A DNA stretch of 64,000 bases from Candidatus Moraniibacteriota bacterium (lineage in GTDB: Bacteria > Patescibacteriota > Minisyncoccia > Moranbacterales > UBA1568): the NCBI GenBank assembly GCA_016699975.1, contig CP064994.1, positions 711,828-775,827 of the forward strand, read 5' to 3'. Position numbers and translations under genes: made by a program. The notes under the pieces were generated by a model that was not told the origin of the DNA, did no database searches, and worked only from the letters and a program-made list of their open reading frames with translations. This document shows, piece by piece, positions 1-64,000 of this stretch. Every line of letters starts with the position of its first letter. The stretch's first letter is position 1.

Positions 1-109
1 GGAGTGATAGAAGTGACACAAAAATATCAGAAGCAAATTTCCGAAAACGCCCCAAAAAAGTTTTCGAATATCTGTCTCTCAAAAACGCTCTCGCCTTGCT
101 CCCCAAATA

Positions 110-868
110 GTGAATTTCCATTACACAATTTCCCGTATGATGTCACGCATTCTCATACATATAACTCGTGCCGCACTCATAGTGAGTATCCCCGTCCTCT
201 TGTGGCTTGCGGTTTCCCATCTTTCACAGTCGCTCATTTTTCCCGATACGCGTTTTGCACTCGAAAAAGATGACAAGGTCAAGATAGGAATGGGTGGTGT
301 CGAGCAACGATTTCGAGCGCGAGAAAACGGTTTAACAAAGATCGACATTCTCTTCGGAGGATCAAAGGTGAAAGACGGCGGAGACCTTTCGATCGCTCTG
401 CGAGACGAGCGCTGTGAGACCATTCTTACGGAGCGAAAAGAATTCGTCACGTCCATCAATTCAGGTGATACGACAGCGCTTTCGTTTGCCGCCATTCCCG
501 ATTCTTCCGGAAAAAACTTTTGTCTCACCATTCACTTCGAACCAAAGGGCGAGTCGGAAGCAACTGTTTTCGTGGTCGAAAACACAATTCCGGAAGAAAA
601 AATCTCCCTTCGAATCAGCATGAAGGATCGCCCTGGTCAATCACTTGCTTTTCGTCCCTTCTACGGAAGCACCAGCCTCGAACAGAATTTCTCCGAACTC
701 AACCGTCGCATTTCCCACTACAAGCCCTGGTTTCTCAAACATCATTTCTTGTCAGCGTGTTTCATTTTCGGAAGTGGAGCCTCGATCCTCTTTCTCATAC
801 TCGCAATTTTCCCCAGGAAGTGCCTCACACATGATAGTAATGGTGATACCACTCGACGAAGTTCTTGA
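110..868 (+). CDS. hypothetical membrane protein
   Basis: 252-aa ORF with a hydrophobic N-terminal anchor (ALIVSIPVLLWLAV) and a C-terminal TM segment (FIFGSGASILFLILAIF). No family recognised. The start is uncertain (alternative Met at 137/140). The 3' end overlaps the convergent epimerase gene by 44 nt. Confidence 0.45.
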   Translation: MNFHYTISRMMSRILIHITRAALIVSIPVLLWLAVSHLSQSLIFPDTRFALEKDDKVKIGMGGVEQRFRARENGLTKIDILFGGSKVKDGGDLSIALRDERCETILTERKEFVTSINSGDTTALSFAAIPDSSGKNFCLTIHFEPKGESEATVFVVENTIPEEKISLRISMKDRPGQSLAFRPFYGSTSLEQNFSELNRRISHYKPWFLKHHFLSACFIFGSGASILFLILAIFPRKCLTHDSNGDTTRRSS

Positions 869-1787
869 TGCCGGCATCGATTCGCGTCGTAGGCGCCCAC
901 CCCAGAGCGCGCAGCTTTGAAATATCAGCAACCGTAGACACAACATCTCCGGCAGGAAGCGGCATCAGTTTTTTGTGAGCAACTTTCCCTACGTTTTTCT
1001 CGATCTCTTCGATGAATTCGAGGAGAGTGTTTTCACGATCACCGCCGATATTCACGATATCGTACGGAAGATTCGCATCGAGTGCGGTTAAGACTCCGGA
1101 AACAATATCATCCACATAGGTAAAATTGCGACTCATCTTTCCGAAATTATTCACTTCAATCGGCTTTTCTTCGAAGATGTGTTTTGTAAAGAGAAAGAGC
1201 GCCATATCGGGCCGCCCCCACGGGCCGTACACCGTGAAGAATCGAAGACCCGTTGTCGGCAATCCGTAGACGTGACTCCAGACATGCGCCAACAGTTCGT
1301 CGGCTTTCTTGCTTGCCGCATACGGAGAGATGGGGTGGTCTACCGAGTCCGCTTCAGAAAAAGGAAGTTTTTCATTTTTACCATACACAGATGACGAAGA
1401 CGCGTAGATAAAATTTTCGATCGCATGTTTCCGTGATGCCTCCAAGAGAACCGTCGTACCTATTATGTTGATGTCCACGTATTGAAGCGGGTGTTCAAGC
1501 GAATTGCGAACGCCCGCCATCGCCGCGAGGTGTACCACCTTTTCCACCTTTTCGCGAGAAAATATTTTTTCTACCAGAGCAACATCGCGAATGTCTCCTT
1601 CAAAAAGAGCGACGTCGACTCCTTTGAGGAACACGTTGACGCGATCGCGTTTCAGTTGCGGATCGTAGTAATCGTTAAAATTGTCGAGAATTAAAACGCG
1701 ATCACCGCGCTCGACGAGTTTTTTCGCGACCGCCGACCCGATAAATCCCGCGCCGCCCGTCACAAGAATAGTCATACGTGTTTTCAC
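825..1787 (-). CDS. NAD-dependent nucleotide-sugar epimerase/dehydratase (UDP-glucuronate 4-epimerase-like)
   Basis: 320 aa. Rossmann motif ILVTGGAGFIGS at the N-terminus, YAASK catalytic motif and RFFTVYGPWGRPDMA, all typical of SDR-type sugar epimerases. Confidence 0.9.
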   Translation of the reverse strand: MKTRMTILVTGGAGFIGSAVAKKLVERGDRVLILDNFNDYYDPQLKRDRVNVFLKGVDVALFEGDIRDVALVEKIFSREKVEKVVHLAAMAGVRNSLEHPLQYVDINIIGTTVLLEASRKHAIENFIYASSSSVYGKNEKLPFSEADSVDHPISPYAASKKADELLAHVWSHVYGLPTTGLRFFTVYGPWGRPDMALFLFTKHIFEEKPIEVNNFGKMSRNFTYVDDIVSGVLTALDANLPYDIVNIGGDRENTLLEFIEEIEKNVGKVAHKKLMPLPAGDVVSTVADISKLRALGWAPTTRIDAGIKNFVEWYHHYYHV

Positions 1788-1850
1788 TCACCAATTATTT
1801 CTTCTGTCTCTCTTCGGCAATGCAGAAAAGCAGAGCAATATTCACTAGTT

Positions 1851-3056
1851 TCAGCGATTCAAAAGTCGATCACGCCAGAAATGAACAGTATCTTCTATCG
1901 GAACCGTTTTCGTGGTTGAGCGCCGCAGTACCGTTTGCTGTGCCGCCCCACCCATCTCATCTCGCCGCTTGGAATCTTCAAGAAGAATGCGCACACGAGA
2001 GAACCAGTCGTCCTCCGTTTTGGCGACCCATCCGTCCACCCCGTCTGTTATCGACTCACAAAACGTACGGGTCGCGGAAGCAACCGTCGGCACCCCGACC
2101 AGTCCCGCTTCCAAAAATTTTACCTCACTCTTCGATTCGCAAAACGGATCCCCGATTTCAAGCGGCGCAAGATTGATATCGACCCGCGCAATATTCTCAA
2201 AGTGCTCTTCTCGGCTTGCGTAAGGGGCGCGCTCAATTCGATCCGCGTATGACTGAAGAGCAGCGGGTATCGTAAGTGGCCCCGCCACAAAAAGAGTGAG
2301 TTCCGGGTATTGGCAAAAGAGTCTTTCGAGAACAGCTGCAATCGTCGCTATATCACGGTCGTGACCCGAAGAGCCGCTAAAATATCCGAGTGTTCTTTTT
2401 TGTGGAGTTCGCGCATTTCGACGATGAGAGATGGTTGCTGCATGCGCGACATCGTGGTCGCTTACACAATTCGGAACGAGCAATACCGGCTTCTCAAAGG
2501 TTCGAAGTCGATCGGCGAGAAACGACGTGCTTGTGGAAACAGCAGAAAGAGCAGGATCTTCGAGAAACGGGCGACCCACTCCCGAGATATACGCTTTTTG
2601 TTCGAGGGGCGTCATCGCGAGATACGCCGGAGTTTTCTGAAATACTTCGCCGTCAAATACCAAGTCATCCGTATCGAACATCACGGTCTTCTTGCGTCGC
2701 TTGAGTTCAGCAAAAAACGCCTCGATGTGCGGCGTCGAAAAACTCCGATGAAAGACGAATCCCGAAAACTTTTCCGCATATCGAAGGAGAAACGGATCGT
2801 ACTGAGTGGTAACCGATGTGCGAAATCCATGGAAGCGAAGTGCTTCGGCCGTGTGATGCGCGCGATAAAGAGCGCTCGCCCCCACACCGCTTCCCACAAA
2901 GAGAATATCCCCCGCAGGAACCGTGCGAAAGAGCTCGCGGGAAGCTCGAATGAGGCGCGCGCCGCCACGAAAAAGCCCTTCGTGCCGAAAGAGCGACCAT
3001 GCCTTGCCAATCGGTGCTGACCAACGATTCATACGAATGCATTGTACCCAAAGCAC
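1851..3056 (-). CDS. glycosyltransferase family 1 (GT4-type)
   Basis: 401 aa. The C-terminal region (SEVKFLEAGLVGVPTVASATRTF...DGVDGW) resembles the GT1 nucleotide-sugar binding domain. GTG start at 3056, or ATG at 3032. Confidence 0.8.
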   Translation of the reverse strand: MLWVQCIRMNRWSAPIGKAWSLFRHEGLFRGGARLIRASRELFRTVPAGDILFVGSGVGASALYRAHHTAEALRFHGFRTSVTTQYDPFLLRYAEKFSGFVFHRSFSTPHIEAFFAELKRRKKTVMFDTDDLVFDGEVFQKTPAYLAMTPLEQKAYISGVGRPFLEDPALSAVSTSTSFLADRLRTFEKPVLLVPNCVSDHDVAHAATISHRRNARTPQKRTLGYFSGSSGHDRDIATIAAVLERLFCQYPELTLFVAGPLTIPAALQSYADRIERAPYASREEHFENIARVDINLAPLEIGDPFCESKSEVKFLEAGLVGVPTVASATRTFCESITDGVDGWVAKTEDDWFSRVRILLEDSKRRDEMGGAAQQTVLRRSTTKTVPIEDTVHFWRDRLLNR

Positions 3057-3104
3057 TTCGCTTTGCCCAGAGCCTGGAAAGCCTTTACAATAGAAGAAAG
3101 AATT

Positions 3105-4936
3105 ATGGCACTGAATTCGCGCCCCTTTTCTCCTCTCCCGTCTCCCACACCCGCTCCGAAATCGGATGATGTTTTTTTATTTTCTCGCCTCTCATTTTTG
3201 TGGATCACGTGTCTCTTCGGCGCTTTTTTCTTGGCTGTTTTTGGAGAGTTTTTGCGTACAGGAGTTTTCTTTCTCTCCGGAGGATTCCTCGCAGGAATCG
3301 GAATCACTCTCTGGAAATTTCGGCCTTCGCGAGAGCTCCTCATGTGGGGAGTAGCTTTCTTCCTTCTCGCCTTTTCCATAAGTTTTATCTCTTCGCCAAC
3401 CGTGTTCTCCGGACGCGATCAGGGTTCCTACGCAAACGCCGCCATTCGTCTCGTCGAAACCGAATCACTTCAAAGCCGCTCGCTCGTTTCCGATACGTTT
3501 TTCTCCCTCTATGGACCTGGGAAAGCACTCAACTTCCCCGGATTTTTTTATACGAGTGAGGGCGCCCTCACCTCACAATTTCCTCTGGGCTCCATTGTCT
3601 GGTTTGGTCTCAACTTTTCACTCTTCGGTGTTTCGGGATTCTCGGTCGCAAATTCTCTCTCCCCTCTTTTTTTCTTTGACGGGACTCTTCCTGCTTCTTC
3701 GACGATTCGTATCGATGCCCTTTGCCGCCGCGGGATCGCTCTCACTCGCGCTTTCCTTTCCCATTCTCTGGATTTCAGAGCAGACCCTGAGCGAAAATCT
3801 TGCGCTCGCGCTTTTCATCATACTCTCTCTTCAACTCGTGCGGTTTCTTGAGCGACCCAAGTGCAGCACCTGGATCACGATCGTCGCCGCGGGATCGTTT
3901 TTGTTCCTTGTCCGAATTGAGGGAATAGCCTTCTTCTTAGTTGCCACGATGCTGCCATTCTTCTTTCGCGAATCACGTCTTTTTCTTCGGGAACGGTTTT
4001 TCTCTCTCGTTCTTCCCTCGGCGACATTTTTTCTCGCTCTCTTTACTCTCAGCATAGGGGTCAGCACTCCGTTCTACATTACGATCGCAAAAGCTCTCCT
4101 TGAATCATTTTCGGAGTCGCGTCTTTCCGGAAACAGTCAAATGAATTTTTCTGCTTTGTCTTCCATTGGCACAAGACTTACTCTCTTTGCAACGTACGGC
4201 ATGCTGCCAGTTTTCATCCTTGCGTTCATGAGCATCAGCCTCCTCGTTCGCCGCCGAAATTTTCTCGCCCTTTCCCCGCTTTTTCTCACACTGCCCGTCT
4301 TTTTCTATTTCCTCAGTCCACACATTGCTTCCGATCACCCTTGGGTTGTGCGGCGATTCACGTTTTCCATCTGGCCCATAGTCGTTTTTCTTGCTTTCTA
4401 GAATCGAGTTCTTCTTTCGAAAAATAAAAGAAAGGGCTTCCTTTCCTTCCTTTCCTTCTCCGGGAGTGTTTTCGTTTTGCTGTGCACTGCTCCTTCTTTT
4501 ACCGGGCATTCCCGCGATTATTTCCGTCCTCCCCCTCTCCAATTCTCGTTTTCTCTCGGATACACAGCTCCTCTCGAGTCGTTTTGCCGATGAAGATCTG
4601 ATCCTGGTAGATCGCATGGCATCCGGAGATCCATTCTCCATGATCGCTGATCCGATGAACACCCTCTTCCGAAAAGAAGCCGTCTATTTTTTTCATCCCG
4701 AAGACCTACAAAAAATAAACCTGCGTCCTTTTCGAAACACGTATCTCTTGGTAAGAAAAGAGGAGGAAAAGCGCTACCGCGAGGCACTCCATCAAACTTT
4801 CACTTTCGAAGAACAAGCGCCGTACACTCTCAATATTTCTCTTCCCTCTCGCCCGACGAATCCGCGAGAACTTCCTCACAAAAAAAATGAAATTGTGAAT
4901 GGATCGGTTTTTCTGCTTCATCCTTCCTCCTTATGA
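3105..4936 (+). CDS. polytopic GT-C-type (ArnT/PMT-like) membrane glycosyltransferase, reading frame broken twice at T-runs
   Basis: Three consecutive ORF fragments (3042-3851, 3511-4401, 4391-4936) in frames 2, 0 and 1 read as one multi-TM protein. Its N-terminal loop motif is GRDQGSYANAAIRL. The junctions fall at T7 (3667-3673) and T5 (4385-4389), and removing one T at each restores a continuous ORF. The family call is tentative. Confidence 0.55.
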
Positions 4937-6282
4937 ACCAAATTTCACCTCCAACTCTCTCGCCTCGCTCGAAACGCCTGCTCTTTGTGGGACGAATCAT
5001 TTTGGGCATTGTGTTTCTCTCGAGTCTCGCTCTCTTTTCTTGGAGCGTTCTCTTCCCGCCGCAGCCACTTTTCTTCGATTTTCGAGATGCCAAACTTTCG
5101 GTGAGCACCCTCAAAAATCCAAGGACATTCCCTCCACCCTTTTCTCCGGGAGGACAATTTAGGGATCAAGATATCCTCACGCTCGATGCTTCGGCGTTCG
5201 GAGAATATACGACGCTCGCTCTTCAATTTACTGCTCTCAAAAATTCTCCACTTGGAAAAGGACGTGTCTCTGTGCGCCGCTCGCAGCAGGCGCACTTCTT
5301 TCCGGAAGGGAGTGGAGCGTCGTTCCCTCCCGGCACTCTCCTCCAAGAAAATGGTTCGTTCTATCAGATCGCACCCGATGGTCGCCGAAAAAAATTTCCG
5401 TCCAAAGAATCTGCGGAGCGACTTGGATTTCGTCCAGAAACATTTCTGCCTGTTCGAAACGAGGATCTTTCTCTCAATCAAGATGGCGGCTTGCTTGAAT
5501 GGGAGCCATCCGCTCTCCCTGAAGGAACATTCGTTCACGCGGACAATACCTACTACGAATGGCGCTCAGGAACACTTCTCCCGTTCGTGAGCGAGAATGC
5601 ATTTCGTGCACGGTTTCGGGATGAGTGGGCCATTAAAAAAGATGCTGCCTTCGTCCGATTAGTGCCGCTTTCGGAAAACTGGCGATCCTTTCCAAGTGGG
5701 ACGCTGTTGTCGTGGGGAGATGGAGTCTTTTTGATGGACCAGACAAGCCCGCGACCTATTCTCGGTGTCGATATATTTTTGTCGCTCGGGTACTCGTGGG
5801 AAGATGTTGTGCCCGCCAATGACGAAGAAATCAGCCTCGAACAAAAAGGGCGATCCGTCGACTTTAGCGCCGCTCACCCCGATGGCACTGTTTTTCACGA
5901 GACGGATACGAATCGTTTCTTCCTCATCCTCAACAAAACAAAACACGAACTCCGTGGAGACGCCATTCGAAACTTTTGGCTCGGAACAAGAAAACCAATC
6001 GCCGTTTCTTCGCAATCACTCACCACTTCCGCCACATGTGATCTTTCCGTCCACTCTTTTCTCTTTTTCGCCCCCACTCTCGAGTGCCGTCTCCCACTTG
6101 AAGCACTCGCAAAATTTCGAGGAGATACGTATGAACTCCGCACGACTTTTCTTGGCGCATCCGCCTTCGAACGCCTCGATGTTTCTTTCGAAGCTGCAGT
6201 AAAGAAAGAAACACTTCTGACCCGTCTTTCCAAACTCAAGAATCGCGTGCTCGCCCGATACCTTCCCACCGCAGAACCCTAG
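4933..6282 (+). CDS. hypothetical membrane-anchored protein
   Basis: 449 aa. N-terminal TM/signal anchor (RIILGIVFLSSLALFSWSVLF). ATGA overlap with the upstream gene suggests translational coupling. No family recognised. Confidence 0.6.
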   Translation: MNQISPPTLSPRSKRLLFVGRIILGIVFLSSLALFSWSVLFPPQPLFFDFRDAKLSVSTLKNPRTFPPPFSPGGQFRDQDILTLDASAFGEYTTLALQFTALKNSPLGKGRVSVRRSQQAHFFPEGSGASFPPGTLLQENGSFYQIAPDGRRKKFPSKESAERLGFRPETFLPVRNEDLSLNQDGGLLEWEPSALPEGTFVHADNTYYEWRSGTLLPFVSENAFRARFRDEWAIKKDAAFVRLVPLSENWRSFPSGTLLSWGDGVFLMDQTSPRPILGVDIFLSLGYSWEDVVPANDEEISLEQKGRSVDFSAAHPDGTVFHETDTNRFFLILNKTKHELRGDAIRNFWLGTRKPIAVSSQSLTTSATCDLSVHSFLFFAPTLECRLPLEALAKFRGDTYELRTTFLGASAFERLDVSFEAAVKKETLLTRLSKLKNRVLARYLPTAEP

Positions 6283-6312
6283 AACTTCCCCAAAATTTTT
6301 TCACTTGGCTTT

Positions 6313-6774
6313 ATGATTTCACGTTTTTCTCATCTGTATTCATCTCTCGAGTTTCGTCTCGTCGCACACCAACTCGTTCGCGATGCAATTTTCTTGTCAC
6401 TCATCGCCTTGATCGGCATCCTTTCGCTCGAAAGCATTCTCCCGGGAACAATCTCTCTTCGATTCGGGATCGTTTTCTTTAGCGCGGGTATCCTCCTTCT
6501 CCTCCTTGCAGAACAAGCGCTCGCCCCTCACACTCTTCCTCCACCAAAAGAAAAAATTCCTTCCAAACGATGGGGGCGCATTCTCTTTTTCGGCTGGTCC
6601 GTTTTCCTTTTTGCAAATGCGCTTGTCGGTTTCCATCCCATCGTTCTCCTTTTCTCAGTGCTCGCAACACTTCTTTCATTCCGACTTCTTCTTACAGAAT
6701 ACCAGGAGGAGAAAACCACTGAAAAAAATTCACTCGTTCCAAAAGAGTCCAACCATAACCGCTCGCTCGTATGA
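6313..6774 (+). CDS. hypothetical integral membrane protein
   Basis: 153 aa with about 4 hydrophobic segments. 4-nt overlap with the downstream glycosyltransferase. Confidence 0.55.
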   Translation: MISRFSHLYSSLEFRLVAHQLVRDAIFLSLIALIGILSLESILPGTISLRFGIVFFSAGILLLLLAEQALAPHTLPPPKEKIPSKRWGRILFFGWSVFLFANALVGFHPIVLLFSVLATLLSFRLLLTEYQEEKTTEKNSLVPKESNHNRSLV

Positions 6775-7921
6775 GGATTGTTGTACAGGCTGCCGACCTC
6801 GATGCGCCCCGTATCGACGGAACCCGCATTTACTTGCTCCGGCTTCTCGAACGTTTTGGCGCGCTCACCCCACAACACGCGTGGCACCTTTTTCATCGAA
6901 AGCCATTTAACCCTGCACTCACTCCTCCTTCATTCAAAAATTATGAGGAACACTGTATTCCGTTTCCCTGTTTCTGGACACAAACGCGCTTCTCCTGGGA
7001 AATAATGCGAAGAAAACCACATCGGCTGTTCATGCCGGTTCAGTCACTTCCTTTCTTTCTCTCCACGGAAACCGAGTCGATCGTGACGATCCATGATCTT
7101 GCTTTCAAAATTTTTCCCAAACATTTTCCCACCAAAGACCTTCGCCGACTCAACTGGTTTACCGACTTTTCGGTACGACAAGGAACGAGACTCATTGCCG
7201 TTTCAGAATCCACGAAGCGAGATATTCTCACTTTCTACCCAGATGTTCCCGAAAAAAAGATTCGTGTTATTCACCACGGTTTCGATCCCATCCCTCCCTC
7301 CACCCAACACCATGCCAGAGAAGAAATGGCGGCGCTCAATTTGTTTCATCTCTCCCCGAAAAACTATGTGCTCTATGTGGGAGCTATTCAGCCACGAAAA
7401 AATCTCCTTCGACTTCTCGATGCTTTTACTGCTTCTGCTGAACGGTTTCCCGAAATGAAACTCGTTCTTGCAGGAGAAGCCGCGTGGATGAGCGAAGCCG
7501 TGTTTGAGGCAGCTCAGCGCCATCCCTTTCGGGACCGCATCGTCATCACCGATCGAGTGTCGTTTCAAATGCGAGCCACCTTGTATCGAAACGCGAGACT
7601 GTTTGTCTTTCCTTCACTGTATGAAGGTTTCGGCCTTCCGATCCTGGAAGCGTTTTCGGCGCGCGTTCCGGTAATTGTCGCTCGCAATTCGAGCCTCACC
7701 GAAGTCGCCGGAAACGCCGCTTTCTTTTTGACGCCCAAGAAAGCAGCGAACTCCAAAGTGCGATCGAAACACTGTGGGAAGACTCAAGAAAACGGGAAGA
7801 TCTGATCGCGCGTGGCACACGAGAGCTGGAGCGATTCTCCTGGGATCGGTGCTCATCCGAAACCGCCTCGTGGATTCTTGGCGATGAGTCTCATTCCTCA
7901 AAGATTCACGCAGGAGAGTAA
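6771..7921 (+). CDS. glycosyltransferase family 1 (GT4-type), frame broken near the 3' end
   Basis: Contains FPSLYEGFGLPILEAFSARVPVIVARNSSLTEVAG, the classic GT1 EX7E region. After the T5 run at 7725-7729 the conserved C-terminus (DAQESSELQSAIETLWEDSRKREDLIARGTRELERFSWDRC...) continues in frame 1 to a TAA at 7919-7921. Confidence 0.8.
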
Positions 7922-8210
7922 GGAAAGAAAATATCCAAAGGACGAGAGTTTTACAAAAATATCACAGCGATTCGAAAAACTTTTTATAAAGAGCGGTCGC
8001 GAAGAGTGAACGACAAGATCAGCATTTCACAACAGAACAAAATTTTGAAAGTGTTTTTCCTTCTCACCGTAAAAATATTCCCGAAGCAATGGGGAACATT
8101 TTTGAGTGAGTCTGCAGAAAAGACTCGAGACGAATGCGGACTCTCTCTCCAAAAATCGTGAACCCTGTGGGAACAAGAAGGGTGCTCGGGAAAGAGGGCA
8201 GAAAAAAATT

Positions 8211-8921
8211 TTAGTGAAGAACAGTGCCTATCCCCCGCTCGCCAAGCAAAACGCGGCGCAAATTTTCGGTATCGGCTCCATCCATGACAGTGACTGAAAA
8301 CCCCTTCTCTTCGGCAAGTTTCGAAGCAATTGGATCGAAAGGCACATTCATTCCAGGACGCCAGACATCTCCAATGAGGGCGCGGTATTTTTTCCACGAC
8401 AGGGATTCAAATCGTGTCGCATCCGTGTATTCCTTGGGATTCCGGTCATAGACACCGTCCACATTGGAGAGATTGAGGAGAGAAGAAAAGCCCAAATATT
8501 CCGCAAGCAAAACAGCAATGTAATCCGTTGAGAATCCAGGTCTCCATCCACCCGCCACCAAGATCGGTTCTTTCACGTGTAAAAAGTCTTCGAGATCGTG
8601 CGGGTTCGTGTTAATTTTCGGAAACGCAAACTCGCGAAACACCGTTCGCAGAAAGTGTGCATTCATGCGCGTCGCATGGATGCCAAGCCAATCCTTGTCT
8701 TCGTCTTCGATATGGTGAATCTGTCCCGCAGCATTGATATATCGCCTCGCGGTCTTCCCTCCACCAACGACCAGAACAAACGAGCAACCGTCTCCGATAC
8801 GTTCAACGATCGTTTCGTAAAATCGACCGATAAATCCCGTATCGATTTCATCAGGAACAACAAGCGAACCCCCAACCGACAGTAAAAATTTTTTCGGCGT
8901 CATGCGTGAAGTAGAGTTCAA
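8211..8921 (-). CDS. pyrH: UMP kinase, archaeal/amino-acid-kinase type
   Basis: 236 aa. Motifs LSVGGSLV, VVGGGKTARRY, LVAGGWRPGFSTD and SNVDGVYDRNP are typical of archaeal-type UMP kinases. Confidence 0.8.
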   Translation of the reverse strand: MNSTSRMTPKKFLLSVGGSLVVPDEIDTGFIGRFYETIVERIGDGCSFVLVVGGGKTARRYINAAGQIHHIEDEDKDWLGIHATRMNAHFLRTVFREFAFPKINTNPHDLEDFLHVKEPILVAGGWRPGFSTDYIAVLLAEYLGFSSLLNLSNVDGVYDRNPKEYTDATRFESLSWKKYRALIGDVWRPGMNVPFDPIASKLAEEKGFSVTVMDGADTENLRRVLLGERGIGTVLH

Positions 8922-10156
8922 GATTTAAGAAGATTTACCACTTCTTCAAACGAACACATCGTCGCCTCAGATTTCGATCGTTCTTTGACCTCAGCCCCAC
9001 CATGTTGAAGCGAGCGTTTCGAAAGGACGATTCGGTACGGAATACCAATAAGATCACTGTCGGCAAATTTTTCTCCCGCACTCCCTTCCCGATCGTCAAA
9101 CAAGACATCAATCCCAAGATGAGCAAGTTTCTCGTACCACAAAAGGGCCACTCGGTCTTCGCCAAGGGAGAGAAGATGCGCCCGAAACGGCGCAACCGAC
9201 TTGGGCCAGACGATGCCACGATCGTCACACAAGGTTTCCACAATCGTCCCCATGAGGCGCGTCGGCCCGATGCCATAACTCCCCATGACGACGGGTTTTG
9301 CTCTCCCACTCTGGTCCATATAGAAAAGACCAAGCGCTTCCGAAAATCGTGTGCCGAGCTTAAAAATATTGCCAACTTCTATCGAAGTTTTCTTTTCAAG
9401 AGCCGCTCGGTCGAGCCCCAGATCGGACAAGACCTCGTCGGTGTAGACTTCTTCGTTCACGGCGATATTCTTTTCTCGTGAAAGATAAATTGTATCTTCT
9501 CCTGCGTCGCTCAACGCCTGAAATTCGTGACTGTATTTGGAAAAAATACCGCCACTCGCGAACGTTTTAAAGGTGATCGCACCGATCCCCACGCGCTCGA
9601 AGATTGTTGTGTACGCTTCTGCACACCGTTCGTAAAACGCATCAAGATCTGCTTCGTTCTCATTGAAAGAATAGAGATCTTTCATCAAAAATTCGCGCCC
9701 GCGCATAATCCCGCTTTTCGCTCGTTCTTCGTTCCGAAACTTCGTTTGTATCTGATAGCTGTAGACCGGCAAATCGCGATATGACGAGATATGTTGTTTC
9801 ATGATCGCCGTGATCGGCTCTTCGTGGGTAAACCCAAGCCCAACCTCTGTCCCATTTTTGAGATGAGTTTTAAACCAATTGTCGACCGCGTCGTCGCTCC
9901 AACGGTTCGTCGCCTCCCACATCTCGGGATTTTGGAGAGCGCTTAAGAAAACTTCCCGCCCCCCGATTCGATCCATTTCTTCTCGGATGATCGCTTCAAT
10001 TTTTCGAAGTACGCGGAGTCCGAGCGGCAGAAATTCGTAGACGCCCGCCATTTCTTTGTGGATGAAGCCGGCCCGAATAAGCAATTGCGCATTCCGACTC
10101 ACTTCATCTGTCGGATTTTCGCGCCTCGTTTTCGTAAAAAGTTCAGATTGCTTCAT
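8918..10156 (-). CDS. proS: prolyl-tRNA synthetase (short form without the insertion editing domain)
   Basis: 412 aa. The N-terminus QSELFTKTRRENPTDEVSRNAQLLIRAGFIHKEMAGVYEFLPLG and class II motifs (FRNEERAKSGIMRGREF) match ProRS. Confidence 0.9.
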   Translation of the reverse strand: MKQSELFTKTRRENPTDEVSRNAQLLIRAGFIHKEMAGVYEFLPLGLRVLRKIEAIIREEMDRIGGREVFLSALQNPEMWEATNRWSDDAVDNWFKTHLKNGTEVGLGFTHEEPITAIMKQHISSYRDLPVYSYQIQTKFRNEERAKSGIMRGREFLMKDLYSFNENEADLDAFYERCAEAYTTIFERVGIGAITFKTFASGGIFSKYSHEFQALSDAGEDTIYLSREKNIAVNEEVYTDEVLSDLGLDRAALEKKTSIEVGNIFKLGTRFSEALGLFYMDQSGRAKPVVMGSYGIGPTRLMGTIVETLCDDRGIVWPKSVAPFRAHLLSLGEDRVALLWYEKLAHLGIDVLFDDREGSAGEKFADSDLIGIPYRIVLSKRSLQHGGAEVKERSKSEATMCSFEEVVNLLKS

Positions 10157-10371
10157 AGGACTTAGGACTATTGGACACGCAGAAATAAAGATGATCTTTA
10201 TTGAGAGCTTCCATCATCTTATCGGGTTCTTCCCTCGAAAGCAACCGATCTCTCATGAAGCCAAGAAGAGCCTCGAAACATCATTTATTCAAAGGATTAG
10301 AGTAAATTCTCATCTTTGTAAAAATAAGAAAAAGAATACTGCTCTAACCTTTTTGGTTCATGATAATGTAA

Positions 10372-10758
10372 AAAAGTAATACGCGCACCAATATCCAAGC
10401 TGAACATTCTCTTTCAGGAAAAAGAGTACCGTTACTTTTTATCTTTACGGGACAGGAACTGTACCAACATTACAAAGGAGGAATTGACGAAGTCATTGTC
10501 GTAGCATGCCACAGTGAAACTTTAGAGGAATTCGTTGTTTACAAATCAATGTACAATGAAATTGAGTGTGATCGAGGCTCTTTCTGGGGAAGACCAACAT
10601 TCATGTTCTTCGAAAATGTCATCGTTGATGGCAAAGTAAAATCACGTTTCACACTATTGAAAAAGAAGGGGGATGTATCCTGCTATTGTAGAGAAATTGA
10701 TAAAAAGCAATCCCTTGTCTCGAATTCGTTCTATCCTATACAAGTCCCTTTATTTTAA
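10372..10758 (+). pseudogene. DUF1653-like remnant without a canonical start codon
   Basis: The frame-0 reading ...GQELYQHYKGGIDEVIVVACHSETLEEFVVYKSMYNE...FWGRPTFMFFENVIVDGKVKSRF matches the DUF1653 pattern (YRHYKG..Y.V...H.ET.E..VVY..LY....W.RP..MF). There is no ATG/GTG/TTG between the upstream stop (10369) and the conserved core, only a CTG at 10459. Confidence 0.45.
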
Positions 10759-10845
10759 GCAGGGTCTACTATAGATATTTTTCATATATATTTATAGGGA
10801 GAAACGGCTTGTGTAAGCTACAAAATTCCATAGGATCTTTTGAAA

Positions 10846-10868
10846 AAATCGCCAAAAAATGGCGATTT
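10846..10868 (+). terminator. hairpin (AAATCGCC-N7-GGCGATTT) flanked by A/T runs, possible bidirectional terminator
   Basis: 8-bp perfect stem. TTTCT follows on the plus strand and T6 on the minus strand. It lies 90 nt after the DUF1653 remnant. Confidence 0.3.
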
Positions 10869-11055
10869 CTCAGAAATGCTGGGACGATGGGGTACACATG
10901 GGAACAACTGCACCCCCCGTATTCTCTCAAAATGGCTCGAATGTGGCAATGGGCTGGAGGTAATGCGAGAACGGATGGAGCGGGTTATGACGCGGTAGTT
11001 TTTTGATAAATCTACGAGAAGATGACACAACAAAGCCATAAAATAGTCACGGATG

Positions 11056-11085
11056 TTGACTTCTACTGATTAAACGTGCTATTGT
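11056..11085 (+). promoter_or_regulatory. sigma70-like promoter candidate for the nucleotide cassette
   Basis: TTGACT (11056-11061), an 18-nt spacer, then TATTGT (11080-11085). About 60 nt downstream an AAAGGAGAG RBS sits 4 nt before the ATG at 11144. Confidence 0.3.
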
Positions 11086-11143
11086 ATAGAGTCTTAATTT
11101 TAAGACGAGTATCTTACCAATTGAAGAGAAAAAGGAGAGAATC

Positions 11144-11641
11144 ATGCATGAAACAGCAAAAATATTGATCGCGCAGATTATCGCGAACAAGAAAGAAGAA
11201 GTCGAAAGAACCGAGCAAGCTCGTCAAGTTTCACTCAAAGACGCTCAAGAAGCGGAAGGGGCGATGATTTCTCGCTATGATACTTTTCTTGAAGAAGCTC
11301 AATATCTCGCGGGCGGACAGAATAAACGGTTGCTCGAAGCAAAAGCTGTTCTCGCTTTACTCGAGAGCCTCCTTCAGAGGGATGCCGATGTTTCACGTCG
11401 GGCATCCATTGGTTCTATAGTAACTATCGAGAATATCGAGACTACGGAGATAAAGAAATTCCTTCTCGTTTCTGAAGAAGCGGGCGGCGGAGTTTTTTCG
11501 TGCCACCCTGATGAGGGTGAGAAAATTTCAGCCGTAAGCCCGTCTTCTCCAATTGGCAAGGCGCTTTTCGGAAAAGAAAGCAGGGAAGAAATCGAATGCC
11601 CCATGCTCAAAAGAGCATGGGAAATCAGCGAAATTCAATGA
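11144..11641 (+). CDS. GreA/GreB-family (Rnk/Gfh-like) RNA polymerase secondary-channel factor paralog 1
   Basis: 165 aa. N-terminal predicted coiled coil and a C-terminal domain with IGSIVTIENIETTE...AVSPSSPIGKALFGKESREEIE, resembling the GreA C-terminal domain (IS..SP.G.AL.GK..GD). The coiled-coil tip reads EGAMISRYDT rather than GDLSENAEY. Confidence 0.6.
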   Translation: MHETAKILIAQIIANKKEEVERTEQARQVSLKDAQEAEGAMISRYDTFLEEAQYLAGGQNKRLLEAKAVLALLESLLQRDADVSRRASIGSIVTIENIETTEIKKFLLVSEEAGGGVFSCHPDEGEKISAVSPSSPIGKALFGKESREEIECPMLKRAWEISEIQ

Positions 11642-11650
11642 TAGCGGAGA

Positions 11651-12232
11651 ATGCTCATGCAAAACGACAGTCCGATGATTTTAGTTATAGAAAGCATAAA
11701 TTGTGTTGGTAAAACAACCCTCGCTAAATCCATTGCTTCAAAACTCGGCTTCCGGTATCTCTACACACCACAGTCGCCTCTTTCGGTGATTCGTAAAGAG
11801 ATAGAGTCCCTGGATGATTCAAATACCCGGTTTTTCTACTACCTGACTTCGGTTATTGCCGTTCAGAGGAAAATCCGATCGGATATCGATTTGGGAAGGA
11901 GTGTTGTTATTGATCGCTATATTCACTCGACTCTCGTCATGCACCGCGTGCTTGGCGTTGATGTGTCCTGTGTGAGTATCGAAAAATTGCCCATTCTCTG
12001 GCCGACGGTTTCTGTGCTCCTCACGGCTACGTCGGAAACGAGAGTTGAAAGAAGAAACAAGCGTGATGGTTCGCAGGATTATGACCAGCGCATTGAGCAA
12101 TCTACTGGATTGCTTGATCGAGCGCAGGAGGCTTTCGCGGATTCTCATCAATGGTCGCTTGTGCTTGAAACTGATGGCCTTTCGGCGGAGCAAGTTGAGG
12201 CACAAGTGACACTACTTTTACAGGAGCAATAG
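11651..12232 (+). CDS. thymidylate-kinase-like nucleotide kinase (P-loop)
   Basis: 193 aa. Walker A-like VIESINCVGKTTLA, a Tmk-like VVIDRYIHST (DRY) motif and a lid-region RVERRNKRDG. Confidence 0.65.
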   Translation: MLMQNDSPMILVIESINCVGKTTLAKSIASKLGFRYLYTPQSPLSVIRKEIESLDDSNTRFFYYLTSVIAVQRKIRSDIDLGRSVVIDRYIHSTLVMHRVLGVDVSCVSIEKLPILWPTVSVLLTATSETRVERRNKRDGSQDYDQRIEQSTGLLDRAQEAFADSHQWSLVLETDGLSAEQVEAQVTLLLQEQ

Positions 12233-12234
12233 CC

Positions 12235-13191
12235 ATGTATAATGTCTTTGAAGAATTACTCGCGCAAGGAAAAGTGGAGACGACTCGTCTCAACAGCCTT
12301 CGCGTGAAGCTTCACGTACCGTGCCAGTGGACATGCAACTTTTGTCACATGGAAGGCAATCCTTCATCGCAACCGATTCGAAATGACATGCAGTTTTCCG
12401 GTGCGCTCGTTCGTTTCCGGGATTGTTTCGGATTTACCGAAGTACATTTCACTGGAGGCGAACCGTCAATTCATCCCGAGATTACCCAGTTCATTGCGAA
12501 AGCAAAGAGCTTGGGATTCAAGGTGAAAATGACAACGAATGGACAGTCAAAGCACTCGCGATATTTCGAGTGTATATGGTCGGGACTCGATGAGCTCAAC
12601 ATGAGTGTTCACACTCTTGACCCAGCGGAATTGGGGAAGATTATGTCACCGCCCAAAGACGCGGCGTGGGGAAAAAAAGCGATTGAAAAACAAGTTGGTC
12701 TCATTGAGGCTCTCAATGGAAAGGTTCGTCTCAAGATCAATACGTGCATTGGCGAAACGGAACAGCCGGCAATCGCGCTTGCTGATTTTGTGAGGCGCAG
12801 GGATATTTCGTGGCGTCTCATGAACGTGCTGGAGATTCCAGAAATCTCGTATGCCTCTCTCGCAAGAGCGTGCCAAACGCTCGGAGCAACTCCAGTGCGG
12901 GCGTCGGTCATTCGAGGAAGTTCGAGTTGTTCCATTGATATGCGCTGTGAAGATGGGTTCGCTTTCAAGCTGAAACTCATCCAGCCGCATTTCTTGGAAG
13001 GCATGTGCGCCAATTGCGAATTGAGAGCGTATGGCGGATGTTATGAATTCGCATACGGACCAAGACTTGAAATGGAACGCGGCATGCTCATGGTGCGAAA
13101 CTGTGTGCACCGCGACGGTCCGCCATTCTCCCTTCCCATTCACGCCTACTTCTCTCACCCCATTGCTCAACAATTGGGCGAAGAACTGTAG
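12235..13191 (+). CDS. radical SAM enzyme, MoaA/viperin-class
   Basis: 318 aa. CX3CX2C motif (LHVPCQWTCNFCHMEG), FTGGEPS, MTTNGQ and LNMSVHTLDP, plus a C-terminal CANC...C arrangement parallel to the auxiliary cluster of MoaA. Confidence 0.8.
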   Translation: MYNVFEELLAQGKVETTRLNSLRVKLHVPCQWTCNFCHMEGNPSSQPIRNDMQFSGALVRFRDCFGFTEVHFTGGEPSIHPEITQFIAKAKSLGFKVKMTTNGQSKHSRYFECIWSGLDELNMSVHTLDPAELGKIMSPPKDAAWGKKAIEKQVGLIEALNGKVRLKINTCIGETEQPAIALADFVRRRDISWRLMNVLEIPEISYASLARACQTLGATPVRASVIRGSSSCSIDMRCEDGFAFKLKLIQPHFLEGMCANCELRAYGGCYEFAYGPRLEMERGMLMVRNCVHRDGPPFSLPIHAYFSHPIAQQLGEEL

Positions 13192-13216
13192 AGAAGAAGC
13201 TCGCAACAAAAACCTA

Positions 13217-13248
13217 AAGGCTAACGCAACGCGTTAGCCTTTTCTTTG
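13217..13248 (+). terminator. rho-independent terminator between the radical SAM and CYTH genes
   Basis: AAGGCTAACGC-AAC-GCGTTAGCCTT (11-bp perfect stem) followed by TTCTTTG. Confidence 0.55.
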
Positions 13249-13288
13249 AGAAAAATGCGCTAACATTCCCTCAAGTAAAGCCATATTT

Positions 13289-13810
13289 ATGGAAATAGAG
13301 CTCCGGGCAAGCGTTGACGATCCCGACGCAATAAGGAACGCCTTGGCGACACAAGCAGAGCACAGGGGAACGTCAAACGAACATGATTTTTATCTTCGCC
13401 ATGAAAGCGACAGAGATCGCTCGCTCATTTTGCGTATTCGGCGAAAAGAAAGCGGGTCATTGCTAACGTTCAAAGGCAAAGCTCTCGGCGATGATACCGC
13501 ATGGCCGGATGTTGATATTCCACTCACCGATTCCGACAATCTCCAACAGCTTCTTCTTGGAAGTGGTTACGTAAAAGTAGTTGAAATCAAGAAACGCCGA
13601 TCAAGCTATCGTCTCGAAGATTTTGAAATCAATGTTGATGAAATAGAAAATCTCGGGGTCTTTGTCGAAATTGAAGGACGAGGCGACGAGGAGGGTCGAG
13701 CAAAGATAGAGGAAAAAATAATGAGTCTTCTTGTGAGTCTCGGGATTCAAAACGAAAATATTATCCGAAAGGGATATGTCACCCTTATGCTTGAACAGTC
13801 TTCGATATGA
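13289..13810 (+). CDS. CYTH-domain protein (CyaB/ThTPase-type triphosphate tunnel metalloenzyme)
   Basis: 173 aa. N-terminal MEIELR (ExExK-type motif with R). The beta-rich pattern LRIRRKESGSLLTFKG...YRLEDFEINVDEIENLGVFVEIEG is typical of class IV adenylyl cyclase / CYTH proteins. Confidence 0.75.
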   Translation: MEIELRASVDDPDAIRNALATQAEHRGTSNEHDFYLRHESDRDRSLILRIRRKESGSLLTFKGKALGDDTAWPDVDIPLTDSDNLQQLLLGSGYVKVVEIKKRRSSYRLEDFEINVDEIENLGVFVEIEGRGDEEGRAKIEEKIMSLLVSLGIQNENIIRKGYVTLMLEQSSI

Positions 13811-14286
13811 AAGACACGCCACTCCTTTTTCTTCGGAAAGATTATTTGGCGCTTGAGAAAAATATTGACGCGCTCAAAAACAACCTGAAAACGGTTGGCT
13901 TTGAAGTTGGGGAAATGTCGCATCAGAGCTCGGAAACGTGGCATGACAATTACGGTTTTGAAGAAGCCGATCGAGAAAGAAAAAGACTCGCCGGCACGCT
14001 CGAAGAATTGAAAAAAGTTTACGCGCAGGCTGAAATAGTTGAGCCGTCAGTTCACGCGGAGCACGTCTCTCTCGGATCGAAAGTCACGATACAGAATGTA
14101 GACACCCACGAGGAAAAAGTTGTTTTCGTTGGGAGCTACATGGTTCTCAAAAAAACAGACCCGAACGAATTTTCTTATGCCGCGCCTTTCGTGGCTCCGC
14201 TTATGGGCGCGTCTGTCGGCGAGGTGAGAGAAATAAAAATCGGGGGAGTGTTATCGCGGATTAAGGTTGTGGATATTCGTGAGTGA
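13807..14286 (+). CDS. GreA/GreB-family (Rnk/Gfh-like) RNA polymerase secondary-channel factor paralog 2
   Basis: 159 aa. ATGA overlap with the CYTH gene. N-terminal coiled coil with tip SSETWHDNYGFEEADRE. The C-terminal domain VSLGSKVTIQNVDTHEEKVVFVG...YAAPFVAPLMGASVGEVREIKI is GreA C-terminal-domain-like. Confidence 0.7.
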   Translation: MKDTPLLFLRKDYLALEKNIDALKNNLKTVGFEVGEMSHQSSETWHDNYGFEEADRERKRLAGTLEELKKVYAQAEIVEPSVHAEHVSLGSKVTIQNVDTHEEKVVFVGSYMVLKKTDPNEFSYAAPFVAPLMGASVGEVREIKIGGVLSRIKVVDIRE

Positions 14287-14316
14287 AAGACGATGAGGAA
14301 AAAAATATTCTGATCT

Positions 14317-15090
14317 TTATTTCAATTCCTCAATTAAACAATCCGATCCCTCGAAACATTCGTAGAAAATAGAGATTTCCTTTATAACGCGACCCGGACG
14401 ATTTGATGAGACAGACGTGTAAATGTTAATTCTATTTTCATATTTAAGTAGACGAAAAAAATCTGTATTATCTCTTTTATTTTTATTCATTTCTTTATCT
14501 TTGATGGTTGGGAAATACGAGATTGAACTTAAATTGTACAAATATTGTGAAGTTTTTCCGGCTGGAACAGGAAGCGTATTGCTGTCTGGAATAAGATGTC
14601 CGCCTTGCCCATTTACCACGAAATAAATATCATCCCACGATGTTAATGGTCGATCATAATCAACCAGTGCGTCAATGTATAGATACGCCCTTGAAAATTG
14701 TCCTCTTGATTTGTAGCTTTTTTTAATACCATCAAAATTAACTGTAGCAGGTTTATCATTTACACAACCACCAAGATGACACTCTGAAGAGATTTTTATA
14801 TTCCTAATATTAGGGTTGGGATTTGCTCCTTTTATTGCACTATAATCCGGGAGCTCGGAGGGTAACGCCTTTTGCCATAGCTCTTCCGAAGTTTTTATTT
14901 TCTCTTCTAACTCCTTTATTTCCTCAGCTCGTTGCTTTATTTTTTCATCAATGTCCCGCGAAATATTTTTCTCTATCACAACTCTTTTATTAGCCTCATT
15001 AGTCAAACCTCCAATATATAGACCCAGCAAAGTAGTTATGGAAGCTACTATTATCAAAATTAAATACGCCATCAGATCATTTTTTTTCAT
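14317..15090 (-). CDS. hypothetical membrane-anchored protein with coiled coil
   Basis: 257 aa. N-terminal TM (AYLILIIVASITTLLGLYIGG), a charged helical stretch (KIKQRAEEIKELEEKIKTSEE), then an unknown globular domain. AT-rich codon usage. Confidence 0.5.
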   Translation of the reverse strand: MKKNDLMAYLILIIVASITTLLGLYIGGLTNEANKRVVIEKNISRDIDEKIKQRAEEIKELEEKIKTSEELWQKALPSELPDYSAIKGANPNPNIRNIKISSECHLGGCVNDKPATVNFDGIKKSYKSRGQFSRAYLYIDALVDYDRPLTSWDDIYFVVNGQGGHLIPDSNTLPVPAGKTSQYLYNLSSISYFPTIKDKEMNKNKRDNTDFFRLLKYENRINIYTSVSSNRPGRVIKEISIFYECFEGSDCLIEELK

Positions 15091-15400
15091 ATCCCTTCCT
15101 TAATGTTATCGGTAATACTGTTACTGCAAGCAGAATCACCCAAAATAGGCAAAGAGCAGTTATTATCTGGTGCATTATCTTTGGTAAAGGTTTCCAAAAC
15201 TTCCAAAATCTCTTATCATATGCGGTTGCATGTAAAAAAATGGCTCCTATTGGGAGAATAAATGTATTTGAAACAACCGCGATTGACCAAGAATAATAAT
15301 CAAACTTCATCTCTAAGAGTATAAATAGAGTTAAATAACAGAAAGCAAACAGCGACGTAAAGCTGAAACACGCCCATTTTTTTTCTTGATTTGATTTCAT
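15077..15400 (-). CDS. hypothetical small integral membrane protein
   Basis: 107 aa with 3-4 hydrophobic segments. 14-nt overlap with the downstream gene. Confidence 0.45.
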   Translation of the reverse strand: MKSNQEKKWACFSFTSLFAFCYLTLFILLEMKFDYYSWSIAVVSNTFILPIGAIFLHATAYDKRFWKFWKPLPKIMHQIITALCLFWVILLAVTVLPITLRKGYEKK

Positions 15401-15479
15401 ATCGAGGTAAATAGCCTACATTATGAGATTCTCGGTTTTCATACTCGCTCGCGCTTCCACTTAATAATCTATAGGGACA

Positions 15480-16741
15480 TTATGTGTGGAATCTATGCTT
15501 AAACGCTCGTCTAAAACCAGCGTCTTCAGCTTCTTTTACGGTAAATGCGTAAAATTCACCTTTACTTTTCGTGATTACAGTTCTGTCATACTGCTGATCC
15601 ATTGGTAAGTGGTATATTTTCGTATTACCAGACTCGTCATAATTTTTGTTGCATTTAATTCTCGGGAAATTCCCAATCGGCTTGTTTTCGATGATCTCAA
15701 CACTTAATGCCTTTGCCATTTCTTTTGCTCTTTCGGATAAAGATATAGATGTAAAAATATTGGTCGCAGTTTATTTTCAGTTAAAAACCTTGCAAACTCT
15801 TCAAATGTTTTCGGTTTATTATGACTCCCAAAGTTTTTAATCCAATATTCCATGGTTGTACCAAACAATTGAAAGATGTGTTTTTCGTGTATTTCTTTAT
15901 AGTGCGCCCAATATTTACACTGAATGATACAAACCTCATTACCTTTCTTGGCGATAATATCTCTGCCTAAATCATCGAACCCGTCAATTATACCTTTGTA
16001 TTCGATAGAATAGCCTTTCTGTTCATAGATGTATCCGACGTACATCTCATAATCTCTTCCGATTGCCCATTTTGATTTATTTCTATTTTTTAGGTATCTG
16101 TCCAATGCTTTTTGATTTCTCTCCACGGAAGGGAGCTTTTTATATTCTTCAGGAGTTAAGAAATTTTTAACACGGTCTTCGCTATTATCGTCATCTCCAT
16201 CGTCATCAATCTTTACAGGAATTTCTTCATTTTCATCCTCAGCAATTAAATCAGTTAGCCAAGGAAATAGCTTTTCAAAGTAGTTAATTTTATAGTTCAG
16301 TATTTTATTTTCCCTTCTCAAAACTTTTTTTTCACTTTTTACCTCACGAACGATTTCCGCTGTTGTATGGGCTGGATGTTTTTTTGTGTTTAGATATTTT
16401 TCAAACTTTGAATCTTTCAATGCAAAATACTCAGAAAATGCTTCTGCTAACCAAGGAAAACCCATTGATTTTTGAGCAGCTATTTTTTTGACTTCTTCTT
16501 TATCTTGCGCAACTTTGTGATTCCATGATTCTACTTTTGATACCCAATTTTTTCTATCTTCTTCAACTTTCAATTCATGCATTTTTATAGAATTTTCCAA
16601 GCTATCTAATTTTGGTTTCAGGTCAAGATACTTTTTGGAATTAGAAACTGCCTCGCTGATCCACGAAATTACTTTCCAAAGTACGGAAATCAAAATGATG
16701 ATAAGTATCCATGCGTAATCTTCCATAAATGTTTCTGGCAC
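15480..16741 (-). CDS. Mrr-type (PD-(D/E)xK) restriction endonuclease with an N-terminal TM/coiled-coil region, frame broken at a T-run
   Basis: Core GRDYEMYVGYIYEQKGYSIEY...DLGRDIIAKKGNEVCIIQCKYW matches the Mrr_cat pattern (D...QCK). The ORFs 15704-16741 and 15480-15719 join through the A5/T5 run at 15743-15747 to give ...PIFFTSISLSERAKEMAKALSVEIIENKP.... The C-terminal tail is KIYHLPMDQQY...FTVKEAEDAGFRRA. Confidence 0.7.
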
Positions 16742-16780
16742 AGAGTTTTAAGCACTTGTCTACTATCCAATCCTTTCCCT

Positions 16781-16993
16781 CTAAGACGAACTTTTTTCAC
16801 GATCAAGAATCCTCATCACATCCCCCCTCCGATACCGCCTATCCCCTCGCGTCCCAAACCGGATCGCTTTCAAAAATCCTTTGTTGTCCCAGTTACGGAG
16901 CGTGTTCGGGTGACAATGCAAAATCTCACATGCCTCCTGAAGCGTCAGAATCTCTGATGCTTTTTCTTTGGGTTGTCTTTTCATAGGTTTCAA
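16781..16993 (-). CDS. excisionase-family helix-turn-helix DNA-binding protein
   Basis: 70 aa. LTLQEACEILHCHPNTLRNWDNKGFLKAIRFGTRGDRRYRRGDV fits the Xis/MerR-type HTH of mobile elements. Confidence 0.7.
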   Translation of the reverse strand: MKPMKRQPKEKASEILTLQEACEILHCHPNTLRNWDNKGFLKAIRFGTRGDRRYRRGDVMRILDREKSSS

Positions 16994-17033
16994 CTTACTA
17001 TGAGTCTACAAGATATTCTAATTTACGCAAAGT

Positions 17034-17819
17034 ATGCCCCGAAAAAGAGGATGCAAGGCATTTGGTCTTCCGATACAACTCATTGTTTTTAACAATGAAC
17101 TCCCGCTATTGGCAAAGACTCTTATGGGAGATGTGCCTGATATTGCGCCAATCTTTCAACATGGCTCAACACCAACAAGCACCCTCTTTCTCAAACCAAA
17201 TCTCTCCGTCCAGGGAAAATTCAGGCTTGAAGGAAAAGAACAGCACCGTATTTACCATATCCAACAATTCAGATTCAATTACATTGACGGAAAAGGAAAT
17301 AGGAATTTCGACGAGTTGATTGGAGGAAGGCTCTATCCGAGTATCGTAGATATCAAATCAAAAAACGAGCTCCTACAGTTCATTGCCAATAACCATCCAG
17401 ATTTTTCAATAGTTCCATCGTCTGAAGAACAAGAACACCTGAATAAAAAGTATTGTGATGCTGGATTAAAGGGATACCCAATATTCGATATTGTATACTC
17501 GGTCGATTCCAAACCAAAAATGTCTTTTCCAATATCGAAAGATCAATGGGAAGCTATCAAGGACATAAACAGAGATTTCTTTTGGGAGAAAATCCAGAAA
17601 TTTCAAAGTTTTGTTCAGGGATGGATTACCAAAGAATCAGACAAAGCGCTTTCTGAAGATACCTTACTTTGGCTTAATCGGGAACTTGAAAATGTCAGCC
17701 CCATTCTCACGGCGTACAAAGGATCGGTTTGGGAGCGGGTTCGAGACGATAATGTCAAGCCATCAACAGAAGAGGAGCGGGAACAGCTCGCGAAAAAGAT
17801 ACGGCGATTCGGTTTGTAA
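17034..17819 (+). CDS. hypothetical protein
   Basis: 261-aa ORF divergent from the HTH gene. No motif recognised. Confidence 0.45.
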   Translation: MPRKRGCKAFGLPIQLIVFNNELPLLAKTLMGDVPDIAPIFQHGSTPTSTLFLKPNLSVQGKFRLEGKEQHRIYHIQQFRFNYIDGKGNRNFDELIGGRLYPSIVDIKSKNELLQFIANNHPDFSIVPSSEEQEHLNKKYCDAGLKGYPIFDIVYSVDSKPKMSFPISKDQWEAIKDINRDFFWEKIQKFQSFVQGWITKESDKALSEDTLLWLNRELENVSPILTAYKGSVWERVRDDNVKPSTEEEREQLAKKIRRFGL

Positions 17820-17821
17820 GA

Positions 17822-18080
17822 ACGGCGCATAATCTTTTCAGTCGAGGCACTCCCGAGACGAAACGAGAGGTCATCGATATTCTTTCTTCGAACATCGGAA
17901 TCAAAGACCGGAAAATCGCTTATTTCAACCTCAATGACCCGTTTGCATGGCTTCGCGAAGATGTGGAAAGCATACAGGCGGAAATGTGTGCCTTCGAACC
18001 GAAAAAAGAGGCGGTTGATGGCTCTGTGAAAACAAAAACAGAAGCGGTAGCTTCTGCTCGTTCTATGCTGCTGGGGTGCT
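17822..18080 (+). pseudogene. C-terminal remnant of a (serine) recombinase/integrase
   Basis: The frame-1 reading ...TPETKREVIDILSSNIGIKDRKIAYFNLNDPFAWLRE... resembles the conserved C-terminal tail of large serine recombinases (L..SN....D.K......PF). No start codon or catalytic domain is present. The stop lies inside tRNA-Gln. Confidence 0.4.
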
Positions 18081-18141
18081 AGGATTCGAACCTAGGATCA
18101 TGGGACCAGAACCCATTGCCTTACCGCTTGGCTACACCCCA
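18071..18141 (-). tRNA. tRNA-Gln (anticodon CUG)
   Basis: Minus-strand sequence TGGGGTGTAGCCAAGCGGTAAGGCAATGGGTTCTGGTCCCATGATCCTAGGTTCGAATCCTAGCACCCCAG folds as a cloverleaf. The acceptor stem is 7 bp, the anticodon loop is TTCTGGT and the T-loop is TTCGAAT. No encoded CCA. Confidence 0.9.
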
Positions 18142-18336
18142 ATTCACTTTCGCGTGACCGAGATAGAAAAAAGAGGAGAAAAGTTGTGACGGGCGTTCAA
18201 TTTTGCAAAAGGCCTTCGAATTCCGAGTGACGAATCGGAAAAACAAGACCAAGAAAAAGAGGAACATTCGTCCCTCCTTACGGTAGCAAAAAGAGCGGAA
18301 AAATCAAGAAAAGCGCCGCCAGGACACCACACACAT

Positions 18337-19264
18337 TTATATTCGGAGATACCGGCGAACCGCAAGGAATCCACTCAACGCTCCCACAAACACGCCCACA
18401 AAAAGAAGTCCCAAAAAGACCGAGGCCACATTCGAGAGAAAAGAGCCCATGAGCCCAGTTCCTTCCACGATGCTGCTTGTCATCGGGTTTGCGCGCTGAA
18501 AAGAAATATACGAATAGAGGAAAAAGAGAGACAATCGCAGCGATTCCTCCATAGAGGATGCCTTCGACAACCGAGGGAGTGCGAACATAGAGATTGGAGG
18601 CGCCGACGAGGCGCATGATTTCAAAATCCTCGTGGCGTGCGTGCATGGTAAGACGAATGGTATTGAACATAACGAGAAACGCAATCAACAGAAAAATCAC
18701 CCCAAGAATCGCTCCCTGCCGAACCGCTTCTTCGCGAATCGAAGCGAGTCGATTGATCACCGATTCGTTCTCGCGATAATTGATGCGAAAAATATCATCT
18801 TTAAACGAGGACGTTTCCAGTGCGCGATTGATGGTTTCGTAGTCGCTGGGCGAACTCGCCTTTATGGAAATTGAGGGGAGGGAGGGATTCCCTCCGATTT
18901 CCTCGAGGGCCTGTTCGATAATTTCTTTGTTTCCGGCAAGCTCGCTTCGTTTACGAAAGGTTTCGAGCGCTTCGTCTTCGGATGTGTAGACGGCCGTTTT
19001 CACTTCCCGATATTTCTCCAGCTCTTTTTTGATGGCGAGAATTTTTCCTTCGCTCGTCCCGGCTTCGAAAGAAACGGTGATATCCATTTTATTCTCGAGA
19101 TTTTTGAGAATCGAATTCGTTGCGATTGCTTGGACAGCCGCGAGACCAATCACAAAAAGCGCGAGCGAAGTCGTAAGAATAGCGGAAACCGAAAGCCATC
19201 CACTTCGCACAAAGCTTCTCTCCCCTTCTCGCACTGCCCGCATGAGTTTTATTCCCTTTGACAT
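18337..19264 (-). CDS. ftsX: cell division permease FtsX, frame broken at a homopolymer
   Basis: N-terminus MRAVREGERSFVRSGWLSVSAI, a periplasmic domain and TM helices. After the A5 run at 18521-18525 the conserved C-terminus (...LYSYISFQRANPMTSS...GFLAVRRYLRI) continues in the frame of ORF 18337-18684. Confidence 0.85.
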
Positions 19265-19390
19265 AGTTCGGATTCAATTCCCGACAAAAACACGCTGGTT
19301 ACAAAAAGTTCTTTCAAGCTCGTCTCCCTGGTTTCTGCGGGAGAGAGGGCGATCACCCCTCCTCTCTTCTTTCATTCTCCACTTCTCATT

Positions 19391-20071
19391 CTATACGACG
19401 TACTTCCCTTCTCGCTCATCGCGAACCACCGTTCCATTTCCAATGGTCACTACTCGTCGCTTCAGTCCGTCAACAATCGATTTGTTGTGAGTCGCAACCA
19501 GCACCGTCGTCCCCATATTGTTTATTTCCGTAAGAAGACGGAAGATTTCTTGCGCCGAAAGAGGGTCGAGATTGCCCGCAGGCTCATCGGCAATAAGAAC
19601 AGAAGGACGGTGAATAAGCGCGCGCGCCAGTGAAACACGCTGTTGTTCGCCTCCGGAAAGCTGACGAGGATAGGTATTGGATTTTTCGGCAAGTCCGACG
19701 ATATCGAGAATCTGCGGCACCTCCTCATGAATTTCGGCCGTTGTTTTTCCGGCAATCTCAAGTGCGTAGGCGATATTCTCGAAAACAGTTCGCTGCGACA
19801 AGAGTTTGAAATCCTGAAAAACAGTTCCAAAATTTCGACGGTAGTACGGCAAGAGACGACGCTTGATGCTACTTATAGCTCGGTCACCAAAAAACACTTC
19901 TCCCGAGGTGGGAACCTCCTCCGCATAAATAAGCTTAAGAAGCGTGGACTTTCCGGCACCCGACGGACCAACAAACGACACAAATTCTCCCGGCTCGATA
20001 CGAAGATTCACATCTCGGAGCACCGAAATGTTTCCGGGATAAACCTTGGTCACGTTTTCAAAACGAATCAT
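19391..20071 (-). CDS. ftsE: cell division ATP-binding protein FtsE
   Basis: 226 aa. Walker A GPSGAGKST, signature LSGGEQQRVSLARAL and Walker B VLIADEPAGNLD. Confidence 0.9.
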   Translation of the reverse strand: MIRFENVTKVYPGNISVLRDVNLRIEPGEFVSFVGPSGAGKSTLLKLIYAEEVPTSGEVFFGDRAISSIKRRLLPYYRRNFGTVFQDFKLLSQRTVFENIAYALEIAGKTTAEIHEEVPQILDIVGLAEKSNTYPRQLSGGEQQRVSLARALIHRPSVLIADEPAGNLDPLSAQEIFRLLTEINNMGTTVLVATHNKSIVDGLKRRVVTIGNGTVVRDEREGKYVV

Positions 20072-20324
20072 AAGAGCAGAGCGTTTGAGATCAAACTATC
20101 ATCTCATCTCTCTTTCCGAGAGAAAACTCGGATTATTGTCACTCCCACCGAAGACACCCAAGAATCGCACTTTCCCATTTCAGTGTTTCAGCATTTCACT
20201 TGTAAGTGTTGCGGATTCTCTCCGAAACCTTTTTCTCTGATTTGGCTTCTTACTTCACATTCGGAAATCTTGGGAATTTTCCGCTTCGAAGAATGAAGGA
20301 GGTCCTTTCCCAACATTTCCAAAA

Positions 20325-21432
20325 TTATGTTGCCGAAACCATGAATTTCGAGTGATCCTTCTTCAGAAAACTTTCCATGAATTCGTCCAGTTTTCCATCA
20401 AGAACATCGGAGGCCTGCGGTGTTTCGTATTTGGTGCGATGATCTTTCACGAGCGTATATGGATGGAGCACATACGAACGAATTTGACTTCCGAACGCCG
20501 CACTCTTCTCGACCCCGCGTAATGAACGCTGCTCCGCCTCTTGTGCCTCCAATCTTTGCTGCTCGAGTTTGGCGCGCAGCATTGAAAGGGCGGTTTCTTT
20601 GTTCTGAAGTTGGGACCGCTCCGTTTGGCAACTCACGACGATACCGCTCGGAATATGTCGAATGCGCACTGCTGTTTCTGTCTTATTCACATTTTGTCCG
20701 CCCGCTCCCGACGAACGATAGGTATCCACTTCGATATCTTCGGACCGAATTTCCACGCCTTCCTTCGCAGAAAGTACCGGGAGCACTTCGACCGACGCGA
20801 ATGAAGTTTGTCGAAGGTGATCAGCATTAAAGGGTGAGAGTCGAACCAAACGATGCGTCCCCATCTCTCCAAAGAGATATCCGTACGCGTACTCGCCCGT
20901 TATTTCGATCGTTGCGCTTTTGATACCCGATTCGTTGCCGCGCAATTCTTCAAGGAGTCGCGACGAAAACTTCCGACGCTCTGCCCATCGCACATACATT
21001 CGCACGAGCATCTCCGCCCAATCCTGAGCATCGACACCACCAGCTCCACTCTTTACCGAAAGAAGAGCACTATGACGATCATACGGCCCATCGAAGTTCG
21101 TCCGAAATTCCAACGCCTCGATCTCCGAAGCAATATCCGCAAACTCCCGTTCAAGTTCGACAGCCTCTTCTTTTTCCACTTCAAGACTCGAGAGCTCTCG
21201 AATATCAGAAAGCTCCTTTTCCAACCGGTCGAAGAGCGCAACTTCAGACTGGAGAGACTCTCGCTCCTTGAGAATATGCGACGCCTCTGTGCTCTTACTC
21301 CAAAATTCCTCTTGTTGCGATTCGCGATCAAGTTCTGTGACGCGCGATCTTTTGTGTGCGACGTCAAAGAGAGTCCCGCAAGTGCAGGAGTTTTCGAGTC
21401 ATCATTTCGGCTCGCGTCCGAATATCATCCAT
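20325..21432 (-). CDS. prfB: peptide chain release factor 2 with programmed +1 frameshift
   Basis: A 22-codon ORF0 ([22 protein letters not shown]) ends at CTT TGA C. The +1 frame continues [23 protein letters not shown]... into the 299-aa ORF, which carries SPF and [23 protein letters not shown]. Confidence 0.9.
21363..21369 (-). other. prfB +1 programmed ribosomal frameshift site (CTT TGA C)
   Basis: Canonical RF2 autoregulatory slippery site with an upstream G-rich (GCGGGA) SD-like element. Confidence 0.85.
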
Positions 21433-21514
21433 AGCAAAATGATATCATATTTTTCTCCTCAATTCCAATCGAGAGAAAAGAAGAAAAAAATTCTCCCAGA
21501 AAGGAGAATGTGTG

Positions 21515-21587
21515 AGCCACCTTGCGGGATCGAACCGCAGACCTGCGCGTTACGAGTGCGCCGCTCTACCAACTGAGCTAAGGTGGC
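21515..21587 (-). tRNA. tRNA-Thr (anticodon CGU)
   Basis: GCCACCTTAGCTCAGTTGGTAGAGCGGCGCACTCGTAACGCGCAGGTCTGCGGTTCGATCCCGCAAGGTGGCT. The cloverleaf has anticodon loop CTCGTAA and T-loop TTCGATC. Confidence 0.9.
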
Positions 21588-21794
21588 CGTCAAGACGAAA
21601 GATACAAAAAAGTGTACGGGAAGTGCTCCCAAAAATCAAGAGCGCATTTTTATGATGAAACCATCTTTCGAAAAAGGGTTTCATGCTTCTCTGATTCTTC
21701 CCCCCTCTCTATTCTTTCAGAAAAAAGACGAGTCGCCTATTTATTGAAATAGACGACTCCGCTCTCCTGTTCCTGTAAATTTTATTTTACTTCA

Positions 21795-22442
21795 TTACCA
21801 CTTTACCTCGTTTGAAAAAGGGCCTGCTAAGCCTAACTCAGCAATATATGCCTTGACCGCAAAGAAGTAGAACACGCCCCAAGGAACAGAGACGCTTGTT
21901 GTTGTCATACTCCCAACGTCTTGGAAGTTACTATACACTCCCGACGCAGTTCCCCAAAAGATCTGGTACTGAAGCTGATAAGGAAGAGTAGTGTGAGCCG
22001 GATCCCATATAAACACTATAGTCTTCATCGGGCTTATCGACACTTTTGCCACATTCGACAAGACGGATGACGCACCTGCGACATCCTGCGTTTTGAGGGC
22101 GCATTGGTAACTCATTCCCGGAGAAACATCAGTCCAGACAAAACTTTGTCGAGTACCGGGAACGCCTGGCTGAGGGACATTCGAGAGTACTTGCAAAGCA
22201 CTCGAGTCCCAGCTGCGAGTACTGATAACAACTGTGGGAGAGCACTTTATAATGTACTCCCTGAGGGCAATGGTGGACGCTGGCACGATCCATGTGAGAC
22301 GGATTTCCGGGTTCTCACTTCCGCTTGTTATGGTGAGCATGAGATCTGTCACCCCCGCAGGAGCAGCATATGCCTCATATGCTTCAAGAGAAGCGAGAGT
22401 TGCCAAACAGAAAAAAATAGTAAAGAACTTGTTGCCTTTCAC
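21795..22442 (-). CDS. secreted protein with two fibronectin type III-like domains
   Basis: 215 aa. Signal peptide MKGNKFFTIFFCLATLASLEAYEAYA. FN3-like strand patterns (IRLTWIVP...Y.IKC, YQCALKTQDVAG). Confidence 0.55.
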   Translation of the reverse strand: MKGNKFFTIFFCLATLASLEAYEAYAAPAGVTDLMLTITSGSENPEIRLTWIVPASTIALREYIIKCSPTVVISTRSWDSSALQVLSNVPQPGVPGTRQSFVWTDVSPGMSYQCALKTQDVAGASSVLSNVAKVSISPMKTIVFIWDPAHTTLPYQLQYQIFWGTASGVYSNFQDVGSMTTTSVSVPWGVFYFFAVKAYIAELGLAGPFSNEVKW

Positions 22443-22524
22443 TTTTTACCCTCCTCAGAAATGTCAAAAAACAACAAAGAGCCCTCTGGCTCTTTGAGAC
22501 TTTAGCACAGGATTTTTTCTTTGA

Positions 22525-22974
22525 AAACCCCCTACCTCCCCGCTCCCTGCACCTGCCACAAGAAGGAGGAACAGGAAGTATCCCGACACCCACACTTCCA
22601 GGCACCGTTTTGTACAGAGCAGGTCATCCCGACAAAGGTAACGGGTGTCTGTGCACTCGTTGTATCAATATTCGCATGAGTCACTGTTGCTGTGACAGGT
22701 CCCTGGCACCAGTTTCCATTCTGTGTCCCACTACAAGCCCCGGTGTACTCAACCCAGCTACTGGTTCCAGGATTGTACCAATACCCCTTTGTGTACGAGA
22801 CTCGTGTTTGATTTCAGGAATCCCTATCGTTGCCTTCAGGGGTATGGATGTCACTTGCAGTACACTCTGCGGCAACAAGAGGCGTATTTGAAAGAAAGAG
22901 GTCAAAGGGACTGCCATAGCCTCCGGGGAGAGAAGAAGAAGGAGTGAGGGTAGAGCAGGGGGAGAAGGTGGGGG
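22525..22974. repeat. inverted repeat copy A (450 bp)
   Basis: The reverse complement matches 41460-41909 with 5 substitutions and 2 single-base indels, from a manual base-by-base alignment. Confidence 0.9.
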
Positions 22975-24637
22975 AATTCGAAAGCGTCGTTGCAGAGACG
23001 ATGTTACTCCAGATGGAATTGTTTCCGGAATCGTCGATTGCTTGCACACGATAGAAGTATTGCGTTGATGGAGAAAGGAGTGTATCAGAAAAAGATGTTT
23101 CGGTAGTAAATTGAACCGTTGACGGTGAAGTGCACGATACATCCAAACAGCGATCTACTTGATAGGTAGCAATACCAATATTGTCGGTCGATGCGACCCA
23201 CGAGAGATCTATTCGGGAATCGGAAACCGCAAGAGCAGACAATGTTCCTGGAGAAGTTGGAAGTTCATTCTCTATGAGGAATGTTTTCCCTTCCCACGGA
23301 TCCGAAACAACAACATTCCCGGCGGGATCCTGTGCCGAAGAAAAAGAAACAGACACCACCCCTTCTTGTGAACCTGCCGTATAGACATACGAATAATGAC
23401 TTTCATCGACCTTGGTCATATCCGCCTCGACCAGCGTTGCCGCACCCGAAAAAGAAATTTTTGGTGTTGGTATATCGCTCACTGGTTCCCCAAAAGAGGC
23501 AACAAGAGTTATCGAGCCTCCTGATTTAATGGAGGCCTTCTGTGGCGAATACGCAACACCGGCGCGTGGGGAATCGATATCGATAAATGGATCCGAGAGT
23601 ATCAGCCGATAGACCCCCGTTTGACTGAAAGCATAGACCACATTCGAAGTTCCGGGATTCGTTACGACACTCTCGAGAGTAACGTCCGAAAGATTCTTGT
23701 TGAGAGGAAACCACGCATTACTTGCCTCATCTTTCATTCGATAGATCCCCTTCCCAGATACTGCCGCGTACGCAATATTCGCTTCAGAGTAGTCACTTGC
23801 TACTGATCGGACGGGAAGTGCTCCAAATCCTCTATTGTGCTCGCTCCATACCTGTCCCAGTTCGTTACTTTTTTGTACCCCGGTCATCGTGGAAAGCCAC
23901 ATATTTGCACCACGCGCATGAAGAAGAGAAATATCATTCAGCGACAAAGGAGACGGGAGAGAAACCAAGGACCAGGATTCATCGGTTCCCGAAACAGAAA
24001 AAAGCGGGCTTGAAAACAACTTGTTCGACGCCGTCACAGCGTAGAGCTTTCCATTGACAAAGTCACTACTCAGTTTCAGCACGGACTCTCCTTCCATGCC
24101 AGCATTCTTGAGAGACCAACTGTCTCCACCATTATCGCTTCGAAACACTCCGGCTCCCGTAGCGACATAGAGCTGAACAAAACTCGATTGATCCAGCTCT
24201 ATATCTTTTATGGAGGTGTCGGTGAGCCCAACGTTCGAAATCGTCCATGAATTCCCGCCGAGTGTTCCGCGAAAGAAACCGTTTTGCGTTCCGATAAAAA
24301 CCGGGGAGGCCGCATTTGCTTCATAGAGAAACGAGGAAGTGTTGTAGGTCCAACCAATAGCGAGTGCGGTTATGTTCAGGTTCGTGAGACCCGTATTGAC
24401 GGGGAGAAATACGCTTCCGCGATCCGCACTTCGGTACAATCCCTGGTTCGTTCCCACATAGACGAAATCGTTCATCGAAATGACCGATTGAAATACGTAC
24501 CCGGAAGTGCCCGAGGGTGTAATGGTTTCCCAAGCATCACTCGCATGAACGGAAGCGGTGTGAAAGAAAGAAAAATAGAAAAGGAGTGCAAAAAAAATTC
24601 CGCTAACACGAGCTGCTCGTCGCGAGAGAGTACTCAT
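22532..24637 (-). CDS. secreted BNR/Asp-box beta-propeller + FN3 protein with Cys-rich C-terminal domain (two compensating indels and a resulting in-frame TGA at 22814)
   Basis: Signal peptide MSTLSRRAARVSGIFFALLFYFSFFHTASVHA. Repeated S.D.G..W motifs (SADRGSVF, SDNGGDSWS). An FN3 segment (IDLSWVASTDNIGIATYQVDR...YFYRVQAIDDSGN). The tracked ORF stops at 22814, but the same frame continues for 93 codons to a TAG at 22532-22534. That stretch encodes the domain conserved in the 40358-41902 protein. Confidence 0.65.
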
Positions 24638-24942
24638 ATTTGTTTGAAAGAAATTTACGAGGCGCTTTTCTTTTTTTTGATTCTCTGTCGAGAGAGCCGG
24701 GATTTGAATGACTCGAAAGTAAGGAATACGAACGACAGAAGCTTTGTTTTTCCTCCACACACCAAGTTCCCAAATAAAGAAGGAAGAAAATTTCGGAAAC
24801 TCTTTTCAGAACTCGGCAGCAGTTTCCTTACTATCTCCCGAGAATTCGGCACTGTTTTGTAAAGGAGAGAGTACAAAGATCATTGTAGAGAATTCTCTTC
24901 GAAACATCAAATAAAAAGTCATTCAATAAATTAAAATTACTT

Positions 24943-27579
24943 CTATTTTCCATGACATCGTTTATATTTTTTCCCACTCCCACAAGGACACGGGTCATTG
25001 CGCCCCACTTTGGAGGTCGAAGCAATTGGTTTTTGGAGACGCTTCGAATTTTCGGAATCACTATCGGAAAACGAGACTGTTTCTTCGGCCCCTCGATACT
25101 CAGCATTTTCGGGAAGCGGCACTTCCGAAGCGGCCGGCAAGGCCTTCACTCGAAACACGGTCGAGAGGTACGTCGTCCGAATACTTTCGAGAAGAACGAC
25201 AAACATAGTAAAGGCTTCCCGTTTGTATTCGACGAGCGGATCGCGCTGTCCGTATCCGCGCAGCCCTATTCCCTGGCGAAGATATTCGATTTCATCGAGA
25301 TGATTCATCCACAGAGCATCGAGCGTCCGAAGAAAGAGTGCTCGCTGAATCGCTTCCCACGCTTCTTTGCCAATCTCTGCCTCCTTTTTTCCATATTCTA
25401 CTTTTCCCTCTCCTGATAGAAATTCGAGCGCCGAACTGACTTTCATGGGCTGATCTTTCGATATGTCTTGAATCGTTTTATGAAGGAGAGCGAGCGATTT
25501 TTCACGATGAAGCGGAAAGAGCGATTCTGTCTCCCGCACAATACCGTCCGCATTCCATTCTCCTGACTCCGAAACCGCATGCCCCGAAAGAATTTTCTCA
25601 AGCTCCTCACTCAAGAGGCGCATCGTTTCACTTCTCATGTCGCGCGTTTTGAGTACGCTTCGGCGACGCCTATAGATCACCTCGCGCTGTTTGTTCATGA
25701 CATCGTCGTAGTCGAGAACGTGCTTTCGAATATCAAAATTGAATCCTTCGATCTTGTTTTGCGCACTCTCGATCGTACGAGAAATGAGTCGATTCTCGAT
25801 AGGTTCATCTTCCGGCAGACGCAGCGTCGTCATCATGCTCTTCAAACGATCCCCGCCGAACCGTCGCATGAGCTCATCTTCGAGCGACACAAAAAATTGT
25901 GAATTCCCCGGATCTCCTTGGCGACCCGCCCGTCCGCGAAGCTGATTGTCGATGCGTCTCGCTTCATGCCGTTCGGTCCCAAGAATGAAGAGTCCGCCAC
26001 GCTCGCGAACGCCTTCACCGAGCTTGATATCGGTCCCGCGACCCGCCATGTTGGTCGCAATGGTCACCGCACCCTTTTCCCCCGCTCGCGCCACAATCGC
26101 CGCTTCACGCTCGTGATTTTTGGCGTTCAACACTTCGTGAGGAACTCCGAGCTTCCCGAGAAGCCCACTCACATATTCGGACTTTTCGATCGCGATCGTT
26201 CCAACCAAAACGGGTTGGCCCGTTTCATGAAGGCCACGGATACGATTTACGATGGCACGAAATTTTTCTTCTTCGGTTTTGTAAATGACATCCGGAAGAT
26301 CCTTCCGGATCATCGAACGATTGGTAGGGATTTCAATTGAATCAAGCTCGTACACCTTCCGAAATTCTTCCGCCGAAGTCATCGCGGTTCCCGTCATGCC
26401 GGAAAGTTTTTCGTAGAGACGAAAGTAATTTTGAAAGGTGATCGTGGCGAGCGTTCGCGATTCTTTTTGCACCGCGACGTTTTCTTTGGCTTCGATCGCC
26501 TGGTGCAGTCCGTCACTGTAACGCCGCCCCACCATGAGGCGCCCGGTAAAGTCATCTACGATAATGACTTCGCCGTCTTTCACGACATAATCGCGATCGC
26601 GCTGAAAAATCACTTCCGCCTTGAGCGATTGTTCGAGGTGATGCACATACTGGACCCGCCCCGATTCGTAAATATTCCCAATGCCGAGCGCCGATTCGAC
26701 CTTGGCAATTCCCGCTTCCGAAAGAGAAACCGATTTCATTTTTTCGTCGACCGTGTAGTCATCCCCGCGCTTCAGCCCCGGCACGATACGCGCAAACTGT
26801 CGGTAGAGTTTCGTCGACTCCGCGTCGGGCGCCGAGATAATGAGCGGGGTCCGCGCCTCATCGATCAAGATCGAGTCGACTTCATCGACAATCGCGAAAA
26901 AAAGATCGCGTTGCACCATTTCTTCTTCACTGCGCACCATGTTGTCACGAAGATAATCGAATCCGAACTCGTTATTTGTCCCGTACGTAATGTCCGCCGC
27001 ATAGGCCTCCCGTCGAGAAACAGGGATCAGATTCTGAGGTTCCACACTTACTTCGTTGTGGTCGATGACGGTTGGTTCGTAGCGATACGAAATACCCTGC
27101 TGCAAGATGCACGCCGTCGAAAGTCCGAGCGCGCTATAGACCGAACCCATCCAGTTGGCATCGCGTTTCGCAAGGTAGTCGTTTACAGTAACAACATGAA
27201 CTCCTTTCCCCGCAAGCGCATTCAGGTAAATCGCCAAGGTCGACGTGAGCGTCTTTCCCTCGCCCGTTTTCATTTCGGCGATTTTCCCTTGGTGAAGTGC
27301 GATACCGCCCATCAACTGAACATCATAATGCCGCTCTCCAATCACCCGTTTCGCCGCTTCGCGAACGACAGCAAACGCTTCAGGAAGAAGCATCTCCAGG
27401 GTCGCGCCTTTTGAAATTCTTTCTCGAAATTCTTCAGTTTTTGCGCGCAGCGCTTCATCCGAGAGTGCGCTGATTTTCCCGTCGAGACGATTTATTTTTT
27501 CCACTACTGGACGAAATTTTGCAATCACGCGATCGTTGGAACCGAAGAGTCGGCTAAAGAAGCTCATAAAATACACCAT
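24943..27579 (-). CDS. secA: preprotein translocase ATPase SecA
   Basis: 878 aa. MKTGEGKTL Walker [19 protein letters not shown] and a C-terminal zinc finger [14 protein letters not shown]. Confidence 0.95.
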
Positions 27580-27772
27580 TCAAAATCAAAACGCATTCAA
27601 ATACCATTCAAATACTTGGGAACTGCTGCAAAAAGACTGGGAAGCAAAATGGCGTCGGTTTTCCAGGCCCTCCCCTCTCACAAACGCCGAAACTCTTCCT
27701 CAGTGTACGGAGAAACTGAGATGAAGTCAAAGCACGATTTTCGAAGTCGAACATGGAAAACGCAACAAAAAT

Positions 27773-28126
27773 TCAGAGTCGCGCTTCTCCGGCTATGGTC
27801 AATCGCTTTTTGATACTCCTGCCGCCACGGCGGAGTAAGTCGTTTCGTTTCTCTTTGTGTTCGACAATTTGCCGCTCAATATCGTCGATTGCCGCATCAA
27901 TGGAACCCTCAACACTCTCGGTCATTTCTTCGGATCGGAAGAGAAGCTTTCGCGGCAACACAACCATCACCTCCACACGAAATTGATTCTTTTTGTTTCG
28001 GTCGACTTCGACTTCGATCGAGTCGGCAGGGGTCAGAAGCTTCTTAATGCGAAGAAGACGCTTCGACACATACGCCATTTGCTTTCCGTCGAGTTCGACT
28101 CCCTGAAAGAGAAATCGCGTTTTCAT
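27773..28126 (-). CDS. hpf: ribosome hibernation promoting factor (short HPF/RaiA family)
   Basis: 117 aa. The pattern ...YVSKRLLRIKKLL...VEVDRNKKNQFRVEVMV...SEEMTESVEGSIDAAIDDIERQI is typical of S30AE/HPF. Confidence 0.8.
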   Translation of the reverse strand: MKTRFLFQGVELDGKQMAYVSKRLLRIKKLLTPADSIEVEVDRNKKNQFRVEVMVVLPRKLLFRSEEMTESVEGSIDAAIDDIERQIVEHKEKRNDLLRRGGRSIKKRLTIAGEARL

Positions 28127-28404
28127 ATCGTTGCAGAAAAAAATTATATGTCTGGTATAGAAAACACGGCTCCAATGCTTTCAAAATTATTGACTCACAT
28201 TCGCAGAAGTTCGTTTCAAAAATGCTCCACCCTCTTCCCTTTCAAATATCATGTGAGGAAACCCCCCACAAAGAGGAGGAGCATGAAAGTGAGTTTGAAG
28301 GAAACACTTTCGATTGCCAAAAGAGGAGACACGGTACTCTGGTGCAAATCTTTTGAAGTATATTCTTCTCTTCTCAACAAGTGATCTGCTTTTTTTCAAA
28401 ACTT

Positions 28405-29340
28405 TCAAAAGCCGACCATCTGCACTTCTTCCCGAAGAATAATACCGAGCTCCGAACGAACTTTTTGCTTCACAACACTCGCGAGAATGAGAATATTTTC
28501 CGCCGTAGCAGTTCCGACATTGAGCAGATAATTTGGATGAATATCACTCACGCGCGCACCACCGATTTGTTTGCCGCGGAGTCCCACATAGTCGATAAGC
28601 CAGCCGGCAGGAAGCTTTTCATCCTTCACGACCATACCCGTCTCTTTTTCAAATTCCTCACGAAGCCTTGCATCCTTGACGGGCGGATTCATGAAAAATG
28701 ATCCAGCACACAAAAGACGCTGTGGATGTTTTTGTTCGCGCGTTGCAATTGTCTCGCGCATAATTCTTTCGAGAACGGCAGGATCCGCACCCGGCTGCAA
28801 AAGAAAATGTGCCGACACAACGACATATTCGGGATGCTGCTTAAAAAGACTCGAGCGATAGCGAAATTCGCAGGCAGCGCGTTCGCGATGTTCGAAGGTA
28901 AGCGTGCGCCGATCGAGTATCCGAACCGACGCGACTGCCTGTGCAGTTTCCGCGCCAAAGGCACCTGCATTTCCCCGGACCGCTCCTCCCACTGTACCGG
29001 GAATACCAGCAAGTCGTTCGAGACCAGAAAGACCGTGCTCTTTCGCGTACTCAAGAAGCGCATGGAGTGACGCACTCGCGCCAACACTGAGCTGTCCCGG
29101 CGCCACTTCGCGCATGTCGACACACTCCATTTTTATTACCAACCCTTCCCAACCGCGATCCGAAAAGAGCACATTGCTTCCTCCTCCCAAGACAAAGACC
29201 GGCTCATTGTTTTGGTTTGCCCACTTAAATCCGTCCAGCAAATCTTGTTCCGAAGTCGCACGGAAAAAAAAGCGCGTCTTTCCTCCCACCCGAAATGTGG
29301 TGAACGAATGGAGATCAACATTTTCTTCAACATGGATCAT
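28405..29340 (-). CDS. murB: UDP-N-acetylenolpyruvoylglucosamine reductase
   Basis: FTTFRVGGKTRFF, VLGGGSNVLFSD and GIPGTVGGAVRGNAGAFG motifs. Start taken at MIHVEEN (ATG 29340). Confidence 0.9.
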   Translation of the reverse strand: MIHVEENVDLHSFTTFRVGGKTRFFFRATSEQDLLDGFKWANQNNEPVFVLGGGSNVLFSDRGWEGLVIKMECVDMREVAPGQLSVGASASLHALLEYAKEHGLSGLERLAGIPGTVGGAVRGNAGAFGAETAQAVASVRILDRRTLTFEHRERAACEFRYRSSLFKQHPEYVVVSAHFLLQPGADPAVLERIMRETIATREQKHPQRLLCAGSFFMNPPVKDARLREEFEKETGMVVKDEKLPAGWLIDYVGLRGKQIGGARVSDIHPNYLLNVGTATAENILILASVVKQKVRSELGIILREEVQMVGF

Positions 29341-29371
29341 AGTAGAGAAGGACAATACAATAAAAGAAGTA

Positions 29372-30791
29372 TCACAGCGATACCGAAACAAGTTCTTTCC
29401 CAATTTTCCACACATCGCCCGCTCCGAGCGTTACGAGAAGATCGTCTTTTCCCACCCTTGAGGAAAAATGAGCAATCACGTCTTCTTGTGTTGGAAGGTA
29501 CATCGCTTTATTTCGAGAATAGCGATTCATCAGCGTTACCATCTCGTGAGAAGAAACACCTCCCGCCGTTTCGCGGGCGCTTCCATAAATATCAAGGACG
29601 GCAACCTGGTCTGCGGCATCGAAGCTCTGGGCAAATTCAGGAAGAAGCGCTTTGGTACGAGAAAACGTATGTGGGTGGAATACCGCAATAATATTTTTTT
29701 CTGGGAAAAGTTCGCGGAATGCCGAAAGTGTTGATTTTATTTCTTCCGGATGATGCGCATAGTCATCATAGATGACTGCTCCGTTTCGCTCCCCAACATA
29801 TTCGAATCTTCGAGCGGTGCCGAAAAAGTTTTCCATGCCGACACGAATCGCATCGACATCAAATTTGAGGGCCCGAAGCAGCGTAACAACTGCACAAGCA
29901 TTGAGCGCATTATGCCGACCTGCGAGTCGCAGGCGAAATGTGCCCAAATCTTCTTCCCCTTCGAAGAGGCGGAACGATTGATGAAATGGTCCTTCGAGTA
30001 TTGGAGCATATTCGGAAATTCTTATATCGTTTCCGGGAAGAAAACCGTAGGAACGTTTTTCCGCTCGGGCGGACTTTGCGACGTCGAGCACTGCCGCACT
30101 GTCTCCCCAAAACACCAGAAAGCCGTGGGAGGGGATGCGCGAGACAAGTTTTCGAAACACTTCTGTATACGAGGCCATATCAGGAAAGAAGTCGGGGTGA
30201 TCCCAATCAAGACTCGTGAGAAGAACGCTCCAGGGAGTATAGTATTCGAATTTATTCTGATATTCATCGGCCTCCGCTACAAAATACAAACCCGCCCCCG
30301 GAAGCGCATTTCCGCCCCAGGAAGAAATTTTGCTCCCAACAAGCGCGAGCGGATCAACACCCAAAAATTTGAGTGTTTCCGAAAGAAGCGCGCTGGTCGT
30401 CGTCTTGCCGTGCGTCCCCCGTCACCAAAATTGAGAGTCGTTCTCGTGTGAGCGCCCCAACTGCTTCGGGATAGCTCATCACCCTCACCCCTTCTCGCGC
30501 GAAGGCACTCGCGAGTTCCGCATTTGTATCCGGTTTGTACGCGGTCGAACACACAATTGTATCGCTATCTTGAGGAATATTCCTCGGGTCGAATCCCTCA
30601 ATCGGCTTTATGCCACGCTTTGCAAGCACATCGTCGGTAAAAAATCGTTCACTCGTATCGGATCCGGTCACACGTATGCCTCGTGACGAGAGAATTTCGG
30701 CAAGAGCAGCCATACCGGCACCTTTGATGCCGATCATATGGACGCGCTTCACAGAAAGAAGAGAGGGTTCTGATTGAGTAAAAGCAATCAT
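29372..30791 (-). CDS. murC: UDP-N-acetylmuramate--L-alanine ligase, frame broken at a C5/G5 run
   Basis: The N-terminal fragment (VHMIGIKGAGMAALAEIL...LSILVTG) and C-terminal fragment (VDPLALVGSK...AEADEYQ...) join through 30426-30430. Removing one base gives VTGTHGKTTTSALLSETL, the Mur ligase P-loop. Confidence 0.85.
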
Positions 30792-30885
30792 AGATCCAGA
30801 AAAATGGAGAGCTTTACGAGGGGGAAAAAAGATCGACAAAGAAGAGGGAAAGAAAGAGGAGAGGATGCTCCGCAAAGAGATTTTT

Positions 30886-32070
30886 CTAGGAGCGACGCCA
30901 CGACGCTCTCCACAGCAATACCCGATCGAGAAGCGTCTTCCGAAGTTCTTTCTCTCGGATGAGTGAAACGATTCCCTCCGCAATGCGAAGACCCGCGTCT
31001 TCATGATCGAAGGTTTTCATTGCTTCTCCCATCCGGAGACGAAGCTGATCTTCCATAAGGAGTTGCTCAATTTTCCCGAACAACATATTCTCTCCGAGAT
31101 TTCCCTCTTCGAGAACGAGGGCACCGCCGACGCGCGCCATTTCGTAGGCATTCATGCGCTGTTCATCGTTTGCGGCGGACGGAAGCGGAATGAGAATGGC
31201 CGGCTTCCCTACCGCCGCGATTTCGGAAATCACATTCGCTCCCGCTCGAGAGACCACGAGATCGGCAAGAGCAAGGGCGTCGGAAAGCTCTCCGGTATCC
31301 AAGAACCCCGAGAAAAAGTATCGGCCCGAGAGATCTCCCAATGCGAGTTCATTTACTTGCTTCGTTACCTCCTCGTAATTCCCCGCACCGGTTTGATGAA
31401 TCACAAAAAACTTTTCAAGAAGGCGAGGCAAGATACGAATGAGTGCAGCATTCACCGCGCGAGCGCCGAGACTACCCCCCACAAAAAAAATCGCGAGTTT
31501 TCCTGGCGGACATCCGAATCGCTCTCGGGCGCGCGAAGCGGAACCTGTTCGAATTCCTTCGCGCACTGGATTTCCGGTAATTGCGACACGCCGCGCCTCA
31601 AAGAAGCGTGCGGCCGAGGGATACGCGACTGCGATTCGATTGGCAAATTTTCCCATGATTTTGTTGGCGACTCCTGGCGTCGCATCGGAATCATGGGTGA
31701 CGAGAGGAATGCGATATATCCACGCCGCAAACACCACCGGCACCGCCGCATACGCCCCTTTCGAAAACACCGCTTCCGGCATGTATCGGTACAGAAAATA
31801 GAGAGATTGAAAAAATCCCGCGATATTTTTGAAAATATCCGTCATATTTCGAAAGTCGAAGGGACGGCGCCATTTTCCGGAGAGCACTTTCTTCGAAGCA
31901 ATGCCCGACTCCCCGATAATCTTTTTTTCGAGCGCTCCCGTCGGACCCAGGTACAGAAACTCTGTTTCAGGTCCAAGAAGACCGCGCAGCTCCTTTGCAA
32001 TCGAAACAAGCGGAAAGATATGCCCTCCTGTTCCGCCACCCGCAAGGACGATGCGATATCGCTTTTCCAT
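30886..32070 (-). CDS. murG: undecaprenyldiphospho-muramoylpentapeptide beta-N-acetylglucosaminyltransferase
   Basis: 394 aa. N-terminal LAGGGTGGHIFP and the C-terminal ISEIAAVGKPAILIPLPSAANDEQRMNA are typical MurG motifs. Confidence 0.9.
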   Translation of the reverse strand: MEKRYRIVLAGGGTGGHIFPLVSIAKELRGLLGPETEFLYLGPTGALEKKIIGESGIASKKVLSGKWRRPFDFRNMTDIFKNIAGFFQSLYFLYRYMPEAVFSKGAYAAVPVVFAAWIYRIPLVTHDSDATPGVANKIMGKFANRIAVAYPSAARFFEARRVAITGNPVREGIRTGSASRARERFGCPPGKLAIFFVGGSLGARAVNAALIRILPRLLEKFFVIHQTGAGNYEEVTKQVNELALGDLSGRYFFSGFLDTGELSDALALADLVVSRAGANVISEIAAVGKPAILIPLPSAANDEQRMNAYEMARVGGALVLEEGNLGENMLFGKIEQLLMEDQLRLRMGEAMKTFDHEDAGLRIAEGIVSLIREKELRKTLLDRVLLWRASWRRS

Positions 32071-32110
32071 AGTACATTCTCTTTTTTTGTATCGGGATAT
32101 GAAGGAAAAA

Positions 32111-33254
32111 CTAGACTCTTTTCCCTTCCAGTGTAGATTCTTTCCCGATCCGTATCAAGATGCCCATCGCACAGAGAAGAAACACGACAGACGTCCCGCC
32201 ATAACTCACGAAAGGAAGGGGGATCCCCGTGAGTGGAATAAGGGCAGTCGCAGCGGCAATATTGATAAAAGCCTGGAAGAGAACCCACGCAACAATACCC
32301 GTTGCGACATAACGCCCGAAATCATTGGAGGCATTTTTTGCGATTCGCAGTCCTTGCCAGGCGATGAAAAGAAACATCCCCAGCAAAAGAAGAGAAACAA
32401 GGAACCCCCACTCCTCGGCAAAGACGGCAAAGATAGAATCGGTCACGGGTTCGGGAAGGTAGTTGAACTTTTTGTCGGCTGTAGCCGAGCCCTGCGCCGA
32501 ATATTCCTCCGCTTCCGATCGCTATGAGTGCCTGGTTTACCTGATATCCAGCACCCTGCGGATCAAAGTCAGGATTGAGAAAAACGAGGAAACGCTGCAA
32601 GCGGTACGGTGCCATCCGAATAAGAACGCCGAGAGACACGAGTCCCAAAACAAAAAGGCCAAAGAGGTGCATGAGCCGCGCGCCCGCCACAAAATACATC
32701 GCGAGTGCCACCAAGAAAATAAGCCCGAACGTTCCTGTATCGGGCTGCTTCAAAATAAGAAAACCAAGCAAGCCGACGATCACGAGAAACGGCACAAGAT
32801 CCTCGAAAAAATCTCCCGCGAGCGTTCGCTCCCGACGCGAAAACCACGCTGCAAGGTAAACGATAAATGAGAGTTTGGCCATCTCGGATGGCTGAAAAGA
32901 AAACGGGCCGATCGAAAGCCATCGACTCGCTCCGTAAACGCGCTCGCCAATGCCCGGCAAAAGAACCGCTACCAGCGCAAGGAGTGTCACGAAAAAAAAC
33001 GGCAGAGCAAATGTTCTCCAAAAAGAAATCGACACTCTTTGGAAAAGAAAAAAAGCGATGAGCCCTACCCCGACACCCATAAGCTGTCGCTTCAAAAAGA
33101 AGTAACCGTCTCCGAAACGAGTTTCCGCATAAAACACTCCCGCACTCGCAACAGTCAGAAGACCGATCGCCACCAAGAGGAGGACGACCGCGGAAAGACT
33201 CTTCGTATGAACAGCTCTCGAAGATTTCATGGGCATGTCCGAAATTCCTTTCAA
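32111..33254 (-). CDS. ftsW: SEDS-family peptidoglycan polymerase (FtsW/RodA), frame broken at a T5/A5 run
   Basis: The fragments 32322-33254 (...QALIAIGSGGIFGAGLGYSRQK) and 32111-32446 (TDSIFAVFAEEWGF...PLPFVSYGGTS) join at 32469-32473. Removing one base gives ...RQKFNYLPEPVTDSIFA, the conserved SEDS motif. Confidence 0.85.
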
Positions 33255-33443
33255 AAAATCTTCTCGTTACACCGCAATCACGATTCGATCGAGAAGCACT
33301 TTTGAAAATGCTCGGGCTCGTCTTTAGATATTGTTTTATTCATCGCGAGAACTTTCCAAGGAAAACGAGAGGAAGAGAAATGGAGGAGAACTGTTTCTCT
33401 TCTCGTGAAGCAGGAAACACGAAGAGCGGCAAACCAGCAAAAC

Positions 33444-34156
33444 TCACGTCGAAAAAGAGGCTTGAGGTGAATCGGCATCCTCTGTACGGGAAGAAGTTGT
33501 GCGGCGCTCAGCGCGTCGCCACGCTTCGATGGCCGCGTGATTCCCGCTTAGAAGCACGTCGGGAACACACCAGCCGTTAAAACATTCGGGTTTCGTATAC
33601 TGCGGATACTCGAGCACCCCTTCTTCGGCATGCGATTCGGTCTTGGCGCTTTCTCCATTCCCGAGCACGCCCGGAACGAGACGCGCGATTGCATCAGCCA
33701 CAACGAGCGCCGCGAGTTCACCTCCCGTCAACACAAAATCTCCGATCGAGAGTTCTTCGTCCGCAACATGCTCTGCCACGCGCTCGTCGACGCCTTCGTA
33801 TCGTCCGCAAATAAAAATAAGTTGATCGTATGCAAGAAGGCGCTTCGCATCTTTTGAGAGAAGCGCTGTCCCTTCGCCGACAAGAGGATGACTCGCGTAC
33901 GCGAAAGCTTCCCTGATTCGTTTTCCAAAGATCGAACCGCTTCAACAGCCCGGAATATCGGCTCTCCCTTAAGCACCATGCCCGCCCCCCCACCGTAGGG
34001 CGTGTCGTCCGCTTTGTGGTGCTTATCGGTCGTAAAATCACGGATATCGTGAACGGAAAAAAAGAGGAGTCCTTTCTCTTGCGCGCGCTTCAAAATAGAT
34101 TCGCCAAGATACGGCAAACACATGTTCGGAAAAAGCGTGAGAATATCGAATCGCAT
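33444..34156 (-). CDS. trmD: tRNA (guanine37-N1)-methyltransferase, frame broken at a T4/A4 run
   Basis: The N-terminus [12 protein letters not shown]...[13 protein letters not shown] and the C-terminal fragment ...[12 protein letters not shown]...[14 protein letters not shown] join at 33852-33855. Adding one base restores ...[24 protein letters not shown]. Confidence 0.85.
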
Positions 34157-34185
34157 ATCCGCATAGTATCACGCCTCTGACCGTC

Positions 34186-34219
34186 AAAAAAGAGAAACCC
34201 CTCACACGTGTGTGAGGGG
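34186..34219 (-). terminator. rho-independent terminator
   Basis: CCCCTCACAC-GT-GTGTGAGGGG, a 10-bp perfect palindrome. On the minus strand it is followed by TTTCTCTTTTTT. Confidence 0.6.
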
Positions 34220-34236
34220 ACAATTACATTTCTCTC

Positions 34237-34536
34237 CTACCTTGGGGGAGGAAATAAATAAAATGGAAACAGGGGCGGACCAAAATTATGTTGCTCACGA
34301 AGATTATTTCTTCTCATTCTCTCCCAGTTCTTTTTCCTTTGCTGTCGTATACTTTTCCAATCATCACAGTCACGGTATTCAAAGCAGCGACACCTCCAAA
34401 AGCTATCTCCATCAAGACCTCGACAGACATCTGTCCTTCGATGGCCATAATGTGGATATTCCTCCTGCCATAACGGAGAAGCAGAGGATAAAGATGTAGC
34501 CAATAAACAAAGAATACCTACAACAAAAGCTTTCAC
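34237..34536 (-). CDS. candidate small secreted protein (uncertain)
   Basis: GTG start 6 nt after AAGGAG. Signal-peptide-like KAFVVGILCLLATSLSSASP. The remainder is Cys/Arg/Trp-rich and may be out-of-frame noise. It overlaps the alternative small ORF at 34314-34448. Confidence 0.3.
   Translation of the reverse strand: MKAFVVGILCLLATSLSSASPLWQEEYPHYGHRRTDVCRGLDGDSFWRCRCFEYRDCDDWKSIRQQRKKNWERMRRNNLREQHNFGPPLFPFYLFPPPR
34314..34448 (-). CDS. candidate 44-aa hydrophobic peptide (uncertain)
   Basis: The ATG is preceded by AGGAGG 12 nt upstream. It encodes MAIEGQMSVEVLMEIAFGGVAALNTVTVMIGKVYDSKGKRTGRE, one TM helix plus a basic tail, with a G|QxSxE motif reminiscent of class III/Flp-type prepilin N-termini. 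Confidence 0.3.
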   Translation of the reverse strand: MAIEGQMSVEVLMEIAFGGVAALNTVTVMIGKVYDSKGKRTGRE

Positions 34537-34689
34537 TGTTTTCTCCTTTCCCCAAAATAAAGAGGGGAAATAAAAGTTGAAGGAACTACACGAGCATTCT
34601 CTTCGTAACAAAAAGGGGAGAGTTGTCCAGAGGACATCATTTTCTTTCTTTCCTTTTCGAGTTGTCTGTGCTGGCCTCGAGGAGCACAA

Positions 34690-34712
34690 AGAGGCGGGAC
34701 GAACCCGCCTCT
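34690..34712 (-). terminator. hairpin downstream of dnaK (AGAGGCGGG-N5-CCCGCCTCT)
   Basis: 9-bp GC-rich stem starting 30 nt after the dnaK stop. The T-tail is stronger on the plus strand (TTTTTCTCG) than on the minus strand (TTGTGCT). Confidence 0.45.
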
Positions 34713-34741
34713 TTTTCTCGTGAATCCGAAACTGATTCTCG

Positions 34742-36649
34742 CTATGCCTTCGTTTCGCGCTCTACCTCCGCATCTTTTGGCTCCCCTTCGGGCGTAGAAG
34801 GAGCTTCCGACGATCCGGCCTTTTCCGGACCCGAGGAAGTATTTTCTGATGCCGCTTTGTAGAGCTTCTCACCGATTTTCTGCGCCGCTTCGGAGAGTTT
34901 CTGCGAGGCCTTCCGAATCGATTCGAGATCGTCGCCGTTTTTCACAGCATTCAATTCGGTGATCGCTTCTTCGACCGGTTTCTTTTCATCTCCCGATACT
35001 TTGTCTCCCGCGTCGCGAAGCGCTTTCTCAGTCGTATACACCAAACTGTCTGCCATATTTCTCGTCTCAACGAGTTCCTTCTTTCGCTTGTCTTCCTCGG
35101 CATGAAGTTCGGCGTCTTTTTTCATGCGTTCGATTTCTTCTTTCGATAGTCCCGTCGACGACTCAATGCGAATAGATTGCGTTTTATTAGTTGCTTTATC
35201 CTTTGCGGTTACGGAAAGAATCCCGTTCGCGTCGATATCAAAGGAAACTTCGATCTGCGGAATGCCGCGCGGCGCAGGCGGAATGCCGTCTAAGATAAAT
35301 CGCCCAAGCGATTTGTTATCGGCAGCCGTTTCACGCTCGCCCTGAAGCACATGAATCTCGACAGAAGGCTGACTATCAGCCGCCGTCGAAAACGTTTTCG
35401 ACTGAGAGATCGGCACCGCCGAGTTCGCATCAATAATTGGCGTTCGCATTCCACCCAAAGTTTCGATCCCAAGCGTAAGGGGGGTGACATCAAGAAGCAG
35501 CACGTCTTTTACCGATCCTTTCAAGACCCCTCCCTGGATCGCCGCACCGACTGCCACCACTTCGTCGGGGTTTACCGAAATGTCCGGCTTCTTCCCAAAA
35601 AACTCTTCTACCGTTTTGAGGACAAGCGGCATCCGGGTCATCCCTCCTACCATCACTACTTCGTTGATATCGGACTTGGAAAATCCCGCGTCGTGAAGTG
35701 CCTTTTTCACGGGTTCGAGGGTTGCCATCACAAGATCGTGCACTAACTCTTCCAGTTTTGCGCGCGTAAGTTTCATGACGAGATGCTTCGGACCCGAAGT
35801 ATCGCTTGTGATGAACGGCTGGTTGATTTCAGTGTCCTGTGCGGTCGAGAGTTCGATTTTCGCCTTTTCCGCAGATTCCTTAATGCGCTGGAGCGCCAAT
35901 GGATCTTTCGAAAGGTCGATACCTTCTTGTTTTTTAAATTCATCAAGAATCCAGTGAATCACTTTTTGATCGAAGTCATCACCGCCCAAGTGGGTGTCAC
36001 CATTGGTCGATCGCACTTCTACCGTATCGGCCGCTACTTCGAGAATAGAAATATCAAAAGTTCCACCGCCAAGATCATAGACGGCGATTTTCTCATCTTG
36101 TTTCTTGTTGAAGCCGTAGGCAAGCGCCGCCGCCGTCGGTTCATTGATGATGCGCCGCACCGTGAGTCCGGCGATTTCCCCCGCTTCTTTCGTTGCCTTT
36201 CGTTGTGAGTCGTCGAAATATGCGGGAACCGTGATCACCGCTTCCGTAATTTTTTCTCCCAACCGATCTTCGGCATCAGTCTTCAGTTTTTGAAGAATCA
36301 TCGCCGAAATTTCTTGCGGGGAATATTCCTTGCCGCCCATCACCACTTTTACTCCCTCGCCTGCCTTCACGATTTTGTAGGGGAGCGTTTTGCGGTCTCG
36401 TTCCACTTCCGGGTCGTCGAATCGTCGTCCGATAAGGCGCTTGATGGAGAAAAGCGTATTCTCCGGATTCGTGACGGCCTGACGCTTCGCGAGAAGTCCC
36501 ACGAGTCGCTCACCGGTTTTTGAAATTGCCACCATCGATGGCGTCGTGCGATTCCCTTCTTTATTTTCTACGATCGTCGGAGTTCCTCCTTCGACAAACG
36601 CCATCGCCGAATTCGTCGTTCCAAGATCGATACCAAGTATTTTACTCAT
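34742..36649 (-). CDS. dnaK: molecular chaperone DnaK (Hsp70)
   Basis: 635 aa. [17 protein letters not shown] and the EEVD-less Gly/Ser-rich C-terminus. Matches Hsp70 throughout. Confidence 0.95.
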
Positions 36650-36709
36650 ATGACCTGCCTTTAAAGATATTAATAATCACATTTTCACTTCTCTTTCCTT
36701 TCTCTTTTC

Positions 36710-36734
36710 GTCCCTCGAAATGCTTTCGAGGGAC
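36710..36734. other. perfect palindromic hairpin between hsp20 and dnaK
   Basis: GTCCCTCGAAA-TGC-TTTCGAGGGAC (11-bp stem) with no U-tail on either strand. Possibly an intercistronic processing or stability element. Confidence 0.35.
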
Positions 36735-36752
36735 GCCGAAGAAACGGGAAGT

Positions 36753-37166
36753 CTACTTCACATTGACCGCGATTCGTTTCGGCTTCACTTCTTCCGCCTT
36801 GGGAACGGTGATGGTGAGAAGTCCCTTTTCATAGGAAGCATCCGCCCGATCGCCTTCCACTTTCATCGGAAGAATAATGGAGCGAGAGAATTCGCCGCGG
36901 TGAATTTCTTTGCGATAGTAGTCTTCGCGCTTCACCTCACTTTTCTCTTCGCTCGCGCCAGACACCGTGAGCACGTCGTTCTCAATCATGATGCTTACCT
37001 TCGTCGGATCGATATCCGGAAGTTGAAAATCAACGATCACGTTGTCTTTGTCTTGACGGATATCAACGGCGGGAGCAAACCCGCGCGCCCACACGTCTTC
37101 GTCAAAGAAACGATCAAGTTCGCGCATCGGTGACCAGTGAATAATACCTCGAGTCATAGTACTCAC
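36753..37166 (-). CDS. small heat shock protein (Hsp20/alpha-crystallin family)
   Basis: 137 aa. The alpha-crystallin domain has VDIRQDKDNVIVDFQLPDIDP...GEFSRSIILP...ADASYEKGLLTITVPK. Confidence 0.9.
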   Translation of the reverse strand: MSTMTRGIIHWSPMRELDRFFDEDVWARGFAPAVDIRQDKDNVIVDFQLPDIDPTKVSIMIENDVLTVSGASEEKSEVKREDYYRKEIHRGEFSRSIILPMKVEGDRADASYEKGLLTITVPKAEEVKPKRIAVNVK

Positions 37167-37422
37167 CTCCTTTCTAGAAAAATATTTTCATGTTTTTTAC
37201 GATCTCATGTTTCTCTCACTGCTTTCATCGAAGAGCGCCACAGTAACAGTGCGCATCTCTTTTTCGGAATGTTCTACAACAACTTGAGTGGAAGCGTGGA
37301 GCGAGAGTGAGTGAGATCCCATATTCGCCAAGAGAAATTCTTAGCCCTCTCATCCTTCTTAATGTTCTGTCCCTTCTCCAACACCTCCGCACCCTTTTCG
37401 CCGTCCCACTTTCGAATTTTCA

Positions 37423-38292
37423 TCAGCTCGTTACTACCTTCGCCGGACGAACTACACGCGTGCCGATCAGGTATCCTGGCTGAAGCATCCGAACAATCTT
37501 TCCTTCATTTCCTTCTCCTTCTCGACTCACCGCCTCGTGCCGATGCGGATCAAATTCTTCGCCTTCTTTCGCTTCGAATTTGACAAGACCCTGACGCTCA
37601 AGCATTTCTTCTATCTGCTTGCCAATATAGGTAAGTCCCGTCATCCACGAATTTTCTTTCTCACTCTCTGGGACATGGAGCGCCGCAGCGCGAAAGTTAT
37701 CGAGAATCGGTATCATCTCGAGCGAAAATCGCTCAGTGCACCGTGAAGAAAGTTCTTTCATTCGCTCCTCTTGCCGGCGTTTGTAATTTTCGAAGTCCGC
37801 AGAAATACGTTTCACATCATTCAAGTATCCATCCTCCCGGAGCCGCTCCATGGCGAGTGTCACAAAATACTTCACCATCTCTCCGTATTCTTCTGTGCTC
37901 TCCACTCCTTCGGCATTCACCCATCGATATTCGTCATACGCTACACCAAGCTGAATGTCCCCCGAGAGAAAAGAAGTAAGAGAGCCGATCACAATGACTC
38001 GTTCCCCCGAATATTCCGCCGGAAATACTCCGACAAATTTCGGAACGTCAACTTGTATATCTCCCACCGCCTTTGCTTCGATATCTCCTTCCGGAAAATC
38101 CCAGGCGCCGTACTTTTGGGCAAAAGAGGTGCTGGTATCCGCGGAGTGAAGGAGGAGAAACGCGTTTTTCTCAGCGTGAAAAATAATCAGTCTGTGTGAC
38201 ACTTCAAACAATTCCCGTTTGCTGGGGACACTCGTTTTTTCATGTGCGATTTTTGTATGCATATGTGTGGAGGTCAAAAATTTTCTGAGCAC
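37423..38292 (-). CDS. grpE: nucleotide exchange factor GrpE with an N-terminal degenerate Nudix-like domain
   Basis: The C-terminal 150 aa (ADFENYKRRQEERMKE...ILDNF...FDPHRHEAVS...GYLIGTRVVRPAKV) is canonical GrpE. The N-terminal ~130 aa (LIIFHAEKNAFLLLHSA...GAWDFPEGDIE...YRWVN) has a Nudix-fold strand pattern but lacks the REx2EE box. Alternative start at 38262. Confidence 0.85.
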   Translation of the reverse strand: MLRKFLTSTHMHTKIAHEKTSVPSKRELFEVSHRLIIFHAEKNAFLLLHSADTSTSFAQKYGAWDFPEGDIEAKAVGDIQVDVPKFVGVFPAEYSGERVIVIGSLTSFLSGDIQLGVAYDEYRWVNAEGVESTEEYGEMVKYFVTLAMERLREDGYLNDVKRISADFENYKRRQEERMKELSSRCTERFSLEMIPILDNFRAAALHVPESEKENSWMTGLTYIGKQIEEMLERQGLVKFEAKEGEEFDPHRHEAVSREGEGNEGKIVRMLQPGYLIGTRVVRPAKVVTS

Positions 38293-39035
38293 TGAGAGAA
38301 CACAACGAGGAGAAGGGTTCCCCCAGATCCGCCAATCATGCGTCGCATATATTCGAGGAGGGATTTATTCTTCGCATAGCGCATACGCTTCGGGCCGATG
38401 ATTGCCAGTACCCCGCGATCTCCGTCCGCATTTCGATATGGCGAAACCATCATGGAGCAGTTGGAGATTTCTTTAATCGGATTCTCGGCACCGATAAAAA
38501 TTTGAATCTCACCATCTTTCATTTTAAGAAGAAGCTGATCAAGCTTCTCATCAATCGAATCGAGCGCTTCGACCAATCGACAAACTTCGTCGAGCTCCCG
38601 AAACTCCGGCTCTTCGATAAGTTCCTTCATGCCGAAATCGTAGAACTCGTCGCGATTCACTACTCCCGACACCGCAAGACTCCCGGAAAGCGTCGATAAC
38701 AATTTCGCCGTCGTCCGCGCCAGTCGCGCGTTACGCGCTTCGAGGACCAAGAGTTCTTTTTTAAGTTGTGCTTCTTCTTCTTTCGAGAGCGTTTCCTCCT
38801 TCATGCCATGCTCGATATAGAAGCGGTATCCTTTGTCGGTTGGGATCCGTCCCGAAGAAACGTGCGGCTGATAGAGATACCCTTCTTCTTCGAGTGCCGC
38901 CATATCATTTCGTACGGTCGCGGCGGAAACCGGGAATTTAAAACGAGACAGAAGGGCTTCCGATCCAACAGGGAGCGCACTCTTCGTGTAGAGCTCGATT
39001 ACTCCCGCCAAAATGTCCGTTTGCCTTCGATTCAT
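38274..39035 (-). CDS. hrcA: heat-inducible transcription repressor HrcA (short form)
   Basis: 253 aa. N-terminal wHTH ILAGVIELYTKSALPVGSEALLSRFKFPVSAATVRNDMAALEEEGYLYQPHVSSGRIPTDKGYRFY. Confidence 0.85.
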   Translation of the reverse strand: MNRRQTDILAGVIELYTKSALPVGSEALLSRFKFPVSAATVRNDMAALEEEGYLYQPHVSSGRIPTDKGYRFYIEHGMKEETLSKEEEAQLKKELLVLEARNARLARTTAKLLSTLSGSLAVSGVVNRDEFYDFGMKELIEEPEFRELDEVCRLVEALDSIDEKLDQLLLKMKDGEIQIFIGAENPIKEISNCSMMVSPYRNADGDRGVLAIIGPKRMRYAKNKSLLEYMRRMIGGSGGTLLLVVFSQCSENF

Positions 39036-39055
39036 AGCCCCAGTATATCATGAAA

Positions 39056-39082
39056 TTAGCACTCGTCAAGTGTGAGTGCTAA
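39056..39082. promoter_or_regulatory. CIRCE operator (HrcA binding site)
   Basis: Perfect consensus TTAGCACTC-N9-GAGTGCTAA, 21 nt upstream of the hrcA ATG. Confidence 0.9.
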
Positions 39083-39365
39083 TTTCGTGATCTCCGGTAT
39101 TTTTGGCTTTAATAAGCCGCCGAGGAGAGCGAGGGGCAGGGTCGTACCCACCGGGAGAGAGCGAATGACACCGAAGAAGGCGGCGAAGTCCAAGGTACAT
39201 TCCTCGCAGGACACCAAAGCGCTCAAGGGACTCGCGCATATACTCGGAACACGACGGGAAGAAGCGACACACACGAAGCGGAAGTATCTTTCCAAGAGCT
39301 CCATGCTCCAAGGAAAGTGTTTTTTGGTAGAGGCGGAGAAGTGCAAGAAGAACTGCTTTCAGCAT
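39066..39365 (-). CDS. yidD: membrane protein insertion efficiency factor YidD
   Basis: LRLYQKTLS...[19 protein letters not shown]...[18 protein letters not shown] matches the YidD signature. Start taken at MLKAVLL (39365). The 3' end overlaps the CIRCE element. Confidence 0.75.
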
Positions 39366-39443
39366 AAAAATTTCCGGAAAAAATTTCTTCGGAGCACATC
39401 GTGATATAATAAAAAAACTTTTCTCCATTCGATACGCAATTCC

Positions 39444-40351
39444 ATGAAATCACTTTCTTTCGGAAAAGTCACGTGGATTGATGTCACTGATCCGGGACCA
39501 ACCGACATCCTTCATCTTCAAGAACATTTTAATGTTCATCCTGTTGCGATCGAAGAATTTTCGACGCCAACCTATCAGCCAAAGGCACTCGGATTCGAGA
39601 ATTGCCTGTTCCTCTCAGTTCATATTCCCCTTTTAATATTGAGAGTCGTACCACCTATCCGGGCGAAGTCGACATTATTCTTACCGCTACCCACCTCATC
39701 ACGGGACACAAAAGCGACATTTTTCAGATCAATGATTTTTTCTCTTCTCTCGAAAAGATCGAAGGAAGACAAAGACTCTTCATGAGCGAGACACCCGCCC
39801 ACCTCATGTACCACTTGCTTGAAAATCTGTTCGGTTCGTGTTTCCCTCGACTCGACCATATCGCAAAAAATCTCGACGCGATCGAAGACAACGTTTTTCA
39901 TGGAAAAGAAAAAGAAATGGTCTTCGAGATTTCTGTTGTGAAGCGCGATATCCTGAATTTCCGACGCACCCTGAAGCCGCAACGCTCTATTATTGAATCT
40001 CTTTTTCAGAAGCAAAGTCCGTTTATTCCCGACGGACTCAAGGTCTATTTTCAAGATCTGATCGGCACAAACATCCGTCTGTGGAATATTCTGGAGAACA
40101 ACAAAGAAATTATCGAGTCGCTTGAAGCAACAAACAACTCCCTCCTCTCCAACAAGCTCGATCTCACAATGAAGGTGCTCACCATCTTTTCAGCGATCAT
40201 GCTGCCGATGACCGTCTACTCGAATATTCTCGCGATGAGCGCGAGCATTCCTTTCGGACACAGTCCCTACGCCTTTTGGATTCACGTGAGCATCATGCTT
40301 CTCATTTCTTGTATCACAATTGTTATTTTTCGCATGAGAAAATGGTTCTAA
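39444..40351 (+). CDS. corA: CorA-family divalent cation transporter, frame broken at a T4 run; GMN motif replaced by AMS
   Basis: The fragments 39444-39785 and 39602-40351 join at 39631-39634. Adding one T gives ...[23 protein letters not shown]. The C-terminal two TM helices ([29 protein letters not shown]) align with CorA ...LTFIAGIYGMNF. Confidence 0.8.
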
Positions 40352-40357
40352 AAAAAT

Positions 40358-41902
40358 ATGAAGCCTGTTGCTCTTTCTTTGGTTTTCATTTCCTTCTTTC
40401 TTTTCTTCCCATTCTTCAGGATTGCACAGGGAGCAACGTATACTGCAATAAGTTGCTCAAGAGTCGATGTCCAATCAGCGATAGATACATCAATGAATGG
40501 AGATATCATTAGCATTCCCGCCGGCACTTGTTCGTGGAGCGATCCGGTCTCCATTGTCGGTAAAACCATCACACTCCAGGGTGCAGGCTCAACTCCTGCA
40601 GGAACCGTCATCAACTATTCCGGAACAAACCACAGTCTCATTGCAATTGACCCAGGAACACAGAGGGGCTCTCTCACAATTTCAGGTTTTCGCTTTGTAG
40701 GAGGAGATCCAAATTACTGGGGTGGAATGCATATTCAATTTAGTGGTCCCGACGAATGGAGGGGTCTCCGTATCCATCACAATGTTTTTATCGGATCACA
40801 GAATAATGTCATTCGCGGTTCGACCGAAACAGAGGGGTTGATTGACAATAATATATTTGAAGGGTCATCTCACTCTATCCAACTCGATGGAAGGGGTTCC
40901 GACGACTGGAATCGACCTATCGCTTACGGAAGCGCGGGTTTCTTTTTTGTAGAGAACAATACATTCAACAATGACGATACTTATGGCAATACAGGCTGGT
41001 TCGCCGTTGATGTAACGAATGGAGGAAGAAATGTTTTTCGCTATAATACTCTCCGAAACAGCTTCTGGGAGAATCACGATCGATGCCGCAGTGGACTCCC
41101 CTCTTCGAGAGCATTTGAAATCTACAATAACAATTTCACAAAAGACAGTGTGGGACATAAGGCAATAGACCTTTCAAGTGGTGACGGGGTTATTTTCCAA
41201 AATAACTTCAGTCTCTCTTGGAATGTTCCGATCGGCGCATACAAAGGCGGTGACGAAAGCTGCCTACTCCCCCCAAATGAGATTCCGGGAGCTCTCGCTC
41301 CTATTTATACCTGGGAGAATACTCTCAATACCGGAGGTTCAGCGAATACAGTATTCTGCACGAGTAGTATCGAACTGTGCAGTCAAATGAATTTCCAAGA
41401 AGGAGAACCAATGCCCAGCTACAGCCCGTATATTTACCCTCACCCCCTTGCTTCTTCCACCCCCACCTTCTCCCCCTGCTCTACCCTCACTCCTTCTTCT
41501 TCTCTCCCCGGAGGCTATGGCAGTCCCTTTGACCTCTTTCTTTCAAATACGCCTCTTGTTGCTGCAGAGTGTACTTCAAGTGACATCCATACCCTGAAGG
41601 CAACGATAGGGATTCCTGGAAATCAAACACGAGTCTCGTACACAAAGGGGTATTGGTACAATCCTGGAACCAGTAGCTGGGTTGAGTACACCGGGGCTTG
41701 TAGTGGCACACAGAATGGAAACTGGTGCCAGGGACCTGTCACGGCAACAGTGACTCATGCGAATATTGATACAACGAGTGCCCAGACACCCGTTACCTTT
41801 GTCGGGATGACCTGCTCTGTACAAAACGGTGCCTGGAAGTGTGGGTGTCGGGATACTTCCTGTTCCTCCTTCTTGTGGCAGGTGCAGGGAGCGGGGAGGT
41901 AG
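40358..41902 (+). CDS. secreted right-handed beta-helix-like protein with Cys-rich C-terminal domain
   Basis: 514 aa. Signal peptide MKPVALSLVFISFFLFFPFFRIAQG. The N-terminal pattern GTCSWSDPVSIVGKTITLQGAG and the repetitive N/G-rich strands suggest a pectin-lyase fold. The C-terminal ~145 aa are shared with the 22532-24637 protein. Confidence 0.6.
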   Translation: MKPVALSLVFISFFLFFPFFRIAQGATYTAISCSRVDVQSAIDTSMNGDIISIPAGTCSWSDPVSIVGKTITLQGAGSTPAGTVINYSGTNHSLIAIDPGTQRGSLTISGFRFVGGDPNYWGGMHIQFSGPDEWRGLRIHHNVFIGSQNNVIRGSTETEGLIDNNIFEGSSHSIQLDGRGSDDWNRPIAYGSAGFFFVENNTFNNDDTYGNTGWFAVDVTNGGRNVFRYNTLRNSFWENHDRCRSGLPSSRAFEIYNNNFTKDSVGHKAIDLSSGDGVIFQNNFSLSWNVPIGAYKGGDESCLLPPNEIPGALAPIYTWENTLNTGGSANTVFCTSSIELCSQMNFQEGEPMPSYSPYIYPHPLASSTPTFSPCSTLTPSSSLPGGYGSPFDLFLSNTPLVAAECTSSDIHTLKATIGIPGNQTRVSYTKGYWYNPGTSSWVEYTGACSGTQNGNWCQGPVTATVTHANIDTTSAQTPVTFVGMTCSVQNGAWKCGCRDTSCSSFLWQVQGAGR

Positions 41903-41909
41903 GGGGTTT
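41460..41909. repeat. inverted repeat copy B (450 bp)
   Basis: Reverse complement of 22525-22974 with 5 substitutions and 2 indels. Covers the 3' end of the 40358-41902 gene plus 7 nt beyond its stop. Confidence 0.9.
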
Positions 41910-42052
41910 ACATGTTCAAGTTAAGAAAGATAAAAAAAGAGGGAAGAAAAATTTTTGTCGCCTGAACCAAACAAAAATCATGGACGAACGAACAATTCTT
42001 CGTAAGAATATATACTCGCCACAAACAAGAAAGAGCACCTGAGAAAACCTTC

Positions 42053-43033
42053 ATGGCTACCCCCCTCCTCCGGAACGACCCCTCAAAAAAACCATCGCGA
42101 ACAACTCGCCGCTTTCGCGCGATGGGAACCGAAGCCTATATTGAAATTGTCCATACCAAAGAAAGACAAGATGATGCCGAAGCTGCACTCGCAAAAATCG
42201 TCGAGCTCTGTTTCGAAAAAGTCAGTATCTTTAATCGATTCGATCCCGAGAGCGAACTGTGTTTTTTGAACGCACACTTGGGAGAATTTCGAGATGCTTC
42301 CCCCGATATGATTACGGTCGCCTTGCATGCGATCGATTTTCATCACGAAAGTGCCGGGCTTTTCGATCCACGTATCCTCTCGGCACTCAAGCGAGCAGGA
42401 TACACATCCGATTTTTCCCAAGGACTTTCCCTTTTCAAAAAACCCTCTCTCTTCTTTTCGTCATCAAATAGGCACACGCTGAGGAGAGACCTCCACGTGT
42501 GGGGAGAGCGTGTACGATTCGATGTGCCGCTCGATTTTTCGGGAATTGCCAAGGGCTACATTCTCGATATACTCGCACGACGTCTTCGCAACGACGGATG
42601 GCAGAATTTTCTCATTGATGCCGGCGCAGACATAGTGCTCTCCGGAGTAAACGTTCAAAACGAATACTGGCGCATCGACGCAGAAGGAGTCTCGCCTGCC
42701 TCCATCCTTGCGGTTCGAGATATGGCGATCGCCACGTCCGGTATCACAAGGCGCCAGTGGATCGATACGGAAGGGAATCGCTATCACCATTTGATTCACC
42801 CGAAACATCCTTTGGAATTTTCTTTCGATCTTCTCTCAGTCACCGCCCTCTCCGAAAATGCCGAGCGCTCCGATTTCCTCGCAAAAATTCTCTTCCTCAT
42901 GGGAAGAGAAGCGGGTCAGGCGTTCGCCACAAAGCATCGTATTCCCGCCATTTTTCTTGAAGAGAGAAATGGGCGAACCGTTCTTTTCAAAACACCGGAG
43001 GCGACTCGACTCTTATGCAAGACACAAAAATAA
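42053..43033 (+). CDS. apbE: FAD:protein FMN transferase (ApbE family)
   Basis: 326 aa. FRAMGTEAYI, FDPESELCFLN, GLFDP and DFSGIAKGYILD are typical ApbE motifs. Confidence 0.8.
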   Translation: MATPLLRNDPSKKPSRTTRRFRAMGTEAYIEIVHTKERQDDAEAALAKIVELCFEKVSIFNRFDPESELCFLNAHLGEFRDASPDMITVALHAIDFHHESAGLFDPRILSALKRAGYTSDFSQGLSLFKKPSLFFSSSNRHTLRRDLHVWGERVRFDVPLDFSGIAKGYILDILARRLRNDGWQNFLIDAGADIVLSGVNVQNEYWRIDAEGVSPASILAVRDMAIATSGITRRQWIDTEGNRYHHLIHPKHPLEFSFDLLSVTALSENAERSDFLAKILFLMGREAGQAFATKHRIPAIFLEERNGRTVLFKTPEATRLLCKTQK

Positions 43034-43097
43034 TGAGGGAGATCTTCCCTTTCCCCTCTTCCGTTCAGTAAAAAAAAGAAAAGCACGTATCAATCCT

Positions 43098-43884
43098 TCA
43101 CTCATCTTTCATGTGCGGCATGTCGCATTCGAATTCGTATCGAAGGCGACAGATGCGCGAAACAAATCTCCAAAGAATTTCGGGCGGAACCGTAATCGTT
43201 TCTCGCGCACAACGAGCTTTCAATTCTTCGGCTTCATCGGGAGCGAAATAGCCGTGATGCCGATAGGCATCGATACGAATTCGAATGCTGTCCGGATTGA
43301 GCTCGGGATGAAATTGCGAAGCATACACATTGGTGCCCACACAGATCATCTGCACCGGACACAGAGGTGACGTTGCAAGCAGTGTTGCCCCGAGCGGAGT
43401 CGTCTCGCATGCTTCTTTGTGTCCCGTAAAAGCGCGAAACGGCGAGGGAAGTCCCGAAAGAAGCGGATCACAATTCCCTTCGTCAGTCACGAAAATATCA
43501 GTGGGTCCGGCCGCTTCCGCGAAAGCGTTTTTCGATACGTTCGTGCCGAGCAAAGTTGCAAGAATTCCAAGCCCGTAACACGCGCCAAAAAATGGCATAT
43601 CTCACTCCAGAATTTCCCCAAGAAGCGATCGAAATCGACTCTCGGCACCGCGTTCAACCACACTCTTCTTGTACAGAGGATCGCTCACATGAAACGATCC
43701 GCCGCCCGCCCAGATCCCCCGCATACTAAGCAAGTGACCGCGACGGCATTTCACCTTTTTCCCTTCGCACACATTCAACTTCTTCGCGCGAAAGTTGCCC
43801 CCAGCAAAGAACCGACGCGAGTTCTCCGTTTGCCGCTTCATCTTCTTCGGGGCGAAACAATAAGAGAAGAAGTTGTTTCTTCAT
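43098..43884 (-). pseudogene. class I glutamine amidotransferase-like protein interrupted by one frameshift and one in-frame TGA
   Basis: The N-terminus MKKQLLLLLFRPEEDEAANGELASVL... shifts frame at the T5/A5 run 43756-43760 into ...GIWAGGGSFHVSDPLY...LLGEILE. A TGA (43602-43604) follows, and the same frame then continues DMPFFGACYGLGILA...QFHPE, the nucleophile elbow and HPE of GATase1. Confidence 0.6.
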
Positions 43885-44269
43885 AGTTTCTGAGAAACAG
43901 AAAACTCCGACACACTTTTTTCTTTTCCACTCAAGGAGCGCATTCCTCCCCGCTTCCCTTGCTCCGGAAAAAGAAAATCCGCCGTGCACGCCGCACGACG
44001 GATTAAGAAAGTTGTTACTCTTGTGATTCGAGATACTGTTTGGAGTACCCCGATAACAGGAAGGGAAAGATCGCGATGATTTCTCCACTTTGGGCACGGA
44101 GCGCAGAGACGAGAAGAAGTTGTCCCGCAAGAAGAAGCGGTGCCGATGGAGTCCGGGGCGATAGAGTTCCCTCGCAACGTTTCGCAGCCGCTCTATCACT
44201 TCTTTCATCGCCTCCGAAATACCAGAAAATTCTCGAGTGAGGTACTCCCTGAAACCAGGCGTGGTCATA

Positions 44270-45616
44270 TCAAACCATCTTTCCCACGAAAGTTTCGAAA
44301 TTTTTTTCGAGCATGTCGTCGGAAAAAATTTCCGAAGTACGCTCGGAGATGAAGATGAGAACTGGTGATTTCGCAAGAGAATCAAAATCGTTTCCAAAAA
44401 TTTCAGCAATGATCTCCTCTTCTGCGCTCGGGAAACGCCCCGACAAACGATTCATTCGAACAATGCCGCTCGCAAAACTGGCAACATACGCTATATTTCC
44501 GCCCGGAAGAATTGGGAACGGGGTGGCGGCAGAATAAGGCCCACGGGCATAATTTGTGGCAACGACAACTGTCTCGCGGTGCAAACTGAACGGATAGACT
44601 CCATCACGATTCAGCAAAAAAGCAAGAACCGCATTCGACAAAAAGAGGCGAGCTGCGACGCGAATCTTCAACGGATCAGCATCACGATCTCTTCGGCGTA
44701 CCTCTTCTTCGACGAGAGGAAGCGCTTCCTCTGAAATCGAATGAATCGCCTTCCAGAGAGCACGGATACTTGAGGCATACCAACGCTCAAAGTCTAAAGA
44801 AGGCACCATATCGCGACCCAATTTTTCTCGAAAGAGGCGCCCCAGTATTCTTCCTTCTTTCGTCCAGAGTTCCGTTGAAAGTATGGCTCCTTTTTTCCCT
44901 GCTCTTTCAAGAACTGCCTCCGTCAAAACGGTCGAGGGTGAACTATTTTCGAGAAACTGAGGAAGTCCCGCATACAAAAACCCCCTTATGAACGTCGAAG
45001 GACGTTTGAAGAACGAGAACTTTTCTCGCGCTTCTTCGCCGAATCGCTTCTCCAAAAAACGAAAGAGCGCTTCGACGATTGCCGACTTTCGCTCAACATC
45101 TGCTCGAAGACCACCGTCTTCGCACGCCTTGCCATACCATTGTTTTTGTTCTTCAGCTTTTGCCGCGCACCCCAAATGGCTATCAAGAACGAGTACTATT
45201 TTCCCAAATTGTTGAATGCCATCAAGAATCGCTTTTGTGAAATCGCCTTCTCTCAAAAAGAGTTTTCCGTCTTCTTGAAGAAGCGCATCACTTATGTCGC
45301 CCGCCGGCGTTCGGAAGGCTCCAAACGAAAATCCGAATACGGTTTCCGAAAGTACGCGGCCATCGATACAGAGCGTGAGGTAAAAAGACTCGAGAGGAAT
45401 TTCGAAAAACGCTTCGGCAATTTTCTTCGCCTCGGCGAATTCATCAGAAGTAAAATCATGAACGCGCGCATTTCTCGTCGCTATCAATGATTTAAGAAGG
45501 AACCGAAAATACTCCAAAGACTTCGAATCACCCGGAAGGGCAGGATACTTCTCAGGAACCGCACGCAAATAAGAATCAATCGCCACCATAAGAGATCTCC
45601 CAAAGAAGGGCATCAA
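44270..45616 (-). CDS. hypothetical protein with beta-carbonic-anhydrase-like zinc-site motifs
   Basis: 448 aa. LCIDGRV (CxDxR), then FGAFRTPAGD (compare FV.RNAGN), then VLVLDSHLGCAA (HxxC) 64 residues after the first Cys. This is the order and spacing of beta-CA zinc ligands. No other family recognised. Confidence 0.45.
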   Translation of the reverse strand: MMPFFGRSLMVAIDSYLRAVPEKYPALPGDSKSLEYFRFLLKSLIATRNARVHDFTSDEFAEAKKIAEAFFEIPLESFYLTLCIDGRVLSETVFGFSFGAFRTPAGDISDALLQEDGKLFLREGDFTKAILDGIQQFGKIVLVLDSHLGCAAKAEEQKQWYGKACEDGGLRADVERKSAIVEALFRFLEKRFGEEAREKFSFFKRPSTFIRGFLYAGLPQFLENSSPSTVLTEAVLERAGKKGAILSTELWTKEGRILGRLFREKLGRDMVPSLDFERWYASSIRALWKAIHSISEEALPLVEEEVRRRDRDADPLKIRVAARLFLSNAVLAFLLNRDGVYPFSLHRETVVVATNYARGPYSAATPFPILPGGNIAYVASFASGIVRMNRLSGRFPSAEEEIIAEIFGNDFDSLAKSPVLIFISERTSEIFSDDMLEKNFETFVGKMV

Positions 45617-45869
45617 TTGTTAAACTGTCGGGCTTTTCCGACAAACCGAGAAGAGTATAAAAGGAAAATCGAAGAAGCGCAAGAGAAGGACTTCCCCAAG
45701 GATTCTCCTCGATTCGACTCATTACATCACAAAGAAAAGCTCGCTCCAAGATAAAAAACGCGGGGAAGAAATACCACAGGCTCCTCGTACTGCACCCATA
45801 CTCTCCCCTCTCTTCTCACGAGCTCCCCTTATTTCTCGAAGAAAAAAGGGGGAAGGATGAAGCGAGATG

Positions 45870-46256
45870 TCAGTCTTTCATCGAATGAAGAGCAATCGCA
45901 TTTCCTTCGGAATCTTCGATCCAGGCAATATATCCGTTTTCGCCAATCGACTTTCGCGGGAGAATAACAGGAACACCCATTTGCTCCGCTTTCTCGATCG
46001 CTTTTCGGACATTTTCCTCGGGAGCTGTAAAGTAGAGGATCGATCCGTGGTGAGAAGGAGTATAGCCCGTCCCCAACATAAGTGCGCCCGGCGCACCGTA
46101 AGCATCCCTCACGGATGGGAAAAAACTGAGAAGATACCCGCCCTCCATTTCCATTCTTTTTTCAAACGAAAAACCGAAAAAATCTTTATAAAATTTTTCC
46201 GCACGATCCATATTCGTGACCGGTACTTCGAACCAGCCAACAGGATTAGCATTCAT
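45870..46256 (-). CDS. VOC-family (glyoxalase/bleomycin-resistance fold) protein
   Basis: MNANPVGWFEVPVTNMDRAEKFYKDFFGF...GYIAWIEDSEGNAIALHS is a typical VOC beta-alpha-beta-beta-beta module. Confidence 0.8.
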   Translation of the reverse strand: MNANPVGWFEVPVTNMDRAEKFYKDFFGFSFEKRMEMEGGYLLSFFPSVRDAYGAPGALMLGTGYTPSHHGSILYFTAPEENVRKAIEKAEQMGVPVILPRKSIGENGYIAWIEDSEGNAIALHSMKD

Positions 46257-46316
46257 AGGCGTACTATAAGAAATTATTTTCCCTTTGCAGAATGATAGCA
46301 CCAAATCCCTGGGGAA

Positions 46317-46568
46317 TCACGAGGGGAATGAAGCGGTGAGTTCGACATCGAAATCCGTCTTCTCCGCCGGCGCTTCTCCACCTCCTGGAGCTCCCGCTCC
46401 CGGCATCATACCTCCCATCATAACGGGCGCTGCTGCCGACACACCAAACTTTTCTTCGAGCACTTTGACGAGTTCCGAAAGATCAAGGACACTCATCTTT
46501 TCGATTTCTTCAACCAACTTCGCAAACTTGGCGGGCACTTCCACCGCCTCTTTTTTTTCTTCCGACAT
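46317..46568 (-). CDS. rplL: ribosomal protein L7/L12, truncated (C-terminal domain missing)
   Basis: [49 protein letters not shown]...[12 protein letters not shown] matches the L12 N-terminal domain, hinge and first residues of the C-terminal domain, then ends FPS-TGA. No frame downstream encodes the remaining ~60 aa of the C-terminal domain. Confidence 0.75.
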
Positions 46569-46706
46569 ACGCATTATGAGTAAAAAATTACATGAGAATT
46601 CTTTCTTCCGACACAATTCCCCCACTTTTCTTTATGGAGATTCTTCTCTCTTTCTCTTCCAAATTGAGAAGAGGAAAATCTCCGAACATTTCCTTGAGCT
46701 ATCCAT

Positions 46707-47225
46707 CTAGGCACTCTTTTGTTCTGACACCTGTTGGAGCACACGAACCAATCCGGAAATATTTCCCGAGAGAGTTCGCGCAAATCCCGCAATCGGCGCC
46801 TGGAGCGTTCCCGCAAGCTTCGCCCTGAGTTCAGTGAGCGAGGGAAGTTTCGAGAGCGCAAGCACCTCCTCGGTCGACAGGACTTTTTCTCCAAGCGTCC
46901 CCGCGGACACGACGAGCGCTTTATGTTTCTTCGAAAACTCGACAAGAGTTTTCGCAGCCGAAACTTCGTCGGGCGAAAACGCAGTCACGATTTGTCCGGG
47001 AAGCGTCTTCGCATCGAGAGAAACACCAACCGAACGAAGCGCGATTGAAAGAAGTGTTTTCTTCATGACCCGAAGCGAACCCCCCATTTTACGCATCTCT
47101 CGCTGGAGTTCCATCGATTCCTTTACGGTGAGCCCCGCATACCCCGCAAAAACCAACGATTTCGACGTCTGAATACACTCCGTCACCTGGGAGACGATTT
47201 CTTCCTTCTGTTGTTTGGTTTGCAT
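46707..47225 (-). CDS. rplJ: ribosomal protein L10
   Basis: MQTKQQKEEIVSQVTECIQTSKSLVFAGYAGLTVKESMELQREMRKMGGSLRVMKKTL matches the L10 N-terminal domain. Start taken at ATG 47225 rather than the extended ORF start. Confidence 0.85.
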   Translation of the reverse strand: MQTKQQKEEIVSQVTECIQTSKSLVFAGYAGLTVKESMELQREMRKMGGSLRVMKKTLLSIALRSVGVSLDAKTLPGQIVTAFSPDEVSAAKTLVEFSKKHKALVVSAGTLGEKVLSTEEVLALSKLPSLTELRAKLAGTLQAPIAGFARTLSGNISGLVRVLQQVSEQKSA

Positions 47226-47313
47226 AAATATCTTTTCTTGCTCTTCATTATCATTCTTCTCATTTCTCAGGAAAAGATTCGACCGATCTTTCCCCGTTCC
47301 ATTTTTTCGTACA

Positions 47314-47336
47314 AAAAAATCCGCCTTCCGCGGACC
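47314..47336 (-). promoter_or_regulatory. possible attenuator hairpin in the rplJ leader
   Basis: The minus strand reads TCCGC-GGAAG-GCGGA followed by T7, ~90 nt upstream of the rplJ start, within a 417-nt untranslated region. This would be consistent with an L10-leader-type element, but that is not verified. Confidence 0.3.
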
Positions 47337-47642
47337 ACGAACGAGTACTCTCAAAGCCGAACACAGAGAAAGAGGCGGCTTCGACATTTCCTCGTGAGGA
47401 TATTGCACGCCTCGATTCAGCGAATACGAAGCGAAACCTCAGGTCTTTGGAATATTCGACACTCTCGTTTTTTCTTTTTTCCTTTCTTTCTTTTTCTTCA
47501 ACTTCTCACTTATCGATATTTGTGCCAAGACTCTTCGAGACGAGGCGCGATAGATAATCGAAAAATTTTGGAAAGAAGAAAGGAATGCTAGAACGATCTC
47601 TCTTCAACTTCTCTCACGAAATCACATTCACGTCACCTTCTT

Positions 47643-47960
47643 TTATTTTTTTCCACTCTCTTCGGCAGCATCAACAGGGGCTTCTTTCGCGACTGCTTTC
47701 GGCATTTTCACTTTTTGCTTCGGTTCCTTCAGAATTCCTTCCCGAACGAAGAGATTGTGTGCCGTAAGAGATGCCTGGGCGCCCTTCTCAATCCAATGAA
47801 GAATACGTTCTTGCCGAAGTACTGATTTTTTGGAAGTAGGATCGTAACTCCCCAAAACTTCTACATGCCGTCCTCCCGGCGCTACGGTATGTTCCTGAAG
47901 CACCACGCGAAAACTCGGGCGATGTTTTCTTCCCACACGGTTGAATCGAATCGTAAGCAT
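47643..47960 (-). CDS. rpsP: ribosomal protein S16
   Basis: MLTIRFNRVGRKHRPSFRVVL...GSYDP...L..ERILHWIEKGAQ is the canonical S16 sequence. Confidence 0.9.
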   Translation of the reverse strand: MLTIRFNRVGRKHRPSFRVVLQEHTVAPGGRHVEVLGSYDPTSKKSVLRQERILHWIEKGAQASLTAHNLFVREGILKEPKQKVKMPKAVAKEAPVDAAEESGKK

Positions 47961-48150
47961 AAAAAATTCGCTCTAGAAAGCTTTCCCCCACTCTATCGCA
48001 CCAATCATGCACTGTCAAGCCTCGAGCCCCCGCTCTTTTTTCTCTCTTTCCCCCATTCGTCTTCGTTGGAGTTGGCGGGTGACGAGAGATATGGTACAGT
48101 AAAAAACTTTAGAATTCGAAGAGCTAAAACCCAACAATCCAAAATTTCCC

Positions 48151-49074
48151 ATGTCCATCCTCTCTGCTTCTCATCTTTCAAAAACATATTCAAGCGGTGT
48201 GCGAGCACTCGACGACCTTTCTCTCGATATTCAGTCGGGAGAAATTTTTGCTCTTCTCGGCCCAAATGGTGCCGGGAAAACAACATTCATCGGTATCATA
48301 GCGGGACTCGTAAAGAAAACGTCTGGCTCCGCCACAATCGACGGCTACGATTTCGAGCGCCATTGGCGCGAGGCAAGAACGCGAATTGGCCTCGTCCCGC
48401 AGGAAATTCACCTCGATATTTTCCTCTCTGCGGAAACAATTCTCAAAAATCAACGCGGCTTCCATGGAAAACGCCCGAACCCCAGACTGGTCGAAAAACT
48501 GCTGAAAGAATTTTCCCTCTTCGAGAAAAAAGATGAGGAAGTCCGCTCCCTCTCGGGTGGTATGAAGCGCCGCGTCCTCATTGCAAAAGCGCTCGTCACC
48601 GAGCCCAAAATTCTCTTTCTGGACGAGCCGACCGCAGGGGTCGATGTCGAACTTCGGAAAGATATGTGGAATACCGTAAAGAGACTGAAAGATGAAGGAG
48701 TGACCGTCATTCTTACGACTCACTATATTGAAGAAGCCGAACTTCTCGCCGATCGAATTGGCATCATCAATAGTGGCCGACTGATCCTGGTCGAAGAAAA
48801 ACAAACGCTCATGAAGCGAATGAGCGAAAAAACCCTCGACATCTCGCTCAAGAACCCGCTTCCTCGCCTTCCCGAGCACCTTTCGATGCTTCCTCTTTCC
48901 CTATCATCGGATGGCCACACACTTACACTGCGATACTCCGCGGGCGAGAGAAATATTCCCGCTCTTCTTACCGAACTCGAAAAAGCGGGGATTTCGGTCG
49001 AAGATCTCTCCACCCAAGAAACCTCTCTCGAAGAAATATTCATAAACCTTACCCATAAGTCGGAAACCGTATGA
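48151..49074 (+). CDS. ABC transporter ATP-binding protein (ABC-2 subfamily)
   Basis: Walker A GPNGAGKTT, signature LSGGMKRRVLIAKAL and Walker B ILFLDEPTAGVD. Confidence 0.9.
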   Translation: MSILSASHLSKTYSSGVRALDDLSLDIQSGEIFALLGPNGAGKTTFIGIIAGLVKKTSGSATIDGYDFERHWREARTRIGLVPQEIHLDIFLSAETILKNQRGFHGKRPNPRLVEKLLKEFSLFEKKDEEVRSLSGGMKRRVLIAKALVTEPKILFLDEPTAGVDVELRKDMWNTVKRLKDEGVTVILTTHYIEEAELLADRIGIINSGRLILVEEKQTLMKRMSEKTLDISLKNPLPRLPEHLSMLPLSLSSDGHTLTLRYSAGERNIPALLTELEKAGISVEDLSTQETSLEEIFINLTHKSETV

Positions 49075-49838
49075 GCGTAAACTGGATCGGCATACGAAGC
49101 ATTTTTCTCAAAGAAATCGGCCGGTCGAAAGACGTGGCGATACAGGCATTCGTTTCTCCGGTGCTTTCAACCGTCCTCTACTTTTTGGTATTCGGAACCG
49201 CCATCGGCAATCGTCTCCCAGACCACTTTGGCGTTCCCTACTCGGCCTTCATTGTTCCGGGACTCATCTTGATGGCGCTTCTTATGAACTCTCTGATGGC
49301 CGCCTCAAGCGGCATTTACTTCCCGCGCTTCATCGGGACAATGAGCGATCTCCTCTCGGCGCCACTCTCCCTCTTCGAAATCACCTGTGGCTTCGCGCTC
49401 GCTGCTGCAGCTCGCGCGATCGCAATCGGCGCCACGATTTTTCTCGTCGCTTCACTCCTTACCACCGTTCCTGTCGTTCATCCCGTGCTCGCTCTCATTC
49501 TCTCTGTGCTCATCACCTTCTCCTTCGCGACTCTCGGACTCATCCTTGGCATCTGGGCAAAAGATTTCGAACAACTGAGCCTGGTTCCCACACTTATCCT
49601 CACGCCCCTCTCATTTCTCGGCGGAATTTTTTATTCAATCGAGATGCTCCCGGGCGCGTGCCGCACTCCAACACTTCTTAACCCCATCTACTACCTTGTG
49701 GACGGGCTTCGTTTCAGTTTCTTCGGTGTGTCGGACACGAATCCCTGGCTTTCCTTCGGCGTTGCTTTCGCGTTTCTCGCTTTTTGTCTTTTCTTTCTTT
49801 CGCTTCTCCTCCGAAAAGGCTACGGCATGCGGCAATAA
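49071..49838 (+). CDS. ABC-2 type transporter permease
   Basis: 255 aa with 6 predicted TM segments. 4-nt overlap with the ATPase gene. Confidence 0.8.
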   Translation: MSVNWIGIRSIFLKEIGRSKDVAIQAFVSPVLSTVLYFLVFGTAIGNRLPDHFGVPYSAFIVPGLILMALLMNSLMAASSGIYFPRFIGTMSDLLSAPLSLFEITCGFALAAAARAIAIGATIFLVASLLTTVPVVHPVLALILSVLITFSFATLGLILGIWAKDFEQLSLVPTLILTPLSFLGGIFYSIEMLPGACRTPTLLNPIYYLVDGLRFSFFGVSDTNPWLSFGVAFAFLAFCLFFLSLLLRKGYGMRQ

Positions 49839-49876
49839 ACAAAGGGGCCACTCAAAATCACGAGAGGAAAAAGAAT

Positions 49877-49915
49877 AAAGACGACCTCTTACAATGAGGT
49901 CGTCTTTGTTGTTTC
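49877..49915 (+). terminator. rho-independent terminator
   Basis: AAAGACGACCTC-TTACAAT-GAGGTCGTCTTT (12-bp stem) followed by GTTGTTTC. Confidence 0.6.
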
Positions 49916-50383
49916 AAAAGCAATTCCGGCGAGCATTTGCAGAATCTCTTTCTTCACAAGCGATTTTCTCTGTGCTCAGAAACTGAGTCGTCCCCTCAGT
50001 AATCAGAATACCTTAATTATCATTTAATTTTCCCAGATTGAACTTACTGCCGTATCGTTCAAATATTTTCTCAAGATCATGGAGCATATTTTGGAGTATC
50101 TGCATGAGACAAAGGAACAAAATCAACAAATCCGAGCGCTTCATACGATTCCAACTCCCTTCCAAATTCTCCGTCATCACACACTTTAATCAACTTCGAC
50201 ATTTGGCCCTGCCAACAAAGAACCTGCGCCTCCCAAAATAATTTTTGAAAAATCTTGAAGATTTTCTGGTCACAAAGAGTGAATAAATTTCACTTCACTG
50301 AAATAGAGGATTTTTATCCTTTTATTCTTGAAAGCTCAGACCAATTCGTGAAGAATTTTAAGAAATTTACCAACAAGAATTTC

Positions 50384-51202
50384 TCACTTTGTGAGCTCCT
50401 GCTCCTCGCGGGCAAAAACGCGATTTTCAATCGGCGCGTCACCAACAATTGCCCCGTCCATAAGAGAGAGCATGCGTTTCCCGTGACGCGCTGTCGTCGA
50501 TTCGTGCGTCACCAAAATAACAGTCTTGCCTTCATCGTTTAATTTTTGCAAAATCGCCATCACAGCAAGTCCTGATTTCGAATCGAGATTTCCCGTTGGC
50601 TCGTCGGCAAAAATAATATCCGGATTATTGACGAGTGCGCGCGCGATCGCGACTCTTTGCATCTCGCCACCAGACAACTGATTGGTAAAATACGAAGCGC
50701 GATGTTCCATTCCGACTGCAACCAAAGCTCGCATTACGCGATCGCGCGCTCGGCTTCCTCCCAAGGCGTTCCGAAAAATTCCAAGAGACGAAAGAAATGA
50801 ATGCCACCCGCTTTCTTCTGCCACTCCCCGAGACTCCCGACGCTTCGATTCGTACATATCATAGAGAAGCGGGAGTTCAACATTTTCGAAGACGCTCGTG
50901 CGCGGCAAAAGGTTGAAAGATTGGAAAACGAATCCTAAATTTTTATTGCGTATTTCGGCGAGACGATCCGATGAAAACGCATTCGTATCTTCTCCTCCCA
51001 AAAAATATGACCCCGCGGTGGGACGATCGAGAAGCCCAAGGAGATGCATCAGTGTCGACTTTCCCGAGCCCGACGGGCCCATAAGCGCCACAAATTCGCC
51101 CCGATCAATGGAAAACGTTGCCCCGCGAAGCGCGACCGTTTCCACCGCTTGGTCGGAGAGGTACGTTTTTCCGAGCGCGCGACAAACAATAAGTGGCGTC
51201 AT
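50384..51202 (-). CDS. ABC transporter ATP-binding protein (MacB/LolD-like) with an internal ~25-aa insertion
   Basis: Walker A GPSGSGKST, Q-loop, signature LSGGEMQRVAIARAL and Walker B IIFADEPTGNLD. An extra segment, SKRRESRGVAEESGWHSFLSSLGIFRNALGGSRARD, lies between the Q-loop and the signature. Confidence 0.85.
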   Translation of the reverse strand: MTPLIVCRALGKTYLSDQAVETVALRGATFSIDRGEFVALMGPSGSGKSTLMHLLGLLDRPTAGSYFLGGEDTNAFSSDRLAEIRNKNLGFVFQSFNLLPRTSVFENVELPLLYDMYESKRRESRGVAEESGWHSFLSSLGIFRNALGGSRARDRVMRALVAVGMEHRASYFTNQLSGGEMQRVAIARALVNNPDIIFADEPTGNLDSKSGLAVMAILQKLNDEGKTVILVTHESTTARHGKRMLSLMDGAIVGDAPIENRVFAREEQELTK

Positions 51203-51220
51203 ACCGTGAATCTTCCGGAA

Positions 51221-52539
51221 TTATCGCTTTTCTGCGTCGGAAATAATCGCATCGTTTTCCGACAAGCCGGAGAGAATCTCAATCATTCCATCGTCGCCGC
51301 GAAGCCCCGTCGTTACCATCCTTGTCTCGACGCGCGCATCAGGAAGAAGGACGCGAGCCTGCTTTGTCTCTCCCGATTCTTTCAGCAGGCGTTCGGGAAG
51401 GAGAAGCACGCCTCGCTTCTCAGAAATATGAATGTCGGCGTCTCCCGTCATTCCCGGCTTGAGACGTTCATCGCGGTTCGATAAGCGAAGTTTCGCTATA
51501 TAATAAACGACGTCTTGAATCACCGTAGCGTCTGGCTCCACGGAAATTACTTCGGCCAAAACGGTGTCGCCTTCCTCGAAGGCGTCGAAAGAAACCGTGG
51601 CGCCCATCCCAGAGCGCAGACGCGTTACATCCGACTCAGGAACTTTTACTTCAAGCAAGAGATCGTATGAAAGAAGTTTTCCGAAAGGGCTCGCGATCGA
51701 AGTGCCGACCACTTCGCCTTCCTCGTAATTCAGTTTCACAATTTTTCCATTTACCGGCGCGACGATTGCTGCTCGTTTTCCATTCTCAAGCGAAACAGCA
51801 TATGCGGCTTCCGCCGAACGAAGGGCGCTCGTTTCGAGTAAGCGTTGCCCCGACGAAGTGAGGGTTTCGACTTTCTCGCGCGCGGCACTCCACGCATTTT
51901 TCGCGGCAGTAACAGAGTTCTCACGATTTTTTTCGATTGTCTTGCGAGCTTCATCCGCCGATTTTCGGGCGTTTACTGCGGTCGTCAAGGTAAGCTTGGC
52001 ACTCCGCGATTCACTACTGTCTTCCCCTCGAGCATCCACCACTCCTTCATAATATTTTTTTGCGTCCGATTCGTAATCCTTGGCGTTTTGGTACGCAGCA
52101 TCCGCTGCCTTCCTCTCTTGATCTGCCGCACTCTTTACGGATTCGTAGTACAACTTCGCATCCTCTGCGCACGCGATGCTTCCCGCGTCGTTTCTTCACG
52201 GAGAAGCGACTCTGCTGAAGCGCGATCGACCGCCGCCTTTGCGCTCGCAATCTGTCCGTCGAAAGTTTTCGATTCGAGTCGCGCAACTGGCTCGCCCGCT
52301 GCCACATCCTCCCCAACTTTCACAGAAACGGAGGCAATACGGCCAGTCATTTCGAAATTGAGATCAATCTCTTGTTCCGCAACAAGAGTCGCACTCGCGG
52401 ACACCGTTTCACGAAGGTCTCCACGCACAACCTGAGTCGTTTCGTACGAAGGAGGGGCATTCACTCGACGAAAGTACCACCATGCCCCGGCGCCAACCAC
52501 AAGAAAAAATATGAGGATGACAATTCGCTTTTTTTTCAT
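51221..52539 (-). CDS. efflux transporter periplasmic adaptor (HlyD/MacA-type membrane fusion protein), frame broken
   Basis: N-terminal fragment: TM, then VVRGDLRETVSASATLVAEQEIDLNFEMTGRIASVSVKVGEDVAAGEPVARLE. C-terminal fragment: coiled coil, then APVNGKIVKLNYEEGEVV and a beta-barrel. They lie in different frames, with the shift somewhere in 52150-52210. Confidence 0.8.
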
Positions 52540-52681
52540 ACAAAGAAAATTCGGGAAAGTTTTTGAGAGGAGCATTCAGCCATTCTTCAGTCGCCCGCAC
52601 CCGCGATGAGAAAAAACGGGATTCAGAGCCTGAAAGAAAGAGAACGACATGCACCAATTCCTTTTCCCCATCAAAAATTTT

Positions 52682-53179
52682 TCAAGCAGGAGAAGAAAGA
52701 GGAGCCGACTCTTCTTTGCCTCGAGCGGCATCAAGCGCCTCGTTTACCATGCGATCCGCCTCACGATTCTCTTCGCGACGAACATGGTGAAAACTGACCT
52801 CCTCAAACCAACGCTTCGCTCCAGTAATACGATCGAACCACTCTTTCATTCGTGGGTGTTTCACTCGGTAACGGCCGGTTAACTGCCGCATCGCAAGCTC
52901 GCTATCCATTCGACATTCGAGGTGAACGGCGCGAGCACGCTCATCTCCCACTTCCTGACGCACCCGATCCATGCCAGAAAAAATCGCAGCGTATTCGGCC
53001 TCATTGTTAGTGCCATGACCCAAGAACGTTCCGTAGCGGATATCCAATGTTTCAATAAAGACTCCAAGCGCCGAAGGTCCCGGATTTCCTCTCGAGCCTC
53101 CATCGGTATACATCACAATTTGTTCCATGCTCATGACGAGTTTCTTGAAAATTTCTCTCTCCTGTGTTTCCTCCTCCAT
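52682..53179 (-). CDS. rnhA: ribonuclease HI
   Basis: VMYTDGGSRGNPGPSALGV...TNNEAEYAAI...MDSELAMRQL...REENREADRMVN carries the RNase H DEDD residues. Confidence 0.85.
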   Translation of the reverse strand: MEEETQEREIFKKLVMSMEQIVMYTDGGSRGNPGPSALGVFIETLDIRYGTFLGHGTNNEAEYAAIFSGMDRVRQEVGDERARAVHLECRMDSELAMRQLTGRYRVKHPRMKEWFDRITGAKRWFEEVSFHHVRREENREADRMVNEALDAARGKEESAPLSSPA

Positions 53180-53295
53180 TCTGAAAAGAGTATACCACTC
53201 TTTTCATCTCAGGAAAAAGAAAACTGCCAGGACTTCTTTTGAAGTCATGGCAGTTAAATGATTTTGATTGAGGAATTGAGGCATGCCAAATCCTT

Positions 53296-53808
53296 CTAGA
53301 GTAGGTTCTGGGACTCAGCTGCAAGTCGAGCCCTATACTCAGCCTCACTGATGATTCCAAGGAGGAGACGGAACGACCAGCGAGTTTGCAAAGCTGTGTC
53401 TCCGGACAATTCGCCCTCGGAAGGAGGTCTTTGGTACATTCTTCCCAACAGATAGCAGTGAATATTCGTATGAAAAAGGATGCACTGAGCATAGATCCGG
53501 GCTTGTAAAAGTTGTTCTTCAGAAACTTGTTTCTGAAGAACTTTTATTACTTTTGCATGCCGTTTCATGAATGCAAAGGACCCCTCCTCATTGATAAGCC
53601 AAAACACTTCATTCTCTGCCAGGGTTCTCTCAGAAAGACCGTTTGCTCTCGCAAATCTCCCGATCGCGACATTCTGTCGAAAGAAAAGCACGAGGAGTAC
53701 AATAACAGCCCCTTCGAATTCTTTTATATCGTCAAGGAACCATTTTGAATCCTGTGATTCCAAAAATCCACTGACTCTCTTTTGAAAAATAGCAAAATGT
53801 CTATTCAC
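53296..53808 (-). CDS. hypothetical protein
   Basis: 170-aa ORF, mostly helical in character. No motif recognised. Confidence 0.45.
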   Translation of the reverse strand: MNRHFAIFQKRVSGFLESQDSKWFLDDIKEFEGAVIVLLVLFFRQNVAIGRFARANGLSERTLAENEVFWLINEEGSFAFMKRHAKVIKVLQKQVSEEQLLQARIYAQCILFHTNIHCYLLGRMYQRPPSEGELSGDTALQTRWSFRLLLGIISEAEYRARLAAESQNLL

Positions 53809-53956
53809 ATTGCCTCCTTAAACTCAGTCTTGCCTCTTTCGAAGTCAAGAAGACAACAAAAAAACGCTTCAACGAAACGCCTCTAAAAAAATATCAATCT
53901 TGGTGTTCGTTTCAGCAGCCGAATTGTAAAGGAACTCCTTTACAACTGACTCAATC

Positions 53957-55669
53957 CTATGTCTCCGACCGACAAATGTCAAGAAGCCTTAACTCAAGCT
54001 TTACGGAGCCATTCCAGTGATTCTCTTCCACTTCTCCTACCACGTCGATACTTTCTCCCGAAGAAAGTTTCCCCCATCTTTCTCCCAGGCCGAATCCAAT
54101 CGCCCCGAAAATTTTTCCATCACTTTCGAGTGAAAGTTTGAGGTGTTTTTCGCCGTTTCCGACGCAACGACTCTCTCGCACAGAAAGAGCGCGAAAAAGA
54201 AAAGTGGGTGTCTTGTTTCCCATGCCAAACGGCGCGAGCTTTTTTATATGTTCAAGAAATGCGAGGGTTATTTCTCGAGGCGAGAGTTCGAGATCAATGT
54301 CAAGCGTCGGTGTCATATCCGTTTCCGCCAGCTTCTGATTCACAATCGATTCGAGTTTTTCGTAAAACAAAACAAGGTTCTCGTTTCGAATCGTTGCGCC
54401 CGCTGCCTGCGCATGACCGCCGAATTTCTCAAGGAGTTCCGAGCACACACCAATTGCCTCAATGATATTAAGTGCGGGAATACTGCGAAACGATCCCGTG
54501 CTCTCGGTCTCGCCTTTCGCGAAGACAGCTGTTGGCTTCCCCAGCTCGTGAGCGATTTTCCCCGCGACAAGCCCCGCGACCCCAAGCGGGTAGTGCTCTC
54601 CTACTGCAAAGACAAGCTTTCGATCCTTGTAAAGATTTTCGGCGACAGCACGTACTTCATTTGCCAAGGCTTCACTCACTTTTTGCCGAGATCGGTTTTG
54701 GTTTTCGAGTTCAAGAGCGAGGAGACGCGCCTCGCTTCGCGATTCAGTCATCAAGAGTTCGTGTGCCGCTTTTGCATGAGCCATACGGCTCGCCGCGTTG
54801 ATCCGAGGTGCGATTTGAAACGCGATCATCTGGGCATCGGGGATCTGGTCTTCGTCAATGCGAATATTTCCCACCTGGAACATTTCCTGCAATCCCACGG
54901 ATCTCGTTTTCGACAAGACGATGAGTCCGTATTTTACGAGTATGCGATTTTCCCCGACAAGCGGCATACAGTCTGCTACCGTTCCGATCGCTACCACATC
55001 AAGAAGCCATTTGAGTTCTTCTGTTCTCTCCGGCAGAAAACGCGCAAAGAGAGCACGAGCAACCGTAAAAGCGGTTCCCGCACCACAGAGTTCGCGAAAC
55101 GGGTAATGAGAAGCAGGAAGCTTCGGATTGATAATCGCAAAAGCGGCCGGCAATTCTTCTGGGACGTGGTGATGGTCGATGACGACAACTTCCATGCCCC
55201 GTCGGTTCGCATCGGCAATTTCCGCATGGTTCATCATGCCGCAATCAACGGTGAAGACAAGTCGTATACCTTCGCGTTCAAAGACGTCGAGTGCATTTGG
55301 GTGGAGACCGTGGCCTTCGGTTGTTTTGTCGGGAATATAAGGAACAACCCGCAGAGAAAGTCGCTCGAGCGCACGCCGAAGTACGACCGAAGACGTAATA
55401 CCATCAGCATCATAGTCTCCAAAAATTCCGATCGTTTCACCATTTTCCCGCGCCTCGCCGACACGCGCAACCGCCTTCTCCATATCCGGAAACAGAAAGG
55501 GATCACCAAGATCGGTTTCGTACACGGGACACAAAAAAGCGCGGCGCTCCTCTTCGGTTTCCACGCCACGATTTTTGAGAAGAAGGGTAAGTATCGATTC
55601 TCCCGAAATATTTTCTTTTCTTTGGGGAGACGAAAGAAGATTCCAGCGACGATTCATGCAAAAAGACAT
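53957..55669 (-). CDS. recJ: single-stranded-DNA-specific exonuclease RecJ
   Basis: DHH motifs (IGIFGDYDADGITSS, TVDCG, VVVIDHHH) and a DHHA1 region (GGHAQAAG). Confidence 0.9.
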   Translation of the reverse strand: MSFCMNRRWNLLSSPQRKENISGESILTLLLKNRGVETEEERRAFLCPVYETDLGDPFLFPDMEKAVARVGEARENGETIGIFGDYDADGITSSVVLRRALERLSLRVVPYIPDKTTEGHGLHPNALDVFEREGIRLVFTVDCGMMNHAEIADANRRGMEVVVIDHHHVPEELPAAFAIINPKLPASHYPFRELCGAGTAFTVARALFARFLPERTEELKWLLDVVAIGTVADCMPLVGENRILVKYGLIVLSKTRSVGLQEMFQVGNIRIDEDQIPDAQMIAFQIAPRINAASRMAHAKAAHELLMTESRSEARLLALELENQNRSRQKVSEALANEVRAVAENLYKDRKLVFAVGEHYPLGVAGLVAGKIAHELGKPTAVFAKGETESTGSFRSIPALNIIEAIGVCSELLEKFGGHAQAAGATIRNENLVLFYEKLESIVNQKLAETDMTPTLDIDLELSPREITLAFLEHIKKLAPFGMGNKTPTFLFRALSVRESRCVGNGEKHLKLSLESDGKIFGAIGFGLGERWGKLSSGESIDVVGEVEENHWNGSVKLELRLLDICRSET

Positions 55670-55694
55670 TCAAGCAAACACAGAGGAAAAACAA

Positions 55695-56249
55695 TTACGG
55701 TATGCAAATCAGTTCTGCCTCGAAGAGGCGTGTGGAAGCATCTTTGAGTCGCATGCGAAGCACAAATTGCTTCCCATCATTTTCGGAACACGAGAAATTC
55801 GATGGGAGGCGCATGTCCGATGCGAGCCGCTGCGCATCAAGCGACCACGGATCAAACGCAATCCGATACTCCATTTCAGCAACCAGAGAACGAAGACGAG
55901 CCACAACTTCGTTGGGCGTCACCACGTCGCGGACAATAAAATCGTTCACACCCATTTCTCTGGCGCGCTTTTGGTCTTCCTGGCGACCCAAGTGAGAACT
56001 AAACGCGATTGGAAGAGAAGCCGTCGTCACATTTTTTCGAAGCGCCTCTGTCAAAGCGAAGCCATCCATTCTCGGCATGATAATTCCGGTAAAGACGATG
56101 TCGGGCCGATTGGCGGTAGCAAGTTCCAGCCCTTCAAGTCCATCTTTGGCTTCGGTAACCTCAAATCCCGCCCCTCGAAACACTTCCGCATAGAGGCTAC
56201 GCGTATCGGTATCGTCGTCGACCAAGAGAATTTTAAATACTTTATTCAT
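55695..56249 (-). CDS. response regulator receiver protein with a short uncharacterised C-terminal domain
   Basis: KILLVDDDTDTRSLY...DIVFTGIIMPRMDGF...PIAFSSH is a REC domain. Start taken at MNKVFKILLVDDD (56249). Confidence 0.8.
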   Translation of the reverse strand: MNKVFKILLVDDDTDTRSLYAEVFRGAGFEVTEAKDGLEGLELATANRPDIVFTGIIMPRMDGFALTEALRKNVTTASLPIAFSSHLGRQEDQKRAREMGVNDFIVRDVVTPNEVVARLRSLVAEMEYRIAFDPWSLDAQRLASDMRLPSNFSCSENDGKQFVLRMRLKDASTRLFEAELICIP

Positions 56250-56329
56250 ACAATTTTCTGTAAAGAAAAGCCTTTCGAGCAAAAGTATAGCAGGAAAGAG
56301 AAGAAAGGAGAATGAGAGAACTGCGAGAC

Positions 56330-57334
56330 TCATTTTTGTTCGACATTTCTCCTCACAAACGTAAGAAAAGTAAGCGCAAGGAGCGCTGCTGAGAGAAATG
56401 AAATTGTTTTCCCGAACGGATTTGTAAGGAGCGCCACAATACCGATGAGTGCCGTGACGCTCGCGTACGAGAAAACGATTCGGCGATCCGACCACCCAAG
56501 CTCGCGCAAACGGTAGTGAAGATGCCGAAAGTCTCCCCCCAAAAAAGGGGATCGTCCCGAGCGAAGCCGCTCCACAATGACAGAGAGCGCATCGAGAACG
56601 GGCAGAAGAAGCGTGAGAAGTGCCGTCGCAATTTTCGTTCCGGACAAAACAGCAAAGGAAGCGAGCGTAAACCCGAGAAAGAACGAGCCCGCCGTGCCGG
56701 AAAATATTTTGGCCGGAGGAGCGTTAAAGAGAAGGAGTCCCGATACCGATCCCAAAAGTGCCATCGTAAGAATGCCAAGGGGCGGTTGGTTCACTTCCGG
56801 AAAGAGCGAGAGCACGAAGAGAATGAGCGAAGAAACGAGAGCAATACTCGGCAAGAGACCATCAATTCCGTCCGACCAGTTGAGAACATTCATAAGAAGT
56901 ATGACCCAGAGAAAAAGAATGATTCCCCCGAGAACTGCTCCCCCCGGGAGCGTATCAAAAAACACCGAGCCCACAAACGGAACAGGGACAGAGTAGATAC
57001 GCATCCCTCCCCACCCGATGAGTGCGACGAGCGCGCTCTGAAACAAAAATTGCACTTTCCATCCGAAGCGAAACACATCGTCCGCGAGTCCGAAAAAAAG
57101 GATGGCGACACACCCCACCATCACGATTCCAAGTTCTCTCGACACAACCAAGTGCGGATCCCACAGGAGCGCCATCACAAATGCAGGAACGATCGCGGCG
57201 CCACCAAAGCGCTTCCAGAAAGAAGGCACCCTCTCACCAAAACGGGATCGCAGATATTCCAAGAGAAAAAGAATCGAAACACAAATGCAAAACGCCAAAA
57301 GAAATGGCGGAAGAAAAAGTGAAATGATGGACAT
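56330..57334 (-). CDS. glycosyltransferase family 4 polyprenyl-phosphate sugar-1-phosphate transferase (WecA/MraY family)
   Basis: 334 aa, ~10 TM segments. GLADDV, NVLNWSDGIDGL and RSPFLGGDFRHLHYRL motifs. Confidence 0.8.
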   Translation of the reverse strand: MSIISLFLPPFLLAFCICVSILFLLEYLRSRFGERVPSFWKRFGGAAIVPAFVMALLWDPHLVVSRELGIVMVGCVAILFFGLADDVFRFGWKVQFLFQSALVALIGWGGMRIYSVPVPFVGSVFFDTLPGGAVLGGIILFLWVILLMNVLNWSDGIDGLLPSIALVSSLILFVLSLFPEVNQPPLGILTMALLGSVSGLLLFNAPPAKIFSGTAGSFFLGFTLASFAVLSGTKIATALLTLLLPVLDALSVIVERLRSGRSPFLGGDFRHLHYRLRELGWSDRRIVFSYASVTALIGIVALLTNPFGKTISFLSAALLALTFLTFVRRNVEQK

Positions 57335-57556
57335 ACCAGACTCACAGAAAAAGACAGGTCAGACGAGAAACATAAGAACAGGCACGGTTATCTCACATAT
57401 CTCACACAGTCTCACATAGAATCTTCCAGAAGAGAGCGAAGACTCTTGGAAACACAGGGATGAAGCTCAAAAATTGTGGTGTTCCTCTGGTGAAAAAGGC
57501 GATGCTCGAAAACCAAACACCCTGAAACCCCCTTCAGGAAGAGTTCTTACTGAAAC

Positions 57557-57964
57557 CTAGTTCACCAGAATGAGCGCCGAAACCGCAATGAGCGCTGCGC
57601 CCTGCAGCAGAAATGCCGACAGGAGGAGAAGAAGCGCGGCAATCGTTTCTCCTTTTCGAAAAAAGGAAAAGGCGAGTACCCCATGAAGCATCAAGAAAAA
57701 AAGAGCGCTCGCAGGGAGGAGAAATGCCTGTTGCGCTCGTCCCGTGAGGTCGATGCCAAAATAAGCATTGTAGCGAAGCACAACCGTTTCATGTCCTGTC
57801 CCCAAAAAAAAGGCAACGAGTCCCCAAAGAAGAAGATTGAGACCTATCGAGAGCACGAGAAAAAGCGCGCGGCGCGTATCATGAACAAAAAGAGATCCCG
57901 AAGAAAGCGGTGTTTTTTTGGAAGCATCTCCATGAGGGGACACTGCTTCGGAATGCCGTTTCAT
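57557..57964 (-). CDS. hypothetical integral membrane protein
   Basis: 135 aa, 3-4 TM segments. 4-nt overlap with rmuC. Confidence 0.5.
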   Translation of the reverse strand: MKRHSEAVSPHGDASKKTPLSSGSLFVHDTRRALFLVLSIGLNLLLWGLVAFFLGTGHETVVLRYNAYFGIDLTGRAQQAFLLPASALFFLMLHGVLAFSFFRKGETIAALLLLLSAFLLQGAALIAVSALILVN

Positions 57965-59131
57965 ACAAGTCGCGCTTCTCTCGTTTCCCCACCCTCCTCT
58001 CCCACACTTTCCGCAGCCCTTGTCTCAAGCTCCATCTCTGGTGTTCCTTCAATGCGAGTTCTCGTAATTTGATCTTCCACTTTCCCGAGTCGTTTGTCGG
58101 CTTCTTCGTACTTTTTCGCGGCATTCGAAATGTGACTCCCCAGCGTATCGAATTCTTTCGAGAAACGCTCATACTCGCGCCCGAGCCGATCCAGATTCCC
58201 CAAAATACTTTTCGCACGTTTCTCGACTTGCATGCCCTGAAGTCCCAAAAGGAGCGTTCGCATATAGGCATAAAAAGAATTTGGAGACACGGGAACAATT
58301 TTCTTTCGAAAGAGGTAGTCGGCAAGTCCGTCCCCTTCATTGTCTTTCACGACGATCTCGTAGTAGACGTTTTCTGCGGGAATATACATGAGTGCAAAAT
58401 CAGCGTCCCTCTTCGGGAACGATATATTTGCGGGCGATCGCATCGACATGCCGACGCACGTCCATCGAGAACAATTTGCGAAATTGCTTCCGACTCTCGT
58501 CGGAATCAGCCTCTACCAATTTTCGAAAATTTTCGAGCGGAAATTTCGAATCAATGCTAATAATGCCGCCCTTCAAATGTATCGCGGCATCAACCGTTTC
58601 GCCATTCTTAAAAGCATACTGAATCGAGTAATATTCCCGTGGGAAAATCTGCGACAGCATATCTTCGAGCATGAGCTCTCCAAACCCGCCACGAATTTTT
58701 GGCGAGCGAAGAATATCCTGAAGCGACCGCACGTCTTTCCCGACCTCAAGAATTCGACTGCTTGAATGCTTCACTTCTTGAAGCGCGACTCCTACTTCTT
58801 CGCGAACGCGTCCCATTTCGCCGCGAACCTCGGTAAACGATTTCGCGGCTCCGTCGAGGCGTTGATCGAGGCGCGCGGTATTGTCTTCGAGGCGGCGATT
58901 CACGTGCTCCTGAAAATTCCCAAGCTGCTGCAAAAAAGCTGACGAAAATCGATGAATGTCTTCCGCACTCGCTCGCTGCATGGTTTCCATCCGCCGCGCA
59001 AGATCATCACGCATCAATTCGGTTTCTCGAGAAGCCTCTCCCTTCCCACCAAAAAAGCGGTCGAACAAAAGAAAGAGAAGGATACCGAGAGCGACGAGGA
59101 GCATTGTAATTTCAAAAGCGTTCATGAACAT
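57961..59131 (-). CDS. rmuC: DNA recombination protein RmuC, frame broken
   Basis: N-terminal TM and coiled coil, then PKIRGGFGELMLEDML...DAAIHLKGGIISIDSKFPLENF. The second fragment continues DFALMYIPAENVYYEI...VSPNSFYAYM. The junction is near the C3/G3 run at 58406-58408. Confidence 0.85.
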
Positions 59132-59619
59132 GGTATAAAATTTTGAGAACGACTTCCACCTTCTTCGGAAGACACATCCTTCGACGTTTGCAAGAAGGAG
59201 TCACTTGTTTTGAGAAAGAGAGGAGATCAGGAAAAAGAGAGATGGGCGAATATTTTTCTTCGAGTTTATCCCGCAAAGCAGCATGAAGGATCGGGGAGAT
59301 GTTTCAAACGAGAGCGGTGAAACTCGAAGAAGAGAAGGAGGTTTCCGAGCGCGAAATACTGAGAAATGAAATGAACCAGAATTTTTAGTTATGAAGAATT
59401 TTTAAGGGAAACAGGTGTTATGTTCAAAACAATTTCCCAGAAACGATTCTGCCTCCTGACTCTTCGGAATATTTCTTCGTCCTTCCGACACCCCGAAAAT
59501 ACCTCTGCCGCTTTTCGATTCTACGATTTCACACACTTCCAGGAGACGCGCTTCTCGCGAAAGGCCCGAGGAGCAAAAAAGAAACCGAGAAAAAGACTGA
59601 AGAGAATGTCCACGATATT

Positions 59620-60222
59620 TTAGCGCCGAAGTCCTGCCACAAAACGCTTCAATTCCGGCACTTTATTCACGATTTCACGAACCGGATTTTCCAAAAACTC
59701 AAGAAGAAACCGGTCCATCATATTAAGCCGGTACTGAAGCTCTTCACCGTTCATGATAACGAATCGAATTTCTCGACCGATCTCTGCTTCGATATAGCCG
59801 ATTGCCGACTTGAGTTTCGCTCGACTCGGATTATTCACAACCAGAATCATGTCCGCCTTACTTTTGTGATGATTCAGAAAAATTCCCGACACCAAGAGAA
59901 GCCGCACATCGCCGATCGCCTGGATTTTTTTAAATAAAACCTCGTAGACGCTCGAATCAGGACGAACAAAGAGCGTTCGAAGTTCCGAAAAAAACGGAAA
60001 GGTTGGGTTCACGGAAAAAAGAGACTTCCCTGCTTTTGTTCTTTCAGTGAGAAGCTTAATTTTGACAAGTTGGCGCGCTTCGCGCAGAAGATGGCTGCGC
60101 AGAAGAATCGCCTTTTCGGCGATTTCTTCGGTCGTAAAGCTTTTCTCTGGATTTAAGATAAACAACCGAAGGAGGCGCGCGCGCGTCTTCGATCCGAACA
60201 ACGTTTCAAACACATCTGACAT
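59620..60222 (-). CDS. hypothetical protein with an N-terminal winged-helix (ArsR-like) domain
   Basis: 200 aa. FGSKTRARLLRLFILNPEKSFTTEEIAEKA resembles a wHTH. The remainder is unassigned. Confidence 0.5.
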   Translation of the reverse strand: MSDVFETLFGSKTRARLLRLFILNPEKSFTTEEIAEKAILLRSHLLREARQLVKIKLLTERTKAGKSLFSVNPTFPFFSELRTLFVRPDSSVYEVLFKKIQAIGDVRLLLVSGIFLNHHKSKADMILVVNNPSRAKLKSAIGYIEAEIGREIRFVIMNGEELQYRLNMMDRFLLEFLENPVREIVNKVPELKRFVAGLRR

Positions 60223-60322
60223 ACGGAAAAGAAAAATGGCGAATCCTCCGCGTTTCGATTATACGAACCGTCCCGCCGAAAGTCAAAGAAAGGGACTCGC
60301 TATGATATAATACAAGGCGTTT

Positions 60323-62814
60323 ATGGCACGAAAACAGACCCCGCCTCCCGCTTCCGAAAAAATAACGGCGACGGCAAACGAGATATTCGTTGCAAAGAGC
60401 GGATTTTTGAAGCCGTACGCAACCGGCTTTCAGTATCTTCCCGACAATATTGCTCGGGAGCCTTTGGGTATGCTCGCGGGCGCCCTCGCGATCGACGATC
60501 GAAGTGAAACGTCGGGATATATCGTCAACTTTCTCGCCTCCCTCGCCAAAAAAGAGTACTATCTGAATCCTCGTCGCCCCGCGATCGAGAGTTTTGAAGC
60601 AGCTCTCCACAAAGTAAACCTGGGGCTCTCGGAGCTCGCAAAAGAAGGAAACACCGAATGGATCGGGACCTTGAACGCTGCTGTGTGTGCGGTCGAACGC
60701 AATAATTTACATTTTTCTGTAGCGGGCAAAGCGAAAGTACTCCTCCTGCGAGACCGACGCCTCTCTGTCATTAGCGACGGACTCGTCGAAACGGGAGAAT
60801 ATCATCCCATGAAAACATTCACCGATGTAGCAAGTGGGAAAATCTGTGCAGGCGATCGCATTCTCATTACAACACCAGAACTTTTTCCGCCATTTCCGAA
60901 CCCGAACTCGAGCGCTCGGCGGCTCGTCTCGACCGCGAGGGATTGGAACGATTCCTTGAAACCGCTGTCGTGAATCGTCTCGACCTCTCAGCAAGCGTCC
61001 TCATCGACATCCAGGCGATCGCCGAGTACGCGCGCCCAGCGGCGCCAAAGCGACCCCTTGCCTCTCCATCATCCGTTCCGAATGCCTGGAGCCTCACGGC
61101 TTTCGAATTTTCGAAACAAACCGGGATGAGTGTGGAAGCAGGCCTTGAGGCACGAGAAGAAGCTGAACGAGAAAAAGAACGCATCGACGAAAAAACCGGG
61201 CACATCTATATCACAGGGGACAGCATAGAAGAGCCTCGTCGCGAAGAATGGGAACGGGTTCGCCTCATCTCCGAAGAGTGGAAAGAGCGTTTGGGAGCGA
61301 TCTTTCGCCGCGGCATGCGAAGCATGCGCGAATATGTTGCCACTCGAAAGAAGCGCCGAGAAGAGCGTCTCTCCCTCCCTTCTCCTCAAGAGGTGACTTC
61401 CGAAGCAGTGCAGATACACACGCGAGAAACCTCCCCGAAAGAAGCAACAATGCACCCTTCCGAAACTTTCCCAACAGAAAAGAGTGAGAAAATCTTTCCT
61501 CCTCTTGAGGAAGAATCACTTGAGAGCGAGAGCGCTCCAGAAAGAGATGTAGTCGAAAAGAGAGCTGAAGTTTCAATTGACTCTGCCATCCTCCCACCGG
61601 AACATTCCGCCAACAACACTATTTCTTTTTTGAAATATTTTGCAAAACCATTTTTTGGCGCCTTGGTCAGCAATCTCTCCAAACACTCGCGGACAGTCGC
61701 ACACAGTGTTCCGCGCTTCTTCTCAAGAAAAACAGTTCACGTTCCTGTCCGTGAAGAGACTCCTTCAACCCTTTCCTCGCTGTTTCGACCGCTCTTTTTT
61801 TTCTTCCCAAGACTCGAGAAGGAAGCCAAGCGCGCTTGGAACTTTTGGAACCTACTTTCTCCAACAAAGCGTCGTCTTCTCCAAGGAATCATGCTTCTCA
61901 CACTCTTCGCAATCATAGGTTTCGTCATATTCCTTCTTACCAAAGATGCTCCCCCTTTGCCCGAAGAACCATCCTCTTTGAAAGAGAATCCCGCCTCTCC
62001 TTCGCCGCTCACGACTGAAAAAAATATTCGCTTCCTCAAAAATCCAACCACTCTCTTTGAGGGAGAAAGAATCCTTTCCATTGTACGACTCAAAGAATTT
62101 CGCCTCGTCATTACCGAGACGGCACTCTTTCGCCTCGGCGAACCCGGGAGTACTGCAGAAAAAGTGCCGTATCCCGAGGGCCGAGAAGCGAAAAAAGGGG
62201 TCGCCATGCTGGACTTAAATGCACTCATCCTCCTCATGAAAGACGGCACCATTCGTTTTTATACGCCTGTCAACAATCGATTTGCAAATGAGTCGTTTTC
62301 GCTCCCCAATTCTTCCGGAACTGCTGCCCTCGGCGCCTATATGACCTATTTATATGTCGCGAATTTCGAACAAAATTCGATAACGCGTCTCCCGCGCTCC
62401 GAAGGCGGATTCGCCAGCGGGGTGTCGTGGCTCAAGGAGCCAGTTGAGATTGACGAGCAGACTTCGCTCGCTCTCGGCGAATTCCTCTACCTCGCTCATC
62501 CAAGCGACATACGCGTCTACTCCCGTGGAACGCTCCAGAATATCTCCTTCGAAAAACCAGCACTTGTGCCAGACATCACCGCGCTTTCCCTTCCTGATCT
62601 CGAATCAACCTCTTTGTTTGCCCTCGACCAAAAAGAGGGGCGCATCTTTGAGTATCGCAAGGATACTGGCGCCATCCTCGCGCAGTACGCCCATGAATCC
62701 CTGAAGGGTGGAAAAAATTTCACCGTCGACACAAAGAACCGAAATGCGCTCGTGAATACCGAGACGCATGTTTTCTCTTTCTCTCTCGACGAACACTCTC
62801 TCCTCTCTCATTGA
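60323..62814 (+). CDS. large hypothetical membrane protein (possible PP2C/SpoIIE-like N-terminal domain), frame broken at a T5 run
   Basis: The fragments 60323-60973 and 60943-62814 join at 60882-60886. Adding one T gives ...ITTPELFSAISEPELERSAARLDREGLERFLE. The segment GTLNAAVCAVERNNLHFSVAGKAKVLLLRD is PPM-like. There is a central TM helix (LLQGIMLLTLFAIIGFVIFLL). Confidence 0.55.
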
Positions 62815-62909
62815 CACATGAGCGCAAAAAAAGAAAACTCAAAAAAATGATGGATGCGCGTGAACGATTCTCGATGAGTGAATAATCTGGTGTATTTTCA
62901 TTTCCTTCT

Positions 62910-64000
62910 ATGATTTTTCTTCACAACACTCTTACCCGCACGAAAGAACCCTTTGCATCGATTCGGGAAAACCGAGTGAGTCTCTACACCTGTGGCCCCA
63001 CCGTCTACGATTATGCGCATATCGGAAATCTCCGTGCCTACGTCTTTGCCGATACGTTGCGAAGAACCCTCGAGCAAAATGGGTTCGAGGTCATGATGAT
63101 CAAAAATATAACGGACGTCGGTCACCTCACAGCGGACGATCTCGCTCAAGGCGACACCGGTGAAGACAAGGTCGAAAAAAGAGCGCGCGCCGAAGGAAAA
63201 ACTCCCGAGGAAATCGCCCGATTCTATGAAGCCTACTTCCATGAAGCAGAGAAGAAAATGAATATCCTCCCCGCGCATGCTTTCCCTCGCGCTACCGAGC
63301 ACATCAGAGACATGATACGCCTCATCGAAATCCTCATTGAGAAAAATCATGCCTACGAAAAAAACGGAAACGTGTTCCTCGATGTGACGTCTTTCCCAAA
63401 ATATGGGATGCTCTCTGGAAACACCCTGGAGCACCTGAAAACCGGTGCGCGCCTCGAAGAGCACCCCGACAAACGTCACGCATGGGATTTTGCGCTCTGG
63501 CTCAAGAGTCCCGCGGGACACATGATGCACTGGAGTTCGCCCTGGAGCGAAGGGTATCCCGGCTGGCATATCGAATGCTCCGCCATGAGTATGAGATATC
63601 TCGGCGAAACCATGGATATTCATACGGGCGGCGAAGACCATATTTTTCCTCATCACGAAGCAGAGATCGTACAATCCGAAGGCGCAACGAACAAACCCTT
63701 CGTCCACTCCTGGATGCACGTACGTCACCTGCTCGTAGATGGCCGAAAAATGTCGAAATCGAAAGGAAATTTTTATACGCTCGAAGATATTGAGTCGCAC
63801 CATTTTTCCCCAATGGATCTTCGACTCGCTTTTCTCTCGGCTCACTATCGCTCGCCGATGAACTTTACGTGGGAAGCTCTTGAACAGGCGAAAAAAAATC
63901 GCCTTACCCTCATGCATGCGTACGAACGTCTCGCGAAGGAAGCGCTTGCTTCCACAGAAAATAAAGGGGATATTTCTTTGGAACATCGGGAGCTCGCGAA
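62910..64000 (+). CDS. cysS: cysteinyl-tRNA synthetase (5' partial, runs off the window)
   Basis: Open frame with no stop to the window end, so it is absent from the ORF track. Contains [20 protein letters not shown] (HIGH motif), GWHIECSAM and KMSKSKGN (KMSKS motif). Confidence 0.9.

Follow-up and report, generated by a model that had tools for sequence, protein, structure and literature searches.

We infer that the truncated rplL gene of the Patescibacteria genome CP064994 is an assembly or consensus deletion and not a real biological feature, and we consider this the probable explanation. The stretch of DNA analysed here (the window, 64,000 nucleotides of CP064994) encodes a ribosomal protein bL12 that ends shortly after its hinge. 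By comparing the window with near-identical contigs of the same species, we found that a single deletion of 303 bp, with exact breakpoints and colinear flanks, removes most of the C-terminal domain (CTD) and is private to this assembly.

An rplL reading frame without the factor-binding domain

The rplL open reading frame lies on the minus strand at 46317-46568, from an ATG at 46568 to a TGA at 46319-46317, and encodes 83 aa. Its product carries the N-terminal dimerisation and L10-binding domain of bL12 (PF16320, Ribosomal_L12_N, E = 1.3e-18 over residues 16-60 in Pfam), then a flexible hinge, which we read from the sequence as a Gly/Ala/Pro/Met-rich stretch at residues about 45-68, and 12 residues of the CTD, after which it ends in FPS and the stop codon. 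The position of the gene is also that of a bL12 gene, immediately downstream of rplJ and on the same strand. The CTD family PF00542 has no Pfam match on the 83-aa product, on which PF16320 is the only domain, and 12 of about 71 CTD residues are left. In a six-frame tblastn search of the 64-kb window with E. coli and Thermotoga L12 and with their isolated CTDs, the only L12 match was the N-terminal part of rplL itself (E = 1.5e-7), the rest being noise (E of at least 0.2), and no second L12 CTD was found. This search ruled out both a frameshift hiding the CTD in another frame and a stand-alone CTD elsewhere in the window. The first-pass annotation had described an rplL without its factor-binding CTD, in which the hinge and about 12 CTD residues run into FPS-TGA and none of the downstream frames encodes the remainder; the Pfam search, the ORF translation and the six-frame search bear out these three points in turn. 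The range it gave, 46250-46568, also takes in the first codons of the neighbouring VOC gene. A protein-cluster look-up showed that the 83-aa product has been deposited as QQS20673.1, 'hypothetical protein IPL87_03850'; this entry and QQS20672.1, the exact 128-aa VOC product, are both on a 1,048,819-bp Candidatus Moraniibacteriota MAG contig.

The L12 CTD provides the conserved site that IF2, EF-Tu, EF-G and RF3 contact, and L12 is required for stimulating the GTPase activity of EF-Tu and EF-G, factor binding being severely impaired without it (PMC3299993). The best 120 homologues in a collection of 5.8 billion proteins are all 134-146 aa long and all carry both PF16320 and PF00542. The best 80 loci in GTDB species representatives, nearly all of them Patescibacteria, all align through residue 138 or 139. 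The top match (P0001) has 139 aa and is 100% identical to the truncated protein over the first 80 residues.

A 303-bp deletion private to CP064994

Logan contig SRR11674037_5149 (L001-L003) matches the window over 43829-64000 at 99.6-99.9% identity, with L001 reaching 99.91% over 46330-56567 and 99.60% over 43829-46329. The sole large difference between the window and L001-L003 is at the rplL locus. Window position 46330 corresponds to L001 10239 and the adjoining position 46329 to L001 10543, so that the window lacks exactly the 303 bp of L001 10240-10542. This junction (46330/46329) was placed by alignment to L001, L011 and L012, which contain both breakpoints, and to L013, which contains the left one only. 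The missing segment comprises rplL codons 81-139, the stop codon and a 122-bp spacer, and within this spacer lie a terminator hairpin (L001 10458-10491), whose 15-bp stem is perfectly paired, and, ahead of the VOC gene, a promoter-like site (L001 10498-10525). Residues 1-80 of the truncated bL12 are identical to those of the full-length 139-aa bL12 of the conspecific contigs, and FPS and the stop are translated from DNA that is intergenic in the intact sequence. The window also has a private synonymous substitution at 46341 (GAG to GAA), 11 bp from the junction, where all four other contigs have G.

Full-length bL12 of 139 aa is encoded by four of the four short-read conspecific contigs (L001, L011, L012 and L013), which are 99-99.9% identical to the window. 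The 303 bp are present, with both breakpoints as in L001, in L011 (SRR15021097; 99.9% identity in the left flank and 99.1% in the right) and in L012 (SRR32934939; 99.8% and 99.0%), while L013 (ERZ15185987; 99.9%) shows the left breakpoint and ends 182 bp into the missing segment. The supplements of the MAG paper carry no SRR numbers that would tie L001 (SRR11674037) to a treatment plant, so this contig may or may not share the MAG's sample of origin. The 26-mer that spans the junction in the window occurs in 0 contigs of genome_contigs or metagenome_contigs; the intact left-junction 32-mer is likewise absent from metagenome_contigs, so that JGI has no contig of this strain. Exact matches to the truncated L12, the VOC protein and one other protein of the window were sought in the contig index, with no hit. 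With the gene intact in four contigs and the junction 26-mer absent from these two collections, the deletion is private to CP064994. A corrected sequence with a full-length L12, which the first-pass annotation had named as decisive against its finding, is in effect supplied by these four independent conspecific assemblies.

Spontaneous slippage deletions usually show microhomology at the junction. Here the microhomology is 0 bp, no repeats bracket the breakpoints, and the inverted repeats that we found do not flank them. Slippage through a repeat or microhomology was rejected on these grounds, as was a hairpin bridging the breakpoints. The missing 303 bp were also considered as a mobile or excisable element and rejected, since they consist of ordinary rplL coding sequence, a terminator and a promoter-like site, with no flanking repeats.

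Gene order around rplL and strain polymorphism

Directly upstream of rplJ-rplL lies rpsP (S16; 47643..47960, minus strand; PF00886). The rplJ gene (L10; 46707..47387, minus strand; PF00466, E = 7e-19) is intact and identical to the 226-aa Logan call. Its frame is open for 226-233 aa (46707-47408, minus strand), and translation probably starts at the ATG at 47225 (172 aa), given that in the 233-aa ORF the Pfam match does not begin before residue 64 and that the orthologue in CP064974 has 171 aa. No L10 leader or other RNA family was found between 43000 and 49000 (no Rfam match at E <= 0.1). The usual rplK-rplA is absent upstream of rpsP-rplJ-rplL, and rpoBC is absent downstream. In CP064974, a closed Moranbacterales genome, the order is S16 - L10 - L12, and the genes that come next are unrelated and do not include rpoB/rpoC. 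The same holds downstream of L12 in the more distant L007, a contig too short upstream to include S16 and L10. That CP064974 shares the S16-L10-L12 order points to a conserved non-canonical arrangement in family UBA1568, and the missing rpoBC continuation is, judging from the gene order of these relatives, a lineage trait unrelated to the truncation.

The VOC/glyoxalase-family gene lies at 45870..46256 on the minus strand (128 aa from an ATG at 46256), and PF00903 covers residues 23-138 of the 144-aa ORF (E = 2.7e-10 in Pfam), which places the product in the VOC superfamily. On the 29.8-kb Logan contig of run SRR11674037 the order is S16 - L10 - L12 (139 aa) - VOC (128 aa) - 57 aa - 524 aa, and the VOC gene follows rplL in three of the three contigs that reach far enough downstream (L001, L011 and L012). 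In this species, the VOC gene natively follows rplL. As the first-pass annotation had noted, the VOC ORF continues in the rplL frame after the TGA: its upstream open frame begins at a TTG at 46304, 13 bases past the rplL stop. The distance between the start codons of rplL and VOC is 615 bp (205 codons) in the intact contig, of which 303 bp (101 codons) are missing here. Since both lengths are multiples of 3, the shared frame is a coincidence, and we rejected it as a sign of fusion or readthrough.

The substitutions in the VOC gene relative to L001 recur in the other strains L011 and L012 in a mosaic pattern. They are therefore real polymorphisms, and the window represents a real, distinct strain. 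The mosaic sharing of VOC variants with L011 and L012 suggests that strains living together have recombined. Against a background of about 1 substitution per kb, the differences from L001 cluster in two places, with 3 in 34 bp in an ABC-2 permease gene (49653-49686) and 5 in 354 bp in the VOC gene (45891-46244). Elsewhere in the window, L014 (SRR32841056) is colinear over 10877-14288 only and has no match upstream of 10877. L014 12057-15954 carries a 1262-aa gene where window 14289-16797 has about 2.5 kb of different sequence, and similarity returns at only 91% over window 16798-17797. From this alignment, window 14289-16797 looks like a strain-variable island.

Coverage and small indels of the source assembly

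CP064994 is the single circular contig of the MAG Hirt_18-Q3-R61-65_MAXAC.378_cln, which is classified as Patescibacteria; Paceibacteria_A; Moranbacterales; UBA1568 and has coverages of 5.38x (Illumina) and 10.93x (Nanopore) (Singleton et al. 2021, Supplementary Data 3, PMC8012365). Nanopore reads were assembled by CANU v1.8, and the assembly was polished with Racon, Medaka and about 5x of Illumina reads (Singleton et al. 2021, PMC8012365). The sequence thus stems from a low-coverage long-read source (npcov 10.93, ilmcov 5.38).

Besides the deletion, the window has 10 small private indels in the approximately 25.4 kb that short-read contigs overlap, and 8 of these fall in homopolymer runs of at least 3 bases. 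In the window the indels break four genes, all of them intact in the short-read contigs. An 830-aa ORF (60323-62814, plus strand; no Pfam match on record), intact in L003 and L004, is split into 216 + 623 aa by a private A6 to A5 change at 60887, where L003 and L004, contigs of different runs, both have A6. RmuC (57961-59131, minus strand; 388 aa in L003) is split by TT to T at 58403 and G4 to G3 at 58410, each a private 1-bp deletion and the two separated by 7 bp. A HlyD/AprE-like periplasmic adaptor (51221..52575, minus strand), intact in L001 with 451 aa, is divided into 146 + 310 aa by the loss of one G from a G3 run at 52164 (GGG to GG); an ABC transporter ATPase gene at 50384-51202 adjoins it. 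Finally, a conserved hypothetical gene (43726..45616, minus strand), intact in L001 with 533 aa, carries four of the indels: G3 to G2 at 44155, A6 to A7 at 44307, which truncates the product to the 448 aa seen in the window, G4 to G5 at 44985 and A5 to A4 at 45025, the last two together rewriting 13 residues of this conserved protein. The two intergenic indels are an inserted T at 43715 and a T5 to T3 change at 13244, where four independent contigs agree against the window. The ~530-aa hypothetical protein at 43726-45616 has no Pfam domain, and in Moranbacterales such a protein is encoded after rplL and variable genes (533 aa in L007, 519-530 aa in L008-L010), a conserved linkage to the L10-L12 locus.

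Homopolymer indels are a known signature of an insufficiently polished Nanopore consensus, and here homopolymer indels that break open reading frames occur together with the deletion. Long-read errors of this kind fragment and pseudogenise genes (PMC12007338), and errors of tens to hundreds of bp have been described for long-read assemblies (PMC8442456; PMC12007338). We infer that the 303-bp gap shares its technical origin with the small indels.

Discussion

A model that could unify these observations starts from the one 303-bp deletion, private to CP064994, which removes rplL codons 81-139 with the stop codon, the terminator and the VOC promoter-like site at a single stroke. The reading frame then enters former intergenic DNA for three codons (FPS) and stops. 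The deletion could have been introduced during low-coverage Nanopore assembly and polishing, or retained at this stage from one or a few aberrant reads, and the real rplL of the organism would be an ordinary 139-aa gene, as in the four independent conspecific assemblies. Universality of the CTD among relatives, together with 99.9% identity to intact siblings, makes a loss of the CTD biologically implausible, and the loss of the terminator and of the candidate VOC promoter in the same event as the CTD looks like damage rather than adaptation. A few observations weigh against an artefact. Homopolymer errors in Nanopore data are typically far smaller than 303 bp, the approximately 25 kb compared showed no second medium-sized indel, and a segment present in most reads might have been expected to come back on polishing with about 11x Nanopore coverage. 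Among the explanations of the first-pass annotation was a chimeric assembly join near 46320. The evidence does best support an origin in assembly or consensus, although what lies at 46330/46329 is an internal deletion and not a join to unrelated DNA.

The most serious competitor is a real and recent 303-bp deletion allele private to the Hirtshals population, which could be either a minority or non-viable variant picked up by a few long reads or one tolerated through an intact rplL elsewhere in the 1.05-Mb genome; we regard it as unlikely, with roughly a third of the weight that we give to an assembly or consensus deletion. Its breakpoints are clean, the deletion is present in the deposited consensus, and the region compared yielded no second medium-sized assembly error. 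Since the VOC polymorphisms, in their mosaic with L011 and L012, mark a strain distinct from those of the comparison contigs, a real strain-specific structural variant is possible. However, such an allele would have lost the very part of bL12 that binds the translation factors (PMC3299993), a part kept in the best 120 homologues and the best 80 GTDB loci, and four conspecific assemblies are intact at 99-99.9% identity. The 64-kb window offers no second L12 CTD in compensation, the junction lacks the microhomology of a slippage event, and the sequence around it is full of technical indels.

A functional, naturally truncated stalk protein, which would keep the hinge and the domain that binds L10 and lack the one that binds the factors, is in our view very improbable. 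All that speaks for it is that the ORF is open, has an intact PF16320 and follows an intact rplJ, and that Patescibacteria lack some ribosomal proteins. Yet siblings at 99.9% identity have the full gene, the FPS-stop tail is former intergenic sequence, the same event took away the terminator and the candidate VOC promoter, the CTD is universal in the relatives examined, and neighbouring genes of CP064994 are broken by indels too. The first-pass annotation had placed a genuinely truncated stalk protein last among its explanations, and we agree with this ranking. We see hardly any chance that a living Moranbacterales strain has the CTD-less protein as its only bL12 and recruits EF-Tu, EF-G and IF2 without canonical stalk heads.

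A rearrangement, a mobile-element insertion or a chimeric join of unrelated regions, by which the two ends of rplL would have been parted from each other and the 5' end from rpoB/rpoC, has next to no probability. The first-pass annotation had named a rearrangement or insertion breakpoint, with an intact rplL elsewhere, among its explanations, and had noted the absence of rpoB/rpoC downstream and the unrelated VOC gene abutting the truncated ORF, which speak for such an event. In L001, L011 and L012, however, the two flanks keep their order and orientation and lie just 303 bp further apart, and this colinearity excludes it. The order rplL then VOC is native, the missing segment is rplL coding sequence and terminator instead of a mobile element, and rpoBC is equally lacking after L12 in CP064974 and L007.

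The question matters on two levels. If the truncation were true and tolerated, a natural ribosome without L12 CTDs would overturn their indispensability for recruiting translational GTPases; our evidence points away from a real, tolerated truncation. On the practical side, it is a caution that a 'closed, circular' CPR genome, CP064994, has a 303-bp gap in an essential ribosomal gene annotated as 'hypothetical protein', and, where it was compared, gene-breaking indels at a density of about one per 2-3 kb. Its record could mislead the scoring of ribosomal-protein presence and absence, of marker-gene completeness and of pseudogenes in Patescibacteria.

Three known systems help to place the truncated gene. 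The first is the class of Nanopore assembly errors, with which it shares a CANU MAG of about 11x polished with about 5x Illumina and a background of 10 private, gene-breaking indels, 8 of them homopolymeric, whereas its 303 bp lies at the upper end of the described sizes and its technical origin is deduced. The second is that of engineered or chemically depleted L12 systems in vitro. Laboratory L12 fragments reduced to the N-terminal domain bind L10 and cannot support factor function, and the likeness lies in an architecture of N-terminal domain plus hinge that could still bind L10; those variants, however, were engineered or depleted, and the truncation described here is known only from a deposited environmental genome sequence. 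The third is the full-length bL12 of the same species (P0001/P0122, 139 aa), which has the same N-terminal domain, hinge, first 12 CTD residues and site downstream of rplJ. The truncated form differs from it by the loss of residues 81-139, that is most of PF00542, and by its non-homologous FPS end; it is a fragment of an ordinary bL12, with nothing new in its mode of action.
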